Shown: in pieces, positions 1-64,000 of the stretch
How the letters are laid out: each line of letters opens with the position of its first letter
Position numbering within the stretch: the first letter of the stretch is position 1
Origin: an uncultured Lentisphaeria bacterium
GTDB taxonomy: Bacteria; Verrucomicrobiota; Lentisphaeria; Victivallales; UBA1829
Reading direction: 5' to 3'
DNA length: 64,000 nucleotides
Assembly (NCBI GenBank): GCA_949287225.1
Contig: CASEFP010000033.1
Span: 9,689 to 73,688 of the forward strand
Program-made: the position numbers and the translations under genes
The notes under the pieces: model-generated
The model's input: only the letters and a program-made list of their open reading frames with translations
Told to the model about the DNA's origin: nothing
The model's database searches: none

Positions 1-28
1 TGCCGCGGGGGAATATCTTTTCCGCGCC

Positions 29-811
29 GTGACGGACGGCGCTTTTTCCGAGGTCCGCATGTCCGTGCTTCCCCGGAAGCAGTTTGCCGGACTTGCCGCC
101 CGTGCCAATGCATTTGCCGGAAAGAAACCGATGCGCATCCTTTATCTGGGAGACAGTCTTTCCGATTTTCTGCATGACCACAATTATACGGACAAAGTCA
201 ACTTTTTCCTGAATCTGCATGGGAAATCCTCCTTTCGCAACGCCGCGGTTCACGGCGACTACGTAACACGGACCCTCCAGCGCATGCGCGGAATCCACGG
301 TGGGAAAAAGGCATTCAAACAGTTCCGTTATCAGGATTTGTGGAAAGAGGAATACGACCTGATTTTCATCTGGCTGGGACATAACGACACCGTATCAAAC
401 ACGAGATGGAGCAGGGATCTGAGCGTTCCGCGCATTCTGCCGCCGGAACAGAAGAAACTTTACGGTGAGCTGCTCGGGGAAATCCGTCGTCACAGCAAGG
501 CACGGATCATCCTGGTTTCCGCCGCCTCCATCAACTTTGAGCAGGCATTGAAGCTGAGCGAGTCCATGAACCGTCCGGATCATATGCGTTACCTGTTCGG
601 CCGTCCCGAACTTCTGGAACAGTGGAACAGGACTCTCCGCGAAATCGCCGCCGAGCAGAAAACCGGTTATTTCGACATTTATACCCCGTTGGCGGCCTGC
701 CCGGAAAAGAATACACTCTTCTCTCCGGCGGACGGGCTCCATCCGACGGATCAAGGGCACAATTTCATTGCCGGACTTTTTCTTGATTATCTGAAACAAT
801 TCGCGGATTGA
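29..811 (+). CDS. SGNH/GDSL-family hydrolase (esterase-like)
   Basis: 260-aa ORF with SGNH blocks 'ILYLGDSLSD' (block I Ser), 'GHNDT' (block III Asn) and 'DGLHPTDQGH' (block V Asp/His). The frame is open back to nt 2, so the true start may lie upstream of the window or at an internal Met ('MRILYLGD'). Confidence 0.8.
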   Translation: MTDGAFSEVRMSVLPRKQFAGLAARANAFAGKKPMRILYLGDSLSDFLHDHNYTDKVNFFLNLHGKSSFRNAAVHGDYVTRTLQRMRGIHGGKKAFKQFRYQDLWKEEYDLIFIWLGHNDTVSNTRWSRDLSVPRILPPEQKKLYGELLGEIRRHSKARIILVSAASINFEQALKLSESMNRPDHMRYLFGRPELLEQWNRTLREIAAEQKTGYFDIYTPLAACPEKNTLFSPADGLHPTDQGHNFIAGLFLDYLKQFAD

Positions 812-827
812 TCCTGATGGAGAATGA

Positions 828-3134
828 TTGATCATGAAACTGCTGATTCCAAAATATGAAGGTATTTACCGCATCGCGGCGGATGAATTCAGAAGTTTCT
901 GGCATGCCATGACGGATGAAAGGGTGGAAGCCGTTACTGAGCCCGTTGGGGGAGAAGATCACGTCGTGCTCGGCGGCGACGAGGAGTTTCCGTTTGTGTT
1001 TGAACTGATCCTGAATGGAACGATTCCGCCGTTCGGCATCCCGATCGGCGGGGACTCTTTTGTTCTGCGCTCGGCGGAGATCGACGGGCATGACTGGCTT
1101 TTTCTCGCGGGAGGACGTCCCCGGGCCCTTCTGTATGCGGTCTACGCTTTTTTCGAACATCAGGGCTGTTCCTATTTCCCTGACGGCGACCGCATCCCGA
1201 AGCGTGCCAGCCTTTCTCTGAAAGGCTTTGATCTGTATGAAAGGAACCGTTTCCAATACCGCATGATCCGTTATTTCGCCCACCGCGGGCTGAAGCGTTT
1301 CCAGGCGGAATTCTGGGATTTTGAAGACTGGAAAAGAGAGATTGATTTTCTTGTCAAGCGCCGTTTCAATCTCTTCATGCTGCGCATCGGCATGGATGAT
1401 CTGTTTCAGAAGGCATTTCCGGATATCGTTCCCTATCCGGAAAACGGCAGAGTTCCCGAATCAATCCCCCATTCCTACAACGACCGCAATCTGTTCTGGA
1501 GCCTGGAGTATCGCGGCGCGCTGCGACGGAAAATTCTGGCCTATGCCCGTGAGCGCGATCTGCTCCATCCGGAAGATGTCGGAGTGGTGACTCATTGGTA
1601 CAGCCGCACACCGCAGGCTTATCTGGATCAAGCGGCTCCCCGTTTTATCCCGCAGGCTGGCGGCGCTTATTACGAACCGACCGGCCGGGCGTGGGATATC
1701 CGTGACAGAAAAAATCTTGAGGCGTATTTCAAATTGACCGAAACGCATATCCGCGAATACGGTTCACCGGATATTTTCCATACCATCGGACTGGCGGAAC
1801 GCATGTGCTTTCCCGAACGCAGGGAGAATCTCGCCTTCAAGCTGTATGTCTACCGAAGCATTATCAGCGAACTGCGGAAACGTTATCCGAATGCGCCTCT
1901 GCTGATCGGCACGTGGGATTTCTCGACTTTCTGGACTCCGGAGGAAGTTACCGCCTTTATCGGGGAGCTGGATCCCGGACGGAATCTGATCTTTGACTAC
2001 ACCTCCGATACCGATGATCCGGTCAATTATTTCATGAACTGGGGAGTAGTCCGGAAATTTCCGTGGATATTCGGAATCTTCAGCGCCTATGAATCCGAAA
2101 CGGATCTCCGGGGCGATTACACGCGGATTTCCGAACGCCTGAAGATTGCGGCGGCCGATCCGGAGTGCCGCGGATTCGCATTATGGCCTGAGTGTTCGCA
2201 TTCGGACATTCTCCTTATGGAGTATGTCTGCCGCAACAGCTGGAAGCCGGAACCGGAGCAGGGCATAAGACCGGTCATTGACGCACTTTGCCGGAGCCGG
2301 TATTCGGGAGAAATGCAAAAAGTCATGCATGCCGTCTGGCTGGAGGCGCTGCCTGTGATTGAAAGCCGTTTTTTCATCGGCCCCGTGACACCTCGCGGGC
2401 GCATGGGGCACGAAATCATTTTCAACGTGCTTCATGTCAAAAACTACCGGACATTCACACCGGAAAACCTGACCGCCCACCGCCTGACAGCCGAAACCAT
2501 GCGTGCTGCGGAATGTGTTCTTCCTGATCTTCTGTGCACCCTTGCCGCGATCGGGCTTCCGGATGAAGTGTTTGTATGCAAAGATCTGCTGGATCTGGCA
2601 AAAACAACTCTGGGGAGAGCGCTTCACATTCACCTTACGCATCTGATGCTTGACCTGGAACATTTCCGGAGCCGAATTTCCGGAGCCGCGGAATCTGTCC
2701 GGTCACGTCTTGCATTGATCGAATCGTGTTACGAGGCACTCCGCGACGTGCTGGCCTGTTCCGGAGATTTTTCTCTCAATCATACGCTGCACGCTCTGGA
2801 ACGTTCCGCTCCGGTTTATCCGGATTTCGTCGGGACTCTGAAAGCAGACGCAGGAAATCACTACTGCCGCTCTTACGTTTACGAGCTTTTTGATATGCTC
2901 TACCTGCCGGAATTCCGCCTCTACCGGAATTATACGGAAGAAAAAATTCTCCGGGAGGACCGTGGAATCTGGGATGATGCCGAAGCCCGTTTCCCTGAAT
3001 TGGAACAGCAGACGGAGGCATTTTATTATTCTGCTGCATTGCCCGGCTTTGCTCCGAATCTTTCTGAAGCACGCCGACATTATAAGCTGACAATGAAATC
3101 AATCGCATATAAATTGAAAGGGTTTTTACCATGA
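828..3134 (+). CDS. GH89-like alpha-N-acetylglucosaminidase family protein (leaderless)
   Basis: 768-aa ORF starting 16 nt after the SGNH stop. It matches NAGLU/GH89 blocks collinearly by eye: '[22 protein letters not shown]' (cf. W-x-W-E-R-E-I-D-W-M-A-L-N-G-I-N-L), 'IGLAERM' (F-N-E-M region), 'ALWPECS' (A-P-E-G-I region), '[12 protein letters not shown]' and 'YLPEFRLY'. No signal peptide. Confidence 0.7.
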
Positions 3135-3913
3135 TGAAAGAAAACAGAAATGCAAGGGGGAAACTCCGGAATTTTTCCCGTTCCCAGGGATGTTTCACAT
3201 TGATAGAGCTTCTCATCGTGATTGCAATCATTTCCATTCTTGCGGCGATGCTGCTTCCTGCGTTGCAGAAGGTTCGTGAGAAGGTCAAAGGCACCGCATG
3301 CATGAATCAGCAGAAGCAGATCATGCTTGCTCAGCAGCTTTACGCATCGGATTATGGGGATTATATGCTCGGTGCAAGAGGAAACTATTACCGGAACGCA
3401 CTTGACACCTTTCCTGTAGCCCTGGCGGCTCTGAAATATCTGTCAAAATGGGATTTCGCCATCTGTCCCGCCATGCCGCGGAAAGACACCAATTCTTCAA
3501 CCCGTTCTCTTCACACCATGGGCGTCATGGAATGTTTCACCACAAGCTGGAACGGGAACCAGATTCCTTATTACAAGGAACGGATTTCTGAAACCGGAGA
3601 TTACGCTGTATTCGTCAAAGATGCCGGGAATGCCCGTTTTTATGCCATCAGGAAGATGCGTGCTCCGGGAAAACTCGGTCTGCTGGGCGACACAATTCAG
3701 GGAAGCAGCGAGAACGAGTCGAAGGGGTATGGAGCCTATTATTTTTATCCGGCGACTGCAGGTTATCCTTATATGTATCTTTTTGCCGTGCACAATCTGC
3801 GGGTACAGCGGGCCTTTGCCGATGGTCATGTGCAGAGCGATTCCCCCGAGGAACTGATGAGCCGGGAAGAGATTCTGGCCCGGAAAAGCGGCACCTTCAT
3901 TCTGCAGCAGTAA
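3131..3913 (+). CDS. Prepilin-type N-terminal cleavage/methylation domain protein, H-X9-DG (DUF1559-type) pseudopilin-like
   Basis: Class III signal '[26 protein letters not shown]' (G|F-T-L-I-E). C-terminal '[14 protein letters not shown]' fits the H-X9-DG motif. The start overlaps the GH89-like stop (ATGA at 3131-3134). Confidence 0.9.
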
Positions 3914-3974
3914 AACTTTTTACAACGGAACTGCAAACAGTACTGTTATCCCGTTTCCGGGGGGAAATGTGCGG

Positions 3975-5039
3975 TCAATACCAATTGGACTGAACGTTGC
4001 CGGAAGTATTTTCCGGGTTATCCGGATGTTCCGGATCAAAGACGAATCCATGGTGGTCCTCGTGGTATTTCTGTGGTTTTTCCGGCAGCCGCCACGGCTG
4101 TTCCACTGTAAACGGCTTTCTGAATAAATTGCGGATGCGTCGGCGTTTTTCAAGATGATTCATGCAGCTGATGATACAACCGCGTGCACCGCAGATTGCG
4201 ATTGGATACGCTGAAAATGCTTTGTAGGTTGGCAGCGCGTTGAACAGCGCATGTCCGAAGTTCCACCCTTCCACCCAGGTGTTGCCCTGTTCGAGAATCG
4301 GTATATAAATACCGGGAAACGATTTGACGAAATGCGGCGAAGTTGTCCGGTTCAATCCGAAGTGCGTAAGTTTACAGCGACCTAAAACCAGGTCGTTGCA
4401 CTGCCATTTGACTCCTCCTGCTTCAAAATCAATTGCACGTTCGCCACTGATCGCCTGTCCGGGACAATCTCGGACACAACATTTACAACCGTCGCATATT
4501 TCCCCGACCCGGATCGGATCAGGTTCCAGTTCGGCATCGGTCAGAATACACCCCAGACGCTGACGCGGTCCGAAATCCCGACTGAGGAAAACCTTGCTCC
4601 AACCCATTTCACCCAGTCCCGCCATCACAGCGGCGATCCGGAGACTGATGTTGATGTTGCGCGGATATTTGCCGCCGAGGGGGACAGGTCCGCGCGGACC
4701 GGATTCACGCAGTGTCGCCGCAGGTGGTGCGGGAACCGCTTCAAAGCCGTGGTCTTCGATGAAGCGCCCCAGACGATAATTCCCTTGATGAATGAGCTTG
4801 GTCAGTCCGGCGTAAGCGAAAACTTGATAACTCGGCCAGTGTGTGCCCCGCTCAATACCGCGATAACATCCGCGCAGAATCCGGCGGGTGAAAACAATGA
4901 CTGATTTGACTTCCGGCATGATCCTCCGCGGGTGCATGAAGTCCGGAGCATTATCGAAACGGCCAATGTCTGCAACCCCCAGTGCGTCGATTCCGAGTTC
5001 TTGCTTTGCATATTTTTTTAATTCATCTGAGGTCAGCAT
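3975..5039 (-). CDS. QueG/reductive-dehalogenase-like 4Fe-4S protein (paralogue 2)
   Basis: 354 aa counted from 'MLTSDELKKYAKQELGIDALGVADIGRF'. Motifs: 'AAVMAGLGEMGWSK', ferredoxin motif 'CDGCKCCVRDCP', and a second Cys cluster 'CGARGCIISC'. I chose the start at 5039 because it overlaps the upstream stop as ATGCTGA; the track ORF extends to 5084. Confidence 0.7.
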   Translation of the reverse strand: MLTSDELKKYAKQELGIDALGVADIGRFDNAPDFMHPRRIMPEVKSVIVFTRRILRGCYRGIERGTHWPSYQVFAYAGLTKLIHQGNYRLGRFIEDHGFEAVPAPPAATLRESGPRGPVPLGGKYPRNINISLRIAAVMAGLGEMGWSKVFLSRDFGPRQRLGCILTDAELEPDPIRVGEICDGCKCCVRDCPGQAISGERAIDFEAGGVKWQCNDLVLGRCKLTHFGLNRTTSPHFVKSFPGIYIPILEQGNTWVEGWNFGHALFNALPTYKAFSAYPIAICGARGCIISCMNHLEKRRRIRNLFRKPFTVEQPWRLPEKPQKYHEDHHGFVFDPEHPDNPENTSGNVQSNWY

Positions 5040-5797
5040 GAATGTGTTTTCTCCTCCAGGTGCCGGACACAGGCTCGGCCGCACGCCGCACCTACCCGGT
5101 TTGGTTCAAGTCCGAGCGAATAAGGACGGGGACTGGTGCCTGTCCGGCAAATCTGGCAGCTTTCGTACCGCAGTGCCCAGTGCGGCATCCGTCCCGTAAT
5201 CTGTTTTGTGTCCAGCGCAAGCGCTGGGCATGCCTTGGCGCATTCGCCGCAATGATCGCAGAGATGTCCGCGGAAAATCGGATCTGCTTCCAGTTCCAGT
5301 TCTGTTAAAACCGCTGTAAACTCCTGCCGCGGGCCAAATTCCGGAGTCAGAAAGAGTTTTCCCATCCCCATTTCTCCTAATCCCGCCTGTTGCGCAGCCA
5401 GTTCCATGTCGATGATGACGTCCGGCGCAGCGCGATCCGGTGCCACCGGGATGCCGCGGTCGCGCAAATCATAGGAATGGCGTATCAGCGGCAGCGCCTC
5501 ATAGCCGTTTTCTTCGATTTCACGGCAGAAATGGTAGGTCGCCTCCTGCATGTAGGTGCACATTCCTCCGGGATCGGAAGCGGAAAAAGAGCCCCAGTTG
5601 CTGCCGTTTTCAATGCCGCGCAATGCGCCGCGCAATATTCGGAAACCGAGAACAATCACGGAACTGGTATCGGGTTTGATTTCCCGGGGATTCTCACTCA
5701 TCGGAACATTGGCAAAGCGTTCGACTGAAGCAATGCCGACCAGGTCGGCGCCGCAGCGGCGGGCTAAGTCTTTGATGAAGGAGGCATTCATTGTCAT
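5033..5797 (-). CDS. QueG/reductive-dehalogenase-like 4Fe-4S protein (paralogue 1)
   Basis: 254 aa. Motifs: 'FIKDLARRCGADLVGIASVERF', 'AAQQAGLGEMGMGK', 'CDHCGECAKACP', and downstream Cys residues 'CQICRTG...ACGRAC'. The start overlaps the oxidoreductase stop (ATGA at 5794-5797). Confidence 0.7.
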   Translation of the reverse strand: MTMNASFIKDLARRCGADLVGIASVERFANVPMSENPREIKPDTSSVIVLGFRILRGALRGIENGSNWGSFSASDPGGMCTYMQEATYHFCREIEENGYEALPLIRHSYDLRDRGIPVAPDRAAPDVIIDMELAAQQAGLGEMGMGKLFLTPEFGPRQEFTAVLTELELEADPIFRGHLCDHCGECAKACPALALDTKQITGRMPHWALRYESCQICRTGTSPRPYSLGLEPNRVGAACGRACVRHLEEKTHSC

Positions 5798-6831
5798 TTC
5801 GCGGAATCCTTTCGCATCATCAGCGCAATGGCTTTGATTCCGGCAACAATGGTTTCCGGTGAGACCTCATCAGGCAGAGGTCCGTTACGCACTGCGCGGT
5901 AAAAGTTTTCATATTGATAACTGCCGCTGCGTTCGGCAGCGGGCAGTTCTACGCTTTCCACATGCAGGCGACCGCCGCGGAGCGTTTCAAGGCGCATGGA
6001 TACACCAGTAAAGTCGCGGTCGGCGACGGTGCGGACCTGTGTTTTGTAAATGGTGCCGTGTTCAAAGTGCAGTGTGAATGCGGATGGATACAGCCGGCCG
6101 TCTCCGATGCAGAGCGCGGAGTAGATACTGCCGATTGCGCCGTTGGCAAAGCGCAGCAGCAGCTGAGCATTATCCGGTGTCGGCCGCCCGGTGGCGATTC
6201 TTCCTGAAATAACTTCCGCGTCTTCAGGTTCCCCGAAGATGGCAATCATTTCATTTATACCGTAAATCCCGATCCTGAAGATTGGCGCAACGGGACATTT
6301 TTCCGGCGAATCGAACCATGATCCATCGGCGGTTTCGTGGTATTCAGCATAGGTTTCCCAGTGCCCCGCCACCGGTTTTCCCAGATTGAAATCCTTGCGC
6401 CAGAGTCTGATCTGAGCCAGATCACAAGAGGGCAGCGGACCAGGAGAATTGAGATGTAAGACCAGATTGCGTTTACGCGCTTCCTGCAGCACATTCAGCG
6501 CCGCATCTGCGTCGAGATCGAACGGCTTGGTGGTCAGGACGTGCTTGCCCGCAGCCAGACATTCCCGGATCACCGCCGACCGCCCTGCCGGCGGAATCAT
6601 CAGCATTATTGCTTCCACCGCCGGATTGTTCAGAACTTGCTCCAGCTCCGTGCAGAAAGGCAGCTTATGCCTGGTTCCGAACGCTTCAGCTCTGGCACGG
6701 TTCCGATCGCAGACTGCAATGATTTTAAGCTTGGATTCAATCGGTCTTCCGATCAGCTGACGTTCCGCCAGACCTGCGCCGAAATTCAGTCCGACCAAAG
6801 CCATTCGGACCGGGTTGAAGTTTCTGTCCAT
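5794..6831 (-). CDS. Gfo/Idh/MocA-family NAD(P)-dependent oxidoreductase
   Basis: 345 aa. N-terminal Rossmann 'MALVGLNFGAGL', 'IIAVCDRN', and 'GKHVLTTKPF' (E/T-K-P motif). No signal or Tat leader. The start overlaps the upstream stop by 1 nt (TAATG). Confidence 0.85.
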   Translation of the reverse strand: MDRNFNPVRMALVGLNFGAGLAERQLIGRPIESKLKIIAVCDRNRARAEAFGTRHKLPFCTELEQVLNNPAVEAIMLMIPPAGRSAVIRECLAAGKHVLTTKPFDLDADAALNVLQEARKRNLVLHLNSPGPLPSCDLAQIRLWRKDFNLGKPVAGHWETYAEYHETADGSWFDSPEKCPVAPIFRIGIYGINEMIAIFGEPEDAEVISGRIATGRPTPDNAQLLLRFANGAIGSIYSALCIGDGRLYPSAFTLHFEHGTIYKTQVRTVADRDFTGVSMRLETLRGGRLHVESVELPAAERSGSYQYENFYRAVRNGPLPDEVSPETIVAGIKAIALMMRKDSAK

Positions 6832-9800
6832 TATTTTATTCTCTCCAATTTTATATCATCAAACCAGATGTTGGCCTGGGTCGTTTTTTCTGTGAGGGAG
6901 GATTGAAATCTTGCCGAAGCGATGCCGACGGCGGGAACGGTAAAACGGAATTCAAATTTCCGCCATCCCGATTTGGAGGTCTGACTCAATTCAGCAGAAT
7001 AATCCTTGAGGGTGCTGGGGGCATGCACGATCTCGACTGGAATTCTGCCGTTCTGTGATTTCGGCCTGAAACGGTGAAATGTCATCAAGCCTTTTTCCGG
7101 AGTGAAATTCCATATGAAAAGATTTTCCAATCCTGGTTCGGAGCGGAAAAAACCGGAAAGTTTCCACTGCCCCGGATGAACCAGTATTTCGGCTGTTTCC
7201 AGCGAAGTCTGCTGACCGTAGCTCCATCGGCGGCTGAGGGTAATCCGGAGCGATGGGGGAGCGGAGAAATAGTTCTTCGGGTCAAGGTATCCGAAATTAC
7301 GGGAATAACCGCGCCAGGGACTTACCGACTTCTCGCGGGCGCGATACTCATGAATCAGGCGCGGGAATTCTTTTTTTTCAGTCAGGGGCCAGGAATTGAC
7401 GATGTCATCGTAACTCATTTGCCGACCGGCGGGCAAATGCCAGTTCGAAAACCAGCCCGGGTTTTTGCTGAAATCACCGTTAAGCAGCGTTTTGGCGGCG
7501 GCACGGCGGCGCAGGCTGAGCGCCGCTTCGAGGTATTCGGCACCGTGTTCCGGAGTAATTGCCGCCATACGGAAAATATCCATCGGCATACGGTAATAAT
7601 ATCCTCGCAGAAATTCCGCGTAAGCCGCCGTCCCCGCCAGTCGGAGCATTTCCGGTTTCCCGAAGGTTTCCGCATAAAAACGCATCAACGGATACATCAG
7701 CGCTCCCCGGTGGCCGGAGTGATAGCCAAGCTGGATCGGCCAGGCTGTTTCGGGTGGAAGACCGGGCCATAATTCCTGCAGGTCGTGACGGTAAAAATCC
7801 ATGTTGAGCGAGGCATTCATTTCACGGCGAAATGAGTTAAGCAGACGGGCATCGCCGGTCAGTTTATACATTTCCATCATTGCACAGGCGCCATACCAGA
7901 CCTGATAAGGATCCAGCCGGCCATGCCAGTGAAAAATCGTCTGGTCTTTTTCGGCGGGTTTGAGCTTCCGCTTTTCCACGTGTTCCAGCTGATCCATGAA
8001 TCGCTGCCGCAATCCGGGACTGCCGGTCATCGCATAAAAATCAGCCAGACCGAGGAGGTAACGGGCAAGTGAGCGGGACTCCTGGATGTAAGCGTCATCT
8101 GCCTGGCGTTCCCGGTAGCGGTTTGCCAGTTCCAGACAGACTTCGCGGCTTCGCGGATCGCCGGTCATCAGATAGTGAATGATTATCCCCTGTGGCCAGG
8201 AATGCGAAAAATCGTAACGGACTCCTCCGGAATGATTCGAACTGTGGTAACAAGCCGAACCGTCGATTACATCTACGTCGCGGTAATGCCGCGCCCGTTC
8301 CAATGCCGCAGCCCAGCTGTCCAGATCATTTGTTCCCACAGCGTAAATCATTTCGGAAAAATCAAGAAACGATTCCAGATTTCCCCATCCTCCATCACCG
8401 TAAACGTCTCCGTAATTGAAAACTCCGTGCAGAACTTTGACCTGGTTTTTAAGCAGAGCCTCACCCTTGGGAAATCTTTTTTTGATTGAAGTCAGGATTT
8501 TTTCAGCCAGCGGCAGTTTTTTATCGACCCGTCCAATCGGAATTATGAAGAATCCGCTCCGGATGAATTCATCCGGATCCGCCAGTGCCGTCGCCCGGTC
8601 ACCGAAACGTTCCCGCGCCTCCTTCACGGATGGAGGGAGATAAACAAATTCCCGGTTGATCGACATTTTCCTGCTCAATATCAGCGCCTTGAGCGATTTC
8701 GGCCAGATCCAGGCGGTAAAATCGCCTTTGCGGTCAAGTTCCAGCAGTGCCGGATGCCGCAGCGAGGCTTCCCGGAAAATCAATGTTCCGGCGTTTCCTG
8801 ATACGGCCCCGCAGGAAATGTCGGGCGGCATGGCGAAGCATCGAGTCTCCGGTGCGTAGGTCTGGCTGTAGACGGCGGCTTCTCCCTGCCTGCCGCTGAT
8901 GATACGCAATCCTGCGTTTCGGATCGCCAGCGGCATGTCGCTGCTGTTGAAGACCGCGGCGTCGATGACAGTGGCTCCGTTGGAATGAAAGGTTTTGATT
9001 CGCAGTGTGTATTCGCCTGGCGAACTGCCTGCGGAGTCACAGAAGATACCGCGGCGCAGTTCGCGGGAGAATACGGCACCGTCTCCTTCGCTTTCGCGGA
9101 TGATCTCTTTCCCTTCATAAAAGTTTCCGGCAGTGTCCTCCATAAAGATGCGGAATTCCGGAGCTTCCCGGCGGAACACTCTCCCGGGAGCCGTTCCGGT
9201 TCCAGGAATGAGTTGGAAACCTGTGCGTCCGGCTTGCAGATCTCCTTCAAAATCGACCGCAGCCGAACGGATGCTTCCATCTCCGGGCCATCGCGCAGTC
9301 ACTGTGGCCTGTGCCGGATAAATTTTCCCGTTTTCATCCTGAACCGCCGCATTTCCGATCATGAAACATTTCCCGGGAGCGAACGGAATTCCCACTGTAA
9401 CTGGAACCCCGGTTGCTTGACGCGGATACTGAACTGTAAATCGGCATGTTCCGGAAAATGTCCCGGCGCGTCCGGTTCCGAGATCTGTTTGCGGCAGCGC
9501 CTGCAAGCGCTCTCGCAGCAATTTTTCTGCGATAGCCCGAGTCCTGAGCACGGGACGGTATTCCTGCCATGACGTGAGCGCTCCCCTTTCCAGCTGAGCT
9601 GCGTCTGCCCAGATTTTTCCTTCGGAAAGCGGCGTTATCCGGATAAAAAAGGGGGCACTTCCCGCCTCGAAACGGAGCCATGTCCGTTTGATTTTCAGGA
9701 TGCAGCGCCGCCAGTCGCCTGACGTCTCGAAATCTTCGCCTGCCAGCTGGAAAGGCGCGAACCCGCGATAGCTGAAAACTTCAATTCTGACTTTGCCATG

Positions 9801-10187
9801 GGGCGGTGCGGACTTGAGATAAATGGAAAAGAAGCCATCCCCATGGTACCCTTCTCCTTGTAATATCAATGGATTCTTGCCAATGCCGACAAGGGATTTC
9901 CGACCGTGAAATGCCGTGGTATGATCCATACTCCAGCCGGGACAACCCTGCAGATAGGAATGATCCTTCATCCGGTTCCATTGCCCGGCGCCGCCGGATT
10001 CAAAACTGCTGTCCGACAGCAGATTGCCGGAAGCGGAAGTTTTTCCCCGCATGGCTTTATCTGGCATCGGAATGTTTGTGGCCGTCGTTTCGGCGGCGGT
10101 TGCGCCTGCACAGACAAAAACTGCCGCCAGTGTCAATGCCGCGCGCCGCAGTTGATGCCGAAAAGATCGGTTCTTGTAAAATTTCAT
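6831..10187 (-). CDS. Large secreted protein with terminal CBM-like jelly-roll modules and a central alpha/alpha-toroid-like region (putative polysaccharide lyase/hydrolase)
   Basis: 1118 aa with a signal peptide ('LTLAAVFVCAGATAAE'). N-terminal module runs 'NLLSDSSFESGGAGQW...IWADAAQLERG'. C-terminal module runs 'LLNGDFSKNPGW...IWFDDIKLERIK'. The central region 'NYGDVYGDGGWGNLE...RHYRDVDVID...FSHSWPQGIIIHYLMTGD' is reminiscent of PcRGLX/YetA-type toroid enzymes. The functional class is tentative. Confidence 0.5.
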   Translation of the reverse strand: MKFYKNRSFRHQLRRAALTLAAVFVCAGATAAETTATNIPMPDKAMRGKTSASGNLLSDSSFESGGAGQWNRMKDHSYLQGCPGWSMDHTTAFHGRKSLVGIGKNPLILQGEGYHGDGFFSIYLKSAPPHGKVRIEVFSYRGFAPFQLAGEDFETSGDWRRCILKIKRTWLRFEAGSAPFFIRITPLSEGKIWADAAQLERGALTSWQEYRPVLRTRAIAEKLLRERLQALPQTDLGTGRAGTFSGTCRFTVQYPRQATGVPVTVGIPFAPGKCFMIGNAAVQDENGKIYPAQATVTARWPGDGSIRSAAVDFEGDLQAGRTGFQLIPGTGTAPGRVFRREAPEFRIFMEDTAGNFYEGKEIIRESEGDGAVFSRELRRGIFCDSAGSSPGEYTLRIKTFHSNGATVIDAAVFNSSDMPLAIRNAGLRIISGRQGEAAVYSQTYAPETRCFAMPPDISCGAVSGNAGTLIFREASLRHPALLELDRKGDFTAWIWPKSLKALILSRKMSINREFVYLPPSVKEARERFGDRATALADPDEFIRSGFFIIPIGRVDKKLPLAEKILTSIKKRFPKGEALLKNQVKVLHGVFNYGDVYGDGGWGNLESFLDFSEMIYAVGTNDLDSWAAALERARHYRDVDVIDGSACYHSSNHSGGVRYDFSHSWPQGIIIHYLMTGDPRSREVCLELANRYRERQADDAYIQESRSLARYLLGLADFYAMTGSPGLRQRFMDQLEHVEKRKLKPAEKDQTIFHWHGRLDPYQVWYGACAMMEMYKLTGDARLLNSFRREMNASLNMDFYRHDLQELWPGLPPETAWPIQLGYHSGHRGALMYPLMRFYAETFGKPEMLRLAGTAAYAEFLRGYYYRMPMDIFRMAAITPEHGAEYLEAALSLRRRAAAKTLLNGDFSKNPGWFSNWHLPAGRQMSYDDIVNSWPLTEKKEFPRLIHEYRAREKSVSPWRGYSRNFGYLDPKNYFSAPPSLRITLSRRWSYGQQTSLETAEILVHPGQWKLSGFFRSEPGLENLFIWNFTPEKGLMTFHRFRPKSQNGRIPVEIVHAPSTLKDYSAELSQTSKSGWRKFEFRFTVPAVGIASARFQSSLTEKTTQANIWFDDIKLERIK

Positions 10188-10254
10188 GATTGGTTTCCTT
10201 ATAAGTTAAAAATTTTGCAGTCGATTTTTTATGCGTTTCAGCCGGAAGCTCCCT

Positions 10255-11058
10255 TTAATCAGCCGCCGGATTCCATACCGGACCGTCCCATACGGCTGTT
10301 CCGTATTTGTTGCATGGAAATTTATCCCATTGCAATTTGACGACGTGAAGATCGGCATAAAGAAAGTTGGCTCCTCCCGTGTGCCGGGCCGGAACATTTT
10401 TCCGGGTTTTCGTATCCTCGCTGATATCAGGATGCCAGCGGCAATTATAATTGACTTCGCCAGTTCCGCAGCTGTCGGACATGTAAACCAATACCGACGG
10501 ATAGCGGATCCGGTGACTCCGCACCGGCTTATTCTGATCCGGATTCCGGATTTTATCATTTACCGCAAGCGAAAAAAAAGTGCCAACGTCGTAATTGCGA
10601 TTGGCCAGTTTCCCCGTCATCTCGATCGTGAGGTTGTCCTGAGATGTTGCCGGACAGGTGAACGGACCAATGCTCTGAGTTTTGTTGTTCTTATAATAAC
10701 CGCCTAAATAGACATTGCCATGATTGGAATACTTGCCCCAGTTCAAATATGCACTCAGCGGGCCGGACACCCGCCAGAACCAATAAGCTGTTGAGATCTT
10801 GACAGCCCCGGTGGACGTCGTGTAGTATGTCGGGGGAAAGCAGTCATAATAATCGGAAAGATAGCTTGCGGTAATTCTGCCGATCTGGGAAAAATTGTTG
10901 GTGCAGGCGATATTGCGCGCACTCTCCCTTGCCTGTTTCAGCGTGGGAAGAAGCAGGCTTGCAAGAATCGCGATGATTGCAATTACAATCAATAACTCAA
11001 TCAATGTGAAATAATTACAGTAAAACTGCTTTTTCCGGCTTTTCGCTGCTGTTTTCAT
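10255..11058 (-). CDS. Prepilin-type N-terminal cleavage/methylation domain protein (DUF1559-type pseudopilin-like)
   Basis: '[31 protein letters not shown]'. The C-terminal '[14 protein letters not shown]' is a variant of H-X9-DG. It is the first gene of the 10255-3975 minus-strand operon. Confidence 0.9.
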
Positions 11059-11067
11059 CTTCTTTCC

Positions 11068-11307
11068 TTATTGTTTGAATTGATCAACTGGAAAATACTC
11101 TTGATTGATTCGCGGTGCGGCAGCGCTGTCAGCTCCCGCCGCAGTAAAATACGGAATCCGGATCTGCGGTGCAGGAACTTCCTCCTTCAGTCCAGGAGGA
11201 ATCAGGCTTGCAGGAATCGCGATGACAGTAATAACGATGAATAGCTCAATCAACGTAAAATGTTTGCAGAAAACCTGTTTTTCCAGGCTTTTCGCTGCTG
11301 CTTTCAC
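11068..11307 (-). pseudogene. Chimeric remnant: pseudopilin 5' end fused to a copy of the regulator 3' end
   Basis: 79-aa ORF with a GTG start. Residues 1-42 ('KHFTLIELFIVITVIAIPASLIPPGLKE') parallel the N-terminus of the 10255-11058 protein. Residues 45-68 ('PAPQIRIPYFTAAGADSAAAPRINQ') parallel the C-terminus of the 11339-12406 regulator ('PAPSIQVPCFTVAGLTTGAAPRINQ'). Confidence 0.6.
11102..11176. repeat. Diverged direct repeat, copy 1 (copy of the regulator 3' end)
   Basis: The first 21 nt, 'tgattgattcgcggtgcggca', are identical to 11349-11369. Over the remaining 54 nt roughly four in five positions match by eye. Homology continues through the 5' UTR and pseudopilin 5' end (about 10925-11100 versus 11181-11338). 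Confidence 0.8.
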
Positions 11308-11338
11308 CTTCTTTCTCCTTATTTGAATTTATCGTTTG

Positions 11339-12406
11339 TCAAGTAACCTGATTGATTCGCGGTGCGGCACCGGTAGTCAGCCCCGCCACAGTAAAACACG
11401 GAACCTGGATCGACGGTGCTGGATCTGTCCGGAAATTGTGCTGCGCAACCAGACGCGCAGCTTCAAATCCCATCTCCTGAGTTGGTATGTAAATCCGCGT
11501 TGCCCTTGCGGCGGGAGTAATCCCGTCGGGTGTAAACTCAACCCAGGAAGGCGTCTCCGGAATTTTTCCCTCAAGAGTTTTGAGTGTCATGAGAAACATT
11601 TCCAGCAATGGCGTAATTACAATATAAGCGGTAATTTGGGGGTGCCTGAGGATAAATTCAGCCAGAGCCGCATCCGACGAAGCATCCGTTTTGAAGATAT
11701 CCCTGTTCATTTTATATTCTTCAGCCGCCATTCGAAATGCCGCCTGCCGCGCCAATGCCCATTCCTGAACGCCTGACCGTTCAATGAACGCCACACTCCG
11801 ATGCCCTGCGGCGGCAAGCAGATTAAACAATGTCCGCCACGCAGGAAGGCTGTCGTAGCTGACTGATCCCGTTCCCTGAATATGCGAATCCACGACCACC
11901 TGCGGTATTCGCGATTTGCTCAAAGCAGTAATCGCCGGCGGCAACATTTCTGAAAGTGCACACCAGATAAAAGCGTCCGCAAGAAAATTATGGTACATTT
12001 CCTGGAGTGCCGCCCCGGTTTCATCATGCGAACCTATGGTGATTTCCAGTCCTTCCTCCAGTGCGAATTTATTGACTCCCGCAGCAATTTCCCCCACAAA
12101 ATTTCCCGCGATTCTTCCTTCGGGTAACAGCAGATGAATCTTTCCGGTTACACGCTCCATCCGGGAGCGTTCGCTGGCGGGAATTACAAAATTCCCCTGT
12201 CCCTTGCGCTTGCGGATATAGTTCTGCGTCCGCAGATTTTCCAGTGCCTTACGCATTGTTTTCCGACTCACTCCGTAAGCGGAACTTAAAGCGATTTCGC
12301 CGGGAAGCGCTTCTCCCTCCGGAAGCATACCGCTGATGATCCGGTTTCGCAGATCGTTTTCAATCCGGCTGTAGCGAGTGTTGTTTATCATCCATCGTGC
12401 AAGCAT
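11339..12406 (-). CDS. GntR-type HTH regulator with periplasmic-binding-protein (LacI-type sugar-binding) effector domain
   Basis: 355 aa. N-terminal GntR wHTH 'LPGEIALSSAYGVSRKTMRKALENLRTQNYIRKRKGQGNFV', followed by a roughly 270-aa PBP-type domain. Same strand as, and directly upstream of, the pseudopilin-led operon. Confidence 0.8.
   Translation of the reverse strand: MLARWMINNTRYSRIENDLRNRIISGMLPEGEALPGEIALSSAYGVSRKTMRKALENLRTQNYIRKRKGQGNFVIPASERSRMERVTGKIHLLLPEGRIAGNFVGEIAAGVNKFALEEGLEITIGSHDETGAALQEMYHNFLADAFIWCALSEMLPPAITALSKSRIPQVVVDSHIQGTGSVSYDSLPAWRTLFNLLAAAGHRSVAFIERSGVQEWALARQAAFRMAAEEYKMNRDIFKTDASSDAALAEFILRHPQITAYIVITPLLEMFLMTLKTLEGKIPETPSWVEFTPDGITPAARATRIYIPTQEMGFEAARLVAQHNFRTDPAPSIQVPCFTVAGLTTGAAPRINQVT
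11349..11423. repeat. Diverged direct repeat, copy 2 (authentic 3' end of the regulator gene)
   Basis: Partner of 11102-11176; see that entry. Confidence 0.8.
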
Positions 12407-12645
12407 TGATTCCTGTCCCCTCTTGTCTATATTATAAATATTTTTTCCGTATTTTCAAGAGCTTTTGGAAAAAAATGCAGAGATTTTTTCTCCCTGGAGA
12501 GCTTTGTATTTCTTCTGGTTTCCCGTCATCATCATTAGCGCATTATCCGCTCTCTTTTCTTCTTATTCTGCTGTTTTTTCCCCTTTCTCATCTGCATTTT
12601 TCAGGAAAATCAGTTCTGTTTTTCAGAAAAACCCTTTATTTTTTC

Positions 12646-12675
12646 TTGAAAAATGAGGTTTCCGGATGATATATT
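12646..12675 (+). promoter_or_regulatory. Candidate sigma-70-type promoter
   Basis: TTGAAA (12646-12651), 18-nt spacer, TATATT (12670-12675). It lies in a 320-bp T-rich intergenic region, about 55 nt upstream of the ATG at 12729. It is not known whether this taxon uses this consensus. Confidence 0.3.
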
Positions 12676-12728
12676 GATCCTCAGTCAGATCGTTCAAAGA
12701 AATGCAACCCTCAGAAAAGGAGTCAGTC

Positions 12729-13556
12729 ATGCAGAAAATCACTCTGTGCAAATGGATGGCCGCGTTTTTTTCGGCGGCGGTCGGAACGGGAATGCTTTCC
12801 GGAGCGGAAGTCATGAAAATCGAATCCGCCTCTAATTTCACCACTTCCAGAAAAGTGGTGGAAAATGCCGCGGAAAAATCGTTTGCCGTTACCGGTGCGT
12901 ATGCTACCATCACCAGCAAGCCGTTCCAGATTGATCCATCCAAAAAATACCGTCTTTCCGGCAAATTCCGCGCCGCTCCCGGAACGGAGCCTCAGCCGCT
13001 GTACTTCGGCTTTATTCCGCTGGACGGAAACGGAAAACAGATTCTGGCAATTCATGTCAATCTCATGAAAAAAGGAACGGAAAGCGAACTTGCCGCGCCG
13101 CTTGCGAAGGGCGATAAGGTCGCAAAGGTCAAGGATGCCTCGAAATGGAATGGCGCAACTCCGTGGGGGTATATCGCCTTCAATGTAAAGGAGGATGGTT
13201 CGGATCTGCCCAATTCCGATCTTCTGCCGATTGTCGAAAAGAAAATTGAAAAGAAGGGGGATGTCTGGGAAGTCACTTTGAAGAATCCCGCGGCAAAAGA
13301 TTATCCCGCCGGGACAAAGGTCCGTCAGCACCGGTCCGGAGCCACCTATCTTTATACCGCAGCGGGAAATAAGCCTGTTTCGGCAGACTGGAAGGAATTT
13401 TCCGGAAAAGTGGTTGGATTTTCCGAGAACGGAACCCCGTCCTACCGCTGGTGGAAAGGGACGAAGCAGGCAAAAATCCTGATGATTCTCAACTACAAGA
13501 CCAAGTCCACCGGAACAACGGAGTTCAAAGATATCCTCGTCGAAACCATCGACTGA
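12729..13556 (+). CDS. Secreted jelly-roll (CBM-like) protein of unknown function, family copy A
   Basis: 275 aa from 'MQKITLCKWMAAFFSAAVGTGMLSGA' (signal peptide), with AAGGAG 7 nt upstream. It is a paralogue of 27769-28566, sharing the blocks 'K.Y.L.G.F.AA', 'LYFGF', 'DLPN', 'WEVTL', 'PAGT..RQH' and a final strand 'TEFKDILVE'. Confidence 0.8.
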   Translation: MQKITLCKWMAAFFSAAVGTGMLSGAEVMKIESASNFTTSRKVVENAAEKSFAVTGAYATITSKPFQIDPSKKYRLSGKFRAAPGTEPQPLYFGFIPLDGNGKQILAIHVNLMKKGTESELAAPLAKGDKVAKVKDASKWNGATPWGYIAFNVKEDGSDLPNSDLLPIVEKKIEKKGDVWEVTLKNPAAKDYPAGTKVRQHRSGATYLYTAAGNKPVSADWKEFSGKVVGFSENGTPSYRWWKGTKQAKILMILNYKTKSTGTTEFKDILVETID

Positions 13557-13663
13557 TGTTCCTCGTCGCGGCATCCGGGAACAGGAGCACGCCCTTGTCC
13601 TGTCCGGCTGCCGTTGTGGAAATTTCCGCTCGGCGTCCGCGTGAAGAAACGCCGGGCGGGGGA

Positions 13664-13693
13664 GCGTCTCCATGCCGGAGGCGCCTTTTTTTT
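13664..13693 (+). terminator. Intrinsic terminator
   Basis: Stem GCGTCTCC/GGAGGCGC (one G-T wobble), loop ATGCC, followed by C plus T8 (13686-13693). Confidence 0.6.
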
Positions 13694-13699
13694 GCCGGG

Positions 13700-14821
13700 T
13701 TAGTGAGTGTGCCGGTGGTGAATATCCGGCGTATGGCCGTGCATATGGACGCAGGGTTCGTGAACGTGCTCATGGGTATGCCAGCCCCGCACCGGCGGAT
13801 TGTGCACGTGGTTGTGATGAAGATCGTCGTGCAGATGGGCATGGTTGTGCTCCAGACGCTCATGTCTGTGGCAGTGGATGTGCTTTTCCCTTACCGCGAG
13901 GACTACTCCCCACACCATCAGCGCGGCGGCAAACAGGAAGTTCCATGACGGCAGCTCATGCAGAATCGCGACGGAGAGCAATACTCCCAGAAAAGGTGCC
14001 GCCGCATAATAGGCGCTTGTCCGGGAGGCGCCCAGATACCGCTGCGCCTTGACGTAGCAGAAAATGCTCAGACCGTAGGCGACAAATCCCAGCAGAAGCG
14101 TCAGCGCGGCCGCCGGCAGCGAGTGCGGGAACGGATCGTCCGACAATAACGCCAGAAGCAGCGCCGTCCCGCCGGAACCGAACCCTTTCACGATGACGAT
14201 CTGCGCGGGCGACTTTTCCGACATGTTCCGCGTGCAGTTGTTTTCCAGTCCCCAGCAGGCGCATGCCGCGAGAACCAGCAGCGACCCTGTGGAAAAGTGC
14301 CATGTCCCCGCGTCGGAGACGTTCAGGCTCAGAAGGATGCTCGCCGCCGTGATGATTCCGAGCGAGCACCACATGCGTTTCCCTACCGCCTCGTGGAAAA
14401 AGACGAGCGCGATCAGGGAGGTTGCCACCATCTCGAAGTTGAACAGAAGCGAGGCGTTTGCGGCGCTTGTCAGGCGCAGGCCCCACATCAGGAGAAACGG
14501 CGCGGTCACATCCAGCAGAATCATGGCGACGGTCCATGGCAGTTCCCGGCGCGACAGCGGAGCCTCCTCTTTTCCCTCGCGCGTCAGGGGGGGAAGGAAA
14601 AACATTCCGATGCCCGCGCCCAGATAGAGAAACGCCACCATGTACATCGGGGAGATTTCCGAAAGCAGCAGTTTCGAGAGCGGCGCATTCAATCCGAACA
14701 AAAGTGCCGCCAGCAGCGCCAGAATGACCGGCATGCGGCGGTTCATTGCCGTGTTCCATCCATGGAATTCCATATTCTGCCCTTTTTTCTGTTGTTCCTG
14801 CTGCCAGGCAGCCTTCCGCAA
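13700..14821 (-). CDS. EamA/DMT-family transporter with a C-terminal histidine-rich tail
   Basis: About 10 predicted TM helices of typical EamA style ('LALLAALLFGLNAPLSKLLL...'). The last 60 residues contain 23 His ('HIHCHRHERLEHNHAHLHDDLHHNHVHNPP...HMHGHTPDIHHRHTH'). The start is uncertain (Met at 14821, 14773 or 14746). Confidence 0.8.
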   Translation of the reverse strand: MRKAAWQQEQQKKGQNMEFHGWNTAMNRRMPVILALLAALLFGLNAPLSKLLLSEISPMYMVAFLYLGAGIGMFFLPPLTREGKEEAPLSRRELPWTVAMILLDVTAPFLLMWGLRLTSAANASLLFNFEMVATSLIALVFFHEAVGKRMWCSLGIITAASILLSLNVSDAGTWHFSTGSLLVLAACACWGLENNCTRNMSEKSPAQIVIVKGFGSGGTALLLALLSDDPFPHSLPAAALTLLLGFVAYGLSIFCYVKAQRYLGASRTSAYYAAAPFLGVLLSVAILHELPSWNFLFAAALMVWGVVLAVREKHIHCHRHERLEHNHAHLHDDLHHNHVHNPPVRGWHTHEHVHEPCVHMHGHTPDIHHRHTH

Positions 14822-14825
14822 TGCG

Positions 14826-15995
14826 TCAGACGAAGCTGTGCGTGATCTGGATCAGTGTCTCCACCCGTGCGTCATGTTCACGGAGCTGCGTGGTGATTCT
14901 GCCGATCAGCTCCCCGTTGCCGAGAAAGAATTTGCGCGGAACGAGGAGCTGGAAGTTCAGGAGAATCCGTTCCTGCGACTGTTCCAGGCGGAAATCGTAC
15001 AGTTTCAGTTCGGGATCCAGTTCGCCGATCAGATCCTCGGCGAGCGTGCGCCAGCGTTTCAGTTCGGGATCCTGGCTGGAAAACGGGTCGCAGTGCAGCA
15101 GAAGGCGCACGGGCATGTGGCGGGCGATTTCGACCTCGGCGGCCTCCAGCGCGTCGTGGATCTGAACCATGTCGCTTTTTTTCGGATTGATTTCGGCGTG
15201 CGCGGTGGCGAAATAGCGGTCCGGCCCGTAGCTGTGGACGATGATGTCATGGACGCCGCAGATGTCTTTGCAGCGGAGGAGACGCTCGCGAATTTCCGTC
15301 ACGAGCTTCCGGTCGGGACACTCTCCGAGCAGCGGATTGATGATTTCGCGCACCACCTTTGCCCCGCCGAAAATGATGAACAGCGCGACAAGGAGTCCGG
15401 CAATCCCGTCCACGGGAAAGGTCGTATAGTGGGAAATGACCAGCGAGAGAATCACAAGCGAGGTTGTCAGGATGTCGCTCAGGCTGTCGAACGCGACCGC
15501 GTGGATCGTTTTCGAGGCGATTTTCCGCGCGACCTTCCGGTAGACGAAAAACATCCAGAGTTTGACAGGAAGCGTCGCAAGCAGAAACACGAGCGCAAGC
15601 GTTGTCATTTCGATCCGCGACGGATGGATCAGGCGCTCGAAGGAGAGTTTCAGGAAATCGAGGCCTACCGCGATGATGATGACCGCGACAATCAGCCCCG
15701 CGACATATTCGAGCCGTCCGTGGCCGAACGGATGTTCGTCGTCGGCGGGCTTGTCGGCGAATTTGAACCCGAACAGCGTGATTACCGCCGAGCCCGCGTC
15801 GGAGAGGTTGTTCACCGCGTCCGCGCTGACCGCGATACTTCCGGTCAGGATGCCGACCGTGACCTTGACGCCGCACAGCACGAGATTGGTCAGGATCCCG
15901 TACCACCCGCAGAAGATTCCATAGGCGGTTCTCCCCTGCGACGACGTCACATCGCCGGGATTCCGCAGAAAAAGACGGATCAGCAGTTCGTTCAT
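14826..15995 (-). CDS. Cation diffusion facilitator (CDF) family metal efflux transporter
   Basis: 389 aa from 'MNELLIRLF'. Motifs: 'GSIAVSADAVNNLSDAGSAVITL' and 'DDEHPFGHGRLEY'. Six TM helices plus a C-terminal cytoplasmic domain. Confidence 0.85.
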   Translation of the reverse strand: MNELLIRLFLRNPGDVTSSQGRTAYGIFCGWYGILTNLVLCGVKVTVGILTGSIAVSADAVNNLSDAGSAVITLFGFKFADKPADDEHPFGHGRLEYVAGLIVAVIIIAVGLDFLKLSFERLIHPSRIEMTTLALVFLLATLPVKLWMFFVYRKVARKIASKTIHAVAFDSLSDILTTSLVILSLVISHYTTFPVDGIAGLLVALFIIFGGAKVVREIINPLLGECPDRKLVTEIRERLLRCKDICGVHDIIVHSYGPDRYFATAHAEINPKKSDMVQIHDALEAAEVEIARHMPVRLLLHCDPFSSQDPELKRWRTLAEDLIGELDPELKLYDFRLEQSQERILLNFQLLVPRKFFLGNGELIGRITTQLREHDARVETLIQITHSFV

Positions 15996-16191
15996 GATTT
16001 CCCTCTGTTGTCTCAAACCGGAAACTATACAGGGAATATGATGGATTGCAAATGTTTTTCCGCAATCTTTTCTCTTTTCTGCTGCTGCGGCGGATTTTTT
16101 TCTGAAAATAACAGATCGCGCATTTGCTTTTATTTTATATCGTGTTATTTTTAAAACAGAATATAAAATTTTAATTTCATATTGTGAAATT

Positions 16192-16905
16192 ATGACAAAA
16201 TCGCTTCACAAGACGTTTGACATTCTGGAGTATGTGGTTCTGCAGTGCGGTCGGAGCATCACGCCGGGAGAAGTCGCCGCGTATGCGAAATTGAACGCGG
16301 CGACCTGCACAAGGATCATGGGCGAACTGGTCGGGCGCGGATATCTGGACAAGGTTTCCCGGAAGGCGGGCTATGTTCCGGGGCCGATGGTGGTTTCGCT
16401 CGGGACGCGCGACAACAGCTTTCGCCGCCTCGCCGCCGCGGCGAACGAGCCTGTCCGCGCGCTTGCCGAACGCATTCGCATGACCGTGAATCTGGCGGTG
16501 ATGCACCGCGGGGAGCGGATCATGCTCTGTTTTCACTCCGCGCGGGCGAACTGGACCCCGTGGAAGCGTTTTACTTTCGGGGACGATCACGCTTCGGCCG
16601 CGACCGGCTGGCTTCTGCTTGCCGCGATGGACGGGGAGGAGGCAATGCGGATCATTCGGGAGAAACATCTTCCGATTACGCGGCGCGATCTGGCGCTTGT
16701 TTCCCGGCGCGGGTTTGTCGATTTTGTTTCATCGGAGGATTCCATCCGGGTGATGGGGCATCTGATCCGGGTGGATGGTTATCCGCCTGCCGCGATCGGG
16801 TTCGGCATTCGGAAGGGGGATGATCCCGCTGAAATCCTGAAACTTTCGGAGGAGACCGCGCAGAGGATCCGCTCCAATCTGACGCGGGAGGAACGGACCT
16901 ATTGA
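16192..16905 (+). CDS. IclR-family transcriptional regulator
   Basis: 237 aa. N-terminal wHTH 'FDILEYVVLQCGRSITPGEVAAYAKLNAATCTRIMGELVGRGYLDKV' plus a C-terminal effector domain. Confidence 0.8.
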   Translation: MTKSLHKTFDILEYVVLQCGRSITPGEVAAYAKLNAATCTRIMGELVGRGYLDKVSRKAGYVPGPMVVSLGTRDNSFRRLAAAANEPVRALAERIRMTVNLAVMHRGERIMLCFHSARANWTPWKRFTFGDDHASAATGWLLLAAMDGEEAMRIIREKHLPITRRDLALVSRRGFVDFVSSEDSIRVMGHLIRVDGYPPAAIGFGIRKGDDPAEILKLSEETAQRIRSNLTREERTY

Positions 16906-16941
16906 AATTCTGAAAATTACATATGGAAAAAAGGACGGAAA

Positions 16942-18807
16942 ATGAGTTTGATCTGGAATGAAAAGAACACTCCGGCGGAACTGCATTCCATTTTGCGGAC
17001 GCTCGGAGAGGAGTATCCCCTGCGGGAAGGTTCACAGGGCGTCTGCCTGAGCTTCGAGAAGGCGGCGGAACGGGAAACACTGCGTGTGACGAAACACGAT
17101 GACGCGTTTCTTGTGACTTACGGCGATCCATCTTTTGCCGCGCGCGGCGTCGCAAATGCCCTGTCCGGGCAGGAGTGCGACGAGGAAATCTGCTTCACCA
17201 CACACGGCATTCTGCTGGACTGTTCGCGTGCCCCCGTCGTGCGGGCTGATTATTTCAAACGCTGGCTCCGGCGCCTTGCTCTGCTCGGCTACAATATGGC
17301 GATGCTCTATACGAAAGACGCGTATCAGCTTCCGGGAGAGACCTATTTCGGTTACATGCGCGGAGCTTATTCCATGGAGGAGATCCGGGAAATCGACGCG
17401 TATGCAAAACAGCTCGGCATCGAGATCATCGCCTCGATTCAGGCGCTCGGCCATCTGGAGCCGGTTCTGCGCTGGGGCGTTTATCATGAGGTCAGGGATA
17501 CGGACAACGTGATTCTGGCGGACTGTGAAAAATCCTATGTGCTTCTGGAAAAGATGATCCGCTTCTGGAGCGACGCGCTTTCCTCCCGGAGGATTCATCT
17601 CGGGATGGACGAAACGCACGATCTCGGGCGCGGCAGATTCATGGACATGCACGGATACGAACGGCCGTTTGACATCTACAACCGCCATTTGAACCGTCTT
17701 TGCGGTATCTGCACGAAATATGATCTCAAACCGGTCATCTGGAACGACATGTATTTCCGCTACGCGAACAGGACGCAGAGTTATTATGATACGGAATCGC
17801 CGGTCCCGCAGGACGTGAAGGACGCGATTCCGAAGATGGTCCAGCTTTCCTACTGGGACTACTACCATCGCGATGAGGAGACGTATCTCAGGATGCTGGA
17901 ACGGTCGCGCGATCTGAACGGCAATGCTCCGTTCATGGCGTCGGGCGTCTGGACCTGGTCGCGTCTCTGGTATGACCCGGAGCAGACCCTTGCCACTGTG
18001 AAACCCTGTGTCGACGCCTGCCGGCGCCTGGGCATCCGCGACATGGTCTACACGATGTGGGGCGACGACGGCGGCTACTGTGAATTTGAATCCGCGTTCG
18101 CGGGGCTTGCCTGGGCGGCGGACTATGCGTTCAATGCCGAGCCTTCCGATATGCGTGTGAGCGCTCTTTACCATGCGGTCTGCGGAAGTTCTTATGAACT
18201 GCAGACGGAACTCGGAAAAATGGAGATCGCCTGCCGCGAAGGAGCGCGCGAAACATGGTACAATGTCAATGCCGCTTCCGTGCTCTGGGATGATCCGCTG
18301 ATGGGGATCGTCTGGCACGAGATGCTGGCACGCGATCCGGAGATCTGGAACAGGGCGCTGGAGACTTACCGGACTCTGCGCGGCAGGGTGGAGGCGCACC
18401 GCGAAGACCGCGCGGCGGGAATCGTCAATCACGCGTGGAACATTCTGAATGTGCTGGCGAAGAAGGTCGAACTGCGTCTTGTGCTGCTGAACGCCTATGC
18501 GAAACGCGACTTTTCCACGCTCGGCGTTGTCGCGGAAAAATATGTGCCCGAGGTGATCGAGGCAGTTGAAGGACTCAATGAATCCTTCCGCGACCAGTGG
18601 TTCCGGGGATACAAGTCCTACGGCCTTGAAATCATGCAGATCCGTCTGGCGGGACTCCGCGAGCGGTATGAGGAGCTGGCGCGCCGGATCGACGAACTGC
18701 TCGACGGGCGGATCGAAGCGATCGACGAGCTGGAGCTTCATCCGGAATGCGCCGGCCTGGGCGAGACGCGCTACCGGATGCTGGCCACCGGCGGATGGTT
18801 TGTCTGA
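16942..18807 (+). CDS. GH20-family beta-N-acetylhexosaminidase-like protein (leaderless)
   Basis: 621 aa. Motifs: 'HGILLDCSRAPV', 'LALLGYNMAMLYTKDAY', and 'IHLGMDETHDLG' (H-x-G-x-D-E catalytic pair region). No signal peptide. Confidence 0.75.
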   Translation: MSLIWNEKNTPAELHSILRTLGEEYPLREGSQGVCLSFEKAAERETLRVTKHDDAFLVTYGDPSFAARGVANALSGQECDEEICFTTHGILLDCSRAPVVRADYFKRWLRRLALLGYNMAMLYTKDAYQLPGETYFGYMRGAYSMEEIREIDAYAKQLGIEIIASIQALGHLEPVLRWGVYHEVRDTDNVILADCEKSYVLLEKMIRFWSDALSSRRIHLGMDETHDLGRGRFMDMHGYERPFDIYNRHLNRLCGICTKYDLKPVIWNDMYFRYANRTQSYYDTESPVPQDVKDAIPKMVQLSYWDYYHRDEETYLRMLERSRDLNGNAPFMASGVWTWSRLWYDPEQTLATVKPCVDACRRLGIRDMVYTMWGDDGGYCEFESAFAGLAWAADYAFNAEPSDMRVSALYHAVCGSSYELQTELGKMEIACREGARETWYNVNAASVLWDDPLMGIVWHEMLARDPEIWNRALETYRTLRGRVEAHREDRAAGIVNHAWNILNVLAKKVELRLVLLNAYAKRDFSTLGVVAEKYVPEVIEAVEGLNESFRDQWFRGYKSYGLEIMQIRLAGLRERYEELARRIDELLDGRIEAIDELELHPECAGLGETRYRMLATGGWFV

Positions 18808-18868
18808 AAAAATTACCGGCGGATGGATCCGTCCGCTGCAACCTGTTTTCAAAAAGGAAACTTCAATC

Positions 18869-20545
18869 ATGAGCAAAGAGTCTGATCGTCAGGCGATGCA
18901 TTTCATCGAAAACGAAACCCAGTTTCACCTCGGCTTTCTGCCGACGGAGCAGTCCAGTCCGCTGACGCGGAATCTGGACCGCGAATTCGCTTCCGGAAGC
19001 GGAAACGGCGTGCGCTGTCTTCAGCGCGTCGACCGCAATGTGCTGGAAATGGCGGGGCGCATTTTCCGGAGCGAAGCGTTCCGGCGTCTGGTGGAGAGCG
19101 GAAAAAAGACCATCGCCGACGGAGGGAAAATCGTCTTTTCCGGCTGCGGCGCGACAGGCCGCCTGAGCATTCTTCTTGAGTGCATGTGGCGCGACTGCTG
19201 TGCGAAACACGCGTCCGTTGCGCGTTATGCCGATCAGGTATGCAGCATCATGACCGGCGGCGATTACGCGCTTGTCCGTTCCGTGGAGTTCTTCGAGGAT
19301 TATCAGGAGTTCGGCCGTCAGCAGGTGCGGGAAATGGGCATGACCGGCAATGACATGCTCGTCGCGATCACCGAGGGCGGCGAAACCTCCTCCGTGCTCG
19401 GAACCGTGGACGAGGCGCTCCGCCGCGGATCGAAGGTTTTTCTGATGTTCAACAATCCCGCCGATCTTCTGGCGGAGCATCTGGAACGTTCGCGCCAGGC
19501 GATCCGGAATCCCGCCGTCTGCGTGCTGGACCTCTCCTGCGGGCCGATGGGACTTGCCGGATCGACGAGAATGCAGGCGACGACCTCCGAACAGCTGGTC
19601 GGAGGCGCCGCGCTGGAGCTGGTCATGTGCTCGCTCCTGAACGTGCCCGCGCCGGACTATGTCAGGGAATTTGAAACCCTGCTCGGAGAACTTGAAGCGT
19701 CCGCGGACACGATCGGAGCTTATATCGACTTCGAGGCGGGCGTCTACCGGAAGAAAGGAAAGATCACCTATTTTGCGGACGACTTCCTTCTGGACATCTT
19801 CACCGATACGACCGAACGCTCCCCGACGTTCATGCTTCCGCCGTTCCGGAAAAAGGATGACAAGGTCTCTCCGATGCCGTGGGCGTTTGTCAAGAATCCG
19901 CTGCGCACGACGCCGGAGGTCTGGGAGCACGGCATGCACCGCGCACTGCGCTGTCTGGAGTGGACCCCGGAAGACTACAAACGCATGGGCGCGCCGGAGG
20001 CGATTCAGGCGAATCCTCCGAAAATCGCCGCTGCGGAACTCCTGAAATTCGAAGTCGGAAACGAGTCCGTGGCGGAGCGCTGCGGCTCCGGAGAGGACGG
20101 CGCCGTTCTCGTGACCGTCGGGGGGCAGGGGGACGGCCCGGACCTTCAGAGGGCGTTTGATACCCTTTCCGCCGGATTCCGTTATAAGAAACGTCTCGCG
20201 GTAGGAGGGAGCGGTGCGGCGGATTTCAAAATTCCCGTCACCTGCGCGGACACTCCGCTGCATCTCATGTTCCATATGGCCGTGAAGCTGGTTCTGAACA
20301 CCGCTTCGACGGGGATCATGGTGACGCTCGGGCGCGTCACGGGGAACTGGATGAGCTGGGTCGATGTGACCAACAAGAAGCTGATGGACCGGGGCATCCG
20401 GCTGATCTGCGAGATCGGCGGACTGGATTACCGCGAGAGCTGCAGACGGCTGTTCGCCGCCGTCGAGGAACTTGCGGCAAGTCCGGCTCCGGCAAAGGAG
20501 AAACCTTCCGCCGTCCAGATTGTGCTCAACAGTCTGCGGAAATAA
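18869..20545 (+). CDS. Double-SIS-domain protein (MurQ etherase/GCKR-like)
   Basis: 558 aa from 'MSKESDRQAMHFIENETQFHLGFLPTEQ'. Motifs: 'GGKIVFSGCGATGRLS', 'LVAITEGGETSSV' and 'GSTRMQATTSEQLV' (cf. MurQ G-S-T-R-L-K). It is about twice the length of MurQ. The track ORF's 5' extension (18566-18868) overlaps the GH20 gene and was discarded. Confidence 0.65.
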   Translation: MSKESDRQAMHFIENETQFHLGFLPTEQSSPLTRNLDREFASGSGNGVRCLQRVDRNVLEMAGRIFRSEAFRRLVESGKKTIADGGKIVFSGCGATGRLSILLECMWRDCCAKHASVARYADQVCSIMTGGDYALVRSVEFFEDYQEFGRQQVREMGMTGNDMLVAITEGGETSSVLGTVDEALRRGSKVFLMFNNPADLLAEHLERSRQAIRNPAVCVLDLSCGPMGLAGSTRMQATTSEQLVGGAALELVMCSLLNVPAPDYVREFETLLGELEASADTIGAYIDFEAGVYRKKGKITYFADDFLLDIFTDTTERSPTFMLPPFRKKDDKVSPMPWAFVKNPLRTTPEVWEHGMHRALRCLEWTPEDYKRMGAPEAIQANPPKIAAAELLKFEVGNESVAERCGSGEDGAVLVTVGGQGDGPDLQRAFDTLSAGFRYKKRLAVGGSGAADFKIPVTCADTPLHLMFHMAVKLVLNTASTGIMVTLGRVTGNWMSWVDVTNKKLMDRGIRLICEIGGLDYRESCRRLFAAVEELAASPAPAKEKPSAVQIVLNSLRK

Positions 20546-20661
20546 TTTCGAAACATCCGTCCGTGCCGCGCTTTTTCCTTTTCCCGGATCGTTCGGAGAT
20601 TGAAATCCGCGGCAGATGACGGTATATTTCTGTCCTGGCAATGAAACAAGGAGACGGAAAT

Positions 20662-21939
20662 ATGAATCAGAAACTGAAGCTGGAAACTCTGGCCGTTCAG
20701 GCCGGATACACGCCGGAAAACGGCGGCCCGCGCGTCGTGCCGATCGCGCAGAGCACAACCTATAAATATGACGATGCGCAGAGCGTCGCCGATCTATTCG
20801 ATCTGAAACGCCCCGGATTTTTCTATACGCGCCTTGCCAACCCGACGGTGGACTGCTTTGAAAAGAAGATCGCCGCGCTGGAAGGCGGCGTCGCCGCGGT
20901 CGCGACGAGTTCCGGGCAGAATGCAAACACGCTGGCGATCATGAACATCGCGCGGAGCGGGGACCACATCGTGGCGATCTCCAGTCTCTACGGCGGAACG
21001 GTTTCGCTGTTCTCCAATACGCTGAAAAAAATGGGGGTGGAATTCACCTTTGTTCTTCCCGATGCGCCTCTGGAGGAACTGGAGGCGGCAATCCGCCCGA
21101 ACACGAAGGCAATTTTCGCCGAGGTTCTGGCGAATCCCGCGCTGATTGTTCTGGACATTGAAAAAATGGCGCAGGCCGCCCATCGCCACGGGCTTCCGCT
21201 GATCGTGGACAACACCTTCCCGACGCCGTTCCTCTGCCGTCCTTTCGAGTACGGCGCGGATATTGTGACGCACTCCACCACGAAGTATATCGACGGACAC
21301 GCCACAAGCGTCGGCGGAATCGTTGTCGAGAAGGGGGGATTCGACTGGGGCAACGGAAAGTTTCCCGAATTCGTCAACCCCGACGCGAGCTATCACGGAC
21401 TGGTCTATACGAAAAGTTTCCCGGAGGCGCCATACTCGGTGAAACTGCGCGTCCAGTGGATCCGTGACCTCGGCACGCCGATGATGCCGTTCAATGCGTT
21501 TCTTTCGATGGTCGGTGTCGAGACGCTGCACGTGCGGATGGAACGGCACTGTCAGAACGCACTGGCGCTGGCGGAGTTCCTCGAATCCCATCCGAAGGTG
21601 GCCTGGGTGAACTATCCCGGACTCAAATCCAGCCCGCAGTATCCGCTCGCGCAGAAATATCTGCCGCGCGGCGCAAGCGGCGTGCTCTGCTTCGGCGTCA
21701 AGGGCGGCAAGGAGGCCGGCGAAAAAGTCATGAACAATCTGAAGATCGCGGCGATTGTCGTTCACGTTGCGGATGTCCGCACCGGCGTGCTCCATCCGGC
21801 GAGCATGACGCACCGCCAGCTCAGCGAAGAGGAGCTGATTGCCGCCGGCGTGTCGCCGGATCTGATCCGCGTTTCCGTCGGCATTGAGCACATCGACGAC
21901 CTGAAAGCCGATTTCGATCAGGCGCTGAATCAGGCGTAA
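20662..21939 (+). CDS. metY: O-acetylhomoserine aminocarboxypropyltransferase/sulfhydrylase (PLP-dependent)
   Basis: 425 aa from 'MNQKLKLETLAVQAGY', with AGGAG 8 nt upstream. Motifs: 'QSTTYKYDD' and the PLP-Lys region 'HSTTKYIDGH'. Confidence 0.85.
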   Translation: MNQKLKLETLAVQAGYTPENGGPRVVPIAQSTTYKYDDAQSVADLFDLKRPGFFYTRLANPTVDCFEKKIAALEGGVAAVATSSGQNANTLAIMNIARSGDHIVAISSLYGGTVSLFSNTLKKMGVEFTFVLPDAPLEELEAAIRPNTKAIFAEVLANPALIVLDIEKMAQAAHRHGLPLIVDNTFPTPFLCRPFEYGADIVTHSTTKYIDGHATSVGGIVVEKGGFDWGNGKFPEFVNPDASYHGLVYTKSFPEAPYSVKLRVQWIRDLGTPMMPFNAFLSMVGVETLHVRMERHCQNALALAEFLESHPKVAWVNYPGLKSSPQYPLAQKYLPRGASGVLCFGVKGGKEAGEKVMNNLKIAAIVVHVADVRTGVLHPASMTHRQLSEEELIAAGVSPDLIRVSVGIEHIDDLKADFDQALNQA

Positions 21940-21941
21940 TG

Positions 21942-21990
21942 AAAAAGAGGAACGCGGGGCGGCCATGTCGGTTCCCCGCGTTCTTTTTTC
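21942..21990. terminator. Bidirectional intrinsic terminator between convergent genes
   Basis: A5 run, then the GGAACGCGGGG (21949-21959) / CCCCGCGTTC (21974-21983) stem, then T6 (21984-21989). Confidence 0.7.
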
Positions 21991-22011
21991 ATCGGAGACG
22001 GGAAGGAATTT

Positions 22012-23664
22012 TCATTTCCGCGCTTTACATTCCGCAAGGCATTTTGCAAGCGACTCCCAGGCGAGCTTCGGCACGCGGTATTCGTTGACGACACCCTTGT
22101 TGTTGAATCCGCGCGGGCGCATGGTCGCTCTTCCGTCGGAATAGGTCTTTGTGTCGGAGAAATGCCAGAAGGCGACGCCGGACCAGCGTTCCTCCGTCCA
22201 GATCTCCTCCAGGACACTTTCCAGAAGTTCCGCCTGATACTCCTCGGACCAGCGCAGCCCGCTGTGGTCGCCGATCAGCGCCGCCGCTCCGATTTCGCTC
22301 AGGATCAATCCCTTGTTCCGGTATCTCTCCTGCGAGGCGAACTCCGCGATCCTCCGCAGTTCGGCGAGCACTTCCTCCTTCGGGAACTGCTGCGCGTCCT
22401 GAATGCCGTACCATCCCGGATAGGTGTTGAAGGAGAGTACATCCAGCGAATCCAGGCAGAGATCCTTGAAAATCCGGCATGAGGCAAATGTGACCAGGCG
22501 GGAATTGTCTTCTTCCCGGATGGTCTGCGCGAGTGTCTCCACCAGATTGGTTGCGCTTTCCTCATGGGTTGCCGCCTCATTGAGGAATCCCCAGAGAATG
22601 ATGCACGGGTGGTTGACGCTTTTGCGCACCATTCTGCGGGTCTGATCAATCTGTTCGCGCTGGAAAACAGGGTCGGTGAGACTCTGGACCGTGTTTCCCC
22701 ATCCGAGTGACTCGTCCCAGACCAGAAGCCCGATTTCATCGCAGATCGACAGCATCGCCTCGGATTGCGCATAATGGCAGCCGCGGATGAAGTTGTAGCC
22801 TTTCGCGCGGATCATCTCCAGATCGTTGCGTGTGAGCTCCTCCGGGATCGCGTAGCCGTAATCCGGATGCGCGTCGTGGCGGTTGAATCCGATTAATTTG
22901 AGGGTTTCACCGTTCAGCGTGATGCGCCCGTCGCGGATCCCGGCCTTGCGCATTCCGAAGCGGATGGACTGTTCCTCCTCTCCCGCGCGGAGGTGAAGCG
23001 TGTGCAGATGCGGCGTTTCGGGCGTCCAGAGCTTGTGATCTGGCACCCTGCAGACGGTTTCCGCGACATTTCCCGTGACGGGAACGCGGAACGCTTCTCC
23101 ATTGTCGAAACGCAGTTCGACTTCCATCTGTTTTTCCGCGGTTCCGCCCAGTTCCAGGTGAATCGCGACCGTGCCTTCCTTCAGGTCCAGCGGCGTGACA
23201 CGCACATAGTCGAGATAAATGCCCGGAATTTCCGTGAGGGAAACACTCCTGTAAATGCCTCCATAGGCATAGAAGTCATAATAGGGCTGGAACATGGAGG
23301 AGGCGGTGCGGTCGAACACGTTCTCAGTGGCGATGACAAGCTCGTGAGAGACTCGTGTTCCCGCATTGAATACGAAGGATTCTTTTGTGAAGGGTTTCGT
23401 CATGGAGGCAATCTTTTTTCCGTCCCAGAAAATCTCCGCGCGCAGTCCGATCCCGCCGATTTCCAGTTTGACGGTTCCGCCGCATTTCACCATCCTGCGA
23501 TAGATGCCGCTCCCGCGCAGAAAACGGAAGCGTCCGCGTGCGTCGAAACAGCCGGGGACAGGCTGCTTGTATTCGTATGAAAGTGCTGCCGGATTGATTT
23601 CCGGCAGGTGCCGTTCCGTGAAATGGAAATCCCACATCCCGTTCAGATTCTGTCTGTTCAACAT
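22012..23664 (-). CDS. GH2-family beta-glucuronidase-like glycosidase (leaderless)
   Basis: 550 aa from 'MLNRQNLNGMWDF'. Motifs: 'NRHDAHPDYGYA', 'NFIRGCHYAQSE', 'NHPCIILWGFLNEA' (acid/base region), 'LILSEIGAAAL' (nucleophile region) and 'GFNNKGVVNEYRVPK' (cf. GUS G-N-K-K-G-I-F-T-R-D-R-K-P-K). Confidence 0.8.
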   Translation of the reverse strand: MLNRQNLNGMWDFHFTERHLPEINPAALSYEYKQPVPGCFDARGRFRFLRGSGIYRRMVKCGGTVKLEIGGIGLRAEIFWDGKKIASMTKPFTKESFVFNAGTRVSHELVIATENVFDRTASSMFQPYYDFYAYGGIYRSVSLTEIPGIYLDYVRVTPLDLKEGTVAIHLELGGTAEKQMEVELRFDNGEAFRVPVTGNVAETVCRVPDHKLWTPETPHLHTLHLRAGEEEQSIRFGMRKAGIRDGRITLNGETLKLIGFNRHDAHPDYGYAIPEELTRNDLEMIRAKGYNFIRGCHYAQSEAMLSICDEIGLLVWDESLGWGNTVQSLTDPVFQREQIDQTRRMVRKSVNHPCIILWGFLNEAATHEESATNLVETLAQTIREEDNSRLVTFASCRIFKDLCLDSLDVLSFNTYPGWYGIQDAQQFPKEEVLAELRRIAEFASQERYRNKGLILSEIGAAALIGDHSGLRWSEEYQAELLESVLEEIWTEERWSGVAFWHFSDTKTYSDGRATMRPRGFNNKGVVNEYRVPKLAWESLAKCLAECKARK

Positions 23665-23834
23665 AAAAAGCGTTTCCTTTTTTTGATTTGCATTTTTATG
23701 GCATTGTTTTATATTCTTCACTGTCATTATAATCAGGCATTTAAAAAATGCAATGATAAAATGGTAACATTGATTTTGAATTTTGTAACCCCGGCGGGGA
23801 CTCCGTTTTCGGGGAAAACAGAGAGGATGATTGA

Positions 23835-24632
23835 ATGAAAGTATTTTCCAATTGCATCTTTGCACCGATCCGGAAAAGCGAATTCGGTTTTTTCGTCCGT
23901 TCCACGGGGCATGCCCGCCTGGACCGGATTGACCGCGGGTCCTGCAAAAGAGCGCATTTCCCCGAGATTTTCTGGGTGATGGACGGGGCGGGCCATTTTG
24001 TCCTGAACGGGAAACAGCATCTGGTGAAACCCGGCTATGTCTGGTATTATCCGGTGTGGTCGGAACATTATTTTTTTCCTGCGTCTTCCTTTCTGGAATA
24101 CCGTTTTCTGACAATTGAGGGAAAATCCGCTCCTCTCTTGTTTGACGGACTCGGCTTCAAGGGGGGCGCGCATTACGCGGGGGAGTGCCCGGAGAATTTG
24201 TTCCGCAAACTGGAGCTGGAAATCGCGTCCCCGGAACGGAAACGGCGTCTGGCATCGCTCTCGCTGGCATTTTCGATTCTGACGCTGGCATGTTCCGTGA
24301 CGAAACGGATTTCCGGCACGAAGGGATGCGCGGAGGAGGCGCGTCTGCTGATTGAGGAGGATTTTGCCGATCCCGCACTGAATGTGGCGCGTCTGGCTGA
24401 ACTGCTGCATGTGAACCGGGTTTCGCTGAGTCGGAGTTTCTCGCGCCGCTACGGGACATCCGTTTCCGGATATCTGAACGGGCGTCGGATTCAATCTGCG
24501 CTCGAATATCTGAAGGACACCCGTCTTTCCATTTCGGAAATAGCCTCTCTGTGCGGATTTTCTTCTGCATCGTACTTTTCCCGTGTTGTTGCGGAGACCA
24601 CGGGGCGTCCGCCAGGGAAACTGCGTTTCTGA
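23835..24632 (+). CDS. AraC-family transcriptional regulator
   Basis: 265 aa with an N-terminal cupin-like domain. C-terminal double HTH 'LAELLHVNRVSLSRSFSRRYGTSVSGYL...ISEIASLCGFSSASYFSRVV'. Divergent from the GH2 gene. Confidence 0.85.
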   Translation: MKVFSNCIFAPIRKSEFGFFVRSTGHARLDRIDRGSCKRAHFPEIFWVMDGAGHFVLNGKQHLVKPGYVWYYPVWSEHYFFPASSFLEYRFLTIEGKSAPLLFDGLGFKGGAHYAGECPENLFRKLELEIASPERKRRLASLSLAFSILTLACSVTKRISGTKGCAEEARLLIEEDFADPALNVARLAELLHVNRVSLSRSFSRRYGTSVSGYLNGRRIQSALEYLKDTRLSISEIASLCGFSSASYFSRVVAETTGRPPGKLRF

Positions 24633-24763
24633 CGCACTGTGTTTTCATTTCGAAATTTTGTTTCCGCACTTGTATTTTTCCCGGTGAGATGTATTTTCTT
24701 CAGTCCGTGTTTTTCGTTTGTATCCGCAGGAGGAGAAACGGAAACGCAGCTGAATTCAACTGA

Positions 24764-25549
24764 ATGAGGGAAAAAACGATGCTTACGGTTCTTCTGCCGA
24801 ATTACAAAACCCCGGAACTGACGAAACTGTGCCTTCGTTCCTTGCGGAAATATACGGATTGCAGCCGGATCAAAGTTGTTGCGATCGACAATGCTTCCAA
24901 TGACGAGTCTCTTGTTTATCTTCGCGGTCTCTCGTGGATTACGCTGATCGAGCGGTCCGCTTCGGAGATTCAGGGCATGGCGCCGCCGCTGATGCACTCC
25001 TCCGCGCTGGATCTGGCCCTGGAACAGGTTGATACACCGTATGTGATCTCCATGCATACCGATACGATTGTCCACAATCCGGCATGGCTGGATTATCTGA
25101 TGGAGCATATCAACCGTTCTGAAAAAATCGCAGGCGTGGGAAGCTGGAAACTGGAAACCGTTCCGTTCTGGAAATCCGTCGGGAAGGCGCTGGAGGACGG
25201 CTTCAAGGCTCTGGCTGGAAAAAAACACACTGAATTCCGTTTTCTCCGGAGCCACTGCGCACTCTACCGGACCGAACTTCTGAAAAAACACACCCGGGGA
25301 TTCGGAGACGGCGAATGCGCCGGAAGTTCCATTCACAAGCATCTTCTTGCCGCGGGTTACGAACTGGAATTCCTGCCGGTCGGCGAGCTTTCGCGCTATA
25401 TGGCGCATCTGAATCACGCAACGATGATCCTGAATCCCGAACTTGCGGGACGGCGCACTTCCAGCCGGAAGTCCTTCGAGAAACTCGGCGGAAAAATGAA
25501 GGCGGAAAGTTACCAGCGCATTCTGGCGGACGATTCGCTCGACGCATGA
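24764..25549 (+). CDS. Family 2 glycosyltransferase
   Basis: 261 aa. Motifs: 'LTVLLPNYKTPELTKLCLRSL' and 'VVAIDNASNDES'. An alternative start is at 24779. Confidence 0.7.
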   Translation: MREKTMLTVLLPNYKTPELTKLCLRSLRKYTDCSRIKVVAIDNASNDESLVYLRGLSWITLIERSASEIQGMAPPLMHSSALDLALEQVDTPYVISMHTDTIVHNPAWLDYLMEHINRSEKIAGVGSWKLETVPFWKSVGKALEDGFKALAGKKHTEFRFLRSHCALYRTELLKKHTRGFGDGECAGSSIHKHLLAAGYELEFLPVGELSRYMAHLNHATMILNPELAGRRTSSRKSFEKLGGKMKAESYQRILADDSLDA

Positions 25550-25624
25550 ACGGCGCACCTTTTCCGGATGTTTTCTTCTGATTCTGCGACAGATACGGGG
25601 GCGGCATTTTCCGTGCCCGCGGAT

Positions 25625-26866
25625 TCAGGCGTCCTCCTCGCGGAAGTCTGAAAAGCGCTTCATGACGCGGATGATCAGGAACATGATCACGATGAAAAAG
25701 ACCGGTCCTACGACGAAAAGATAACGGATGCCGAGGAATCTTGTCACGATTCCGCCGATCAGCGGAGCGACGAACCATCCGAAGGAACGTGCCGAGGCCG
25801 CCCATCCGAAGATGAGGCCGCGCGTCTGCGGGATCGTCTTGCGGCAGAGCCAGATCTGAAGCGCGGGATCCAGTCCGCTGCTGGCGAAAATCATCGCGAA
25901 CCTTGCCGCGAACAGAAAGAACATGCTGTGCACAAACGTCAGGCTGAACATGAACCCGGCGGTCAGAAGCGCGGAGAAAATCGCGATCATGCCCGGCGGA
26001 TGTCGATCCGCCAGATACCCCAGCAGAAAGCCGGAGAGAACTCCCGCGATTCCGCAGAAGGCCTGCAATGCGCCGGTCCACGCGGACGCTCCGTCGATGC
26101 CGCCGTTGATGTCCTGCACGAAAAGCGGAATGAACGAGGAGTCGAACTGCCGCGCGAACATCACTCCCCCCATCAGGAACAGAATCGGAAGCGCCAGCGC
26201 CAGATGCCGTCGCTTGGGCGTGATTGAACTGAAAAAACTCCGGTGAATGTTCTGCAGCGGCGCAAAATATTCATGCACGCCGAACAGCACCAGAAGAAAC
26301 GGGATCAGCATCAGAAATCCGGAGATGAGGAAAGCCGTACGATAGCCGAAATATTCCGCCGCGAACCCGCCGATGAAGGCGCCGGTCAATGCCCCGGAAA
26401 AGACCGCGCTGTTCAGGGATCCGAGCGCAAAACCGCTGTGTTCCTCTGGGGTATGGGTCGCAATCAGCGTCTGCGCGGCGGAGACGGATCCGCAGAGCGC
26501 GCCCTGCACCAGACGCAGTAGAATTAGATAGATCGGCGCGTGAACCACTCCCATCAGTCCGAGCACGATTACGCCGCCGAGATAGGAGCGCAGCAGCATT
26601 TTCCGTCTGCCGTATTTATCCGCGAGCGCCCCCCAGACGGGAGCGAAAAGCATCATCGTCAGCGGAGTCCCCGCGCCGAAGAGCGCCACCCAGAAGTCGA
26701 TATTGGCGCGCGTCACTCCCATCTCCTGCATGTAGAACGGCGCAAAGGGCAGTCCGAACGCGAAACCGATCTGGGAAAAAAACTGTGCAATCCAGATCAT
26801 GGCGAGATTTTTCTTCCATGTTCTGGCGAAATCCGGTTTTTCCGGAAAAGCGTTGTCCGAATCCAT
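25625..26866 (-). CDS. MFS transporter
   Basis: 413 aa with about 12 TM helices. MFS motif A 'GALADKYGRRKMLL'. Confidence 0.85.
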   Translation of the reverse strand: MDSDNAFPEKPDFARTWKKNLAMIWIAQFFSQIGFAFGLPFAPFYMQEMGVTRANIDFWVALFGAGTPLTMMLFAPVWGALADKYGRRKMLLRSYLGGVIVLGLMGVVHAPIYLILLRLVQGALCGSVSAAQTLIATHTPEEHSGFALGSLNSAVFSGALTGAFIGGFAAEYFGYRTAFLISGFLMLIPFLLVLFGVHEYFAPLQNIHRSFFSSITPKRRHLALALPILFLMGGVMFARQFDSSFIPLFVQDINGGIDGASAWTGALQAFCGIAGVLSGFLLGYLADRHPPGMIAIFSALLTAGFMFSLTFVHSMFFLFAARFAMIFASSGLDPALQIWLCRKTIPQTRGLIFGWAASARSFGWFVAPLIGGIVTRFLGIRYLFVVGPVFFIVIMFLIIRVMKRFSDFREEDA

Positions 26867-27042
26867 CTTTCAAAGAGTCCTTGCCTTGGTATTGCTGAAA
26901 CGGTGACTCTACATCCCGTCCGTGGATTTTGCAAATCAAAACAGAAAAATAGTTTAATTTTTGAATTGTTCCAAAAACGTCATGTCAGAATTGCGTCAGG
27001 AAACTGTCATGTTTTTTTCAGTGCGGAAAACCAAAAAAGATT

Positions 27043-27071
27043 TTGCCGGAAGAACACTTGTGTGTTATATT
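27043..27071 (+). promoter_or_regulatory. Candidate sigma-70-type promoter
   Basis: TTGCCG (27043-27048), 17-nt spacer, TATATT (27066-27071), about 30 nt upstream of the ATG at 27103. Confidence 0.3.
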
Positions 27072-27102
27072 ACCGCTTGTAAATGAAACATGAAAGGTTG
27101 AA

Positions 27103-27729
27103 TTGATGCAGACAAAACCATTTGCCACAGTTGTCGTCGGCGTTTTTGAGGTGAACTGCTATCTCGTTCCTTCTCCGGATGGAAAGACGCTTTACATCAT
27201 TGACCCCGGCGGAGACGCGCAGGAGATCATCACGGCTTCTTCGGCATTTTCCCCGGAAAAAACAGTGATTCTGCTGACGCACTGTCATGCGGATCACATC
27301 GGAGCCGCCGGTATGGTTGCGGAGGCACTCAAAATCTCCGAGCTCTACATTGATCCCGCGGATCAGGCGATGTACGCCAGTCCGGCAAACGCCTTTCCGC
27401 CGTATCTTCCCGCCGCGGAAAATCTGCCTGTACCCTCGAAGTGGCCGCCGCGGACAAGTGATTTTGAAATTCTTTCCACGCCTGGGCACACTCCGGGCGG
27501 GGTCTGTTACTATTTCCGTGAATACAACGCGCTCTTCACCGGCGACACGCTGTTCCGCGCCTCCATCGGGCGTACCGATCTGCCGGGCGGCGACACCGAT
27601 GTTCTTCTGGAATCCGTTTCCGGAACGCTGATGCAGCTTCCGGATTCTCTGGAAATCTATCCGGGGCACGGATTTCCGAGCACAATCGGCTGGGAGCGCC
27701 GGAACAATCCTTATATCTGCAAGTCCTGA
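27103..27729 (+). CDS. MBL-fold metallo-hydrolase (GloB/YcbL-like)
   Basis: 208 aa. Motifs: 'LLTHCHADHIGA' (H-x-H-x-D-H), 'TPGHTPGG', 'GDTLF' and 'YPGHG'. Confidence 0.85.
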   Translation: MMQTKPFATVVVGVFEVNCYLVPSPDGKTLYIIDPGGDAQEIITASSAFSPEKTVILLTHCHADHIGAAGMVAEALKISELYIDPADQAMYASPANAFPPYLPAAENLPVPSKWPPRTSDFEILSTPGHTPGGVCYYFREYNALFTGDTLFRASIGRTDLPGGDTDVLLESVSGTLMQLPDSLEIYPGHGFPSTIGWERRNNPYICKS

Positions 27730-27740
27730 GAGAAGCCTGT

Positions 27741-27759
27741 CTGCCGGATTGTCCGGCAG
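27741..27759. terminator. Hairpin between convergent genes (possible terminator, no U-run)
   Basis: CTGCCGGA / TCCGGCAG stem with a 3-nt loop. An alternative outer pairing GTCTGCC/GGCAGAC exists. No flanking T-run. Confidence 0.35.
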
Positions 27760-27768
27760 GAGGCAGAC

Positions 27769-28566
27769 TTACTGGATTGTCAGCTTGAGATCCTTCATTT
27801 CCGTCACGGCTTTGGAGTTGTTCCAGTTGAGCCTGATGCAGACGCGGGCCTTGACGGTGCCCGGCGCCCATTCCCGGAAGGAAAAGCCCTTGACCAGCTG
27901 TCCTTTGGCTGTTCCTGTCAGCTTTTTCCACTTTTCGGAGGTTGTCATATAACCTCCGGTGTACATTTCGCCCGCGCCTTTGCCGCCATGCTGGCGGATC
28001 TGGGTTCCTGCGGGGAGATCAAGTCCAACGGATTTGGACAGGGTCACTTCCCATTCATTCGAGGAAATCTTTTTGATTGCCTTGACGGGATTCTCCAGAA
28101 TATTGAAGTTTGGAAGATCCTTGAAATCCGTGGAGGTGTGGTGGACGATGACACAGGTGCTGAATTTTTTCCATTTTGCTGCGTTTTTGACCATAAGAAT
28201 CTTGTCCGATGCTTTGGCGGCCCGGAGAAGGACGGTGTCAGTCCAGGCGATGGTGTTGGTGTTCACAGTCTGGATGTCTTTTCCAGTCTTGTCAAACTGG
28301 CTGAAGCCGAAATAGAGTCTGGCGCCCTCGGCGCCCGCTGCTTTGAAGCTGCCTGTCAGCGTATAGGTTTTACCTGGCTGCACATCGAAAATCTCCTTGG
28401 AGACAAGAGTCACGCGTCCCTGTACCCGGATAACCCCGTTTTTTTCCGAAATATTGCGCTCGGAGACACCAGTCCAGGCATCTTTTGTATTGAAGGTGAT
28501 GTCTTCCGCAGACAGAAGCCCGGACAGCAGCAGGAATGCCGGGATAATAATACTCCGCAAAATCAT
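27769..28566 (-). CDS. Secreted jelly-roll (CBM-like) protein of unknown function, family copy B
   Basis: 265 aa from 'MILRSIIIPAFLLLSGLLSAEDI' (signal peptide), with GGAG about 10 nt upstream. Paralogue of 12729-13556 (blocks 'PGKTYTLTGSFKAA', 'LYFGF', 'DLPN', 'WEVTL', 'PAGTQIRQH', 'TEMKDLKL'). Confidence 0.8.
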   Translation of the reverse strand: MILRSIIIPAFLLLSGLLSAEDITFNTKDAWTGVSERNISEKNGVIRVQGRVTLVSKEIFDVQPGKTYTLTGSFKAAGAEGARLYFGFSQFDKTGKDIQTVNTNTIAWTDTVLLRAAKASDKILMVKNAAKWKKFSTCVIVHHTSTDFKDLPNFNILENPVKAIKKISSNEWEVTLSKSVGLDLPAGTQIRQHGGKGAGEMYTGGYMTTSEKWKKLTGTAKGQLVKGFSFREWAPGTVKARVCIRLNWNNSKAVTEMKDLKLTIQ

Positions 28567-28728
28567 AACGATACACTCCATTCTTAAAAATAATTGATAG
28601 AACAGGATTCTGAGGTGTTGTTTTATTTCAGAATCAAAACAAAAAACGTTATTGATTATACGCAAAAATTGCGAAACGTCAAGTAAAATCGCGTAAAAAA
28701 CAGGAAAATTGGCAATTTTCAGCCGGAT

Positions 28729-31005
28729 TTACCGCTTTTCCAGTCCCCCGAGTCCCAGTTTCGGAATGTTCCCGTAAACTTTGAAATAAAGAACGCGCGT
28801 CTGTTCCGAGGCAGGATCAAGCAGAAACGCCGCGCGGGCGTACCGCCCCGCCTGCGAACGTTTCCCGTCCAGAAGCGCACGCTCTCCGGCGAAGCACAGT
28901 TTCATTGACACCATGCGGTCTTCCGGTTTGATGACGCGGAAGACTGAATACACGCCTGAAACGGAAAAAAAGCGGCGCGGCGGTTCGATTTTATAGAACC
29001 ACGAGAGCTTGTTCGCATGATATTTCATCAGATTGACCGGCGAATCACCCCGGATGGTCTTGGCCGCCGCGATGTAGCGTTCCGAATAGATGTGCAGCGG
29101 TCCGAGATACCCTTCGTTGAAAATGAAAAAGTCCGCTTTCAGGTCGTTGCAGAATTTGGCGAGCTGGGTTTCGGTCCCGTGATAGATCAGGTTCAGGTAA
29201 AGCTGGGTCGGGCGGCGGATCCGTTCCAGCCCGAACTGCGGCTGGAGGGCGATTGCGCTTCCCGCATAGCATTTGAGCATCGGGCCGACCGTGAAGTCGG
29301 TGATTACGCATTTGCCCTCCACATGGGACTGGCGGAACCATTCGATCAGATGCGCGGTCTCCCGCAGATGCACATCGCTGGAGTAGCGGCGGCGCCCGGC
29401 GAGGGAGACGAGTGATTCCAGAAGGAACAGAAGTACCAGAAGCGTCCAGACCGCACCCCGGCAGGCGAGAAGAAGAGTCCGCTTTGCAAGCTGTTTCGAC
29501 CAGCAGGCGATCCCCCGCAGAATGTCGTCGCAGAGGAGCATCAGCGAGAGCGCAAGGAAAATAATCAGAAACTCGTGGTAGCGCACAATGTAGATGAATC
29601 CGATCAGGAATACGCCCGTGAAGGTGAAGAAAAAGAGCGCGCGCGGCGAATTTCTCCGGACGAATCCCCAGATCGGCGGCGGAAACGGCGCCAGAAGAAG
29701 CAGCACGAAAAACAGCGTGATCGAAAAGGGGAGAAAGGCGATTGCCGTATTGAGAATCTTGAGCGGCGTTTTCAAGCCGGGGACGACGCCGGGCGACGGG
29801 AAATAGGTCGTGAGAATGCGCCAGTTCGCCGAGTGCATCGCGGGTGTCCACATGATTCTTGCGTCATAGGTCAGAAGATCGGGGTCGCGCGGTTTGACGT
29901 TGTGGAATTTGAGCTTGGCCGCGGTCAGGTCGGAAAAATGGCTGTAATGAGAGACATAACGCGGCGTTTTGACACAGAAATTCCAGAAAAGAAAAAGCAG
30001 ACACGGCAGAAGCAGCGCGGGGAGCACCCTGCGCGGGAAACGCTGCTTCGGGTCTTTCACGGCAAGGAGGTTTGTCACGATCAGCGACGGCAGGAGAACC
30101 ACGATCAGCGGTGACATGATCAGGTCGTAGGTGCGGTTGAAGGGAATCAGGAGGGCGCTCAGCACGAGGGCGGCGGCAATGACGATCCAGGCGTTCCTGC
30201 GCGCGGGCGACACCCGTCCGCCGATCAGGCGGCGTGCCAGTTCATAGATTGCGACAGCGCTGAAGAATCCGAGGCTCAGGTCCCAGGAGGAAAAGAGCCC
30301 GAATGCAACGAGCCCCAGCAGGATAAGTTTCCATTTCTTCGGGCGGACGCAGGCGGCGCAGAGCAGAAGCAGAAACGCCGTGACCAGCGGCAGCGCGAAG
30401 TTGCCGCGGATGATGTCCTGGCCCGTGGAACGGGCAATCGCGGCGATTGCGACAGCGTGGAAGAGCCCCCCCGCGAATGCGAGGGAACGGCGGCAGCGCA
30501 GCGTCAGAAGCAGCAGGAAGAGAAATCCCGACGAGAGGCTGATCCAGGCGCGGAGCTGGAACGAGACCCACTGCGCCAGATAGACGTTGTCCTGAAACCG
30601 CTTTTCCTGCGCTGTCGGAACGGGATCCTTGAAAAGAATGGATTTGATCCGGTAGCCCCAACCGAGGAACCACTCCAGCGCCATGATCATCTGGCTGTAT
30701 GGGGGGATGTCCTCCAGTCCGTGCAGGTTCGGGTCGGAGGCGGGGACGCCTTTGCCTGCGGCGATGTCCTGTGTGTAGCCGAACATCATGGCGCTTTCGA
30801 TGGTGAACGGCATGAAATTCTTATGGGTGACGGGCAGAAACTTCCCGAAGAATCCCTGGGAAACGGGTTTTGCGTCGCGGATGATGGCGGCGACGGCTTC
30901 CGCCTCGCGGTTGTAGTTGTGCGTCCGCATGGCGAAGGCGGCGAGACAGCAGAGCAGGAAAAGAATCAGATTGAAAATGCGCGGATGCGTTTTCAGAAAC
31001 GTCAT
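28729..31005 (-). CDS. Polytopic membrane protein, GT-C-like (putative glycosyltransferase; function tentative)
   Basis: 758 aa with more than 12 hydrophobic helices across residues 1-520, then a roughly 230-aa soluble C-terminal domain. It starts 1 nt after the rpoN stop. Confidence 0.45.
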   Translation of the reverse strand: MTFLKTHPRIFNLILFLLCCLAAFAMRTHNYNREAEAVAAIIRDAKPVSQGFFGKFLPVTHKNFMPFTIESAMMFGYTQDIAAGKGVPASDPNLHGLEDIPPYSQMIMALEWFLGWGYRIKSILFKDPVPTAQEKRFQDNVYLAQWVSFQLRAWISLSSGFLFLLLLTLRCRRSLAFAGGLFHAVAIAAIARSTGQDIIRGNFALPLVTAFLLLLCAACVRPKKWKLILLGLVAFGLFSSWDLSLGFFSAVAIYELARRLIGGRVSPARRNAWIVIAAALVLSALLIPFNRTYDLIMSPLIVVLLPSLIVTNLLAVKDPKQRFPRRVLPALLLPCLLFLFWNFCVKTPRYVSHYSHFSDLTAAKLKFHNVKPRDPDLLTYDARIMWTPAMHSANWRILTTYFPSPGVVPGLKTPLKILNTAIAFLPFSITLFFVLLLLAPFPPPIWGFVRRNSPRALFFFTFTGVFLIGFIYIVRYHEFLIIFLALSLMLLCDDILRGIACWSKQLAKRTLLLACRGAVWTLLVLLFLLESLVSLAGRRRYSSDVHLRETAHLIEWFRQSHVEGKCVITDFTVGPMLKCYAGSAIALQPQFGLERIRRPTQLYLNLIYHGTETQLAKFCNDLKADFFIFNEGYLGPLHIYSERYIAAAKTIRGDSPVNLMKYHANKLSWFYKIEPPRRFFSVSGVYSVFRVIKPEDRMVSMKLCFAGERALLDGKRSQAGRYARAAFLLDPASEQTRVLYFKVYGNIPKLGLGGLEKR

Positions 31006-31006
31006 G

Positions 31007-32494
31007 TCAGTATGCCTTTCTCAGCTGGGACGAGGGGATGGAAAGTTCGTCCCTGTATTTTGCGATGGTCCTCCGTGCGACGTCGAAGCCGCGCGTCCTG
31101 AGCAGAGCGGCCAGTTTGCTGTCGGAGAGCGGTTTTGCCGGATTTTCTCCGGAAACCAGCTCCCGGATCATGTCCTTGATCGCGTGGGAGGAGACCTCCT
31201 CGCCCTCCTCGGACTGGAATCCGCCGGAAAAGAAGAACTTGAATTCATAGAGTCCGACGGGGGTCTGCATGTATTTGTTGGCGACGGCGCGGCTGACTGT
31301 GGTTTCATGGAGCCCGAGCTTGTCCGCCGCCTGGCGCATCGTCATGGGTTTGAGCGCCCGGGGGCCGTATGTCATGAAGTCATGCTGATTCGCGACGATC
31401 AGTTCGGCGATGCGCCGGATCGTGCTTTTCCGCTGGTCGATGTTGTGGATCAGAAGTCTTCCGTCCGCGATCTTCTCGCGGAGGTAGCTCTTGTCCTCCG
31501 GCGAGACGGAGGGATCTTCCAGCATTTTCATGTAGCGGTCTGAAATGGAGAGTCTTCCGCTGAACGGGTCGTTCTGGACAATGCGGAAGTCGTCGCCATC
31601 CTCTTCCACGATCACCTCGGGAATGACGTAGTGCGGTGTGGAGGGCGTAATCGCGTTGCCGGGGTGGGGATTGAGAGTCCGGAGTTTTGCGATCAGCTCG
31701 TTGAGGCGGTCCATGGAGACCCCGAGAGCCTTTGCGATCTGCGGCAGCCGGTTGTGCGCCAGATCGTCCAGATGGCCGCAAATGAGCCTGGCGAGATCGG
31801 GATCCGGCGTATCGGAGGCCTTGAGCTGGAGCAGCAGACACTCCTTTAAGTCGCGCGCCGCAATGCCCGGTGGCTCGAAAGTCTGCACGAGCGCAAGCGC
31901 CTGTTCCGCTGTTTCCCGCGGACAGTTGACCGCCTGTTCGATTTCCGCAAGCGGTGTTTTCAGGTATCCGGTTTCATCAAGACTTCCGATGATGTATTCC
32001 GCGGCGGCCGCGGTCTGTTCGGGAACGTCCGCGAACCGGAGCTGGTCGAGCAGATACTCCTGGAGCGAGGTTTCCGCCGCGATGGAGTTGAAGAGATAGC
32101 TGCGCCGTTCCTCCTCTTCGGAGGAGGCTTCCCCGCCGGGGAAAGCCTCCACGGGATTGTCGCGGGAAAAGGCGTCCCAGGTTTCGGGAGATTCGGCGAT
32201 TCTGTCGAGATGTTCGTCGAAATCCTCCCGGTTGGCGTCGAGCATGCCGGAAGTGTCCGCGCCGGGGCGCAGATCCGGGGTCTCCTGCGGGGAAAAGGCA
32301 TCGGAATCCGTTTCGTCTCCGGGAGGCTTCTCGTCCAGTTCCAGCACTGGATTTGCGGCGAGTTCCTGTTCGACCTTCTCCTCCAGTTCCGTCACGGGCG
32401 CCATGAGATACTCCAGCGAGAGAATCTGCTGGGGAGCGAGGGTCTGCTCCTGCCGCAGAACCGTATTCTGTGAAAAGCTGTTCGCCTGTTCCAT
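31007..32494 (-). CDS. rpoN: RNA polymerase sigma-54 factor
   Basis: 495 aa from 'MEQANSFSQNTVLRQEQTLAPQQILSLEYL' (region I). Acidic region II. C-terminal HTH and RpoN box 'ARRTIAKYRDEL'. Confidence 0.95.
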   Translation of the reverse strand: MEQANSFSQNTVLRQEQTLAPQQILSLEYLMAPVTELEEKVEQELAANPVLELDEKPPGDETDSDAFSPQETPDLRPGADTSGMLDANREDFDEHLDRIAESPETWDAFSRDNPVEAFPGGEASSEEEERRSYLFNSIAAETSLQEYLLDQLRFADVPEQTAAAAEYIIGSLDETGYLKTPLAEIEQAVNCPRETAEQALALVQTFEPPGIAARDLKECLLLQLKASDTPDPDLARLICGHLDDLAHNRLPQIAKALGVSMDRLNELIAKLRTLNPHPGNAITPSTPHYVIPEVIVEEDGDDFRIVQNDPFSGRLSISDRYMKMLEDPSVSPEDKSYLREKIADGRLLIHNIDQRKSTIRRIAELIVANQHDFMTYGPRALKPMTMRQAADKLGLHETTVSRAVANKYMQTPVGLYEFKFFFSGGFQSEEGEEVSSHAIKDMIRELVSGENPAKPLSDSKLAALLRTRGFDVARRTIAKYRDELSIPSSQLRKAY

Positions 32495-32616
32495 AGCACC
32501 GATAAAAATTTTGCAATAAAAATTAAAATTCCATTTTACAATACAGCGGAAAGAATTATAATAAAACCGCGAAAGGAAAAAAACAGAAAATTTTTTCCGG
32601 AAGGGAACTGACATAC

Positions 32617-33408
32617 GTGAATGGCAAGGGAAAATTCGGGATCACCGTGCTGGGGAGCGGCAGCAAAGGCAACGCCAGCGTGATCCATGGACCGGAGGGA
32701 CTCATCCTTCTTGACGCTGGATTTTCGGCAAGGGAACTGGAAACCCGTATGGCCGCGTGCGGAATCCGCCCCGCAGACATACGGGCGCTTATCGTGACAC
32801 ACGAACACTCCGACCATATGAAAGGGTGCCGCGTCTTTTCCAACAAATACGGCATCCGGACCTACATGACCTCGCTGACGTGCGGAGGCGGGCTGTCCGC
32901 GAATTTTCTTCCGGAGCGCAAGTCTCTCTTTTCCACGGGGTGCGCGTTTGAGCTCTGCGGGATGCGGATCGAGCCGTTCACTGTTCCGCACGATGTGGAC
33001 ACGGTCGGACTTGTATTCCGCGTCGGGGACGCGAAACTCGGTGTGGCAACGGATCTCGGACATCTGAATATGCTGGCGCGCCAGAAACTCCGGGACTGCA
33101 CCGTTCTCGTGCTGGAGTCCAATCACGACCGGACGCTTCTAATGAATTCCGCGCGACCGATCCAGCTCAAGCGCCGGATCATCGGACGGCACGGGCATCT
33201 GAGCAACGACGATGCGCTTCAGGCGCTCTCCGAACTTCTCACCGAACGCACGACAGGATTGATTCTTGCCCATCTGAGCGGAGAATGCAATAATCAGGAA
33301 CTTCTTCGGAAACTTGCGCTGGATCAACTGGCGAATCTCGAAAGACGGGATATATTACTGGAGATCGCAAGACAGGATGCGCCGCTTGCGACCCGCTGGC
33401 TGTTGTAG
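32617..33408 (+). CDS. MBL-fold metallo-hydrolase (YycJ/WalJ-like)
   Basis: 263 aa with a GTG start. Motifs: 'VLGSGSKGNASV', 'LLDAGFS', 'VTHEHSDHMKG' and 'GHLSN'. Confidence 0.8.
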   Translation: MNGKGKFGITVLGSGSKGNASVIHGPEGLILLDAGFSARELETRMAACGIRPADIRALIVTHEHSDHMKGCRVFSNKYGIRTYMTSLTCGGGLSANFLPERKSLFSTGCAFELCGMRIEPFTVPHDVDTVGLVFRVGDAKLGVATDLGHLNMLARQKLRDCTVLVLESNHDRTLLMNSARPIQLKRRIIGRHGHLSNDDALQALSELLTERTTGLILAHLSGECNNQELLRKLALDQLANLERRDILLEIARQDAPLATRWLL

Positions 33409-33444
33409 CGGGGAGAAGAGACTCATACAGCGGACGGAGTGATT

Positions 33445-34782
33445 ATGGCGGACGAAACGGATATCGGGATCAACAATTCGGACAATCAGACCGTATGTCT
33501 CGGCGCGCCGCTGGCGCCGGATTCCGAACGTCGTTCCATCAAGATTTTCTGCCATCACTGTCAGCAGAAACTCGATGTCACCAGTCTCGAGCCGTTTTCC
33601 CGTTTCGCCTGTCCGATGTGCGGAAGTGAACTGATCGTGCCGGCCTGGTTCGATAATTATCTTCTGGAGGAACCCGTCGGTGTCGGCGGCATGGCGACGG
33701 TTTACCGCGCGCTGGACATCGCACTGGACCGCGAGGTTGCCATCAAGATCCTCCGGGAGGACGTGCTTCCCGGCAGCGAGCTTTCCGAGCTCTTCCTGAA
33801 TGAGGCGCGGACGGCTGCGACGATCAACCATTACGCCGTCGTTCCCATCTACACCTGCGGCATTTACGATAACAAAACCTATATTGTCATGCAGTTCATG
33901 AACGGCGGTTCCCTGGAGCGGCGGCAGAAAATTTATCCGGATCTCCGTGTCCCGGTCAATGATGCGGTGAAATGGATCCACGACATTGCCGAAGGTTTGG
34001 AATACGCCAGCCGTCACGGGGTCATTCATCATGACGTGAAGCCGGCCAATATCATGCTGGACACCGACGATAATGTGAAGATCGGCGACTTCGGGCTTGC
34101 GCAGGTCGTGAAGGCCGAGGCGCTCGGGACACAGAAACCGGTGACCGCATGGGTCAGCCCGAACTATGTCAGTCCGGAACGGATCTCCGAGGGAACCGAA
34201 ACGTTTCCGGGAGATGTTTACAGTCTCGGCGCGACCTTCTACCATCTGGTGACCGGGATCACGCCGTTTTCCAATCCGAACATCGAGGAGCTGGTCTGGA
34301 TGCGCACGAGGCACAATCCGGTCGCCCCGAATCAGCTTCGTCCCGATCTCGCTCCGGAGCTTTCCATGCTGATCATGAAGATGATGAACCGTGCGCCAGA
34401 CATGCGTCCCTCCTACCGCGAAATCATCACCTCCCTTGAGGTTTACCTGAAACGTTCAACGCCGAACGCATCCAGTCTGCGGCGGTTTGCCAGCGGTGTC
34501 AGAAAGTCCGTTACGCCGCCGTCTCCCGGGGTTCTGAAAAACGGCGAACCCGCGCCCGTCCGGACCGAACAGGCCATGTCCGGAATTCCCGAGCCGCCTC
34601 CTCCCGCGCAGGGCAGTGCTTTTCAGCGTTTCCTCTATCATCCGCTGGTGATCATTACGGTCTCGCTGTTTCTGCTGCTGGTGATTCTTGTTGTCGCGTT
34701 TTTCCTGTTTGCCGGGGAAGCGGAATCCGGGAGTGCTGCGGTTTCTCCCGCGGATACCATACGGATTGAGGCGCTGTCATGA
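33445..34782 (+). CDS. Hanks-type Ser/Thr protein kinase with N-terminal zinc ribbon and C-terminal TM anchor
   Basis: Zinc ribbon 'CHHCQQKL...CPMCGSEL'. Kinase core: G-loop 'GVGGMATVY', 'VAIKIL', 'HHDVKPANIM', 'DFGLA', 'VSPERI'. A Pro-rich linker precedes the TM 'LVIITVSLFLLLVILVVAFFLFAG'. The ATG at 33445 follows GGAG; the track ORF starts at GTG 33439. Confidence 0.9.
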   Translation: MADETDIGINNSDNQTVCLGAPLAPDSERRSIKIFCHHCQQKLDVTSLEPFSRFACPMCGSELIVPAWFDNYLLEEPVGVGGMATVYRALDIALDREVAIKILREDVLPGSELSELFLNEARTAATINHYAVVPIYTCGIYDNKTYIVMQFMNGGSLERRQKIYPDLRVPVNDAVKWIHDIAEGLEYASRHGVIHHDVKPANIMLDTDDNVKIGDFGLAQVVKAEALGTQKPVTAWVSPNYVSPERISEGTETFPGDVYSLGATFYHLVTGITPFSNPNIEELVWMRTRHNPVAPNQLRPDLAPELSMLIMKMMNRAPDMRPSYREIITSLEVYLKRSTPNASSLRRFASGVRKSVTPPSPGVLKNGEPAPVRTEQAMSGIPEPPPPAQGSAFQRFLYHPLVIITVSLFLLLVILVVAFFLFAGEAESGSAAVSPADTIRIEALS

Positions 34783-37166
34783 TGCGGATTCAGTCCAAAC
34801 TCTTTCTGTTCATCGGGCTGACGGCAATGCTTGCCACCGGAGTGGCGCTCTGCATCGCCTTTCTTGCGATGAACCAGTTCCTTGCCCGTTTCCAGCTGCA
34901 GGAGTCGGCCTACTCCTCCCGCATCATGGCCGATACGACGAAGTCTGCGATTCTTTATGAAGCGAAACTCATTGACGAACAGGCAAACCTGCTGTTTGTC
35001 CAGCTGGAGAATCTCCTGAAAAACATCCGCATTCACGCGGGATGGGAAAAGGAGAAGGCCACGGAGCTGATCCGGGAGAATCCGCTGGCGGACCAGTATG
35101 TCCGCTGCAAGATCCGGGAAAACGAGCCGGATCGTTTTCTGCTGCTTCACTCCTACCCGGATACGATGCCGCCGATCTCTTGGAAACGCTCCCCGGAGCT
35201 GATCGACTTCATGCTCGCCCAGAAGGACAAGCGCGAGAGCCGTTCCCTCGTTTATTCCCCTGGCAATGAATTCGCGCCCGCCTCGCTGTGGCTGGTGCTT
35301 TACTACCGGACCGACCGGGACATAGAGAAAGGAATTCTTTCGGCCGCGATGGTGCGGCTTAACGATTTCTTCATTCCGCTGGTTCTTGTGAAGGAACCGA
35401 TGGATCAGCGCCATTACCTCCTGTATGACGGGGAGAATATCCTCTGCAAATCGCCGGAGCTGTTCTTCCCGCGGCATCGGATTGACCTTTACGAACTCTG
35501 CTCGCGGATAGACCAGCATATTTCCCGGAATGCCGGGACACATCTGATTCCGCAGGAGGACGGCGGTCTGCTCGGCTGTGCCGCTGCGGACATTCAGACG
35601 CCCGTCTACGGCGCCAGACAGCCGCGTCTGATCTGTTTCTTCAACTGTGAGGAGAATCTGCCGAATTTCTTCGATTACATTGATGCGCGCTTCCGTCTCG
35701 CGTTTTTCATCGCGGTGGGCATGGCGCTGGCGGGACTGCTTCTGCTGCTTCCCGTCATGCGGATCACGGCGCGAAGCATCGCGGATCCGATCGCGCGTGC
35801 GACCGCCTTTGCCAATGCGCTGGCGCGCAGCGAATTTCCCGCGGAACCCCTGAAAATGTCCGGCGCACAGGAGCTTGTGGTGCTCGGCAAATCGCTGAAC
35901 TTCATGCGCGACCGTCTCAGCAGCACGATTTCCAAATTGAAACGCAGTCATGAACGCGAATCCGCCGCGCGCAGGGACGCCGAGGATGCCAATGTTCTGA
36001 AATCCCAGCTCCTTTCCCGCCTCTCCATCGAACTGCGCAATCCGCTGAACTCCATCAAGGGGTTTTCCTCGCTGATCCTCAAGGATGTTGAAAAGCGGAA
36101 GGATCTTTATCCCTCCGAGCTCAAGCCGATTGCGGAGACCATTCACGAATGCGCGGAAAACCTCAACGACACGGTCAGTGCCCTGATCGAACTGGCGAAG
36201 CTCGACCAGCGCGTCCGCGCACCCCGTTTTGAGAAGGTGGATACCACCGCGCTGCTGAAAAACGTCATGGAGGAGAACAGTGCGAATGCAGCGCGTCGTT
36301 CCGTCTCGCTGGAGGGCCGTTATCTGCCGTCCGCGCTTCCGTTCATTGTCAGCGATCCGAGGATTCTTCTTCATGCGCTGTCCCTTGCCGAAACCAGTCT
36401 GATCCGTCTGCTTCCTCCAGGGGGAAAGGTGCTGATCTCCTGCGGTGGAGACTCCGAGCGCTTCCGTTTTACCGTCGAGGAGCGCCGTCCCGTTCCGGAA
36501 AGACCGCGCCGCTCCCTGGCTGCCGCTTATCAATACTATAAGACCGTCAGCCATGAGAATGTCACATCTGGCGAGGTCTCCTCGATTCTCAATCTGATGC
36601 TGATTGAGGAGAATGCCGAACTGCTTGGGGCGGAACTGTCCATTTCCGAAACGGAGGAAGGCAATGCCAGAATCGTCTTATCCCTGCGCAGAAGCGAAGT
36701 CATGAACGGGCTTTCTGATGAATCGCGGCACCGGGATGCGCTCTCGGATATCCGGACCGATTTTGTTCCGGAGCCTGCCCCTGGCCGGAACGGGGAAAAA
36801 CACAGGACCGTTGCCCCGCGCATTCTGGTCGTTGACGAGAACGATCTGAACCGGCGCCTGATTTCGATGATCCTTTCGGATACGAATGCCCGGCTGGAGT
36901 TTGCCGCTTCCGCTGCCGAATGCATGGAATTCCTCTCCTCGAAACGTTTCGACGTCCTGATCCTTGATCTGGATTCCAGCAGCTTGAACGGCGAGGAGAT
37001 CCTGAAGAAAGTCCGGGCGGACAAACACCATGAGACGGCGGTTATCATTCTCTCGTCCTATCTGGAGGAGGAGCTCAGATGCCGCTATGTGGCGCTCGGC
37101 GCGCGCTGCTGTCTGCTTAAACCGATCAGTATTGACGTTCTTCACGACGCTGTCCGCCGTGCATGA
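34779..37166 (+). CDS. Hybrid sensor 'histidine kinase' with degenerate catalytic boxes (pseudo-HK) plus receiver domain
   Basis: 795 aa with the architecture TM, roughly 300-aa extracytoplasmic region, TM, HAMP, DHp, CA-like, REC. The H-box reads 'LSRLSIELRNPLNSIKGF' with Ile in place of His (ATC at 36027-36029). The N, G1 and G2 boxes are absent ('LSLAETSLIRL', 'TVEERRP', 'SSILNL'). REC keeps 'VVDEND', 'ILDLD' and 'LLKP'. The start overlaps the kinase stop (ATGA). Confidence 0.8.
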   Translation: MMRIQSKLFLFIGLTAMLATGVALCIAFLAMNQFLARFQLQESAYSSRIMADTTKSAILYEAKLIDEQANLLFVQLENLLKNIRIHAGWEKEKATELIRENPLADQYVRCKIRENEPDRFLLLHSYPDTMPPISWKRSPELIDFMLAQKDKRESRSLVYSPGNEFAPASLWLVLYYRTDRDIEKGILSAAMVRLNDFFIPLVLVKEPMDQRHYLLYDGENILCKSPELFFPRHRIDLYELCSRIDQHISRNAGTHLIPQEDGGLLGCAAADIQTPVYGARQPRLICFFNCEENLPNFFDYIDARFRLAFFIAVGMALAGLLLLLPVMRITARSIADPIARATAFANALARSEFPAEPLKMSGAQELVVLGKSLNFMRDRLSSTISKLKRSHERESAARRDAEDANVLKSQLLSRLSIELRNPLNSIKGFSSLILKDVEKRKDLYPSELKPIAETIHECAENLNDTVSALIELAKLDQRVRAPRFEKVDTTALLKNVMEENSANAARRSVSLEGRYLPSALPFIVSDPRILLHALSLAETSLIRLLPPGGKVLISCGGDSERFRFTVEERRPVPERPRRSLAAAYQYYKTVSHENVTSGEVSSILNLMLIEENAELLGAELSISETEEGNARIVLSLRRSEVMNGLSDESRHRDALSDIRTDFVPEPAPGRNGEKHRTVAPRILVVDENDLNRRLISMILSDTNARLEFAASAAECMEFLSSKRFDVLILDLDSSSLNGEEILKKVRADKHHETAVIILSSYLEEELRCRYVALGARCCLLKPISIDVLHDAVRRA

Positions 37167-37271
37167 TTTTCTGTCGCGGGGGTGTGCATTTTCCCTGAAC
37201 AACGCTTTTCCCGCTGGAAAAACTTTTTTCCCGGTGTATATTTCTGTTTCAAGTTTTGAAGGAAGAATCTC

Positions 37272-38258
37272 ATGTCCACGAAGGAACACAAGAAAAAAAC
37301 GAAAAACGCCTTTCTGATGGAAGTGGAATACCGCTTGTTTCTGCTGCTGCCGCTTCTGATTCGTTCGCTGAGTCTGAAGCACGCCTACGCCCTGGCGAGG
37401 GTCTGCGGATGGATTTTCTACATGGTGGATTTCAAGCACCGGAAGCGTGCGATTACTCATATCCTTCACAGCGGCATCCGGACAACTCTGCCGGAGGCGA
37501 AGGCGCTGGCAAAGGCTAACTTCATTCACATGGTCAAAGTGTTTGTCGAGGTGGTGAAGTTCAATCAGATTGTCACGCCGGAGAATTATCACGAATACAT
37601 CCGTTTCGCATCGGATTCACCGGAGATGAATAAAATCATGGATCCGGAACATCCGGTCACGGCGATCCTTGCTTCCGCCCATCTGGGGAACTGGGAGCTC
37701 GCCGGGAACATCTACGCGATGCTTTCCGGGCAGAATCTCTGTTCAATCATGCGCCCGCTGGCAAACCGGAAGCTCGGGGAGTATTTCTATACTCACAGAA
37801 TGAGTAAAAAACATACGACCGTTTCCAAGGAAAAGGGGATCCGCCCGCTCCTTGCCGCACTGAACAGAGGCGATTCCATCGCGGTTGTTTCCGACCAGCA
37901 TGCGACTAAAACCGAGGGGGTTGAGATCACCTTTTTCGGACATCCGGCGCGGGCGCATATGACCGTTGCGCTCCTTCACCTGAAAACCGGGCATCCGATT
38001 CTGCCGATTCTTGCCATCCGTGAGGATGACAATTTCCACTTCATGCTGACCGGAACGGCGCCGATCCGTTACACGCCGACCGGAAACAAGGAGCATGACA
38101 TCCGCGAAATCACCCAGCTCTACTCCAACGGATTCGAGGAGCTGATCCGCAAATACCCCGAACAGTGGCTCTGGGCGCATCGCCGCTGGCTTGACTGCAA
38201 CCGGAACCACAAACACAAGGACAACGAACATGATCAAGAAGCCGGTCACGGACTTTGA
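37272..38258 (+). CDS. Lysophospholipid/lipid A acyltransferase (LpxL/HtrB family)
   Basis: 328 aa with an N-terminal TM. Motifs: 'SAHLGNWELAG' (H-x4-D/E acyltransferase motif) and 'PEQWLWAHRRW'. Confidence 0.75.
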   Translation: MSTKEHKKKTKNAFLMEVEYRLFLLLPLLIRSLSLKHAYALARVCGWIFYMVDFKHRKRAITHILHSGIRTTLPEAKALAKANFIHMVKVFVEVVKFNQIVTPENYHEYIRFASDSPEMNKIMDPEHPVTAILASAHLGNWELAGNIYAMLSGQNLCSIMRPLANRKLGEYFYTHRMSKKHTTVSKEKGIRPLLAALNRGDSIAVVSDQHATKTEGVEITFFGHPARAHMTVALLHLKTGHPILPILAIREDDNFHFMLTGTAPIRYTPTGNKEHDIREITQLYSNGFEELIRKYPEQWLWAHRRWLDCNRNHKHKDNEHDQEAGHGL

Positions 38259-38937
38259 TGCGCGCAGTGTGCTGGTTTCGCCCTCACTGCTTGCCGCCGA
38301 TTTCGCCGATCTCGCCAATGAAATCAAACGTGTCGAGGCCGCCGGCGCCGACCTGCTGCATCTTGACATCATGGACGGGCATTTCGTGCCGAATCTCACG
38401 ATGGGGCCGCCTGTGATCGCTTCGATCCGGAAACACTCCATCCTCACATTTGACACTCATCTGATGATTACTGATCCGATGAAATACGTCAAGCCCTTTT
38501 CCGCAGCGGGCGCCGATCACATCACGTTCCATCTGGAGTCCGACGACAATCCGGACGAGACGATCCGGGCAATCCGCGCGGAAGGCTGTTCCGTTGGAAT
38601 TTCCCTCAAGCCCGCTACGCCCGCTTCGGCGATCGTCAGCTATCTGGACAGGATCGATCTCGTGCTGGTGATGACCGTGGAGCCCGGATTCGGGGGGCAG
38701 TCGTTCATGGCGGACATGATTCCGAAGGTGGCGGAGATCCGCGCGCTGGCGGATAAACTCAATCCGAAACTTCATATCGAGGTGGACGGCGGAATCGACG
38801 GAGAGACCGCGCAGAAGATCGTTCCCGCCGGAGCCAACATGCTGGTTGCCGGAACCGCGGTCTTCCGGGCGCCGGACGGAGCGTCTGCCGCCGTCGAGCG
38901 CCTGCACAACGCGCAGAAACTTCTGCCCGCGCACTGA
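38230..38937 (+). CDS. rpe: Ribulose-phosphate 3-epimerase
   Basis: 235 aa from 'MIKKPVTDF'. Motifs: 'SPSLLAADFADLANEI', 'LHLDIMDGHFVPNLTMG', 'MTVEPGFGGQSF' and 'VDGGI'. The start overlaps the preceding gene by 29 nt. Confidence 0.9.
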   Translation: MIKKPVTDFDARSVLVSPSLLAADFADLANEIKRVEAAGADLLHLDIMDGHFVPNLTMGPPVIASIRKHSILTFDTHLMITDPMKYVKPFSAAGADHITFHLESDDNPDETIRAIRAEGCSVGISLKPATPASAIVSYLDRIDLVLVMTVEPGFGGQSFMADMIPKVAEIRALADKLNPKLHIEVDGGIDGETAQKIVPAGANMLVAGTAVFRAPDGASAAVERLHNAQKLLPAH

Positions 38938-38966
38938 CGCAATCCTGCGCGGCAGCGGCCCTCCTT

Positions 38967-40688
38967 ATGAAGCAGCTTTATTTCTTCCGGGATTATCTGG
39001 CGGAGTGTTACGGAAAAGCGCTCCAGCGGATTCCGTTTGATCTCGGGCTCTCCTGTCCCCACCGGAGGAAGGACGGTTCGGGCGGATGCGCCTTCTGTGC
39101 GGAGAACGGTGCGGCTGCGCGCCATCTTTCCTCTGAAATGAGTCTTGCGGAACAGGCGGCGCGCGGCATTGCCTATGTCCGGGAACGCTACGGGGCGGAG
39201 GCTCCTTATCTGGCTTACTTCCAGTCTTTTACGAATACCTTTGCCGAAGTGGACGTCCTGCGACGCCTCTATGAGGAGGCGCTTGGGACGGCGGATTACC
39301 GCGCCGTGCTGATCGCCACGCGCCCCGACTGCCTTTCCGACGACTGTATCAAATACCTTGCTTCGCTGAATCGCCGTTACGAGGTCTGGGTCGAGCTCGG
39401 CGTCCAGACCGCCAATGACCGCACCCTCCGGAAAATCAACCGGGGACACGACTTTGCCGCTGTCGAAGACGCGGTGAAACGCCTGGATGCTCACGGAATC
39501 AAGGTTGCCGCGCACGTCATTCTCGGCCTTCCCGGTGAAACGCAGTCCGACTTCCGCGCAACAGCGGAAAAGATTGCATCCCTGCCGTTTTCCGGGATCA
39601 AGGCGCACAATCTTCTGGTCTTGAAGGGCACCCCGATGGCGCGGATGTTCCATGACGGAGAGGTGAGTGCGCTCAACGAATACGAGTATGCCGATGCGCT
39701 TGCGGATTTCCTCGCCATTCTGCCCGAAAGGACCGTTGTCATGCGTCTCTGCGCCGATGCGGACGCTTCCGAGGTGATCGCGCCGAAATGGTGGATGAAA
39801 AAGGGGCAGTTTCTTTCGATGTTCCGCACGCTCTTCGAGGCGCGTGCAGCGGGGCGGGATGACGGTGTCCGCGTGGTGCGGACGGAGGACGGTTCCTGCA
39901 CGCTCTATCATCCCGGCTTCCGCCAGCATTTCCACAGTGTCGCGGGGGCGCGGACGGAGTCGTGGAAGAAATACATCGAGCCCTGCCGTGTGGAGGAGCG
40001 TCTGCGGGAGGGTTCCTCCGTTTCCGTGCTGGACATCGGTTTCGGAATGGGTTACAACGTCGCCGCCCTTGCGGAGCTTGCCGAACGCGCGGGAGCGGGT
40101 TTCCTCCGCGCCGTCTCTCTGGAAATGGACCGGACGACATTGCACCATGCGCTTTCCCTGCCGGATTTTCCCCGAAGGGATGTGCTGGAGGCCCTGGCTT
40201 CCGGCACGTGTTATCGAAGCCGTCATGCGGAGATCACAATTGCCTGGGGCGATGCGCGGCAATTTGTGCGCGATACGGCGGATTCCTTCGATTTTCTTTT
40301 TCTGGACGCGTTTTCTCCGGACCGGAATCCGGAGCTATGGACGCTCGATTTTGTCAGCGCATTGAAACGGATCCTGAAACCGGACGGCGTTCTGGCGACC
40401 TACTCAAGCGCATATCCGTTTCTCGGGGCGCTTCTTAAAAACGGCTTTTCTGTTGCGGAATCCACTCCGTTCGGAAGGAAGCGCGGCGGAATCGTTGCCT
40501 CGCTCCGGAGACTCGAACATCTTCCTGCGCTCCGGGAGAAGGACCGGCGCATTGCGCTCGAATCCACAGCGGGCACCCCGTATCGCGATCCGTCGCTCGA
40601 CTGGAGCCGGGAACAGATTCTCTCCGATCATGCCGCGCGCGTTATGGCGCTCCGGGCTTCGGGTGTTCCCAAATGGTTCCGCGCATAG
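38967..40688 (+). CDS. Fusion protein: TIGR01212-type radical SAM domain (YhcC/YtqA-like) plus MnmC-type SAM-dependent tRNA methyltransferase domain
   Basis: 573 aa. The N-terminal part carries 'CPHRRKDGSGGCAFC' (cf. the C-P-N-x-D-G...G-G-C-x-F-C cluster motif), 'YFQSFTNT' and 'GLPGET'. The C-terminal part, from about residue 305, carries 'EDGSCTLYHPGFRQHFHSVAGA', 'VLDIGFGMGYN' and 'FDFLFLDAFSPDRNPELWTLDF...DGVLATYSS' (cf. MnmC F-D-A-W-F-L-D-G-F-A-P-A-K-N-P-D-M-W). Confidence 0.75.
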   Translation: MKQLYFFRDYLAECYGKALQRIPFDLGLSCPHRRKDGSGGCAFCAENGAAARHLSSEMSLAEQAARGIAYVRERYGAEAPYLAYFQSFTNTFAEVDVLRRLYEEALGTADYRAVLIATRPDCLSDDCIKYLASLNRRYEVWVELGVQTANDRTLRKINRGHDFAAVEDAVKRLDAHGIKVAAHVILGLPGETQSDFRATAEKIASLPFSGIKAHNLLVLKGTPMARMFHDGEVSALNEYEYADALADFLAILPERTVVMRLCADADASEVIAPKWWMKKGQFLSMFRTLFEARAAGRDDGVRVVRTEDGSCTLYHPGFRQHFHSVAGARTESWKKYIEPCRVEERLREGSSVSVLDIGFGMGYNVAALAELAERAGAGFLRAVSLEMDRTTLHHALSLPDFPRRDVLEALASGTCYRSRHAEITIAWGDARQFVRDTADSFDFLFLDAFSPDRNPELWTLDFVSALKRILKPDGVLATYSSAYPFLGALLKNGFSVAESTPFGRKRGGIVASLRRLEHLPALREKDRRIALESTAGTPYRDPSLDWSREQILSDHAARVMALRASGVPKWFRA

Positions 40689-40723
40689 TAGGAAAACCGT
40701 GAGGAAATTCCTGTTCCCGGGGA

Positions 40724-41821
40724 TTATTCTGCCTTCCGCGGGGGTGCGGCGGCATTTCCGGTTTTGACGGGCATTTTCACGATCCGGTCATGCAGTTTCA
40801 CCTGATCGGAGACTAGAAAGAGATTGTCGTGGAAATAGCGGCGCTCAAAGTCGAGACGGTTTTGCAGATACGCCTTGCGTTTGAGGAGCTGATCTGCACT
40901 CTCTCCGGGGAGCTCCGCAACCTTGTCCGGATGGAAGAAGACCCGGACAACGGCATATTCGCGCTTGTCCTTCCGCGCAGACCGGAGGAGATACTCGAAT
41001 CCGTCCGCGCAGTGAAAATGGACGGAGCTCGTAAATGAGAGCTTTGCCGGATCCTCCATCGAGAGATCCAGCCCGAACGGTTTGGAGAGCAGGTCCGCCA
41101 GCTGGGAAAGCACGGCGGTGTCGACCTTCTCTCCGGCGGGAACCTCGGCCGTGAACGGGTGCGCGGTGTTGGCGCGGACCACGCTCCAGAGCGTTTTCCC
41201 ATTTTCCGTCGCGGTGATCCGGAGCGCCTTGTTCAGGTTGAAAAGCCTGAGCGGCTCCACCCATGCGGGAGGAATCGGGTGACAGTCCTCGAAAACCCGG
41301 GCGATCAGATAGACGCCGTCTCCGATCCGGACATAGCGCCCTTCGGCGTTTTCCGTCGGCGGCATGCCGGGCTCGGGTTTCACGAAATGGCCCTTCCCGA
41401 GAACGATCCGGAACTTCTGTGCGCCGGAAGCGTCGCGCAGCGTCACCGTGATGCCCGGTACAATCTGCGGATCGTCTGTAATCAGGCGGAGCCGTTCAAG
41501 AATTCCTCTGCCGCAGTCGTCCAGCTTCTTGACCACGCCGAGTGTGGAAAGCGACTCCAGAAGGCGTGCAACCTTGGTTCCCGATGCGTTTTTCCCGCCG
41601 CGTTCAGCAAGTTTCCAGTCTCCCTCTTTCTTTTCCAGCGTCACGCTGTTCGTGCGCCATTCGATTTTGATGGAGGCGATCTCATCCGGGCGGAAGCGGG
41701 GGATTTCCGAACGGATGTCCGCGGCGGTATTTGCCGTGTGCCCGCGCTTCAGCAGTGCAAGAGCGGCAAACACGGTCAGCAGCAGATAAAAGAGAAGCCA
41801 GAAGATCGTTTTCTTTTTCAT
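40724..41821 (-). CDS. DUF4340-domain protein (accessory to the GldG-type ABC system)
   Basis: 365 aa with an N-terminal TM anchor. 'IKIEWRTNSVTLEKKEGDWKL' is typical of DUF4340. The start overlaps the upstream stop (41818-41821). Confidence 0.65.
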   Translation of the reverse strand: MKKKTIFWLLFYLLLTVFAALALLKRGHTANTAADIRSEIPRFRPDEIASIKIEWRTNSVTLEKKEGDWKLAERGGKNASGTKVARLLESLSTLGVVKKLDDCGRGILERLRLITDDPQIVPGITVTLRDASGAQKFRIVLGKGHFVKPEPGMPPTENAEGRYVRIGDGVYLIARVFEDCHPIPPAWVEPLRLFNLNKALRITATENGKTLWSVVRANTAHPFTAEVPAGEKVDTAVLSQLADLLSKPFGLDLSMEDPAKLSFTSSVHFHCADGFEYLLRSARKDKREYAVVRVFFHPDKVAELPGESADQLLKRKAYLQNRLDFERRYFHDNLFLVSDQVKLHDRIVKMPVKTGNAAAPPRKAE

Positions 41822-44466
41822 TTTTTACGTCTCCACCTGGAAAAACGGAGGAATGACCAGACGAGTCCGGCAAGCACCACAAGGCCCGGAACGGCAAGAA
41901 GGTTGATGACCCGCAGGACCGTGTCGATCCTGTTCATGTCCGCCCGGAGCTGCCTGCGGACCTCCTTGAGTTCCCGCCGGACCTGCGAATGGCGGAAGGA
42001 GTAATCCTGCAGTTCCTTCTTCTGCGCTTCGGTCAATGCCGTTTTCGCGCCGGAACTCATCTGGGCGCGGATTGAGTGCACCTTATCCTGCGATTCGCGC
42101 AGATCGCGTTCCAGTGCGAGAATGCGCGATTTGTAGGCAAGTTCCGCGCGCGCCTTGATTTCATTGATCTTTGTCAGCGGACGGCTCATCGGGACACGGT
42201 TGCGGATGCGCGAGAGCCAGCCGCCGGCACTGGTCATCTGTTCGACGATTCCCTCCAGAAGAGCGATGTTGTCGTTGATGCGGACGATGCTGGTCTGCCC
42301 GTAGGCGGAGCGCACCGAGCGCACGCAGAGATCGTTGAACAGCATGTCGCTGTCGCAGAACAGAAAGACTTCGCCGTCCGCTTCGGCAGTATTCATATGC
42401 TTCTCCTCGGAGACGATCGGCGATCCGTTCGGATACGCGCTCGGGAAACGTCCGCTCAGGCGGACGGCAAGCGGAATCCTCTCTCCGGAAGCCTTGAAGT
42501 TTTTGATGATCAGTTCAGGCCGTTCCGCCACGTAGGCGCTGACCATCTGCGAGTCGTTCGAGGTGGAAAGAAGCGTTTCCGCCTTTACGCCGGTCGGCGG
42601 AGAGAGCGTCATCCCGCCGGAGAACCAGAGCTCCAGCGCGTTCAGGGAGGCCGTCAGCGGCAGTTCGCGCGAGATTGCCTCTCCGGAGAGATTCATCGCA
42701 ACCGGATTGGAGATGATGCGCTCCGGCAGAACCTTCCGGTAGGAGTAGATCATGTCCGCCGCGACCAGGTTCGGATTGAACGAGACGCCCCATGCCTTGG
42801 TCAGAGCGTCCAGCGACGAGGTGATCCGCTCCATGTAGCTGTAATCGCTCTTGAGTTTGATCATTGCGTAGAATGAGCGGGGATCGAGGAATACGGCCAT
42901 CCTGCCGCCCTTCATCAGATACTGGTCGAGGGCATAGACGCTTCGTTCCGGAATCCCGGATGGATGAATGACCAGAAGCGCGTCTACATTTTCAATGACG
43001 GCTGTGTCGAGCGGAACTTTCACCACATTGTAATTGCGCGAAAGCTCGTTTACGATATACCATGGCTGTGCAAAGACTGCCGGCTTGTCCTTGTCATACT
43101 GCTTCAAGCTCGGATTGAGCGGTGTCCCTGTGACCGGGAGTGCGCTCATGATTCCAATGGTCGGGCGCTTTTCCGCACTTACGCTCAGAATCGCGCGGAT
43201 CACCTCATATTCCAGCAGATTCTCCTGCTGAAGATCCAGCTGCGGCAGTGCGATACAGCGGTCGGCGTTGGAAATGGAGAGTCCGAGATAGAAACGGTCT
43301 CCGGTATTGATCTGAAACGGTTTGAGTCCCTCGAGAAACGCCGCCTCCTCGTCCTCCGAATCCGGTTCGGGATCCAGCACGTGCAGCGTCAGTTTCCCCT
43401 GCGATGCCGCGCAGAGATCGCCGAGGAGCCATTCCACGCGTTCCGCGTATTTCTTCATGGCTTCGGGCATGCGCGGACTCGTGCGCGACGCGTAGAAGCG
43501 CAAGGATGCCGAGGCTTTGAGCGAGGAGGCGAACTTCTTTGCTTCTTCCGAAAGCGAATACGCCCCGTCGGAACTCATGTCGTGACGCATCTGGAAGGTC
43601 GCGCCGATCAGGTTCAGGCAGATCACTGCATAGAAAGCCAGCAGCACCCGGAGCGCCAGACGGCGGAACGCCTGTTTCGTCGAAGCTTCACGCAGCGCGC
43701 CCGGCGCAAAGATATTGCCTGTCCCCGCTGCTGCGAATTCCAGCGAGAAAGTCGTCAGGCAGAGGAAAAGTCCGGTCAGCGTGACGCAGTAAACCACGTC
43801 CGCGGAGTCGATGAACCCGCGCTGAAATGCCAGATAATGCGGCAGAAACGCCAGATACGAAAGAACCGAAACCAGAGTCTCCGGCAGAAACATCAGCGCC
43901 ATGTCCAGCACGACGGGAAGCCCGATTGTCAGGAATGCGGCGCAGATCACTAGGGAAAAAAGGAAGCTTGCCGTCTGACTTTTCGAGAGCGCCGAACAGA
44001 AGCACGAGATCGAAAGAAAGACCGCTCCGAGCAGAATCGCGCCGAGATACCCGCAGAGGATCGCCCCTGTGTCGGGCCGCCCGAGATAGAGCGCCGTCAG
44101 CGGAACGGACGCCGTCAGGAGCAGCGCGATCAGAAGCAGCGTCATTCCCGCGAGGAACTTTCCCGCGACCAGCTCCCACATCGCCGCCGGAAACGAAAGC
44201 GACAATTCAAAGGATCCGGTTTTGCGCTCCTCCGACCACAACGGCATCCCCAGCGCCGGAATGATGAACAGAAACAGCCACGGGAACCACTCGAAGAGCG
44301 GCGAGAGATCCGCCTGCCCGTAGGAGAACAGCCCGCTCATGACGAAGGTCAGAAATGCCGAAAGCACAAGAAAAATAACGAGGAACACCCACGCGGCGGG
44401 GGAAGCGGCTTCCGCGAAGAACTCCCGCTGCCAGACGGCGCGGATTTTTTTCAGGCTGAACATCAT
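41818..44466 (-). CDS. ABC-2 permease (GldF-like) fused to GldG-like auxiliary domain
   Basis: 882 aa. Residues 1 to about 250 form a six-TM ABC-2 permease ('WSEERKTGSFELSLSFP'). The remainder is a large extracytoplasmic GldG/ABC_transp_aux-like domain ending in a coiled coil and a C-terminal TM. The start overlaps the ATPase stop (44463-44466). Confidence 0.7.
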   Translation of the reverse strand: MMFSLKKIRAVWQREFFAEAASPAAWVFLVIFLVLSAFLTFVMSGLFSYGQADLSPLFEWFPWLFLFIIPALGMPLWSEERKTGSFELSLSFPAAMWELVAGKFLAGMTLLLIALLLTASVPLTALYLGRPDTGAILCGYLGAILLGAVFLSISCFCSALSKSQTASFLFSLVICAAFLTIGLPVVLDMALMFLPETLVSVLSYLAFLPHYLAFQRGFIDSADVVYCVTLTGLFLCLTTFSLEFAAAGTGNIFAPGALREASTKQAFRRLALRVLLAFYAVICLNLIGATFQMRHDMSSDGAYSLSEEAKKFASSLKASASLRFYASRTSPRMPEAMKKYAERVEWLLGDLCAASQGKLTLHVLDPEPDSEDEEAAFLEGLKPFQINTGDRFYLGLSISNADRCIALPQLDLQQENLLEYEVIRAILSVSAEKRPTIGIMSALPVTGTPLNPSLKQYDKDKPAVFAQPWYIVNELSRNYNVVKVPLDTAVIENVDALLVIHPSGIPERSVYALDQYLMKGGRMAVFLDPRSFYAMIKLKSDYSYMERITSSLDALTKAWGVSFNPNLVAADMIYSYRKVLPERIISNPVAMNLSGEAISRELPLTASLNALELWFSGGMTLSPPTGVKAETLLSTSNDSQMVSAYVAERPELIIKNFKASGERIPLAVRLSGRFPSAYPNGSPIVSEEKHMNTAEADGEVFLFCDSDMLFNDLCVRSVRSAYGQTSIVRINDNIALLEGIVEQMTSAGGWLSRIRNRVPMSRPLTKINEIKARAELAYKSRILALERDLRESQDKVHSIRAQMSSGAKTALTEAQKKELQDYSFRHSQVRRELKEVRRQLRADMNRIDTVLRVINLLAVPGLVVLAGLVWSFLRFSRWRRKK

Positions 44467-45191
44467 GAGTCCGCCCCTCCGCCGGAGAGAAGAGCGAACA
44501 CGTCGTCGAGACGGCCGGAAGGCGCCAGCGCCCGGAATTCGGAGACCGTCCCGTCAAAGACCTTCCGTCCTGCGCAGATCGTCAGCACCCGGTCGCAGAC
44601 GGCGTCCACCTCCTCCAGAATGTGCGTGGATACAATGATTGCGCTGTGTTCGCGCATTGCCCGGATCAGGGCGCGGATTTCGCGCTTCTGGTTCGGATCG
44701 AGTCCGTCGGTCGGTTCGTCCATCACGAGCACGCCGGGCTCATGCAGAATCGCCTGCGCAAGACAGACCCGGCGGCGGAATCCCTTCGACAGCGACTCGA
44801 TCTCCTCGGCTTCCACGGATTCCAGCGCGCATTTTGCGCTTGCCGCTCCGACCGCCGCGCGCAGTTTTTTCCCGGAGAGTCCGCGCATTCTTCCGCAGTA
44901 GGTCAGGAAGGCATGCACGGTCATGTTTCCATGAAGCGGCGCGTTTTCGGGGAGATACCCGATCTTCTGTTTCGCTTCGACCAGATTGCCGAGAATGCTT
45001 TTCCCGTCGATGCGCACGTCGCCGGACGAGGGCGGCATGATCCCGCAGAGCATCCGCATTGTGGTGGTCTTGCCCGCGCCGTTGGGGCCGATGAAGCCGA
45101 GCACACTGTGTTCTTCCAGCGAGAAACTCAGATCCTCCACGGATTTTTTGTTTCCGTAGTATTTGCACAGATGTTCGGCGGAAAGATTCAT
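44463..45191 (-). CDS. ABC transporter ATP-binding protein (GldA-like)
   Basis: 242 aa. Walker A 'GPNGAGKTT', signature 'LSKGFRRRV', Walker B 'LVMDEPTDGLD', H-loop 'VSTHIL'. Confidence 0.9.
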   Translation of the reverse strand: MNLSAEHLCKYYGNKKSVEDLSFSLEEHSVLGFIGPNGAGKTTTMRMLCGIMPPSSGDVRIDGKSILGNLVEAKQKIGYLPENAPLHGNMTVHAFLTYCGRMRGLSGKKLRAAVGAASAKCALESVEAEEIESLSKGFRRRVCLAQAILHEPGVLVMDEPTDGLDPNQKREIRALIRAMREHSAIIVSTHILEEVDAVCDRVLTICAGRKVFDGTVSEFRALAPSGRLDDVFALLSGGGADS

Positions 45192-45259
45192 GGTTTCACC
45201 GTAAAAAACGTCTCAATCGCGACTGTTGGACAGGGGATTTCCTGTGGAGGTTCCCTTTT

Positions 45260-46240
45260 TCAGCGGGAATCCCGGGCGATTTCCCGTTCATTGAAGAGCG
45301 CCATTGCCCAGAGCGTCCAGAATCCGATGTAGAAGAACACATACACAAGCGCCCAGAGCAGATAGGAGAATGGGATGATCTGCCGACTAGCCAGCGCGTC
45401 CGCCATCCAGAAATACTGCCAGTTCGGGAGCAGAGTCCGCACGAAGTCCGCTAAGAGTCCTGTTCCGAGCCATTGCGTCACAAAGTATTTGGACACCAGC
45501 CCGAGCAGGAAGATCACCGAGCAGACCGTCAGGTTGGAGACCAGCTCAAGCCGTGTGGAGAGCGCCGTCGCAATCGACCCCATCGTCCAGACCGCGGGGA
45601 AGAGAAGCAGAAGCGCGGGAATCAGATGCTTCGCCTCGATGAACTCTTCCGGGTCGATCATTTCCGGTGAGTGGAAACTGCTGACGCGGACAAAGTAGAA
45701 AATCGCCGCCAGAACCGGGATCAGGATCAATAACGCGACCAGGGCGTTTGCCGTGAAACTGGTCCTGCTGAAGAAGTTGCGCAGCGCCCCGTAGACGGCG
45801 GCAAGAGCGATCGCCGCGTAGTAGAGCGACATCGCCGTGTAGTCCAGCCGGAACTGGTCCTTGGCGATCAGAACCGACATCAGCGACGAGGCGTCGCAGA
45901 GGAATACGAATACCGTGACCGCCGCCAGAATGCCGAGAATCTTGCCGAGCACGAACGAGGCGCGCGTCACCGGCTTGGACATCAGAAGGAGAACCGTTCC
46001 GTTCTTCATTTCGCGGCTGATCGTGTGCGCCGCGCAGACCACCGCCACGACGAGGCTGAATACCAGCGTCGTCGCCATCGAACTGTCCACGACCAGCTTG
46101 ATCTGTTCGCGGAACACGAACATCGCCGCCGTCGGAAAGAGTCCGATCATGATCATTGCGCACGCGAGCATCAGGAAATAGATCGGCTCGCGGATGCACT
46201 CGATAAAGGTGTTTCTGGCCAGTTTGTAGATAATCAGCAT
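45260..46240 (-). CDS. ABC-2-type permease-like membrane protein
   Basis: 326 aa with 7-8 TM helices. 'ISREMKNGTVLLLMSKPVTRASFVLGKILG' is typical of NosY/ABC-2 permeases. Confidence 0.65.
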   Translation of the reverse strand: MLIIYKLARNTFIECIREPIYFLMLACAMIMIGLFPTAAMFVFREQIKLVVDSSMATTLVFSLVVAVVCAAHTISREMKNGTVLLLMSKPVTRASFVLGKILGILAAVTVFVFLCDASSLMSVLIAKDQFRLDYTAMSLYYAAIALAAVYGALRNFFSRTSFTANALVALLILIPVLAAIFYFVRVSSFHSPEMIDPEEFIEAKHLIPALLLLFPAVWTMGSIATALSTRLELVSNLTVCSVIFLLGLVSKYFVTQWLGTGLLADFVRTLLPNWQYFWMADALASRQIIPFSYLLWALVYVFFYIGFWTLWAMALFNEREIARDSR

Positions 46241-46265
46241 CGTGCGTTTCTCCGTTGGAGTTGTT

Positions 46266-46994
46266 TCATTTCTTACCCTGTGCCGGGGCGGCCTGGAATT
46301 CCGCGCGGAACTTCTGAAGCATTGAACGGTCCATCAGGAGGTTGCCGAGGACGATCGCATTGATGTTCCAGTTCAGGTCCTCGATCTCGGCACGTTCCGT
46401 TTTCGCCCCGACGGCGAGGCGGTATTTCGCGGGAACCACTTCCGTGCCGCCCAGAAGAATGACCCGCTTCGGATTCACGAATGCGAGAAAACGCGAAAGT
46501 TCCGCTTCGGGAAGCTCGAACGCGTCCTCGATTTTCGGCGGATACACCATGATCTTCTGTTCCGGGGAATATTCCGTCGGCAGGAGGATGTACACCACAT
46601 GGGAATCGCGCCGCGCGATCTCGGCGAGTGTGGCGGGGGAGCGGTAATCCGCAGTCAGGATCAGATTCGGAATCCGTATTCCCTTTTTGTATTTCACATC
46701 ACCTGGTGTGGAAATCCGTTCCACCGTGACGGTTCCCGCCTGTTCCGTTTTCGCTTTCTGTGGGCAGCTCTTTGTTTCCGGCGCTTCTGCTTCCTGTGCC
46801 TTCGCCTCGTTTGGGACGGACGCGGTTTCTTTTTTACCGGTGGCTTCAGGTTTGGCCTGTTCCTGCTGCGGAGGCATTTTCAACTCATTTTTCAGAGGTG
46901 CGGCTTTGGGGGCGGATGTTTCATGTGTGATTTCCTCCGAAAAAACGGAAAAACTGAAAAACAGCGTCAGGAGCAGAAAAAAAGCAGCTTTCAT
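46266..46994 (-). CDS. Secreted protein with a Lys/Glu/Ala/Pro-rich linker and C-terminal globular domain (unknown function)
   Basis: 242 aa. Signal peptide 'MKAAFFLLLTLFFSFSVFSEE', then a roughly 75-aa low-complexity acidic/basic linker. The C-terminal domain ('VILLGGTEVVPAKY') is vaguely CWB2-like. It is the first gene of the ABC operon. Confidence 0.6.
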   Translation of the reverse strand: MKAAFFLLLTLFFSFSVFSEEITHETSAPKAAPLKNELKMPPQQEQAKPEATGKKETASVPNEAKAQEAEAPETKSCPQKAKTEQAGTVTVERISTPGDVKYKKGIRIPNLILTADYRSPATLAEIARRDSHVVYILLPTEYSPEQKIMVYPPKIEDAFELPEAELSRFLAFVNPKRVILLGGTEVVPAKYRLAVGAKTERAEIEDLNWNINAIVLGNLLMDRSMLQKFRAEFQAAPAQGKK

Positions 46995-47087
46995 TTTTTA
47001 AATATCCTGTTATTGAAATTTGACTTTTTTAATAGACCATATATTCTATGTCATGTTTTAAGGAAAATCAAATAGAAAGCGGCACGA

Positions 47088-47978
47088 ATGGTCAATGTTT
47101 TTTTAAAAGATTCGTCAAAAAGGCCCTCGGCGGCCATTTTTCTAAGCGGAAGCGGCACCAATGCGGAAAAACTTCTGGAACACAGCCACCGTCTCGGGAG
47201 CCGGTCCTCGTGGCGTCCGGCGCTGATCGTGACGGACCGTCCGCGCACCAGCCGTGCCCGTGAAATCGCGGAGAAATACTCCCTGCCTCTTCTGGAGCAC
47301 GGCATTCTGGAATTCTACCGCGCACACGGTCTGGAGAAGGTCACGCTCGCGACGCCCGAAGCCTGCCGCGTCCGCGAACTCTGGACCGACGAACTCCGTG
47401 CGAAAATCGCGCCGCACCGGATCGACTTCGGACTGCTTGCCGGATTTGTCCCGCTCACCAACATCGTCGGCGATTTTCCCTGCCTGAACGTGCATCCCGG
47501 CGACCTGACAGTCCAGAAGGACGGGCGGCGTTATCTGGTCGGGCTTCACAGCGTCCCTGTCGAGCTGGCGATCCTTGCCGGACATACGACGCTCCGGAGC
47601 AGCGTGATTCTGGTGCAGCCTTATACCCCGGGCGCGTCCGAAATGGATTCCGGGCCGCTTCTTGGGATTTCCGAACCCTGTCCCGTCGATCTGATGGGGC
47701 ACACGCTGGACGAGCTCCGCGCCGTCTTTGCCGCACGGAAGAATGCGCACCTCCACGGCGCGAACAAGGATCTCCTTTCGGTGATTGCCGCGGAAAATCA
47801 GGCGCGTCTCAAGGAGCGCGGCGACTGGATCGTCTATCCGCAGGCCGCCGAGGATTTCGCGCGCGGCTGTTTCGGAAGGGATGAATACGGGCGCCTCTGC
47901 TGGCGCGAGGATCATGTTCACGCTTTCCAGTGCGTCCGGACTGTCGAATATGGAAGTGTAAGGAGGCTGATCGAATGA
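47088..47978 (+). CDS. Formyltransferase-family protein (PurN-like fold)
   Basis: 296 aa. Motifs: 'AIFLSGSGTNAEKLL', 'LLAGFVPL', 'LNVHPGDL' (cf. PurN N-I-H-P-S-L-L) and 'EMDSGPLL' (cf. D-G-G-P). Confidence 0.55.
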   Translation: MVNVFLKDSSKRPSAAIFLSGSGTNAEKLLEHSHRLGSRSSWRPALIVTDRPRTSRAREIAEKYSLPLLEHGILEFYRAHGLEKVTLATPEACRVRELWTDELRAKIAPHRIDFGLLAGFVPLTNIVGDFPCLNVHPGDLTVQKDGRRYLVGLHSVPVELAILAGHTTLRSSVILVQPYTPGASEMDSGPLLGISEPCPVDLMGHTLDELRAVFAARKNAHLHGANKDLLSVIAAENQARLKERGDWIVYPQAAEDFARGCFGRDEYGRLCWREDHVHAFQCVRTVEYGSVRRLIE

Positions 47979-50584
47979 ACAGCACGCCCGAACCGGAAAA
48001 GAATCCCGCTGCGGAGGCTGTTCCCGCGAAACGTTCCTTATGGAAACGCTTCTGGCGTGTCTGCCGGATCGTGATCTTTGTGCTTCCGCTGATTCTGCTT
48101 CTCCTGCCGGGCGTTCTGGAGCATGTCTCCAACTGGATTCTGAACCGTTATCTGGGAAATTCCCCGGTCTGCATGGAGATCCGCGAACTCGGGCTCCGGC
48201 GCGGAATGGTCAATGCGGTCGTCACGTTCCCGAAGGAGGGATCGTTTGCGCCGGGACAGGTGATGCATCTCGGCACGGTGGGAGTGACTTATGCGCCGCT
48301 CCGGCTCCTGAGCGGGACGCTGGACTCGATTTCGATCAGCAACGTGAATCTGCCGCTTGCTTTGCGCGACGGCAAACTGGAGTTTCCGCTTCTGGAACTC
48401 TTCCGCGGCGCGGCTTCTCCGGCAGAGAAAACCAATGCGGAGCCCGCGCCCGAAAACGCACCGTTTTTCAGCCTTCCCCTGCGCATCCGGGAACTCAATC
48501 TGAGCGGCAGTCTGATTTATCTCCAGGACAAGGAGTTCCTGATGATTCCCTTTACCGCCGCAGTGACGCAGTCGGGGAAACGCGGCTGGGCGAATGTCTC
48601 CTATCGCGCACAGCTTTATCTTTCCGGCACCAACCGCCTCGGGCTTTCCGGCGTCGCCGATCTGGAGAAGGGGGTCGTCTCCTGCCGCGCGGAGGGAACG
48701 GTGCGCCTTGAAAACCTGCCGCGGATTTTTGCCGACCGGCTCGGCACGGCGCAGAAGGCGGGGGGAGCGATCACCCTGAATGCCGACGGTCTTGCCGATT
48801 TGAAACACTCCCGTCTGGAAAAACTTGACGGCACGCTCAAGGTCGAGGATCTCGACTACACCTGGGCCGCATATACGGTTCAGGGGGGAGGCGAGGCGAA
48901 GTTCTCCTGGCGGAACGGAACCGCTGAGATTTCGTATGACGGCGATCTGCATACAGACATCGGCAGCATCTCCTGCGCGTTGAAGCAGTTTTCGCTTCGG
49001 AACGTGCTGAGGCGCGGCAAAGGCGTGAACGGGAGCTGCATCGTGAATGTCGGCGGCGCCCCCGGCGGGGATTTTTCGGGCACCTTTATTCTGCGGCACA
49101 ACCGTGACGGGGTCATGGAGTTCACCCTCCGCCCGCACGAAGGAAAAACTGCCGCGCAGGAGATTGTCTTCAACGGAATGAAGGCAGCCTTTCCCGCATT
49201 GAAACGATCGGAGAATTATCTGAAACTGGCGTTTACCGACGATGTGCATGTCTCCGGATTGTTCCGGTTTCCGGAAATTGCATTAACGGCGGGAGCGTTT
49301 ACGGCTTCGATGAAACAGTTCCGTCTGGAGCTCGGCGGCACGCCGCTGGCGCTCCAGGTCGGCATGACGCTGCCGGAGTTTATCCTTTCCGCGGGGGAAA
49401 ATGTGCCGCAGCTGTTGCTTGGAGACATTTCTCTTCAAGCTGATCTGGGGGGAACGAAAAACGGCAGTTTTGCGGTAAAGCGCATCCGCTGCGGTGAACA
49501 TGAGATCGGACATATCACGGGCACGCTTCAGCCGGACATGCGCAACGGGCTCTACGGACTCAAGGCGGAGATCGAGACGCTCGGCATCCGTTCCACGCTT
49601 GCGGCGTCGTTCCTTCAGACGGGCAGGGTTTTCGATGCGGCCTTCCGTATTCCGGAGCAGAATCTGGCCAAAGAGATTGACCTCGGGACATATGTGCCTG
49701 CGCTTCAGTCGTTTGTGCTTTCTTCGGCTACGTTCAAGGCGGACTGCGTCTACCGCTGGACGCCGGAGGGACACCGGGGCGGCGCGAAGCTCCAGCTTTC
49801 CAAAGTCAACGCCGTTTCCGAGGAGAAGAAATTCCGCCTGAGTGATGCGTCACTTCGTTTCACGCTCCCGAACCTGCCGGAACTGCAGAGCGGCGCCGGA
49901 CAGTTCTTCCGTTTCAAGGCGCTCCGGTTCGACAATCTGAATTTCGATTCGGCGAATGTGCTTTTCCGGATGGAATCGCCGACGGTCTGGCAGCTGGAGG
50001 GGGCGACATTCAACTGGTGCGGGGGTAAAATCCGCCTCGGTTCCGCCCGGATTGCGCCTGCGACGGAGCGTTTCAGTTCCATCATGTTCTGCGACCGGGT
50101 GCGGCTCGGTGCGCTGCTCGCCCAGTTCGGCATCGGATCGGACGCCGGGGACAATGCCGCGCTCAACGGCACGATTCCGGTTTCCGTCCGGCAGGGCAGA
50201 ATCATTTTCCGCAACGGTTTTCTCTATTCCACGCCCGGGGAAAAGGGTACGCTCAAACTGGTGCCGAATGCCACGGTGGACGCGCTGGGGCAGTCTTCCG
50301 TTGAGATGTCCTTTGCTCTTTCCGCGCTGAAAAACTTCCAGTATGACTGGGTCAAACTCACGATGAATACGGAGAATGACAATCTCAAGCTCAAGTTTCA
50401 GGTGGACGGCAGACCTGCCGCCGCGCTGCCTTTCTCCATTGACGCGGATTCGGGCCGGCCTGTCCGGACACAGGGATCCAACCGCTTCCAGGGAATTCCT
50501 CTGGATGTGAATGTCACGATTCCGCTTACAAAAACGCTGGAACTCTACCAGATGTTCAGCCAGATGTTCGGGAAAGGCAAATAA
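47975..50584 (+). CDS. Large membrane-anchored beta-rich protein, YdbH/AsmA-like (tentative)
   Basis: 869 aa from 'MNSTPEPEK'. Single N-terminal TM 'VCRIVIFVLPLILLLLPGVL', followed by about 830 aa of repetitive beta-strand-like sequence. The C-terminal 'NGTIPVSVRQGRIIFRNGFLYSTPGEKGTLKL' is reminiscent of the YdbH family. The start overlaps the upstream stop (ATGA at 47975-47978). Confidence 0.45.
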   Translation: MNSTPEPEKNPAAEAVPAKRSLWKRFWRVCRIVIFVLPLILLLLPGVLEHVSNWILNRYLGNSPVCMEIRELGLRRGMVNAVVTFPKEGSFAPGQVMHLGTVGVTYAPLRLLSGTLDSISISNVNLPLALRDGKLEFPLLELFRGAASPAEKTNAEPAPENAPFFSLPLRIRELNLSGSLIYLQDKEFLMIPFTAAVTQSGKRGWANVSYRAQLYLSGTNRLGLSGVADLEKGVVSCRAEGTVRLENLPRIFADRLGTAQKAGGAITLNADGLADLKHSRLEKLDGTLKVEDLDYTWAAYTVQGGGEAKFSWRNGTAEISYDGDLHTDIGSISCALKQFSLRNVLRRGKGVNGSCIVNVGGAPGGDFSGTFILRHNRDGVMEFTLRPHEGKTAAQEIVFNGMKAAFPALKRSENYLKLAFTDDVHVSGLFRFPEIALTAGAFTASMKQFRLELGGTPLALQVGMTLPEFILSAGENVPQLLLGDISLQADLGGTKNGSFAVKRIRCGEHEIGHITGTLQPDMRNGLYGLKAEIETLGIRSTLAASFLQTGRVFDAAFRIPEQNLAKEIDLGTYVPALQSFVLSSATFKADCVYRWTPEGHRGGAKLQLSKVNAVSEEKKFRLSDASLRFTLPNLPELQSGAGQFFRFKALRFDNLNFDSANVLFRMESPTVWQLEGATFNWCGGKIRLGSARIAPATERFSSIMFCDRVRLGALLAQFGIGSDAGDNAALNGTIPVSVRQGRIIFRNGFLYSTPGEKGTLKLVPNATVDALGQSSVEMSFALSALKNFQYDWVKLTMNTENDNLKLKFQVDGRPAAALPFSIDADSGRPVRTQGSNRFQGIPLDVNVTIPLTKTLELYQMFSQMFGKGK

Positions 50585-50588
50585 TGAA

Positions 50589-50613
50589 ACGGAAAAATGC
50601 CGTGGCATTTTTC
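50589..50613. repeat. 25-nt palindromic repeat, copy 1
   Basis: 'acggaaaaatgccgtggcatttttc' is identical to 50762-50786. It is itself a hairpin (GAAAAATGCC/GGCATTTTTC) with an A-run and a T-run. It begins 5 nt after the stop at 50584. Confidence 0.9.
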
Positions 50614-50761
50614 TCGGGGTCAAGGGTCTCTGACCCTTGCGCGATCCAGCTGCGTAAGCTGGTCGCGCGTAGCGCGAAATCCCCGCCCGGAGCGGTTCAG
50701 CCCGCTCAGTGACGAGAACTTTTCGTTAAGAAAAGTTCGAGAGCTCCGGGCGAGTTCCGAG

Positions 50762-50786
50762 ACGGAAAAATGCCGTGGCATTTTTC
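50762..50786. repeat. 25-nt palindromic repeat, copy 2
   Basis: Identical to 50589-50613. Here the palindrome extends to 12 bp (CGGAAAAATGCC/GGCATTTTTCCG). It ends 3 nt before the stop of the minus-strand gene at 50789. Confidence 0.9.
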
Positions 50787-50788
50787 CG

Positions 50789-51187
50789 TTATTTCTCGAA
50801 GAAGAAACCCGTGAACTGGAATTTCGCCACAAGCTTTCCTTCCTCATTGCGGATCTCGACGTCCATTACGCAGGAACGTCTGCCCTTGCTGACCTCCCGC
50901 GCGACGGCGCGCAGCGTATTGCCCGAGCCGGGACGGATGAAGGAAACCGCCGCGCTCATCGCAATGCACTTGTCACCGTAGGAGTTCGCCGCGCCCGCAA
51001 ACGCCATGTCCGCCAGCGTGAACATGGCGCCGCCCTGCACCGTGTGAACCGCGTTGTAGGAGTGCTCGGTTACCACCATGACGGCTTCCGCATAACCGGG
51101 TTTCACAACCTCCAGCGTCATATGATTTGCTTTGCAGAAGGTGTCGTTTTCGTTGATGAATGCCTTGACCTGTTCCAGATATTCCAT
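50789..51187 (-). CDS. PaaI-family hotdog-fold thioesterase
   Basis: 132 aa from 'MEYLEQVKAFINEND'. Motifs: 'HTVQGGAMFTLADMAFAGAA' and 'GRRSCVMDVEIRNEEGKLVA'. Confidence 0.8.
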   Translation of the reverse strand: MEYLEQVKAFINENDTFCKANHMTLEVVKPGYAEAVMVVTEHSYNAVHTVQGGAMFTLADMAFAGAANSYGDKCIAMSAAVSFIRPGSGNTLRAVAREVSKGRRSCVMDVEIRNEEGKLVAKFQFTGFFFEK

Positions 51188-51267
51188 GGATTCTGACTCC
51201 TTGCAAGATAAAAAATACGGACGCGGAAACATCCGGAAAAAGAGTTCCGCGTCCGGAGAAAATGCGT

Positions 51268-52323
51268 TTATTTCACGTGGGATTTTCCGGTGCCGGCGAC
51301 GACCTCGCCGCAGGCGAAAGCGTCAAACCCGGCTTCGCGGCAGAGACGGAGCGCCTCCTCCCTGTCGTGCTCCGGAACGAAGAAGACCATGCCGACGCCC
51401 ATGTTGAAGACGCGGAATGCTTCGGAATCCTCGATGTTGCCTTCCTCGACGATCAGCTTGAAGATCGGCGGGGGATTCTGGATCGTGTTCTTGTAGAAAA
51501 CCGCGTCCACGTCTTTTGGCAGAATGCGCGGGACATTGTCGTAGAGTCCGCCGCCGGTGATGTGGGCGACGCCGTCAAGCGAAACTTCCGAATCCATCAG
51601 GCTCCGGACCGCCTTCCAGTAGCATGTGTGCGGCTTGAGGAGCGCTTCACCGATGCTTTCGCCGTTCAGTTCCTTCAGATGGGAAGATACTTCATAGCGT
51701 CTCATCGTGAAGAGCACGCGGCGAGCAAGGCTGAAGCCGTTGGTGTGAAGCCCGTTCGAGGGCAGGGCGATCGCGACGTGTCCCGGCCGGATTTTTTCTC
51801 CGGTGATGATGCGGTCCTTTTCCACCATGCCGGTGATGACGCCGACCAGATCGAAGTCGTCGCCGTACATGCCGGGCATTTCCGCCGTTTCCCCGCCGAG
51901 GAGCGCGCATCCGACCTCGCGGCAGGCGTCCGCGATTCCGCCGACGACCTCTTCATAGAGCGGGCTTCTGAGTTTTCCAATTCCGATGTAGTCCAGGAAA
52001 TAAACCGGCTCGGCGCCCTGGACGGAGATGTCGTTGACGCAGTGATTGACGATGTCGTGTCCGACCGTGTCGAACTTGTGCATCATCGCCGCGACCATGA
52101 GCTTTGTTCCCACGCCGTCGATGCTGGCGACCATGACCGGATTTTTCCATTTTGCCAGATCGATCTGGAACAGTCCGCCGAATCCGCCGATCGGAGCCAG
52201 CATTTCCGGCCGCTTCGCCGCGGCGAATTTCGGTTTGAGACGTTTCAGAAGATCCGTCGCCAGATCAATATCCACTCCGGCGCTCTTGTAGGTCGAGTGC
52301 CCGTTTCCGCTGCTTTGTGTCAT
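51268..52323 (-). CDS. purM: Phosphoribosylformylglycinamidine cyclo-ligase (AIR synthetase)
   Basis: 351 aa. Motifs: 'YKSAGVDIDLA', 'GGFGGLF', 'SIDGVGTKL', 'DHCVNDI' and 'AHITGGG'. Confidence 0.95.
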   Translation of the reverse strand: MTQSSGNGHSTYKSAGVDIDLATDLLKRLKPKFAAAKRPEMLAPIGGFGGLFQIDLAKWKNPVMVASIDGVGTKLMVAAMMHKFDTVGHDIVNHCVNDISVQGAEPVYFLDYIGIGKLRSPLYEEVVGGIADACREVGCALLGGETAEMPGMYGDDFDLVGVITGMVEKDRIITGEKIRPGHVAIALPSNGLHTNGFSLARRVLFTMRRYEVSSHLKELNGESIGEALLKPHTCYWKAVRSLMDSEVSLDGVAHITGGGLYDNVPRILPKDVDAVFYKNTIQNPPPIFKLIVEEGNIEDSEAFRVFNMGVGMVFFVPEHDREEALRLCREAGFDAFACGEVVAGTGKSHVK

Positions 52324-52498
52324 GTTTCGCTCCGTTGGTTAGCCCGTTCATGAAAAGGAATTCGCCGTAATATAGCACCGATTCCGGAAAGTTCAGCCCC
52401 GGAGAACGGTTTTTTTGCAAATAATCTTCCCCTGCTGCGTTTGCCGAACTGGAACCTTGCGGTTATATTACGGAAAATTAACAGAATTGGAATCCGTC

Positions 52499-53197
52499 AT
52501 GTCCTCCTGTGCAAAAGAAATCCGGCGTTTTGCCCCGTCCCGCGGATGCGCTTCCGGCGACCGGGTGATCCTTGTCCACGGACTCCTGATGTCCGGACAT
52601 GTTTTCTATCCGGTCGGCGCGCATCTGGCGCGTCAGGGCTTTCTCTCGATCCTTTATGATTATCCGACACGGCGCGCCTGCGTGGAGGAACACGGCGCGG
52701 CGCTCTGCGCATTCATCGAAAAGGAAATGGAGTCCATGCGCGAGTCCGGGGCGGGAAAACTGCATTTTGTGACGCACAGCATGGGGGGACTTCTGCTCCG
52801 TGTTGCACTGCGGCAGCTCTCTCCCGGAACACGCTCGGCAATCGGACGGATCGTGATGATCACGCCGCCGAACAAAGGTTCCGATATGGCCGAGGCCGTT
52901 CTGCGGAAGCTGTTCTTCGCGGAGAAAATCGTCAAATGCCTGCCGGACCTCTCCTCCGTGCCGCATTCGTTCGCGAACACCTTTCCCGAACCGGATGAGA
53001 CTTTTGAAATCGGAATCATCGCCGGTTCGCATGACCGGAAGGTCGCCGTGCCGAGCACCCATCTGGCACATGAGCGCGACCATCTGATCCTGCAATCGTC
53101 CCATACCGCGATTCTCTTCCGGAAACAGACCGTCCATCAGACCGTGCATTTTCTTCTGCACGGCACATTTGAACATCATCCGAAACAGGAGACTTGA
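52499..53197 (+). CDS. Alpha/beta hydrolase (esterase/lipase-like)
   Basis: 232 aa from 'MSSCAKEIRRF'. Motifs: 'VILVHGLLMSG' and the nucleophile elbow 'VTHSMGG'. Confidence 0.75.
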   Translation: MSSCAKEIRRFAPSRGCASGDRVILVHGLLMSGHVFYPVGAHLARQGFLSILYDYPTRRACVEEHGAALCAFIEKEMESMRESGAGKLHFVTHSMGGLLLRVALRQLSPGTRSAIGRIVMITPPNKGSDMAEAVLRKLFFAEKIVKCLPDLSSVPHSFANTFPEPDETFEIGIIAGSHDRKVAVPSTHLAHERDHLILQSSHTAILFRKQTVHQTVHFLLHGTFEHHPKQET

Positions 53198-53201
53198 AAC
53201 C

Positions 53202-54050
53202 ATGAACGGGATTGCCATCATCCGCGCAGCTGATCCGGATGCTTTGTTTGAGCTTGCCGGAACCGTCGGCTGGAACCAGACGCGCCGCGACTGCCGCGAA
53301 ATGCTTCTTGCACCCGCCGCCACCGGTGTTTTCGCCGTCTGCGACGGGCATGTGATCGGCTCCGCCGCCGCAATGGTTTATGAGAAAAACCGGATCGGCT
53401 ACATCAACATGGTGATCGTGCGCGAACCGTTCCGGCGGCGCGGAATCGCCACGCGGATGCTCGAAAAACTTATGGAGATGCTCCATCACTGCCGCACGCT
53501 CCGGCTCTACGCCACGCCGGCGGGGAGCTGTGTCTATGAGAAACTCGGATTCCGGACCTATGCGACACTGCACAAGTTCGCCTCGGACTCCTATGTGCCG
53601 CTTCCGGAATCCGACCGGCGCATCATGCCGCTTCTGCCGTCCGACCTGCCGGAAATCACCGCGCTGGACAAACAGAGTTTCGGCGTTGAACGCGGCACGC
53701 TTCTGGAGTATTTTTACAGCTGTCACCCGGAACTGGCGTTCAAAATCACCGAAAATGGACGCATCACGGGATTCACGCTCGGGCGGGTCGGTCCCGTCTC
53801 GCGTCAGGCGAGCGCTCTGACGGCACCGAAGGAGGAGGACGCGCTTGCGCTGTTTGACGCGGTTGCGCGTCAGGGGGAACCTTCTCCGCGCGTGCTTCTG
53901 GCCGCATTCGATACGCGGAAACGCCTGATCGCGCAGATGGCGGAACGCGGGATTCTCCCTTCTTCGGAAATGGTCGCGATGGATTTCGGAGAGTCCGGGC
54001 CGCTTCCCGCAGCGTGCTATTACGGCGTGCTCGGCGGCGATTTCGGCTGA
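53202..54050 (+). CDS. GNAT-family N-acetyltransferase (two-domain, YitH-like)
   Basis: 282 aa from 'MNGIAIIRAADPD'. Acetyl-CoA motif 'FRRRGIATRMLEKLM'. C-terminal extension domain. Confidence 0.75.
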   Translation: MNGIAIIRAADPDALFELAGTVGWNQTRRDCREMLLAPAATGVFAVCDGHVIGSAAAMVYEKNRIGYINMVIVREPFRRRGIATRMLEKLMEMLHHCRTLRLYATPAGSCVYEKLGFRTYATLHKFASDSYVPLPESDRRIMPLLPSDLPEITALDKQSFGVERGTLLEYFYSCHPELAFKITENGRITGFTLGRVGPVSRQASALTAPKEEDALALFDAVARQGEPSPRVLLAAFDTRKRLIAQMAERGILPSSEMVAMDFGESGPLPAACYYGVLGGDFG

Positions 54051-54325
54051 TTGCGCGAGATGTGTGGCTGAATTTCTCCCGCCTTACCGGTACAAAAGCT
54101 TTCCGGATACAAATCCGCGAGGAAAACATGGGAAGAAAACCGGATGCGGGATTCCGGATCCGACAGCAATATCCCGCAGTCCATGTTTCATAAGATTTCC
54201 CTGCTCAAGCATACAGCGCTTGTTTCTCCCGCTCGGAAAATACGACAGCTGCCCGGAAGCTTTCTTCCATTCCGGAACAGAAAATCCTGGAAACGGTTTT
54301 GCGGTCGCGGACGTTTCATGTCCCG

Positions 54326-54363
54326 CAAAAGAAACGGCGGGGACCCCGGATGGGATCCCCGCC
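54326..54363 (-). terminator. Intrinsic terminator downstream of glnN
   Basis: On the minus strand: the GGCGGGGA(T)CCC / GGG-TCCCCGCC hairpin (54336-54363, one bulge) followed by GTTTCTTTTG (54335-54326). A second GC-rich hairpin without a U-run (GCCGCCGGCTG/CAGCCGGCGGC, about 54388-54425) lies between it and the glnN stop. Confidence 0.55.
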
Positions 54364-54439
54364 TGTGTGTGGGGGTGTATGACTACGCCGCCGGCTGCGA
54401 GAGAGAGAATCAGCCGGCGGCGGCAGAGAGAAACCGTGT

Positions 54440-56581
54440 TCAGTTGATGAAAAGCATCTCGCGGTATTTCGGGAGCGGCCAGAGATCGTCGTCCATCTGT
54501 TTTTCGAGCACGTCGACCAGTTTCCGGAGTTCGGCGAGCGCGTCCACGACGGCCACGCCGTTTTTCTCCTTCGCGAGCGTCTTTTCCAGTTTCGCGGCGG
54601 CGGCGGTGATCCCGTCGAGCAGTCCGCCGATCGTTTCGGCAAGTGCCTTCTGGGAGGCTGCGCCGCTCTTCAGACCGCAGCCGTCCATCACGGCAATCGT
54701 CTTGACCAGTTCCGCAAGCTGTTTGCTTCCTGCGGCAAGGATGATCGTCCGGACCATGTTCAGCGCAAGTTCTCCTTCGATGCGGATCTTCCGCTCGTAT
54801 TCTTCGCAGAAAATCTCGTAACGGGAGCGGAGTTCGACGCCGGAGAACACCTTGTATTTCTCGAAGAGCGCGATGTTCTCCTTGTCGAGCAGCGGCTTGA
54901 GCGCTTCCGGCGTGTTGCGCAGATTCGGCAGACCGCGTTTCGCGGCCTCCTTTCTCCACGCCTCACTGTAGTTGTCCCCATTGAAGATGATGCGCTTGTG
55001 CGCCTTGATGATCTTCTGGAGAACCTTCTGGAGTCCGCTGTTGAAATTCTCCTTCGGGAGTTTTTCCAGCTGCGCGGCGATGTCGTCGATCGCTTCTGCG
55101 AAGATCGTGTTCAGGATCACGTTCGCGCCGGCGCAGGACTGGCTGGAACCCGGGGCGCGGAACTCGAACTTGTTGTTCGTGAAGGCGAACGGGCTTGTCC
55201 GGTTTCGGTCGGTCGCATCCAGAGGCAGCGGCGGAAGCGTATCCACTCCGATGCGCATCATGTCCATGTGCTTCGAGGACTTGAGATCGCCCTTTTCGAG
55301 CTGGTCGATCACGTCCGCGAGCTGTTCGCCGATGAAGATCGAGATGATCGCCGGAGGCGCTTCATTGGCGCCGAGCCGGTGGTCGTTGCCCGCCGACGCG
55401 GTCGCGCTCCGGAGCAGGTCGCTGTGTTTGTCCACCGCCATGATGATCGCGCAGAGCGTCGTCAGGAAGATCGCGTTCTGGTGCGGATCGCTGCCCGGAT
55501 TCAGCAGATTGATGGTTCCGTAGGTCGGCGACCAGTTGTTGTGCTTGCCCGAACCGTTGATGCCCGCGAAGGGCTTTTCATGGAGCAGGCAGACGAGTCC
55601 GTGCTTTTCCGCGGTCTGCTTGAGCACTTCCATGATGATCATGTTGTGATCGACGGCGAGGTTGAGCTCCTCGAAAACCGGGGCGATCTCGAACTGGGCC
55701 GGCGCGACCTCGTTATGCCGGGTCTTGGCGGGAATGCCCAGCTTCCAGAGTTCGGAATCGACGTCGGTCATGAACGCGAGGATGCGCGGCTTGATCGCGC
55801 CGAAATAGTGATCTTCGAGCTGCTGATGCTTCGGCGGCGGCGCGCCGAAAAGCGTGCGTCCGCTCTGTACCAGATCAGGGCGCGCATAGTAGAACTGTTC
55901 GTCGATCAGGAAATACTCCTGTTCCGCGCCAAGCGTGATCCGGACGTTCTTGGTTCCGTCGTCGCCGAAGCACTTCATCATGCGGCGGACGGATTTGGTC
56001 AGCGCCTGCATGGAGCGCAGAAGCGGCGTTTTCTTGTCGAGCGCTTCGCCCGTGTAGGCGCAGAAGGCGGTCGGGATGCAGAGCGTCGCGCCATTGTGGC
56101 CGCGCTTGATGAACGCAGGGCTGGTCGGATCCCAGGCGGTGTAGCCGCGTGCCTCAAAGGTCGAGCGGATGCCGCCGGAGGGGAAGCTCGAAGCGTCCGG
56201 CTCGCTGACGATCAGGTTTTTCCCCGAGAACGAGAGGATCGCGTGCCCGTTGCTGGTCGGGTCGAGGAAGGAGTCGTGCTTTTCCGCGGTCGTGCCGGTC
56301 AGCGGCTGGAACCAGTGGGTGTAGTGGGTGGCGCCTTTTTCAAGCGCCCACTCCTTCATTGCATGGGCGACGGCGTCGGCGATGGAGGGGTCCAGCGCCT
56401 TGCCTTCCCGCACAGTGTCCATCAGTTTCTGGTAGATCGGCTTCGGGAGACGCTCCTTCATGCGTCCGCAGTGAAACACGTCCTCTCCGAAGTGTTCCGT
56501 GGTGAAGGGGTTCAGGGCAATGTTCTCCTCGTCCTCGCGGGCGAGGATGCCTTCAATGGCCATTTTCCTGTCGGCATTCAT
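54440..56581 (-). CDS. glnN: Type III glutamine synthetase
   Basis: 713 aa, a length typical of GSIII. Motifs: '[23 protein letters not shown]', '[12 protein letters not shown]', '[14 protein letters not shown]' and '[10 protein letters not shown]'. Confidence 0.9.
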
Positions 56582-56633
56582 TTTTGTATCACTCCTCGTG
56601 GTTTCCTGTTTTTTTCAAATCTGATGCTTACCA

Positions 56634-56653
56634 TTAAGCACTATGCGTGCCAA
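56634..56653 (-). promoter_or_regulatory. Sigma-54 (-24/-12) promoter of glnN
   Basis: The minus strand reads TTGGCACGCATAGTGCTTAA. This is TGGCACG-N4-GTGCT against the consensus TGGCACG-N4-TTGCW (GG and GC correctly spaced, one mismatch). It lies about 50 nt upstream of the glnN ATG, whose RBS is GAGGAG. rpoN and an enhancer-binding protein are both encoded in this window. Confidence 0.7.
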
Positions 56654-56730
56654 CTTTTTTGAAAAAGTGTATTTTGAATTCAAAAAAAATATCGAGCGGG
56701 ATAAAAAGAAAATATCAATCACTGAAAAGT

Positions 56731-56773
56731 TACATTTTTGTTATGACATTTTTTGTATTCCTACATTTTTGTA
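56731..56773. promoter_or_regulatory. Three direct copies of the small palindrome ACA-T4/5-TGT (candidate enhancer/UAS sites)
   Basis: 'tACATTTTTGTt' (56731-41), 'gACATTTTTTGT' (56745-56) and 'TACATTTTTGTA' (56762-73). They lie 80-120 bp upstream of the -24 element and abut the -35 of the divergent activator promoter. Nearby AT-rich palindromes: ACTTTTT-TG-AAAAAGT (56653-68) and TTTTGAATTCAAAA (56672-85). Confidence 0.45.
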
Positions 56774-56775
56774 GC

Positions 56776-56803
56776 TTGACAAACGCGTGCGGCAGACTAT
56801 ATT
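56776..56803 (+). promoter_or_regulatory. Candidate sigma-70-type promoter of the sigma-54 activator gene
   Basis: TTGACA (56776-81), 16-nt spacer, TATATT (56798-803), about 48 nt upstream of the ATG at 56852 (RBS GAGAGGAG). Confidence 0.45.
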
Positions 56804-56851
56804 TCCTTTTCCGTTCCGCAGCGTCAACCAGCAGAGAGAGAGGAGTTCCGG

Positions 56852-58402
56852 ATGGCGGAAAGAAACGATATCGAAATCGCGGTGCTCAACCAGATCAGCC
56901 ACGCCATTGTGCATGAACTGAACGTTTCGGAGCTTCTCAACAACATCCTCACCATTCTGCGCAAGGAGATGGGGCTTATCCGCGGCACGATCACGCTCAA
57001 GCACGACGATACGCTCGTGATCGAGGCCTCCAACGGCCTGACGGACGAGGAGATCAGCCGCGGCAAATACATGATCGGGGAGGGGATTACCGGAAAGGTC
57101 GCGCAGACCGGGAAACCCGCGCTTGTGCCGGACATTTCGCAGGAGCCCGAGTTTCTCGGGAGGACGCAGGCGCGTGGCAAAAACGAGCACGTCGCCTTCA
57201 TCTGCGTGCCGATCACGCACCTTGACAACGTCATCGGCACGCTCAGCATCGACTGTCCCGGGGGAAGCCGCGAGGAGCTCGAACGCGACCTGCGGCTCCT
57301 CGACACCGTCGCGAACATCATGGCCGAGGCGGTCGCCTCCTGCCTGAAAAAATACGACGAGCGCCGTCAGCTTCTGGAGGAGAACATGCGCCTGCGCGAG
57401 GAGCTCGGCACGACGCCGCGCCCCGCGAACCTGATCGGCAACTGCAACGCGATGCGCGCGGTCTACAAGATGATCGCGCAGGTCGCGAACAGCTCCGCGA
57501 CGGTGCTGATCCGTGGCGAGTCCGGCACCGGAAAGGAGCTTGTCGCCCGCGCGATCCAGATGTCCAGCGGACGGCGCGACAAGCCGTTCATCGCGGTCAA
57601 CTGCGCCGCACTGCCTGACAACCTTATCGAAAGCGAACTCTTCGGCTACGAGAAGGGCGCGTTCACCGGTGCCGTCTCCCGCCGCATCGGGCGCGCGGAG
57701 GCCGCCGACGGCGGCACGCTGTTTCTGGACGAGATCGGCGACCTGAGCCAGCATGTCCAGGTCAAGCTTCTGCGCTTCATTCAGGAGCGGACCTTTTCGC
57801 GGGTCGGCAGCAACGAGGAGATCAAGGTTGACGTCCGGCTTCTGACCGCGACAAGCCGCGATCTGGAAAAACTCATGGAGGAGGGAAAGTTCCGCGAGGA
57901 CCTCTACTACCGCCTGAATGTGTTCCCGATCCATCTGCCGAGCCTGCACAAGCGCCCGAGCGACATCATCCTCCTTGCAGATCATTTCCTTGAAAAATAC
58001 AACCGCCTGCACGGGAAGAACATCGCCCGCATCTCCACGCCGGCGATCAACATGCTGATGGCCTATCACTGGCCGGGCAACGTCCGCGAGCTGGAGAACT
58101 GCATCGAGCGCGCGGTGCTGACTGCGAACGACACCGTGATTCACGGGTATGACCTTCCGCCGTCGCTCCAGACAGGCGAAGCCTCGGGCACGGCGGTGAT
58201 CCACCCGAACATCAAGGCGGACTTCCAGACGCTGGTCAATTCATTCGAGCGCGAACTGATCGTCGAAGCATTGAAGGCGAACAGCGGAAACGCCGCCGCG
58301 GCCGCGCGCCAGCTCGGACTATCCGAGCGGATCATCCACTATAAAATCAAGAATCTTGGCATTACGCCGGACTGGTACCGTCAGCGGAAGAACGCGAAGT
58401 AA
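56852..58402 (+). CDS. Sigma-54-dependent transcriptional activator with N-terminal GAF domain (NifA-type architecture)
   Basis: 516 aa. GAF region ('[13 protein letters not shown]...[19 protein letters not shown]'). AAA+ domain: Walker A '[11 protein letters not shown]', '[15 protein letters not shown]', 'LFLDEIG'. C-terminal Fis-type HTH '[19 protein letters not shown]'. Divergent from glnN. Confidence 0.9.
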
Positions 58403-58416
58403 TAGGTGCTTTTCCC

Positions 58417-59229
58417 TTATTTGACTTCGTCGAAAACCCGGACGTAATCGACTGCAAAGGCGTCCGGCTCGGTAATTTTATGCAGCGCGGGGTCCGGCAT
58501 CCCGTTGTAGCGGTAAGTCTGGCATTCGGTGGTGATCAGGATGAACTGTTCCGTGTGGGAGACCGCTTCCGAGAAACGCCAGGACTCCCTGCCGTCCACA
58601 TAGAAAACATAGCCCTCCGGGTTCCACTCCAGTCCGTAGGTATGGAATCCGAAGATGTCCGTTTCCAGACGGCGGGGACCGGAATGTCCGGCCTTGATGT
58701 CCGGTCCGTATCCATTCCAGTAGATATTGTGCGAGAATTCGCCGTCCCTTGTGAAATTTTCCATGATGTCAATCTCGATTCCGGAACGGCCGGGATCCGG
58801 GGAACTGCCGATCACAGGAGACTGGAGCCAGAAGGCCGACCACCATCCCGGCTGTCGCTGCAGTTTGCAGCGGCATTCAAAATACCCGTATTTTTTCAGA
58901 AATTTCGGTTTTGCGAAACCGGCGATCGGCCAGTTGAAAATCCTGAGGCGCTCTTCCGGCCTGCGGTCCATGAAGTTTTCCCCGGTTTGAAGCTGCGGAG
59001 AGCGGAACTGATCCTTGTCCCTGACCAGTTCCAGATGGATGCAGCTGTCCTCGAAATGAATGCCGCCTTCCAGCAATGCCGTGTGGCGGCGCTGCATCAT
59101 GTTCAAACGGAAATCCCATTTGCCGCGGTCGAGGGTGTTTCCGTCGAATTCATCATTCCAGACGAGTTTCCATTGTTTCCCGTGCGGCAGTAAACTTTTA
59201 GCATGCTTCATCTGTGTGCATCCTCTCAT
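58417..59229 (-). CDS. GH16-family beta-glucanase-like glycosidase (leaderless)
   Basis: 270 aa. Motifs: 'WKLVWNDEFDGNTLDRGKWDF' and the catalytic motif 'GIEIDIMENF' (E-x-D-x-x-E). No signal peptide. The start overlaps the upstream stop (ATGA at 59226-59229); an alternative Met is at 59211. Confidence 0.8.
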   Translation of the reverse strand: MRGCTQMKHAKSLLPHGKQWKLVWNDEFDGNTLDRGKWDFRLNMMQRRHTALLEGGIHFEDSCIHLELVRDKDQFRSPQLQTGENFMDRRPEERLRIFNWPIAGFAKPKFLKKYGYFECRCKLQRQPGWWSAFWLQSPVIGSSPDPGRSGIEIDIMENFTRDGEFSHNIYWNGYGPDIKAGHSGPRRLETDIFGFHTYGLEWNPEGYVFYVDGRESWRFSEAVSHTEQFILITTECQTYRYNGMPDPALHKITEPDAFAVDYVRVFDEVK

Positions 59230-61775
59230 TTTATGGTGTATTCATAGGTTTCGCTCTGTCCCGGAGAAAGAACAATTTCGGGACTGAGAAATTCAATTGT
59301 GACATCGCCGCCTCTCTGCCAGCAGTAGACCCCGGCGAATTTGGGATCAGGAGTGAAGGTCAGTGTATCTTTCAGATATTCCTCCGCCGCCCGGGAGATG
59401 ACCGGGGCTCCATCCCAGAGTTTTCGTTCGACATGATTGAGAAAATTGACTTCCGCGCCCTTTTTGAGAAAGATATTGTCGGTATTCCGGAGCGTCCCAA
59501 GAGAAAGGGTTGTTTTTTCCGCATGAAAACGGGTTCCGGGTTTCGGCAGATTCGCCGCGCGGAAGGAAAAACGCATCGTCTGTTCCGTCGGATTTGTAAA
59601 TTTGATCCTGACCTTCAAGGAGGAATCCTGGAGAAGGAAACTTCTGTCGATCCGCAGATTCAGAAGCGGATTCGGTGCCGGGTTTGCATCGGGAAACGGC
59701 GGGACTGTCGCCTGCGAGCGGATACAGCCGGGACGATTGGGCAGAGGGCGGAAACTGCATGGTTCCTGTCCGGGGTCAAGGAGAAGAATTTTTCCTGCGT
59801 ATCCCCCTTTCATCAACTCCGCGTCTGTCCGGTTTCTGAATCCTGTCACTTCCCCGTTTTCGAGCGCATCAATTTGAATTTTCAGGTGGCGCTTCTCCGC
59901 TTTCAGGACCGATTTCCCTCCGGCCGCGCTCCAGTAAACTACCGAATCCCCGGCGCGGATCTCGCGGAAAAGTGTATTCCCGCCTTGTTTCATCCGGTTT
60001 TTTTCGATTTCGCGGCGGATGGCTTCCTGCGGCGGCGGATTGTCCGGAGTGGAGAGCACGGCGCCGTTGGGGGGGACTTTCAGCGCATATCGGATCTTCT
60101 CTCCGGATATTTCCAGGATTGCCGCTTCTTTCGGGTGGCAGTTCAGGATTGTGAACAGATACTTTCCTTGATGCCGATGGACCGTGGTGCGGATCACACG
60201 GGAGAAGTCGGGAAATGTCATGCTGATTTTCCGTCCGTCTTCTCCCGTGATTTCATGGGAGGCCGCATTCAGCGGCGTAAAGCGGAATCTGCCGTCGGCT
60301 CTTTGCCCTTTCCGGTAGAAATCCTCGTATTCGGCAATTTCTTCGAAAGCACTTGCGATGACCTGGAAATATTCTCCTCCGAACGCCTCGTTCGGCCAGA
60401 AGCCGAAGCCTTTCGCGCCGAGCGCGGCGGCGGCAAGTATGTTCTGACGCACTTTTTCCGGAGTGTACTGCTGGAAAAAGGAGAGCAGCCGTTCCGCAGG
60501 ATCAATCCAGATGAAAACATCTTTTTTCAGATTTTCAAGATTGAATCTGACATCGTCAAAGAATTTGACGCCGGTATAATACGGCATGAGGCAATGACCG
60601 TCCACGACGTCGTCCACTGCCGCCGGATCCACGCAGCACCAGTGGGAAAGGCGTTCCCGTCCGGCGTGAAGCGGATCGGTGCAGAGATGGAAGCGCCGTC
60701 CCGGCAGTTCCTCGCGGAAGATGCGGCAGACCTTCCGGATCAGCTGTGTGTGACGGTCCAGCGTATAGGCAAACCACTGTTTCCAGTATTTTGTCTCGAT
60801 CTCCGCGGTGGACGGGATGGAATTCCATTTCATCTGCTGCGCAAAGCGTTTTCTTTCTCCTTCCTCGAAATTTTTTGCCCCCGGTTCAAAATCCCAGATC
60901 ACAGTTTTCATCTCCGGTTTTTTGTCCCGGATGGTCCGGAAAACGAAGCGCAGGTAGTTTTCGAATTTTCTGTCGCTGTCCTCCAGCTTGCGCCAGTTCG
61001 GAATCGGGCCGTTGGGTTCGCTGATTCCATATGCCCTGCGCAGTTCTGCGAGGGCCTTCCGGGTTTCCGGATACATGCAGAGCATGTCTCCTCCCAGCAT
61101 GACGGTGTCTTCAAAAACTCCGTCCGGACGGTCGCCTGGATATACGAGCCGTTCGCGGCATTTCGAAAGACTTTTCCAGTAATCGGGAATTACCGCGTTT
61201 GTGCCCGGATAGGAGAGATGCAGCTTGAATTTTTCCGCCGGACGGGACGGGAACCGGACGGCGGGCAGAACCGCAACTTCCGCACTCATCTCCTTCAGGT
61301 CATTTCCATCCACTTTGAACGACCAGTACATTCTGCCTTTCCGTCCGCCTGAATCCGGAGCCGCGCTGAGAAGGAGATGCTGATAATTCCAGATATGTCC
61401 GATCAGGCTGATGAAACGCGGATCGAATTTGATGCGGTAACGGTTGCAGCGCCTGGAATCCCGCATGACGACGCTGTGTTCCGGAGCCTGACGGATGACT
61501 TTGCCTGTCGCCGGATCCGGATAACGCGATGAGAACTCTTTCAGAAGGATGAATTCCGGGGTTTCCAGAGTCATCTCCGCGGAGGAGTATTTTCCCGGAC
61601 ACGATGACGAAAGGATGAGCAGGACAGGCAGATTCTGAGGAATGCCCAGCGGGGTTTTCAGGAAACAGAGCGGATGGATTTGAAACTGCGGGGACGCGTC
61701 TGCGAGAGATCCGGCAGCCAGAAGGATCACAGCGGAGAGCACTTTTAAGAGAGCTGTCTTTCGGATTGATTTCAT
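59226..61775 (-). CDS. Large secreted protein of unknown function (possible glycan-active enzyme)
   Basis: 849 aa. Signal peptide 'LLKVLSAVILLAAGSLADA'. I recognised no family motif. The central part looks TIM-barrel-like ('VIWDFEPGAKNFEEGE', 'GFGFWPNEAFGGEYF'), but this is speculative. Confidence 0.6.
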   Translation of the reverse strand: MKSIRKTALLKVLSAVILLAAGSLADASPQFQIHPLCFLKTPLGIPQNLPVLLILSSSCPGKYSSAEMTLETPEFILLKEFSSRYPDPATGKVIRQAPEHSVVMRDSRRCNRYRIKFDPRFISLIGHIWNYQHLLLSAAPDSGGRKGRMYWSFKVDGNDLKEMSAEVAVLPAVRFPSRPAEKFKLHLSYPGTNAVIPDYWKSLSKCRERLVYPGDRPDGVFEDTVMLGGDMLCMYPETRKALAELRRAYGISEPNGPIPNWRKLEDSDRKFENYLRFVFRTIRDKKPEMKTVIWDFEPGAKNFEEGERKRFAQQMKWNSIPSTAEIETKYWKQWFAYTLDRHTQLIRKVCRIFREELPGRRFHLCTDPLHAGRERLSHWCCVDPAAVDDVVDGHCLMPYYTGVKFFDDVRFNLENLKKDVFIWIDPAERLLSFFQQYTPEKVRQNILAAAALGAKGFGFWPNEAFGGEYFQVIASAFEEIAEYEDFYRKGQRADGRFRFTPLNAASHEITGEDGRKISMTFPDFSRVIRTTVHRHQGKYLFTILNCHPKEAAILEISGEKIRYALKVPPNGAVLSTPDNPPPQEAIRREIEKNRMKQGGNTLFREIRAGDSVVYWSAAGGKSVLKAEKRHLKIQIDALENGEVTGFRNRTDAELMKGGYAGKILLLDPGQEPCSFRPLPNRPGCIRSQATVPPFPDANPAPNPLLNLRIDRSFLLQDSSLKVRIKFTNPTEQTMRFSFRAANLPKPGTRFHAEKTTLSLGTLRNTDNIFLKKGAEVNFLNHVERKLWDGAPVISRAAEEYLKDTLTFTPDPKFAGVYCWQRGGDVTIEFLSPEIVLSPGQSETYEYTIK

Positions 61776-61795
61776 ATTTCAGCCGGCTGTTCTGT

Positions 61796-62317
61796 TCATT
61801 TCTGCTTTGTCTTTGCGGGAATTTCCTCCAGGGAAATGTTGTCGAAGAGAGCAGAGCCTTCGCATTTTGTCAGCATTGCTCCGAGGTTGACCGTTGTCGC
61901 CTGAAAGTATTTTGAATTGAACTGGAATTCTCCTTTGCACCAGTCGGTGTCCCCTTTCAAATACTCCCACAATCCTTCCGGGCCGTAGTGCAGGGCTTTT
62001 TTCCAATCGGGTGTGGCGACATAAACACAGGCACCCCGTTCTCCTTTCATGCCTTTAGCTCGGATATAGAATTTCAGGCGGTATTCCGTATCCGGTTTGA
62101 GTTTCAAAGTTTGAAAGAGAAACGCTTCTCCGCTTTGATTGGCTTTCATCATAACGGCATGAGGTGGGGTGACCGTGTCCGTGTTTTCCAGCACATTCTG
62201 ACTCCATTTGGGAGCCTGCCAGTTTTTCAGCCCGTCGGAGAAATTTCCGTTCATCACCAGATTTTCAGCATTTGCGCAACCCGCGGCAAGCAGTGCGCAC
62301 AGAATTGTCATTTTCAT
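61796..62317 (-). CDS. Small secreted CBM-like jelly-roll protein
   Basis: 173 aa. Signal peptide 'MKMTILCALLAAGCANA'. First strand 'ENLVMNGNFSDGLKNWQ', 'LKPDTEYRLKFYIRAKG', last strand 'ALFDNISLEE'. Confidence 0.7.
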   Translation of the reverse strand: MKMTILCALLAAGCANAENLVMNGNFSDGLKNWQAPKWSQNVLENTDTVTPPHAVMMKANQSGEAFLFQTLKLKPDTEYRLKFYIRAKGMKGERGACVYVATPDWKKALHYGPEGLWEYLKGDTDWCKGEFQFNSKYFQATTVNLGAMLTKCEGSALFDNISLEEIPAKTKQK

Positions 62318-62338
62318 GAAAGCCTCTCTTTGTTGCAG

Positions 62339-63094
62339 TTAATATTGGAACCCGCAGACATAAGCCTTTGGAGCAAGTGTAAAACTGTACCCGCAGTCGC
62401 GGTTGAAAAACGCATCAAAACGGAGCGCTTCGACATGTCCGTCAAAGAATGCCATGTTGCAGCGCCCCGGCAGGGTTGTGATCACGACTGGAGACTTCCG
62501 GCTCCGGGGATCGGGTGCGGAATGCCGGAATGCCGGATGCAGTTTCTGCTGCAGGGTCGGGATTGTCGTTGAAATGCAGTCGCCGGCGAACAGCGCGATG
62601 GAGGCTTTTTTGATGGAACTGAGTTTTCGCTGATCCCCCAGCCAGTAGTTGATTCCGAAATGCGTTCCATATTCAAAACCGCCTTCTCCAGTTCCCGAAA
62701 AACCCAGTTTTTCCGATGGGCAGATGAAATTTCCTGCATTCCTGTAGTTCCCGTAAAATTTCAATCCGTAACGGGGGGATGAGGAACCATAATCGCCTAA
62801 TTTCCCCATCCAGAGTGTGAGCCAGAACTGGGAATGATCGGACTGATAAGGCACAATGCTCTCCTGATTGTCCATGGAGTACATGCTCCCTGCCATTGCA
62901 ATCTGCTTCAGATTGTTGACGCATGAAATGTCCGAGCCTTTGTTTCTGATGCGGCTCAGTGCGGGAAGCAGCATCGCGGCAAGAATGGCGATGATCATGA
63001 TAACGGTGAGGAGTTCTATCAATGTGAAATTCTCAATAAGCGCTGTCTTGCTGATGTTTGGGAAGTGTTTTCCCGGATTGCCTGAAGCGTTCAT
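62339..63094 (-). CDS. Prepilin-type N-terminal cleavage/methylation domain protein (DUF1559-type pseudopilin-like)
   Basis: '[30 protein letters not shown]'. C-terminal '[13 protein letters not shown]' keeps the DG but not the His of H-X9-DG. It is the first gene of the 63094-58417 minus-strand operon. Confidence 0.9.
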
Positions 63095-63267
63095 GAATGT
63101 TGCACTCCTTGTTTTTACGCATCCAGATTTATTCCGTCGCCTTAATAATTATATACGGAAAATGATCTTTCATCAAGAGATGATTTTGTCAAAAAAATAT
63201 GGTTTTTTCGTCACATGGTTTGTTTTTTATTCTGTTTCCGCTTATATTGTCAGGGGAGATTCTTTTC

Positions 63268-64000
63268 ATGTGGAGGCAGTTGATTATTGAAGATGTCGGG
63301 CGCCTGAGCCGCTTTCCTTTCCGGGTGAAGGAGGTGGGATATACGCATGGCGGGACCTATCCGGAACGGGAAATTGTCAACCGCGAAAAATTTGAGATAT
63401 GTCTGCGCCTGTATTCTCAGGGAGCGGAAGCCGTCGAATATATCAATTCTGTCCGCCATGTGGTCAAATACCCTCATGTTGTGCTGAAAATGCCCGGGGT
63501 TCCCCATCGCTTCACCGTGCATGTTCCGCGGGAGTCGGTCTATTTCGCCTATGCTCCGGAGATGTTGGCATCCCTCCGGGAGGTGCTGCCGTTTCCGGAA
63601 CAGGCTATCTGGGAAATCTGCCCGGGGGATCTGGAAAACCGTTTGATTTCCGAAATGACGGATCTGATGGAGCGTTCCCAGGAATACGGGGTCGCGGACC
63701 GGATTGATCTGGTCGCGTTTCAATTGATGGAACTGTTGTTTTTTCGTCAGAATTACACGGCGGCACATCCGGACTGCAATGAAACGAAGATCCGGAGTAT
63801 CGCCTCGTATTTTCAGCTGCATTTCCGGGAGGATATTGATGTGCTCCGCCTTGTGGCGCGTTTCGGGATGTCCCGGAGCACGTTTATCCGTCACTGGCGG
63901 CGTTTGTTCCCGCAGACCCCCGGACAATATATTCTGGATCTCAAACTGCAGACCGCCTGCAGAAGTCTGGAGGAAAATCCGAATCTCCCGATTCAGACGT
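63268..64000 (+). CDS. AraC-family transcriptional regulator (3' end beyond the window)
   Basis: My own translation from ATG 63268 (RBS AGGGGAG 9 nt upstream): 'MWRQLIIEDVGRLSRFPFRVKEVGYTHGG...IRSIASYFQLHFREDIDVLRLVARFGMSRSTFIRHWRRLFPQTPGQYILDLKLQTA'. The frame stays open to nt 64000. It is not in the ORF track because no stop codon falls inside the window. Confidence 0.75.
   Translation, partial: MWRQLIIEDVGRLSRFPFRVKEVGYTHGGTYPEREIVNREKFEICLRLYSQGAEAVEYINSVRHVVKYPHVVLKMPGVPHRFTVHVPRESVYFAYAPEMLASLREVLPFPEQAIWEICPGDLENRLISEMTDLMERSQEYGVADRIDLVAFQLMELLFFRQNYTAAHPDCNETKIRSIASYFQLHFREDIDVLRLVARFGMSRSTFIRHWRRLFPQTPGQYILDLKLQTACRSLEENPNLPIQT

Follow-up and report, generated by a model that had tools for sequence, protein, structure and literature searches.

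The question raised by this locus is what two iron-sulfur proteins related to B12-dependent enzymes could be doing in an operon that appears to serve glycan breakdown. The window (the whole stretch of DNA analyzed, 64 kb) carries five minus-strand genes at coordinates 3975-11058, read as open reading frames, with a gene for a GntR/LacI-type regulator directly upstream (Table 1). A regulator of this type is also found upstream at L001, L006, L010, L011, and L013, and the pseudopilin gene, whose product gives a DUF1559/SBP_bac_10 match, also stands immediately before the large exported enzyme at L006, L008, L092, L093, and L001. The pseudopilin gene is followed by a 67-nt gap, and the three junctions downstream, read directly, are overlaps: TAATG between the stop of the 1118-aa gene and the start of the dehydrogenase gene ('ataaTAATGgac'), ATGA between the dehydrogenase gene and that of Fe-S subunit A ('gaaATGAcaatg'), and ATGCTGA between A and subunit B ('cATGCTGAcc'). 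When the reading frames and junctions were read again, the gene order, the gap, and the overlaps given in an earlier note on this DNA all proved correct. Although the longest ORF of B opens at GTG 5084, alignments to homologues begin at residue 1-2 of the form that opens at ATG 5039, and we therefore place the start there. Judging from the overlaps, the operon genes may be co-translated; RNA-run fragments inside gene A amounted to only two, of 151 nt each.

Table 1. Genes of the operon and its adjacent regulator, with the basis of each assignment
Feature	Coordinates	Strand	Basis
GntR-HTH/LacI-type sugar-binding regulator, 355 aa	11339..12406	-	PF00392 GntR E 2.5e-15; PF13377 Peripla_BP_3 E 6.8e-8
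DUF1559 prepilin-type (pseudopilin-like) exported protein, 267 aa	10255..11058	-	PF07596 E 1.1e-8; N_methyl; TIGR04294 H-X9-DG
Exported PL26-like putative polysaccharide lyase, 1118 aa	6831..10187	-	PF19501; Foldseek on AF2 model
Cytoplasmic Gfo/Idh/MocA NAD(P)-dependent oxidoreductase, 345 aa	5794..6831	-	PF01408, PF22725, PF02894
Fe-S subunit A, 254 aa	5033..5797	-	Partial RDH/QueG matches; model fold; Cys motifs
Fe-S subunit B, 354 aa	3975..5039	-	Paralogue of A; no Pfam family match

A and B are paralogues, as had been proposed, with 40% identity over 198 aa (E 7e-44), and the cysteine motifs that they share are conserved in their homologues. In A, C180, C183, C186, C190, C214, C217, C239, and C243 are invariant among 47 diverse homologues; in B, C182, C188, C192, C222, C288, and C292 are present in 100%, C185 in 94%, and C283 in 88% of 51 sequences. 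The best-conserved block of both proteins is AGLGE.G...FLTPEFGPRQ, and Tyr71 and Tyr76 of B are found in 51/51 sequences. Compared with A, B has an insert of ~60 residues within the second cluster motif and a C-terminal tail of ~60 residues, and a Pfam search with B returned no family match. The placement of both proteins in the QueG/RdhA superfamily is borne out by partial NCBIfam matches to RDH (49.8 bits for A and 48.8 for B, cut-off 160) and QueG (32.4 and 34.2 bits, cut-off 200). Moreover, the model of A (pLDDT 85.6) matches in Foldseek only B12/[4Fe-4S] enzymes, namely PceA (E 4e-10, TM 0.6), NpRdhA (TM 0.6), and QueG (TM 0.5), and then CblC (E 6e-3). The predicted fold of A is that of a class III B12 enzyme, with a nitroreductase/CblC-like module and a ferredoxin module bearing two [4Fe-4S] motifs. 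Identity of A or B with QueG or RdhA itself was rejected: the scores lie far under the cut-offs, and the QueG C-terminal domain, its DYH motif, and the RdhA Arg/Lys are absent. In the literature, we found no characterized member of the A/B family and no biochemical datum for it.

A followed by B is an old, co-evolving pair. The 51 such pairs that we found are spread over numerous anaerobic phyla and the Bathyarchaeia, and one carrier of A/B is Oligosphaera ethanolica. A and B fall into two distinct clades (support 0.999), and the A-A and B-B identities correlate over the 51 loci (r = 0.89). The intergenic gap ranges from -14 to +117 nt, the pair often occurs in several copies at one locus, and fused double-module forms of 725-836 aa make up about one third of the best 150 profile matches. 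An IclR, AraC, or GntR regulator usually adjoins the pair, and regulators are the only recurrent neighbors at about 80 other loci (IclR 25, AraC 6, GntR-type 5). The remaining neighbors vary widely, housekeeping genes among them; a dehydrogenase is absent beside most pairs, and the neighborhoods examined showed no genes for B12 transport or salvage adjoining A/B pairs. Beta-helix proteins adjoin the pair at L001 and L014 and a DUF4962/heparinase II/III protein does so at L003; a PcRGLX-like protein lies ~10 kb away at L088, GH78/GH106 and altronate dehydratase genes are near at L089, and the context at L090 and L091 is not carbohydrate-related.

The 1118-aa protein has a Sec-type N-terminus, as read from its sequence, and a PcRGLX_1st match (PF19501) of 22.9 bits (cut-off 22.1). 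Its AF2 model (pLDDT 83) consists of an N-terminal CBM-like beta-sandwich, RIFT/beta domains, an alpha-helical toroid (~560-900), and a C-terminal CBM-like beta-sandwich. The jelly-roll modules that had been noticed at both ends are thus recovered as beta-sandwiches, which match CBM16, CBM22, and CBM61 in Foldseek. The same search, run for PL/GH assignment, returned a PL26 fold: the top 13 matches are all to the PL26 enzyme PcRGLX (5xq3, 5xqo), with E 3e-13, TM 0.42/0.51, and ~940 aligned columns. We read the 1118-aa protein as an exported, PL26-like putative lyase with CBM-like modules at both flanks.

The dehydrogenase, which has no signal peptide as judged from its sequence, matches PF01408 (E 1.8e-16), PF22725 (E 1.6e-11), and PF02894, and its PDB relatives are generic only (best E 1.6e-10). 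The block of large protein, dehydrogenase, A, and B occurs at seven loci (the window locus, L006, L007, and L009-L012), only in gut Victivallaceae/Lentisphaeria; the large proteins of these loci are 43-50% identical, and the start/stop overlaps with the sugar dehydrogenase are kept in all seven. Conservation of the four-gene block in related genomes, a check suggested in the earlier note, holds within this gut clade, but the block is not the conserved unit; at the ~80 other A/B loci, regulators alone recur. In a sister subclade, pseudopilin, large protein, and GH88 genes follow one another in 3/3 loci (L008, L092, L093). The large protein there is 36% identical to the 1118-aa protein, 120+ of its residues are invariant across both subclades, and the three GH88 proteins have no signal peptide. 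Neither the window nor its syntenic loci contain a GH88 homologue. Since GH88 follows the large protein in the sister subclade, the dehydrogenase, A, and B occupy the GH88 position, in a comparison of 3 loci with 7, all from related, uncultured bacteria of the gut. Such a replacement suggests that anaerobic glycan breakdown may include a reductive step not described so far.

The reading that we favor, with a probability of roughly 0.5, is that A and B constitute a cytoplasmic heteromeric reductase, probably corrinoid-dependent, which acts on a lyase-derived unsaturated-uronate sugar within a sugar-regulated glycan operon. The operon would be a glycan-utilization unit of a bird-gut (chicken) Victivallaceae bacterium, in which the exported PL26-like enzyme, perhaps helped or anchored by the DUF1559 pseudopilin, would cleave a uronic acid-containing glycan by beta-elimination and yield fragments with 4,5-unsaturated uronate ends. 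Once taken up, these fragments would be processed by the translationally coupled, cytoplasmic dehydrogenase, A, and B in place of the GH88 of the sister lineages. The dehydrogenase might use NAD(P) to oxidize or reduce a hydroxyl or keto group of a sugar, and an A/B hetero-oligomer, built from two anciently diverged paralogues of the class III cobalamin/[4Fe-4S] fold, might catalyze a reductive step that takes two electrons, for example reduction of a C=C bond or an enone, or reductive cleavage of a C-O bond. Each subunit would hold two [4Fe-4S] clusters, and a base-off corrinoid would probably reside in at least one of them, more likely B. We count in favor of this reading the class of the adjacent regulators, which is that of sugar-type or small-molecule sensing, and the folds typical of uronate-active enzymes that adjoin A/B in other lineages (L001, L003, L014, L088, L089). 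The shared pathway envisaged in the earlier note is supported in part: the idea of an unsaturated-uronate substrate draws real support from the comparison, with GH88 in the same slot of the sister subclade, but no metabolic partner accompanies the pair constantly beyond the gut clade.

It is also conceivable, though in our view unlikely, that A/B is a self-contained, regulator-controlled reductase for a non-sugar small molecule (a natural organohalide, epoxide, aromatic, or other xenobiotic). It would then serve detoxification or act as an electron sink, and its position in a glycan operon would reflect co-option in one lineage and carry little information on the substrate. The classical ligands of IclR regulators are organic acids and aromatic compounds. 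The restriction of recurrent neighbors to regulators over 79 loci, the diversity of the others, the two loci without carbohydrate genes, and the fact that the closest solved relatives of A are dehalogenases agree with such a role. However, A/B have no TAT signal and no RdhB, their RDH scores remain at ~49 bits against 160, and the equivalent of Arg305 (PceA)/Lys488 (NpRdhA) is variable in the family. The pair also recurs near lyase-type folds, rhamnosidases, fucosidases, and sugar-binding regulators, which, together with the overlaps kept in seven loci and the GH88 in the same slot, speaks against a non-sugar role.

Just behind this in plausibility, and likewise improbable, is that A/B bind no corrinoid and are Fe-S proteins, possibly with flavin, whose nitroreductase-like module serves a different function and which wire the dehydrogenase or another enzyme to ferredoxin rather than act as the catalyst. 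The nitroreductase fold binds flavins in other families, full two-cluster motifs in both subunits are what an electron conduit would be expected to have, and the lack of B12 genes beside the pairs points the same way. Class III B12 enzymes, moreover, have no cobalamin sequence motif that could be checked (PMC4646009). Against this, all significant structural matches of A are corrinoid proteins, down to CblC, and the AGLGE.G...FLTPEFGPRQ block is shared with QueG, PceA, and NpRdhA, where it lies around the corrin and the proximal cluster. Conservation of the N-terminal module is strong and extends to many invariant residues other than Cys, among them Tyr71 and Tyr76 of B; a mere wire would not be expected to show this, and most pairs have no dehydrogenase to be wired. 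That A or B is the organism's QueG in a fortuitous neighborhood is hardly credible in spite of the weak TIGR00276 match and the JGI automatic annotation of many family members as 'epoxyqueuosine reductase QueG', because that match reaches 32-34 bits against 200 over just ~70 residues, PceA and NpRdhA rank above QueG in Foldseek for A, and the genes always form a pair or fusion near catabolic-type regulators, often in multiple copies per locus; neither protein is an orthologous QueG.

The favored reductase can be set beside four known systems. The reductive dehalogenases (TIGR02486), respiratory PceA (4UQU, 4UR3, 8Q4H) and catabolic NpRdhA (4RAS, 6ZY0), are the top structural and sequence relatives of A (8Q4H profile E 1.4e-19), and share with it the order of the two modules and an AGLG...G(P/x)R block right ahead of the first Cys motif. 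PceA forms a homodimer, and a vestigial second core is present in NpRdhA (PMC12219181); therefore, a two-module assembly is normal for this fold. In contrast to the dehalogenases, A and B are much shorter, lack the ~140-residue N-terminal region of PceA and any reductase domain, and are a co-evolving heterologous pair near sugar-type regulators and glycan genes. QueG (TIGR00276; 5D6S, 5D08, 5T8Y) is, like A/B, free of a signal peptide; it is a cytoplasmic class III B12/[4Fe-4S] enzyme whose two N-terminal regions recur in A/B in unchanged order (Foldseek E 5e-8 with A). The length of A corresponds to about QueG residues 1-257 and ends where the QueG ferredoxin region does (PMC4646009), so A lacks the C-terminal helical-repeat (tRNA-binding) domain, which is missing from B as well. 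QueG, unlike A/B, is neither paired nor fused and is a lone housekeeping gene, whereas the A/B context is catabolic.

PcRGLX, the PL26 exo-rhamnogalacturonan lyase of Penicillium chrysogenum (5XQ3, 5XQO; PF19501, PF21345, PF21346), is the sole full-length structural match of the 1118-aa protein, and the GH88 gene found after distant homologues of the latter is consistent with a lyase role. However, identity is only 11-12%, no match to the second or third PcRGLX domain model was obtained, and the 1118-aa protein is bacterial, has a signal peptide and the added CBM-like modules, and belongs to a small family (19 relatives found) that has no assigned CAZy family. Finally, the GH88/GH105 route, in which an unsaturated glucuronyl or rhamnogalacturonyl hydrolase is followed by KduI/KduD or DhuI/DhuD, is cytoplasmic, as are the dehydrogenase, A, and B, and its GH88 gene lies in the same slot directly after the large enzyme in the sister subclade. 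That route is hydrolytic (vinyl ether hydration) and needs no redox cofactor, whereas a dehydrogenase and a two-subunit Fe-S reductase in its place imply that a product of this kind undergoes redox chemistry.

We propose, at roughly even odds, that the two QueG/RdhA-like Fe-S proteins of the window, A (254 aa) and B (354 aa), form a heteromeric reductase of the class III type (the cobalamin/[4Fe-4S] enzymes, RdhA and QueG) that acts on a lyase-derived sugar. All five minus-strand open reading frames that the earlier note had listed between 3975 and 11058 were found as described, and the overlapping stop and start codons joining them (TAATG, ATGA and ATGCTGA) were seen directly in the sequence. 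The upstream GTG of the longest open reading frame of B is not its start, since alignments with homologues begin at residue 1-2 of the protein initiated at the ATG. The oxidoreductase belongs to the Gfo/Idh/MocA family, with an N-terminal NAD(P)-binding Rossmann domain and the C-terminal alpha/beta domain of that family; every one of its Pfam scores lies over cut-off, and comparison with NCBIfam and the PDB returned no equivalog-level identity for it. In the window the A/B pair is flanked by the dehydrogenase gene on one side and, after B, by a pseudopilin gene that is convergent with it. With regard to expression, the sole RNA-type run, from chicken gut (X21), contained two 151-nt contigs that match gene A at 100%, and no fragment of this run spans any of the gene junctions; this is weak evidence that gene A is expressed in vivo, DNA carry-over being an alternative source of the contigs. 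A promoter and terminator scan gave 12 terminator-like sites versus 11.7 in shuffled sequence, i.e. no excess.

Table. Coordinates of the operon, of its surroundings and of recurrent features at homologous loci (WIN, the window; L-numbers, homologous loci compared; P-numbers, protein matches)
Feature	Locus	Position	Strand	Remarks
GntR-HTH/LacI-type regulator	WIN	11339-12406		directly upstream of the operon
DUF1559/prepilin-type protein	WIN	10255-11058	minus	N_methyl, SBP_bac_10 and H-X9-DG matches
Large protein, 1118 aa	WIN	6831-10187	minus	67 nt after the pseudopilin gene
Gfo/Idh/MocA oxidoreductase	WIN	5794-6831	minus	PF01408 (61.4 bits), PF22725 (44.7 bits), PF02894 (24.1 bits)
Fe-S protein A, 254 aa	WIN	5033-5797	minus	
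Fe-S protein B, 354 aa	WIN	3975-5039	minus	counted from the ATG at 5039
Contigs of RNA-type run X21	WIN	5081-5231; 5288-5438		within gene A
Host-glycan and amino-sugar genes	WIN	29-3913; 16192-20545; 22012-24114		
Pseudopilin genes 5' of large exported enzymes	WIN	3131-3913; 10255-11058		
	L006	8254-8958		
	L008	8336-9004		
	L092	348-1100		
	L093	5362-6141		
	L001	4649-5527		
	L065	2492-3277		
GH4 enzyme after B	L007	15437-16807		
	L009	5530		
	L010	11796-13181		
	L011	11820		
Cys-rich protein, ~350 aa	L082	9574-10647		also at L051, L053, L058, L060, L064, L067, L071, L076, L083, L087
	L029	6012		
	L032	2333		
	L046	4709		
Fused proteins	L029	1365-3587		also P0145, P0153, P0155 and others
	L046	1591-3831		
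	L018	46-2340		
	L021	11876-14197		
IclR-A'-A-B triple	L065	8323-12003		cultured Oligosphaera ethanolica DSM 24202; other triples at L037, L038, L041, L045, L049, L050, L055, L081
A then B in Bathyarchaeia MAGs	L031	268-2144		
	L047	208-2092		

The approximately 25 kb around the operon hold many host-glycan and amino-sugar genes, which encode an SGNH esterase, a GH89-like NAGLU, a GH20, a double-SIS GKRP-like protein and a GH2, and the whole region looks like a glycan-foraging island. At many Lentisphaerota loci a DUF1559/prepilin-type pseudopilin gene lies immediately 5' of a large exported glycan-active enzyme (PL26-like, beta-helix or GH42-like), and the two genes often overlap or lie only a few bases apart. 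Every glycan operon seems to come with a pseudopilin of its own, suggestive of a dedicated partner in secretion or surface display.

The large protein has a Sec-type N-terminus, as judged from its sequence, and only 19 relatives of it were found. Membership of PL26 by sequence takes all three PcRGLX models or CAZy-level similarity; here the sole Pfam match is to the first PcRGLX domain, at threshold (PF19501, 22.9 bits with a cut-off of 22.1). When the large protein was compared with PDB entries by sequence and by profile, no lyase was found; the matches were to TPR repeats alone, and these came from N-terminal inserts of some homologues. About one third of the homologues reach ~1,300 aa through such an extra N-terminal TPR region (P0123, P0124, P0129, P0130, P0132, P0133), which the window's copy is without. 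When its structure model (pLDDT 83) was searched with Foldseek, the top 13 matches were all PcRGLX chains (E 3e-13, ~940 aligned columns, 11-12% identity), with TM scores of 0.42 normalised to the query and 0.51 to the target. PcRGLX, the PL26 exo-rhamnogalacturonan lyase, is its only full-length structural relative, and the modelled chain appears to adopt the three-domain PcRGLX fold. The jelly-roll modules that the earlier note had placed at both ends correspond to terminal beta-sandwiches matching CBM16, CBM22 and CBM61, and its guess of a polysaccharide lyase or glycoside hydrolase fold holds in view of the full-length match to PL26.

The block of large protein, Gfo/Idh/MocA, A and B, which had been claimed as a four-gene unit, is kept in the window and at loci L006, L007 and L009-L012, and is confined to gut Victivallaceae/Lentisphaeria of chicken, yak, roe deer and other animals. 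Among these loci the large proteins share 43-50% identity, the genes overlap or lie a few bases apart, and the pseudopilin is usually upstream. A GH4 enzyme follows B at four of the seven syntenic loci, the window not being one of them. GH4 enzymes are NAD+/Mn2+-dependent glycosidases with a redox-elimination mechanism. In a distant subclade of the large protein (36% identity) all three loci (L008, L092, L093) have the order pseudopilin, large protein, GH88, and no GH88 homologue was found in the 64-kb window or at the syntenic loci. Signal peptides are present on all the large proteins and missing from the GH88 proteins. The large proteins of the two subclades have over 120 invariant residues in common, which makes it likely that they share their chemistry. 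As far as is known, GH88 enzymes act solely on the 4,5-unsaturated uronyl ends produced by lyases, and this specificity, together with the place of GH88 downstream in the sister clade, supports the assignment of the large protein as a putative lyase. The slot pattern, seen in three loci against seven, all of them from bacteria that are related and uncultured, supports the view that Gfo/Idh/MocA, A and B handle the GH88-type product.

In the pathway that we propose, the exported lyase would free, by beta-elimination, fragments with a 4,5-unsaturated uronate end, the dehydrogenase would oxidise or reduce a ring position in the cytoplasm, and the A/B complex would deliver low-potential electrons through a [4Fe-4S] chain to a probable base-off corrinoid. 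In its two-electron step A/B may reduce the C4=C5 enol ether or enoate, may reduce an enone that the dehydrogenase has formed, or may cleave a C-O bond reductively. The predicted translational coupling of the pair to the dehydrogenase, and the place of these genes behind an exported lyase-like enzyme, where sister lineages have GH88, leave unsaturated uronate sugars released by a lyase as the candidate substrates.

It is also conceivable, though in our judgement unlikely, that the substrate of A/B is a non-sugar small molecule and that the operon represents a lineage-specific co-option of the pair. The neighbours of the pair at 79 loci, where open reading frames within 9 kb were clustered and then annotated, bear on both readings. 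An IclR regulator lies directly upstream of the pair at 25 loci, a Gfo/Idh/MocA protein neighbours it at 11, a PF12831 FAD oxidoreductase at 8, AraC regulators and URO-D-like proteins at 6 each, and a GntR/LacI-type regulator at 5. The remaining neighbours are highly mixed, with fucosidases, GH38, heparinase-type proteins and xylose-isomerase-like TIM barrels as well as housekeeping genes, and apart from regulators no metabolic partner of A/B is constant across the 79 loci. The four-gene module is therefore not a family-wide unit; what is conserved is the A/B pair. Glycan or sugar genes occur in seven of the nine Pfam-annotated contexts and in none of the other two. At L001 the order is Gfo/Idh/MocA, pseudopilin, an 811-aa right-handed beta-helix protein, A, B and a SASA esterase; B is followed by a beta-helix protein at L014; a DUF4962/heparinase II/III protein lies nearby at L003 and a PcRGLX-like giant 10 kb from the pair at L088; and at L089 the pair comes directly after a GH78 rhamnosidase, with GH106 and altronate dehydratase near. 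These five contexts are consistent with a role of A/B on lyase products. A protein of ~350 aa, which matches no Pfam family, has a Cys-rich C-terminus (...CDKNCHRCGYC...) and is absent from the window's operon, was seen beside lone B-like genes at 19 loci.

A and B are paralogues with 40% identity across 198 aa (E 7e-44). In a PDB sequence search PceA ranked first (8Q4H, 5.8e-11), followed by NpRdhA (1e-6, residues 4-215) and QueG (8e-4). An AlphaFold model of A, made from an alignment of 47 homologues (pLDDT 85.6, pTM 0.87), had 46 Foldseek matches at E <= 0.001, all of them to PceA, NpRdhA or QueG (TM ~0.6, ~0.6 and ~0.5, respectively), with CblC/MMACHC next, so that every structural relative of A is a corrinoid protein. 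The class III layout, a nitroreductase/CblC-type module and then a ferredoxin module with two [4Fe-4S] motifs, is found in the fold of A and in the cysteines of both proteins. Eight Cys are invariant in A and eight are conserved in B, where the second motif contains an insert of ~60 residues, and each subunit therefore likely carries two [4Fe-4S] clusters. No cobalamin sequence motif exists in class III enzymes (PMC4646009); by analogy with the structural relatives, A/B would probably hold a corrinoid in the base-off form. That A/B works without a corrinoid, as an electron-transfer partner, would agree with the two-cluster motifs of both subunits, and seems improbable in view of the structural matches of A, which are all to corrinoid proteins. 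The Tyr above the corrin is the sole residue common to all solved class III enzymes (QueG Y101, PceA Y246). PceA Y246 aligns near residue 75, in a weak 5.9-bit segment. Tyr71 and Tyr76 are present in 51 of 51 B sequences, Tyr71 is present in 35 of 51 A sequences, and the window's A has Phe71; this hints that B may be the catalytically intact subunit, the alignment of the Tyr loop to PceA being weak there.

The family is large. Over 1,100 relatives of A came up in a word-indexed search, and they span Victivallales, Lentisphaerae, Armatimonadota, Omnitrophota, Brocadiia, Verrucomicrobiae and Oscillospiraceae; scanning the genomes of species representatives confirmed 273 encoded relatives, and the 79 fetched loci add Planctomycetota, Kiritimatiellae, Spirochaetes, Clostridia, WS1 and two Bathyarchaeia. 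When 1.84 billion representatives were searched by profile, 229 clusters (counted at 50% identity) were obtained at E <= 1e-30, and 2,263 with the limit set to E <= 1e-10. Proteins that combine two or more modules in 725-836 aa account for about one third of the 150 best profile hits. At 51 loci a B-type gene comes immediately after an A-type gene, the distance between them ranging from -14 to +117 nt. Placed together in one tree, A and B fall into separate clades (support 0.999), and across loci the A-A and B-B identities are correlated (r = 0.89), which indicates that the duplication predates the spread over phyla and that the genes have stayed together ever since. Such lasting pairing and the fused forms are the pattern of a predicted obligate hetero-oligomer. 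The fused proteins often stand under an IclR regulator alongside further single modules, and several Lentisphaerae have IclR-A'-A-B triples, in which two A-type genes precede B. An A gene followed by a B gene was also seen in two Bathyarchaeia MAGs; the cassette thus crosses the domain boundary, insofar as the binning of these MAGs assigns it.

To our knowledge, class III B12 enzymes have two established reactions only, the reduction of organohalides by RdhA and of epoxyqueuosine by QueG. Further families, not recognisable from sequence, were predicted in the paper on the structure of QueG (PMC4646009). We found no characterised member of the A/B family in the literature, where a preprint (10.1101/2022.04.25.489410) merely mentions an 'epoxyqueuosine reductase' open reading frame adjoining a beta-glucuronidase. 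A/B is a candidate for a not yet studied branch of this B12/[4Fe-4S] superfamily (class III), present in more than 270 species-level genomes of many anaerobic phyla and Bathyarchaeia as pairs or fusions. We regard as doubtful, though worth stating, the broader idea that A/B is the first case of a third kind of function within class III, that of a reductase directed at sugars, cytoplasmic and heteromeric, which, with Gfo/Idh/MocA, replaces the hydrolytic GH88/GH105 step by a B12-dependent reductive route for the 4,5-unsaturated uronates of lyases and is widespread in gut, rumen and sediment anaerobes. If this were true, a vitamin-B12 requirement and a new reaction would enter models of the breakdown of gut fibre and host glycans. 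The window offers the sharpest functional lead yet for the family, in the form of a specific, bench-testable link to a substrate.

Compared with the known systems, A and B stand apart from both QueG and RdhA. The QueG model TIGR00276 (cut-off 200 bits) scores 32.4 with A and 34.2 with B, the aligned part covering only residues ~128-204, and the RdhA model TIGR02486 (cut-off 160.35 bits) gives partial matches of 49.8 and 48.8; all NCBIfam matches are confined to the stretch from AGLG to the first Cys motif, and Pfam Dehalogenase matches neither protein. QueG has its cobalamin region at 1-181, the ferredoxin region at 182-257 and a helical repeat at 258-372 (PMC4646009). A stops at its ferredoxin module whereas QueG continues, and the C-terminal tail of B, ~60 residues, has no Pfam match. 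QueG has a D-Y-H motif in its active site, which is strictly conserved, and a catalytic Asp (D100-Y101-H102 and D130 in S. thermophilus); the DYH tripeptide is absent from the sequences of A and B, in which the corresponding loop reads WGSFSAS and WPSYQVFAY, respectively. That A or B is the QueG orthologue, as the partial model matches might suggest, is thus extremely improbable, and we reject it on the score, the missing C-terminal helical repeat of A and the missing D-Y-H. In RdhA the catalytic Tyr has an Arg/Lys partner (PceA Y246/R305; NpRdhA Y426/K488). R305/K488 align to E159 of A, at a position occupied variously by E, V, I, F, L or M across the family, and the alignment is ambiguous for the Tyr equivalent in A/B. 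Respiratory RdhAs carry a TAT signal and have their membrane anchor, RdhB, encoded next to them, and catabolic ones have a fused reductase domain or a vestigial core; none of TAT signal, RdhB or reductase domain was found in A, in B or among their neighbours in the window, and both proteins start straight at the core (MTMNASFIKDLARRCGADLVGIA and MLTSDELKKYAKQELGIDALGVA). Identity as RdhA is rejected on the sub-cut-off score, the variable Arg/Lys column and the lack of these accessory parts. [quoted passage not shown] Since PceA forms homodimers and NpRdhA retains the vestige of a second core (PMC12219181), a two-module assembly such as that proposed for A and B is usual for this fold.
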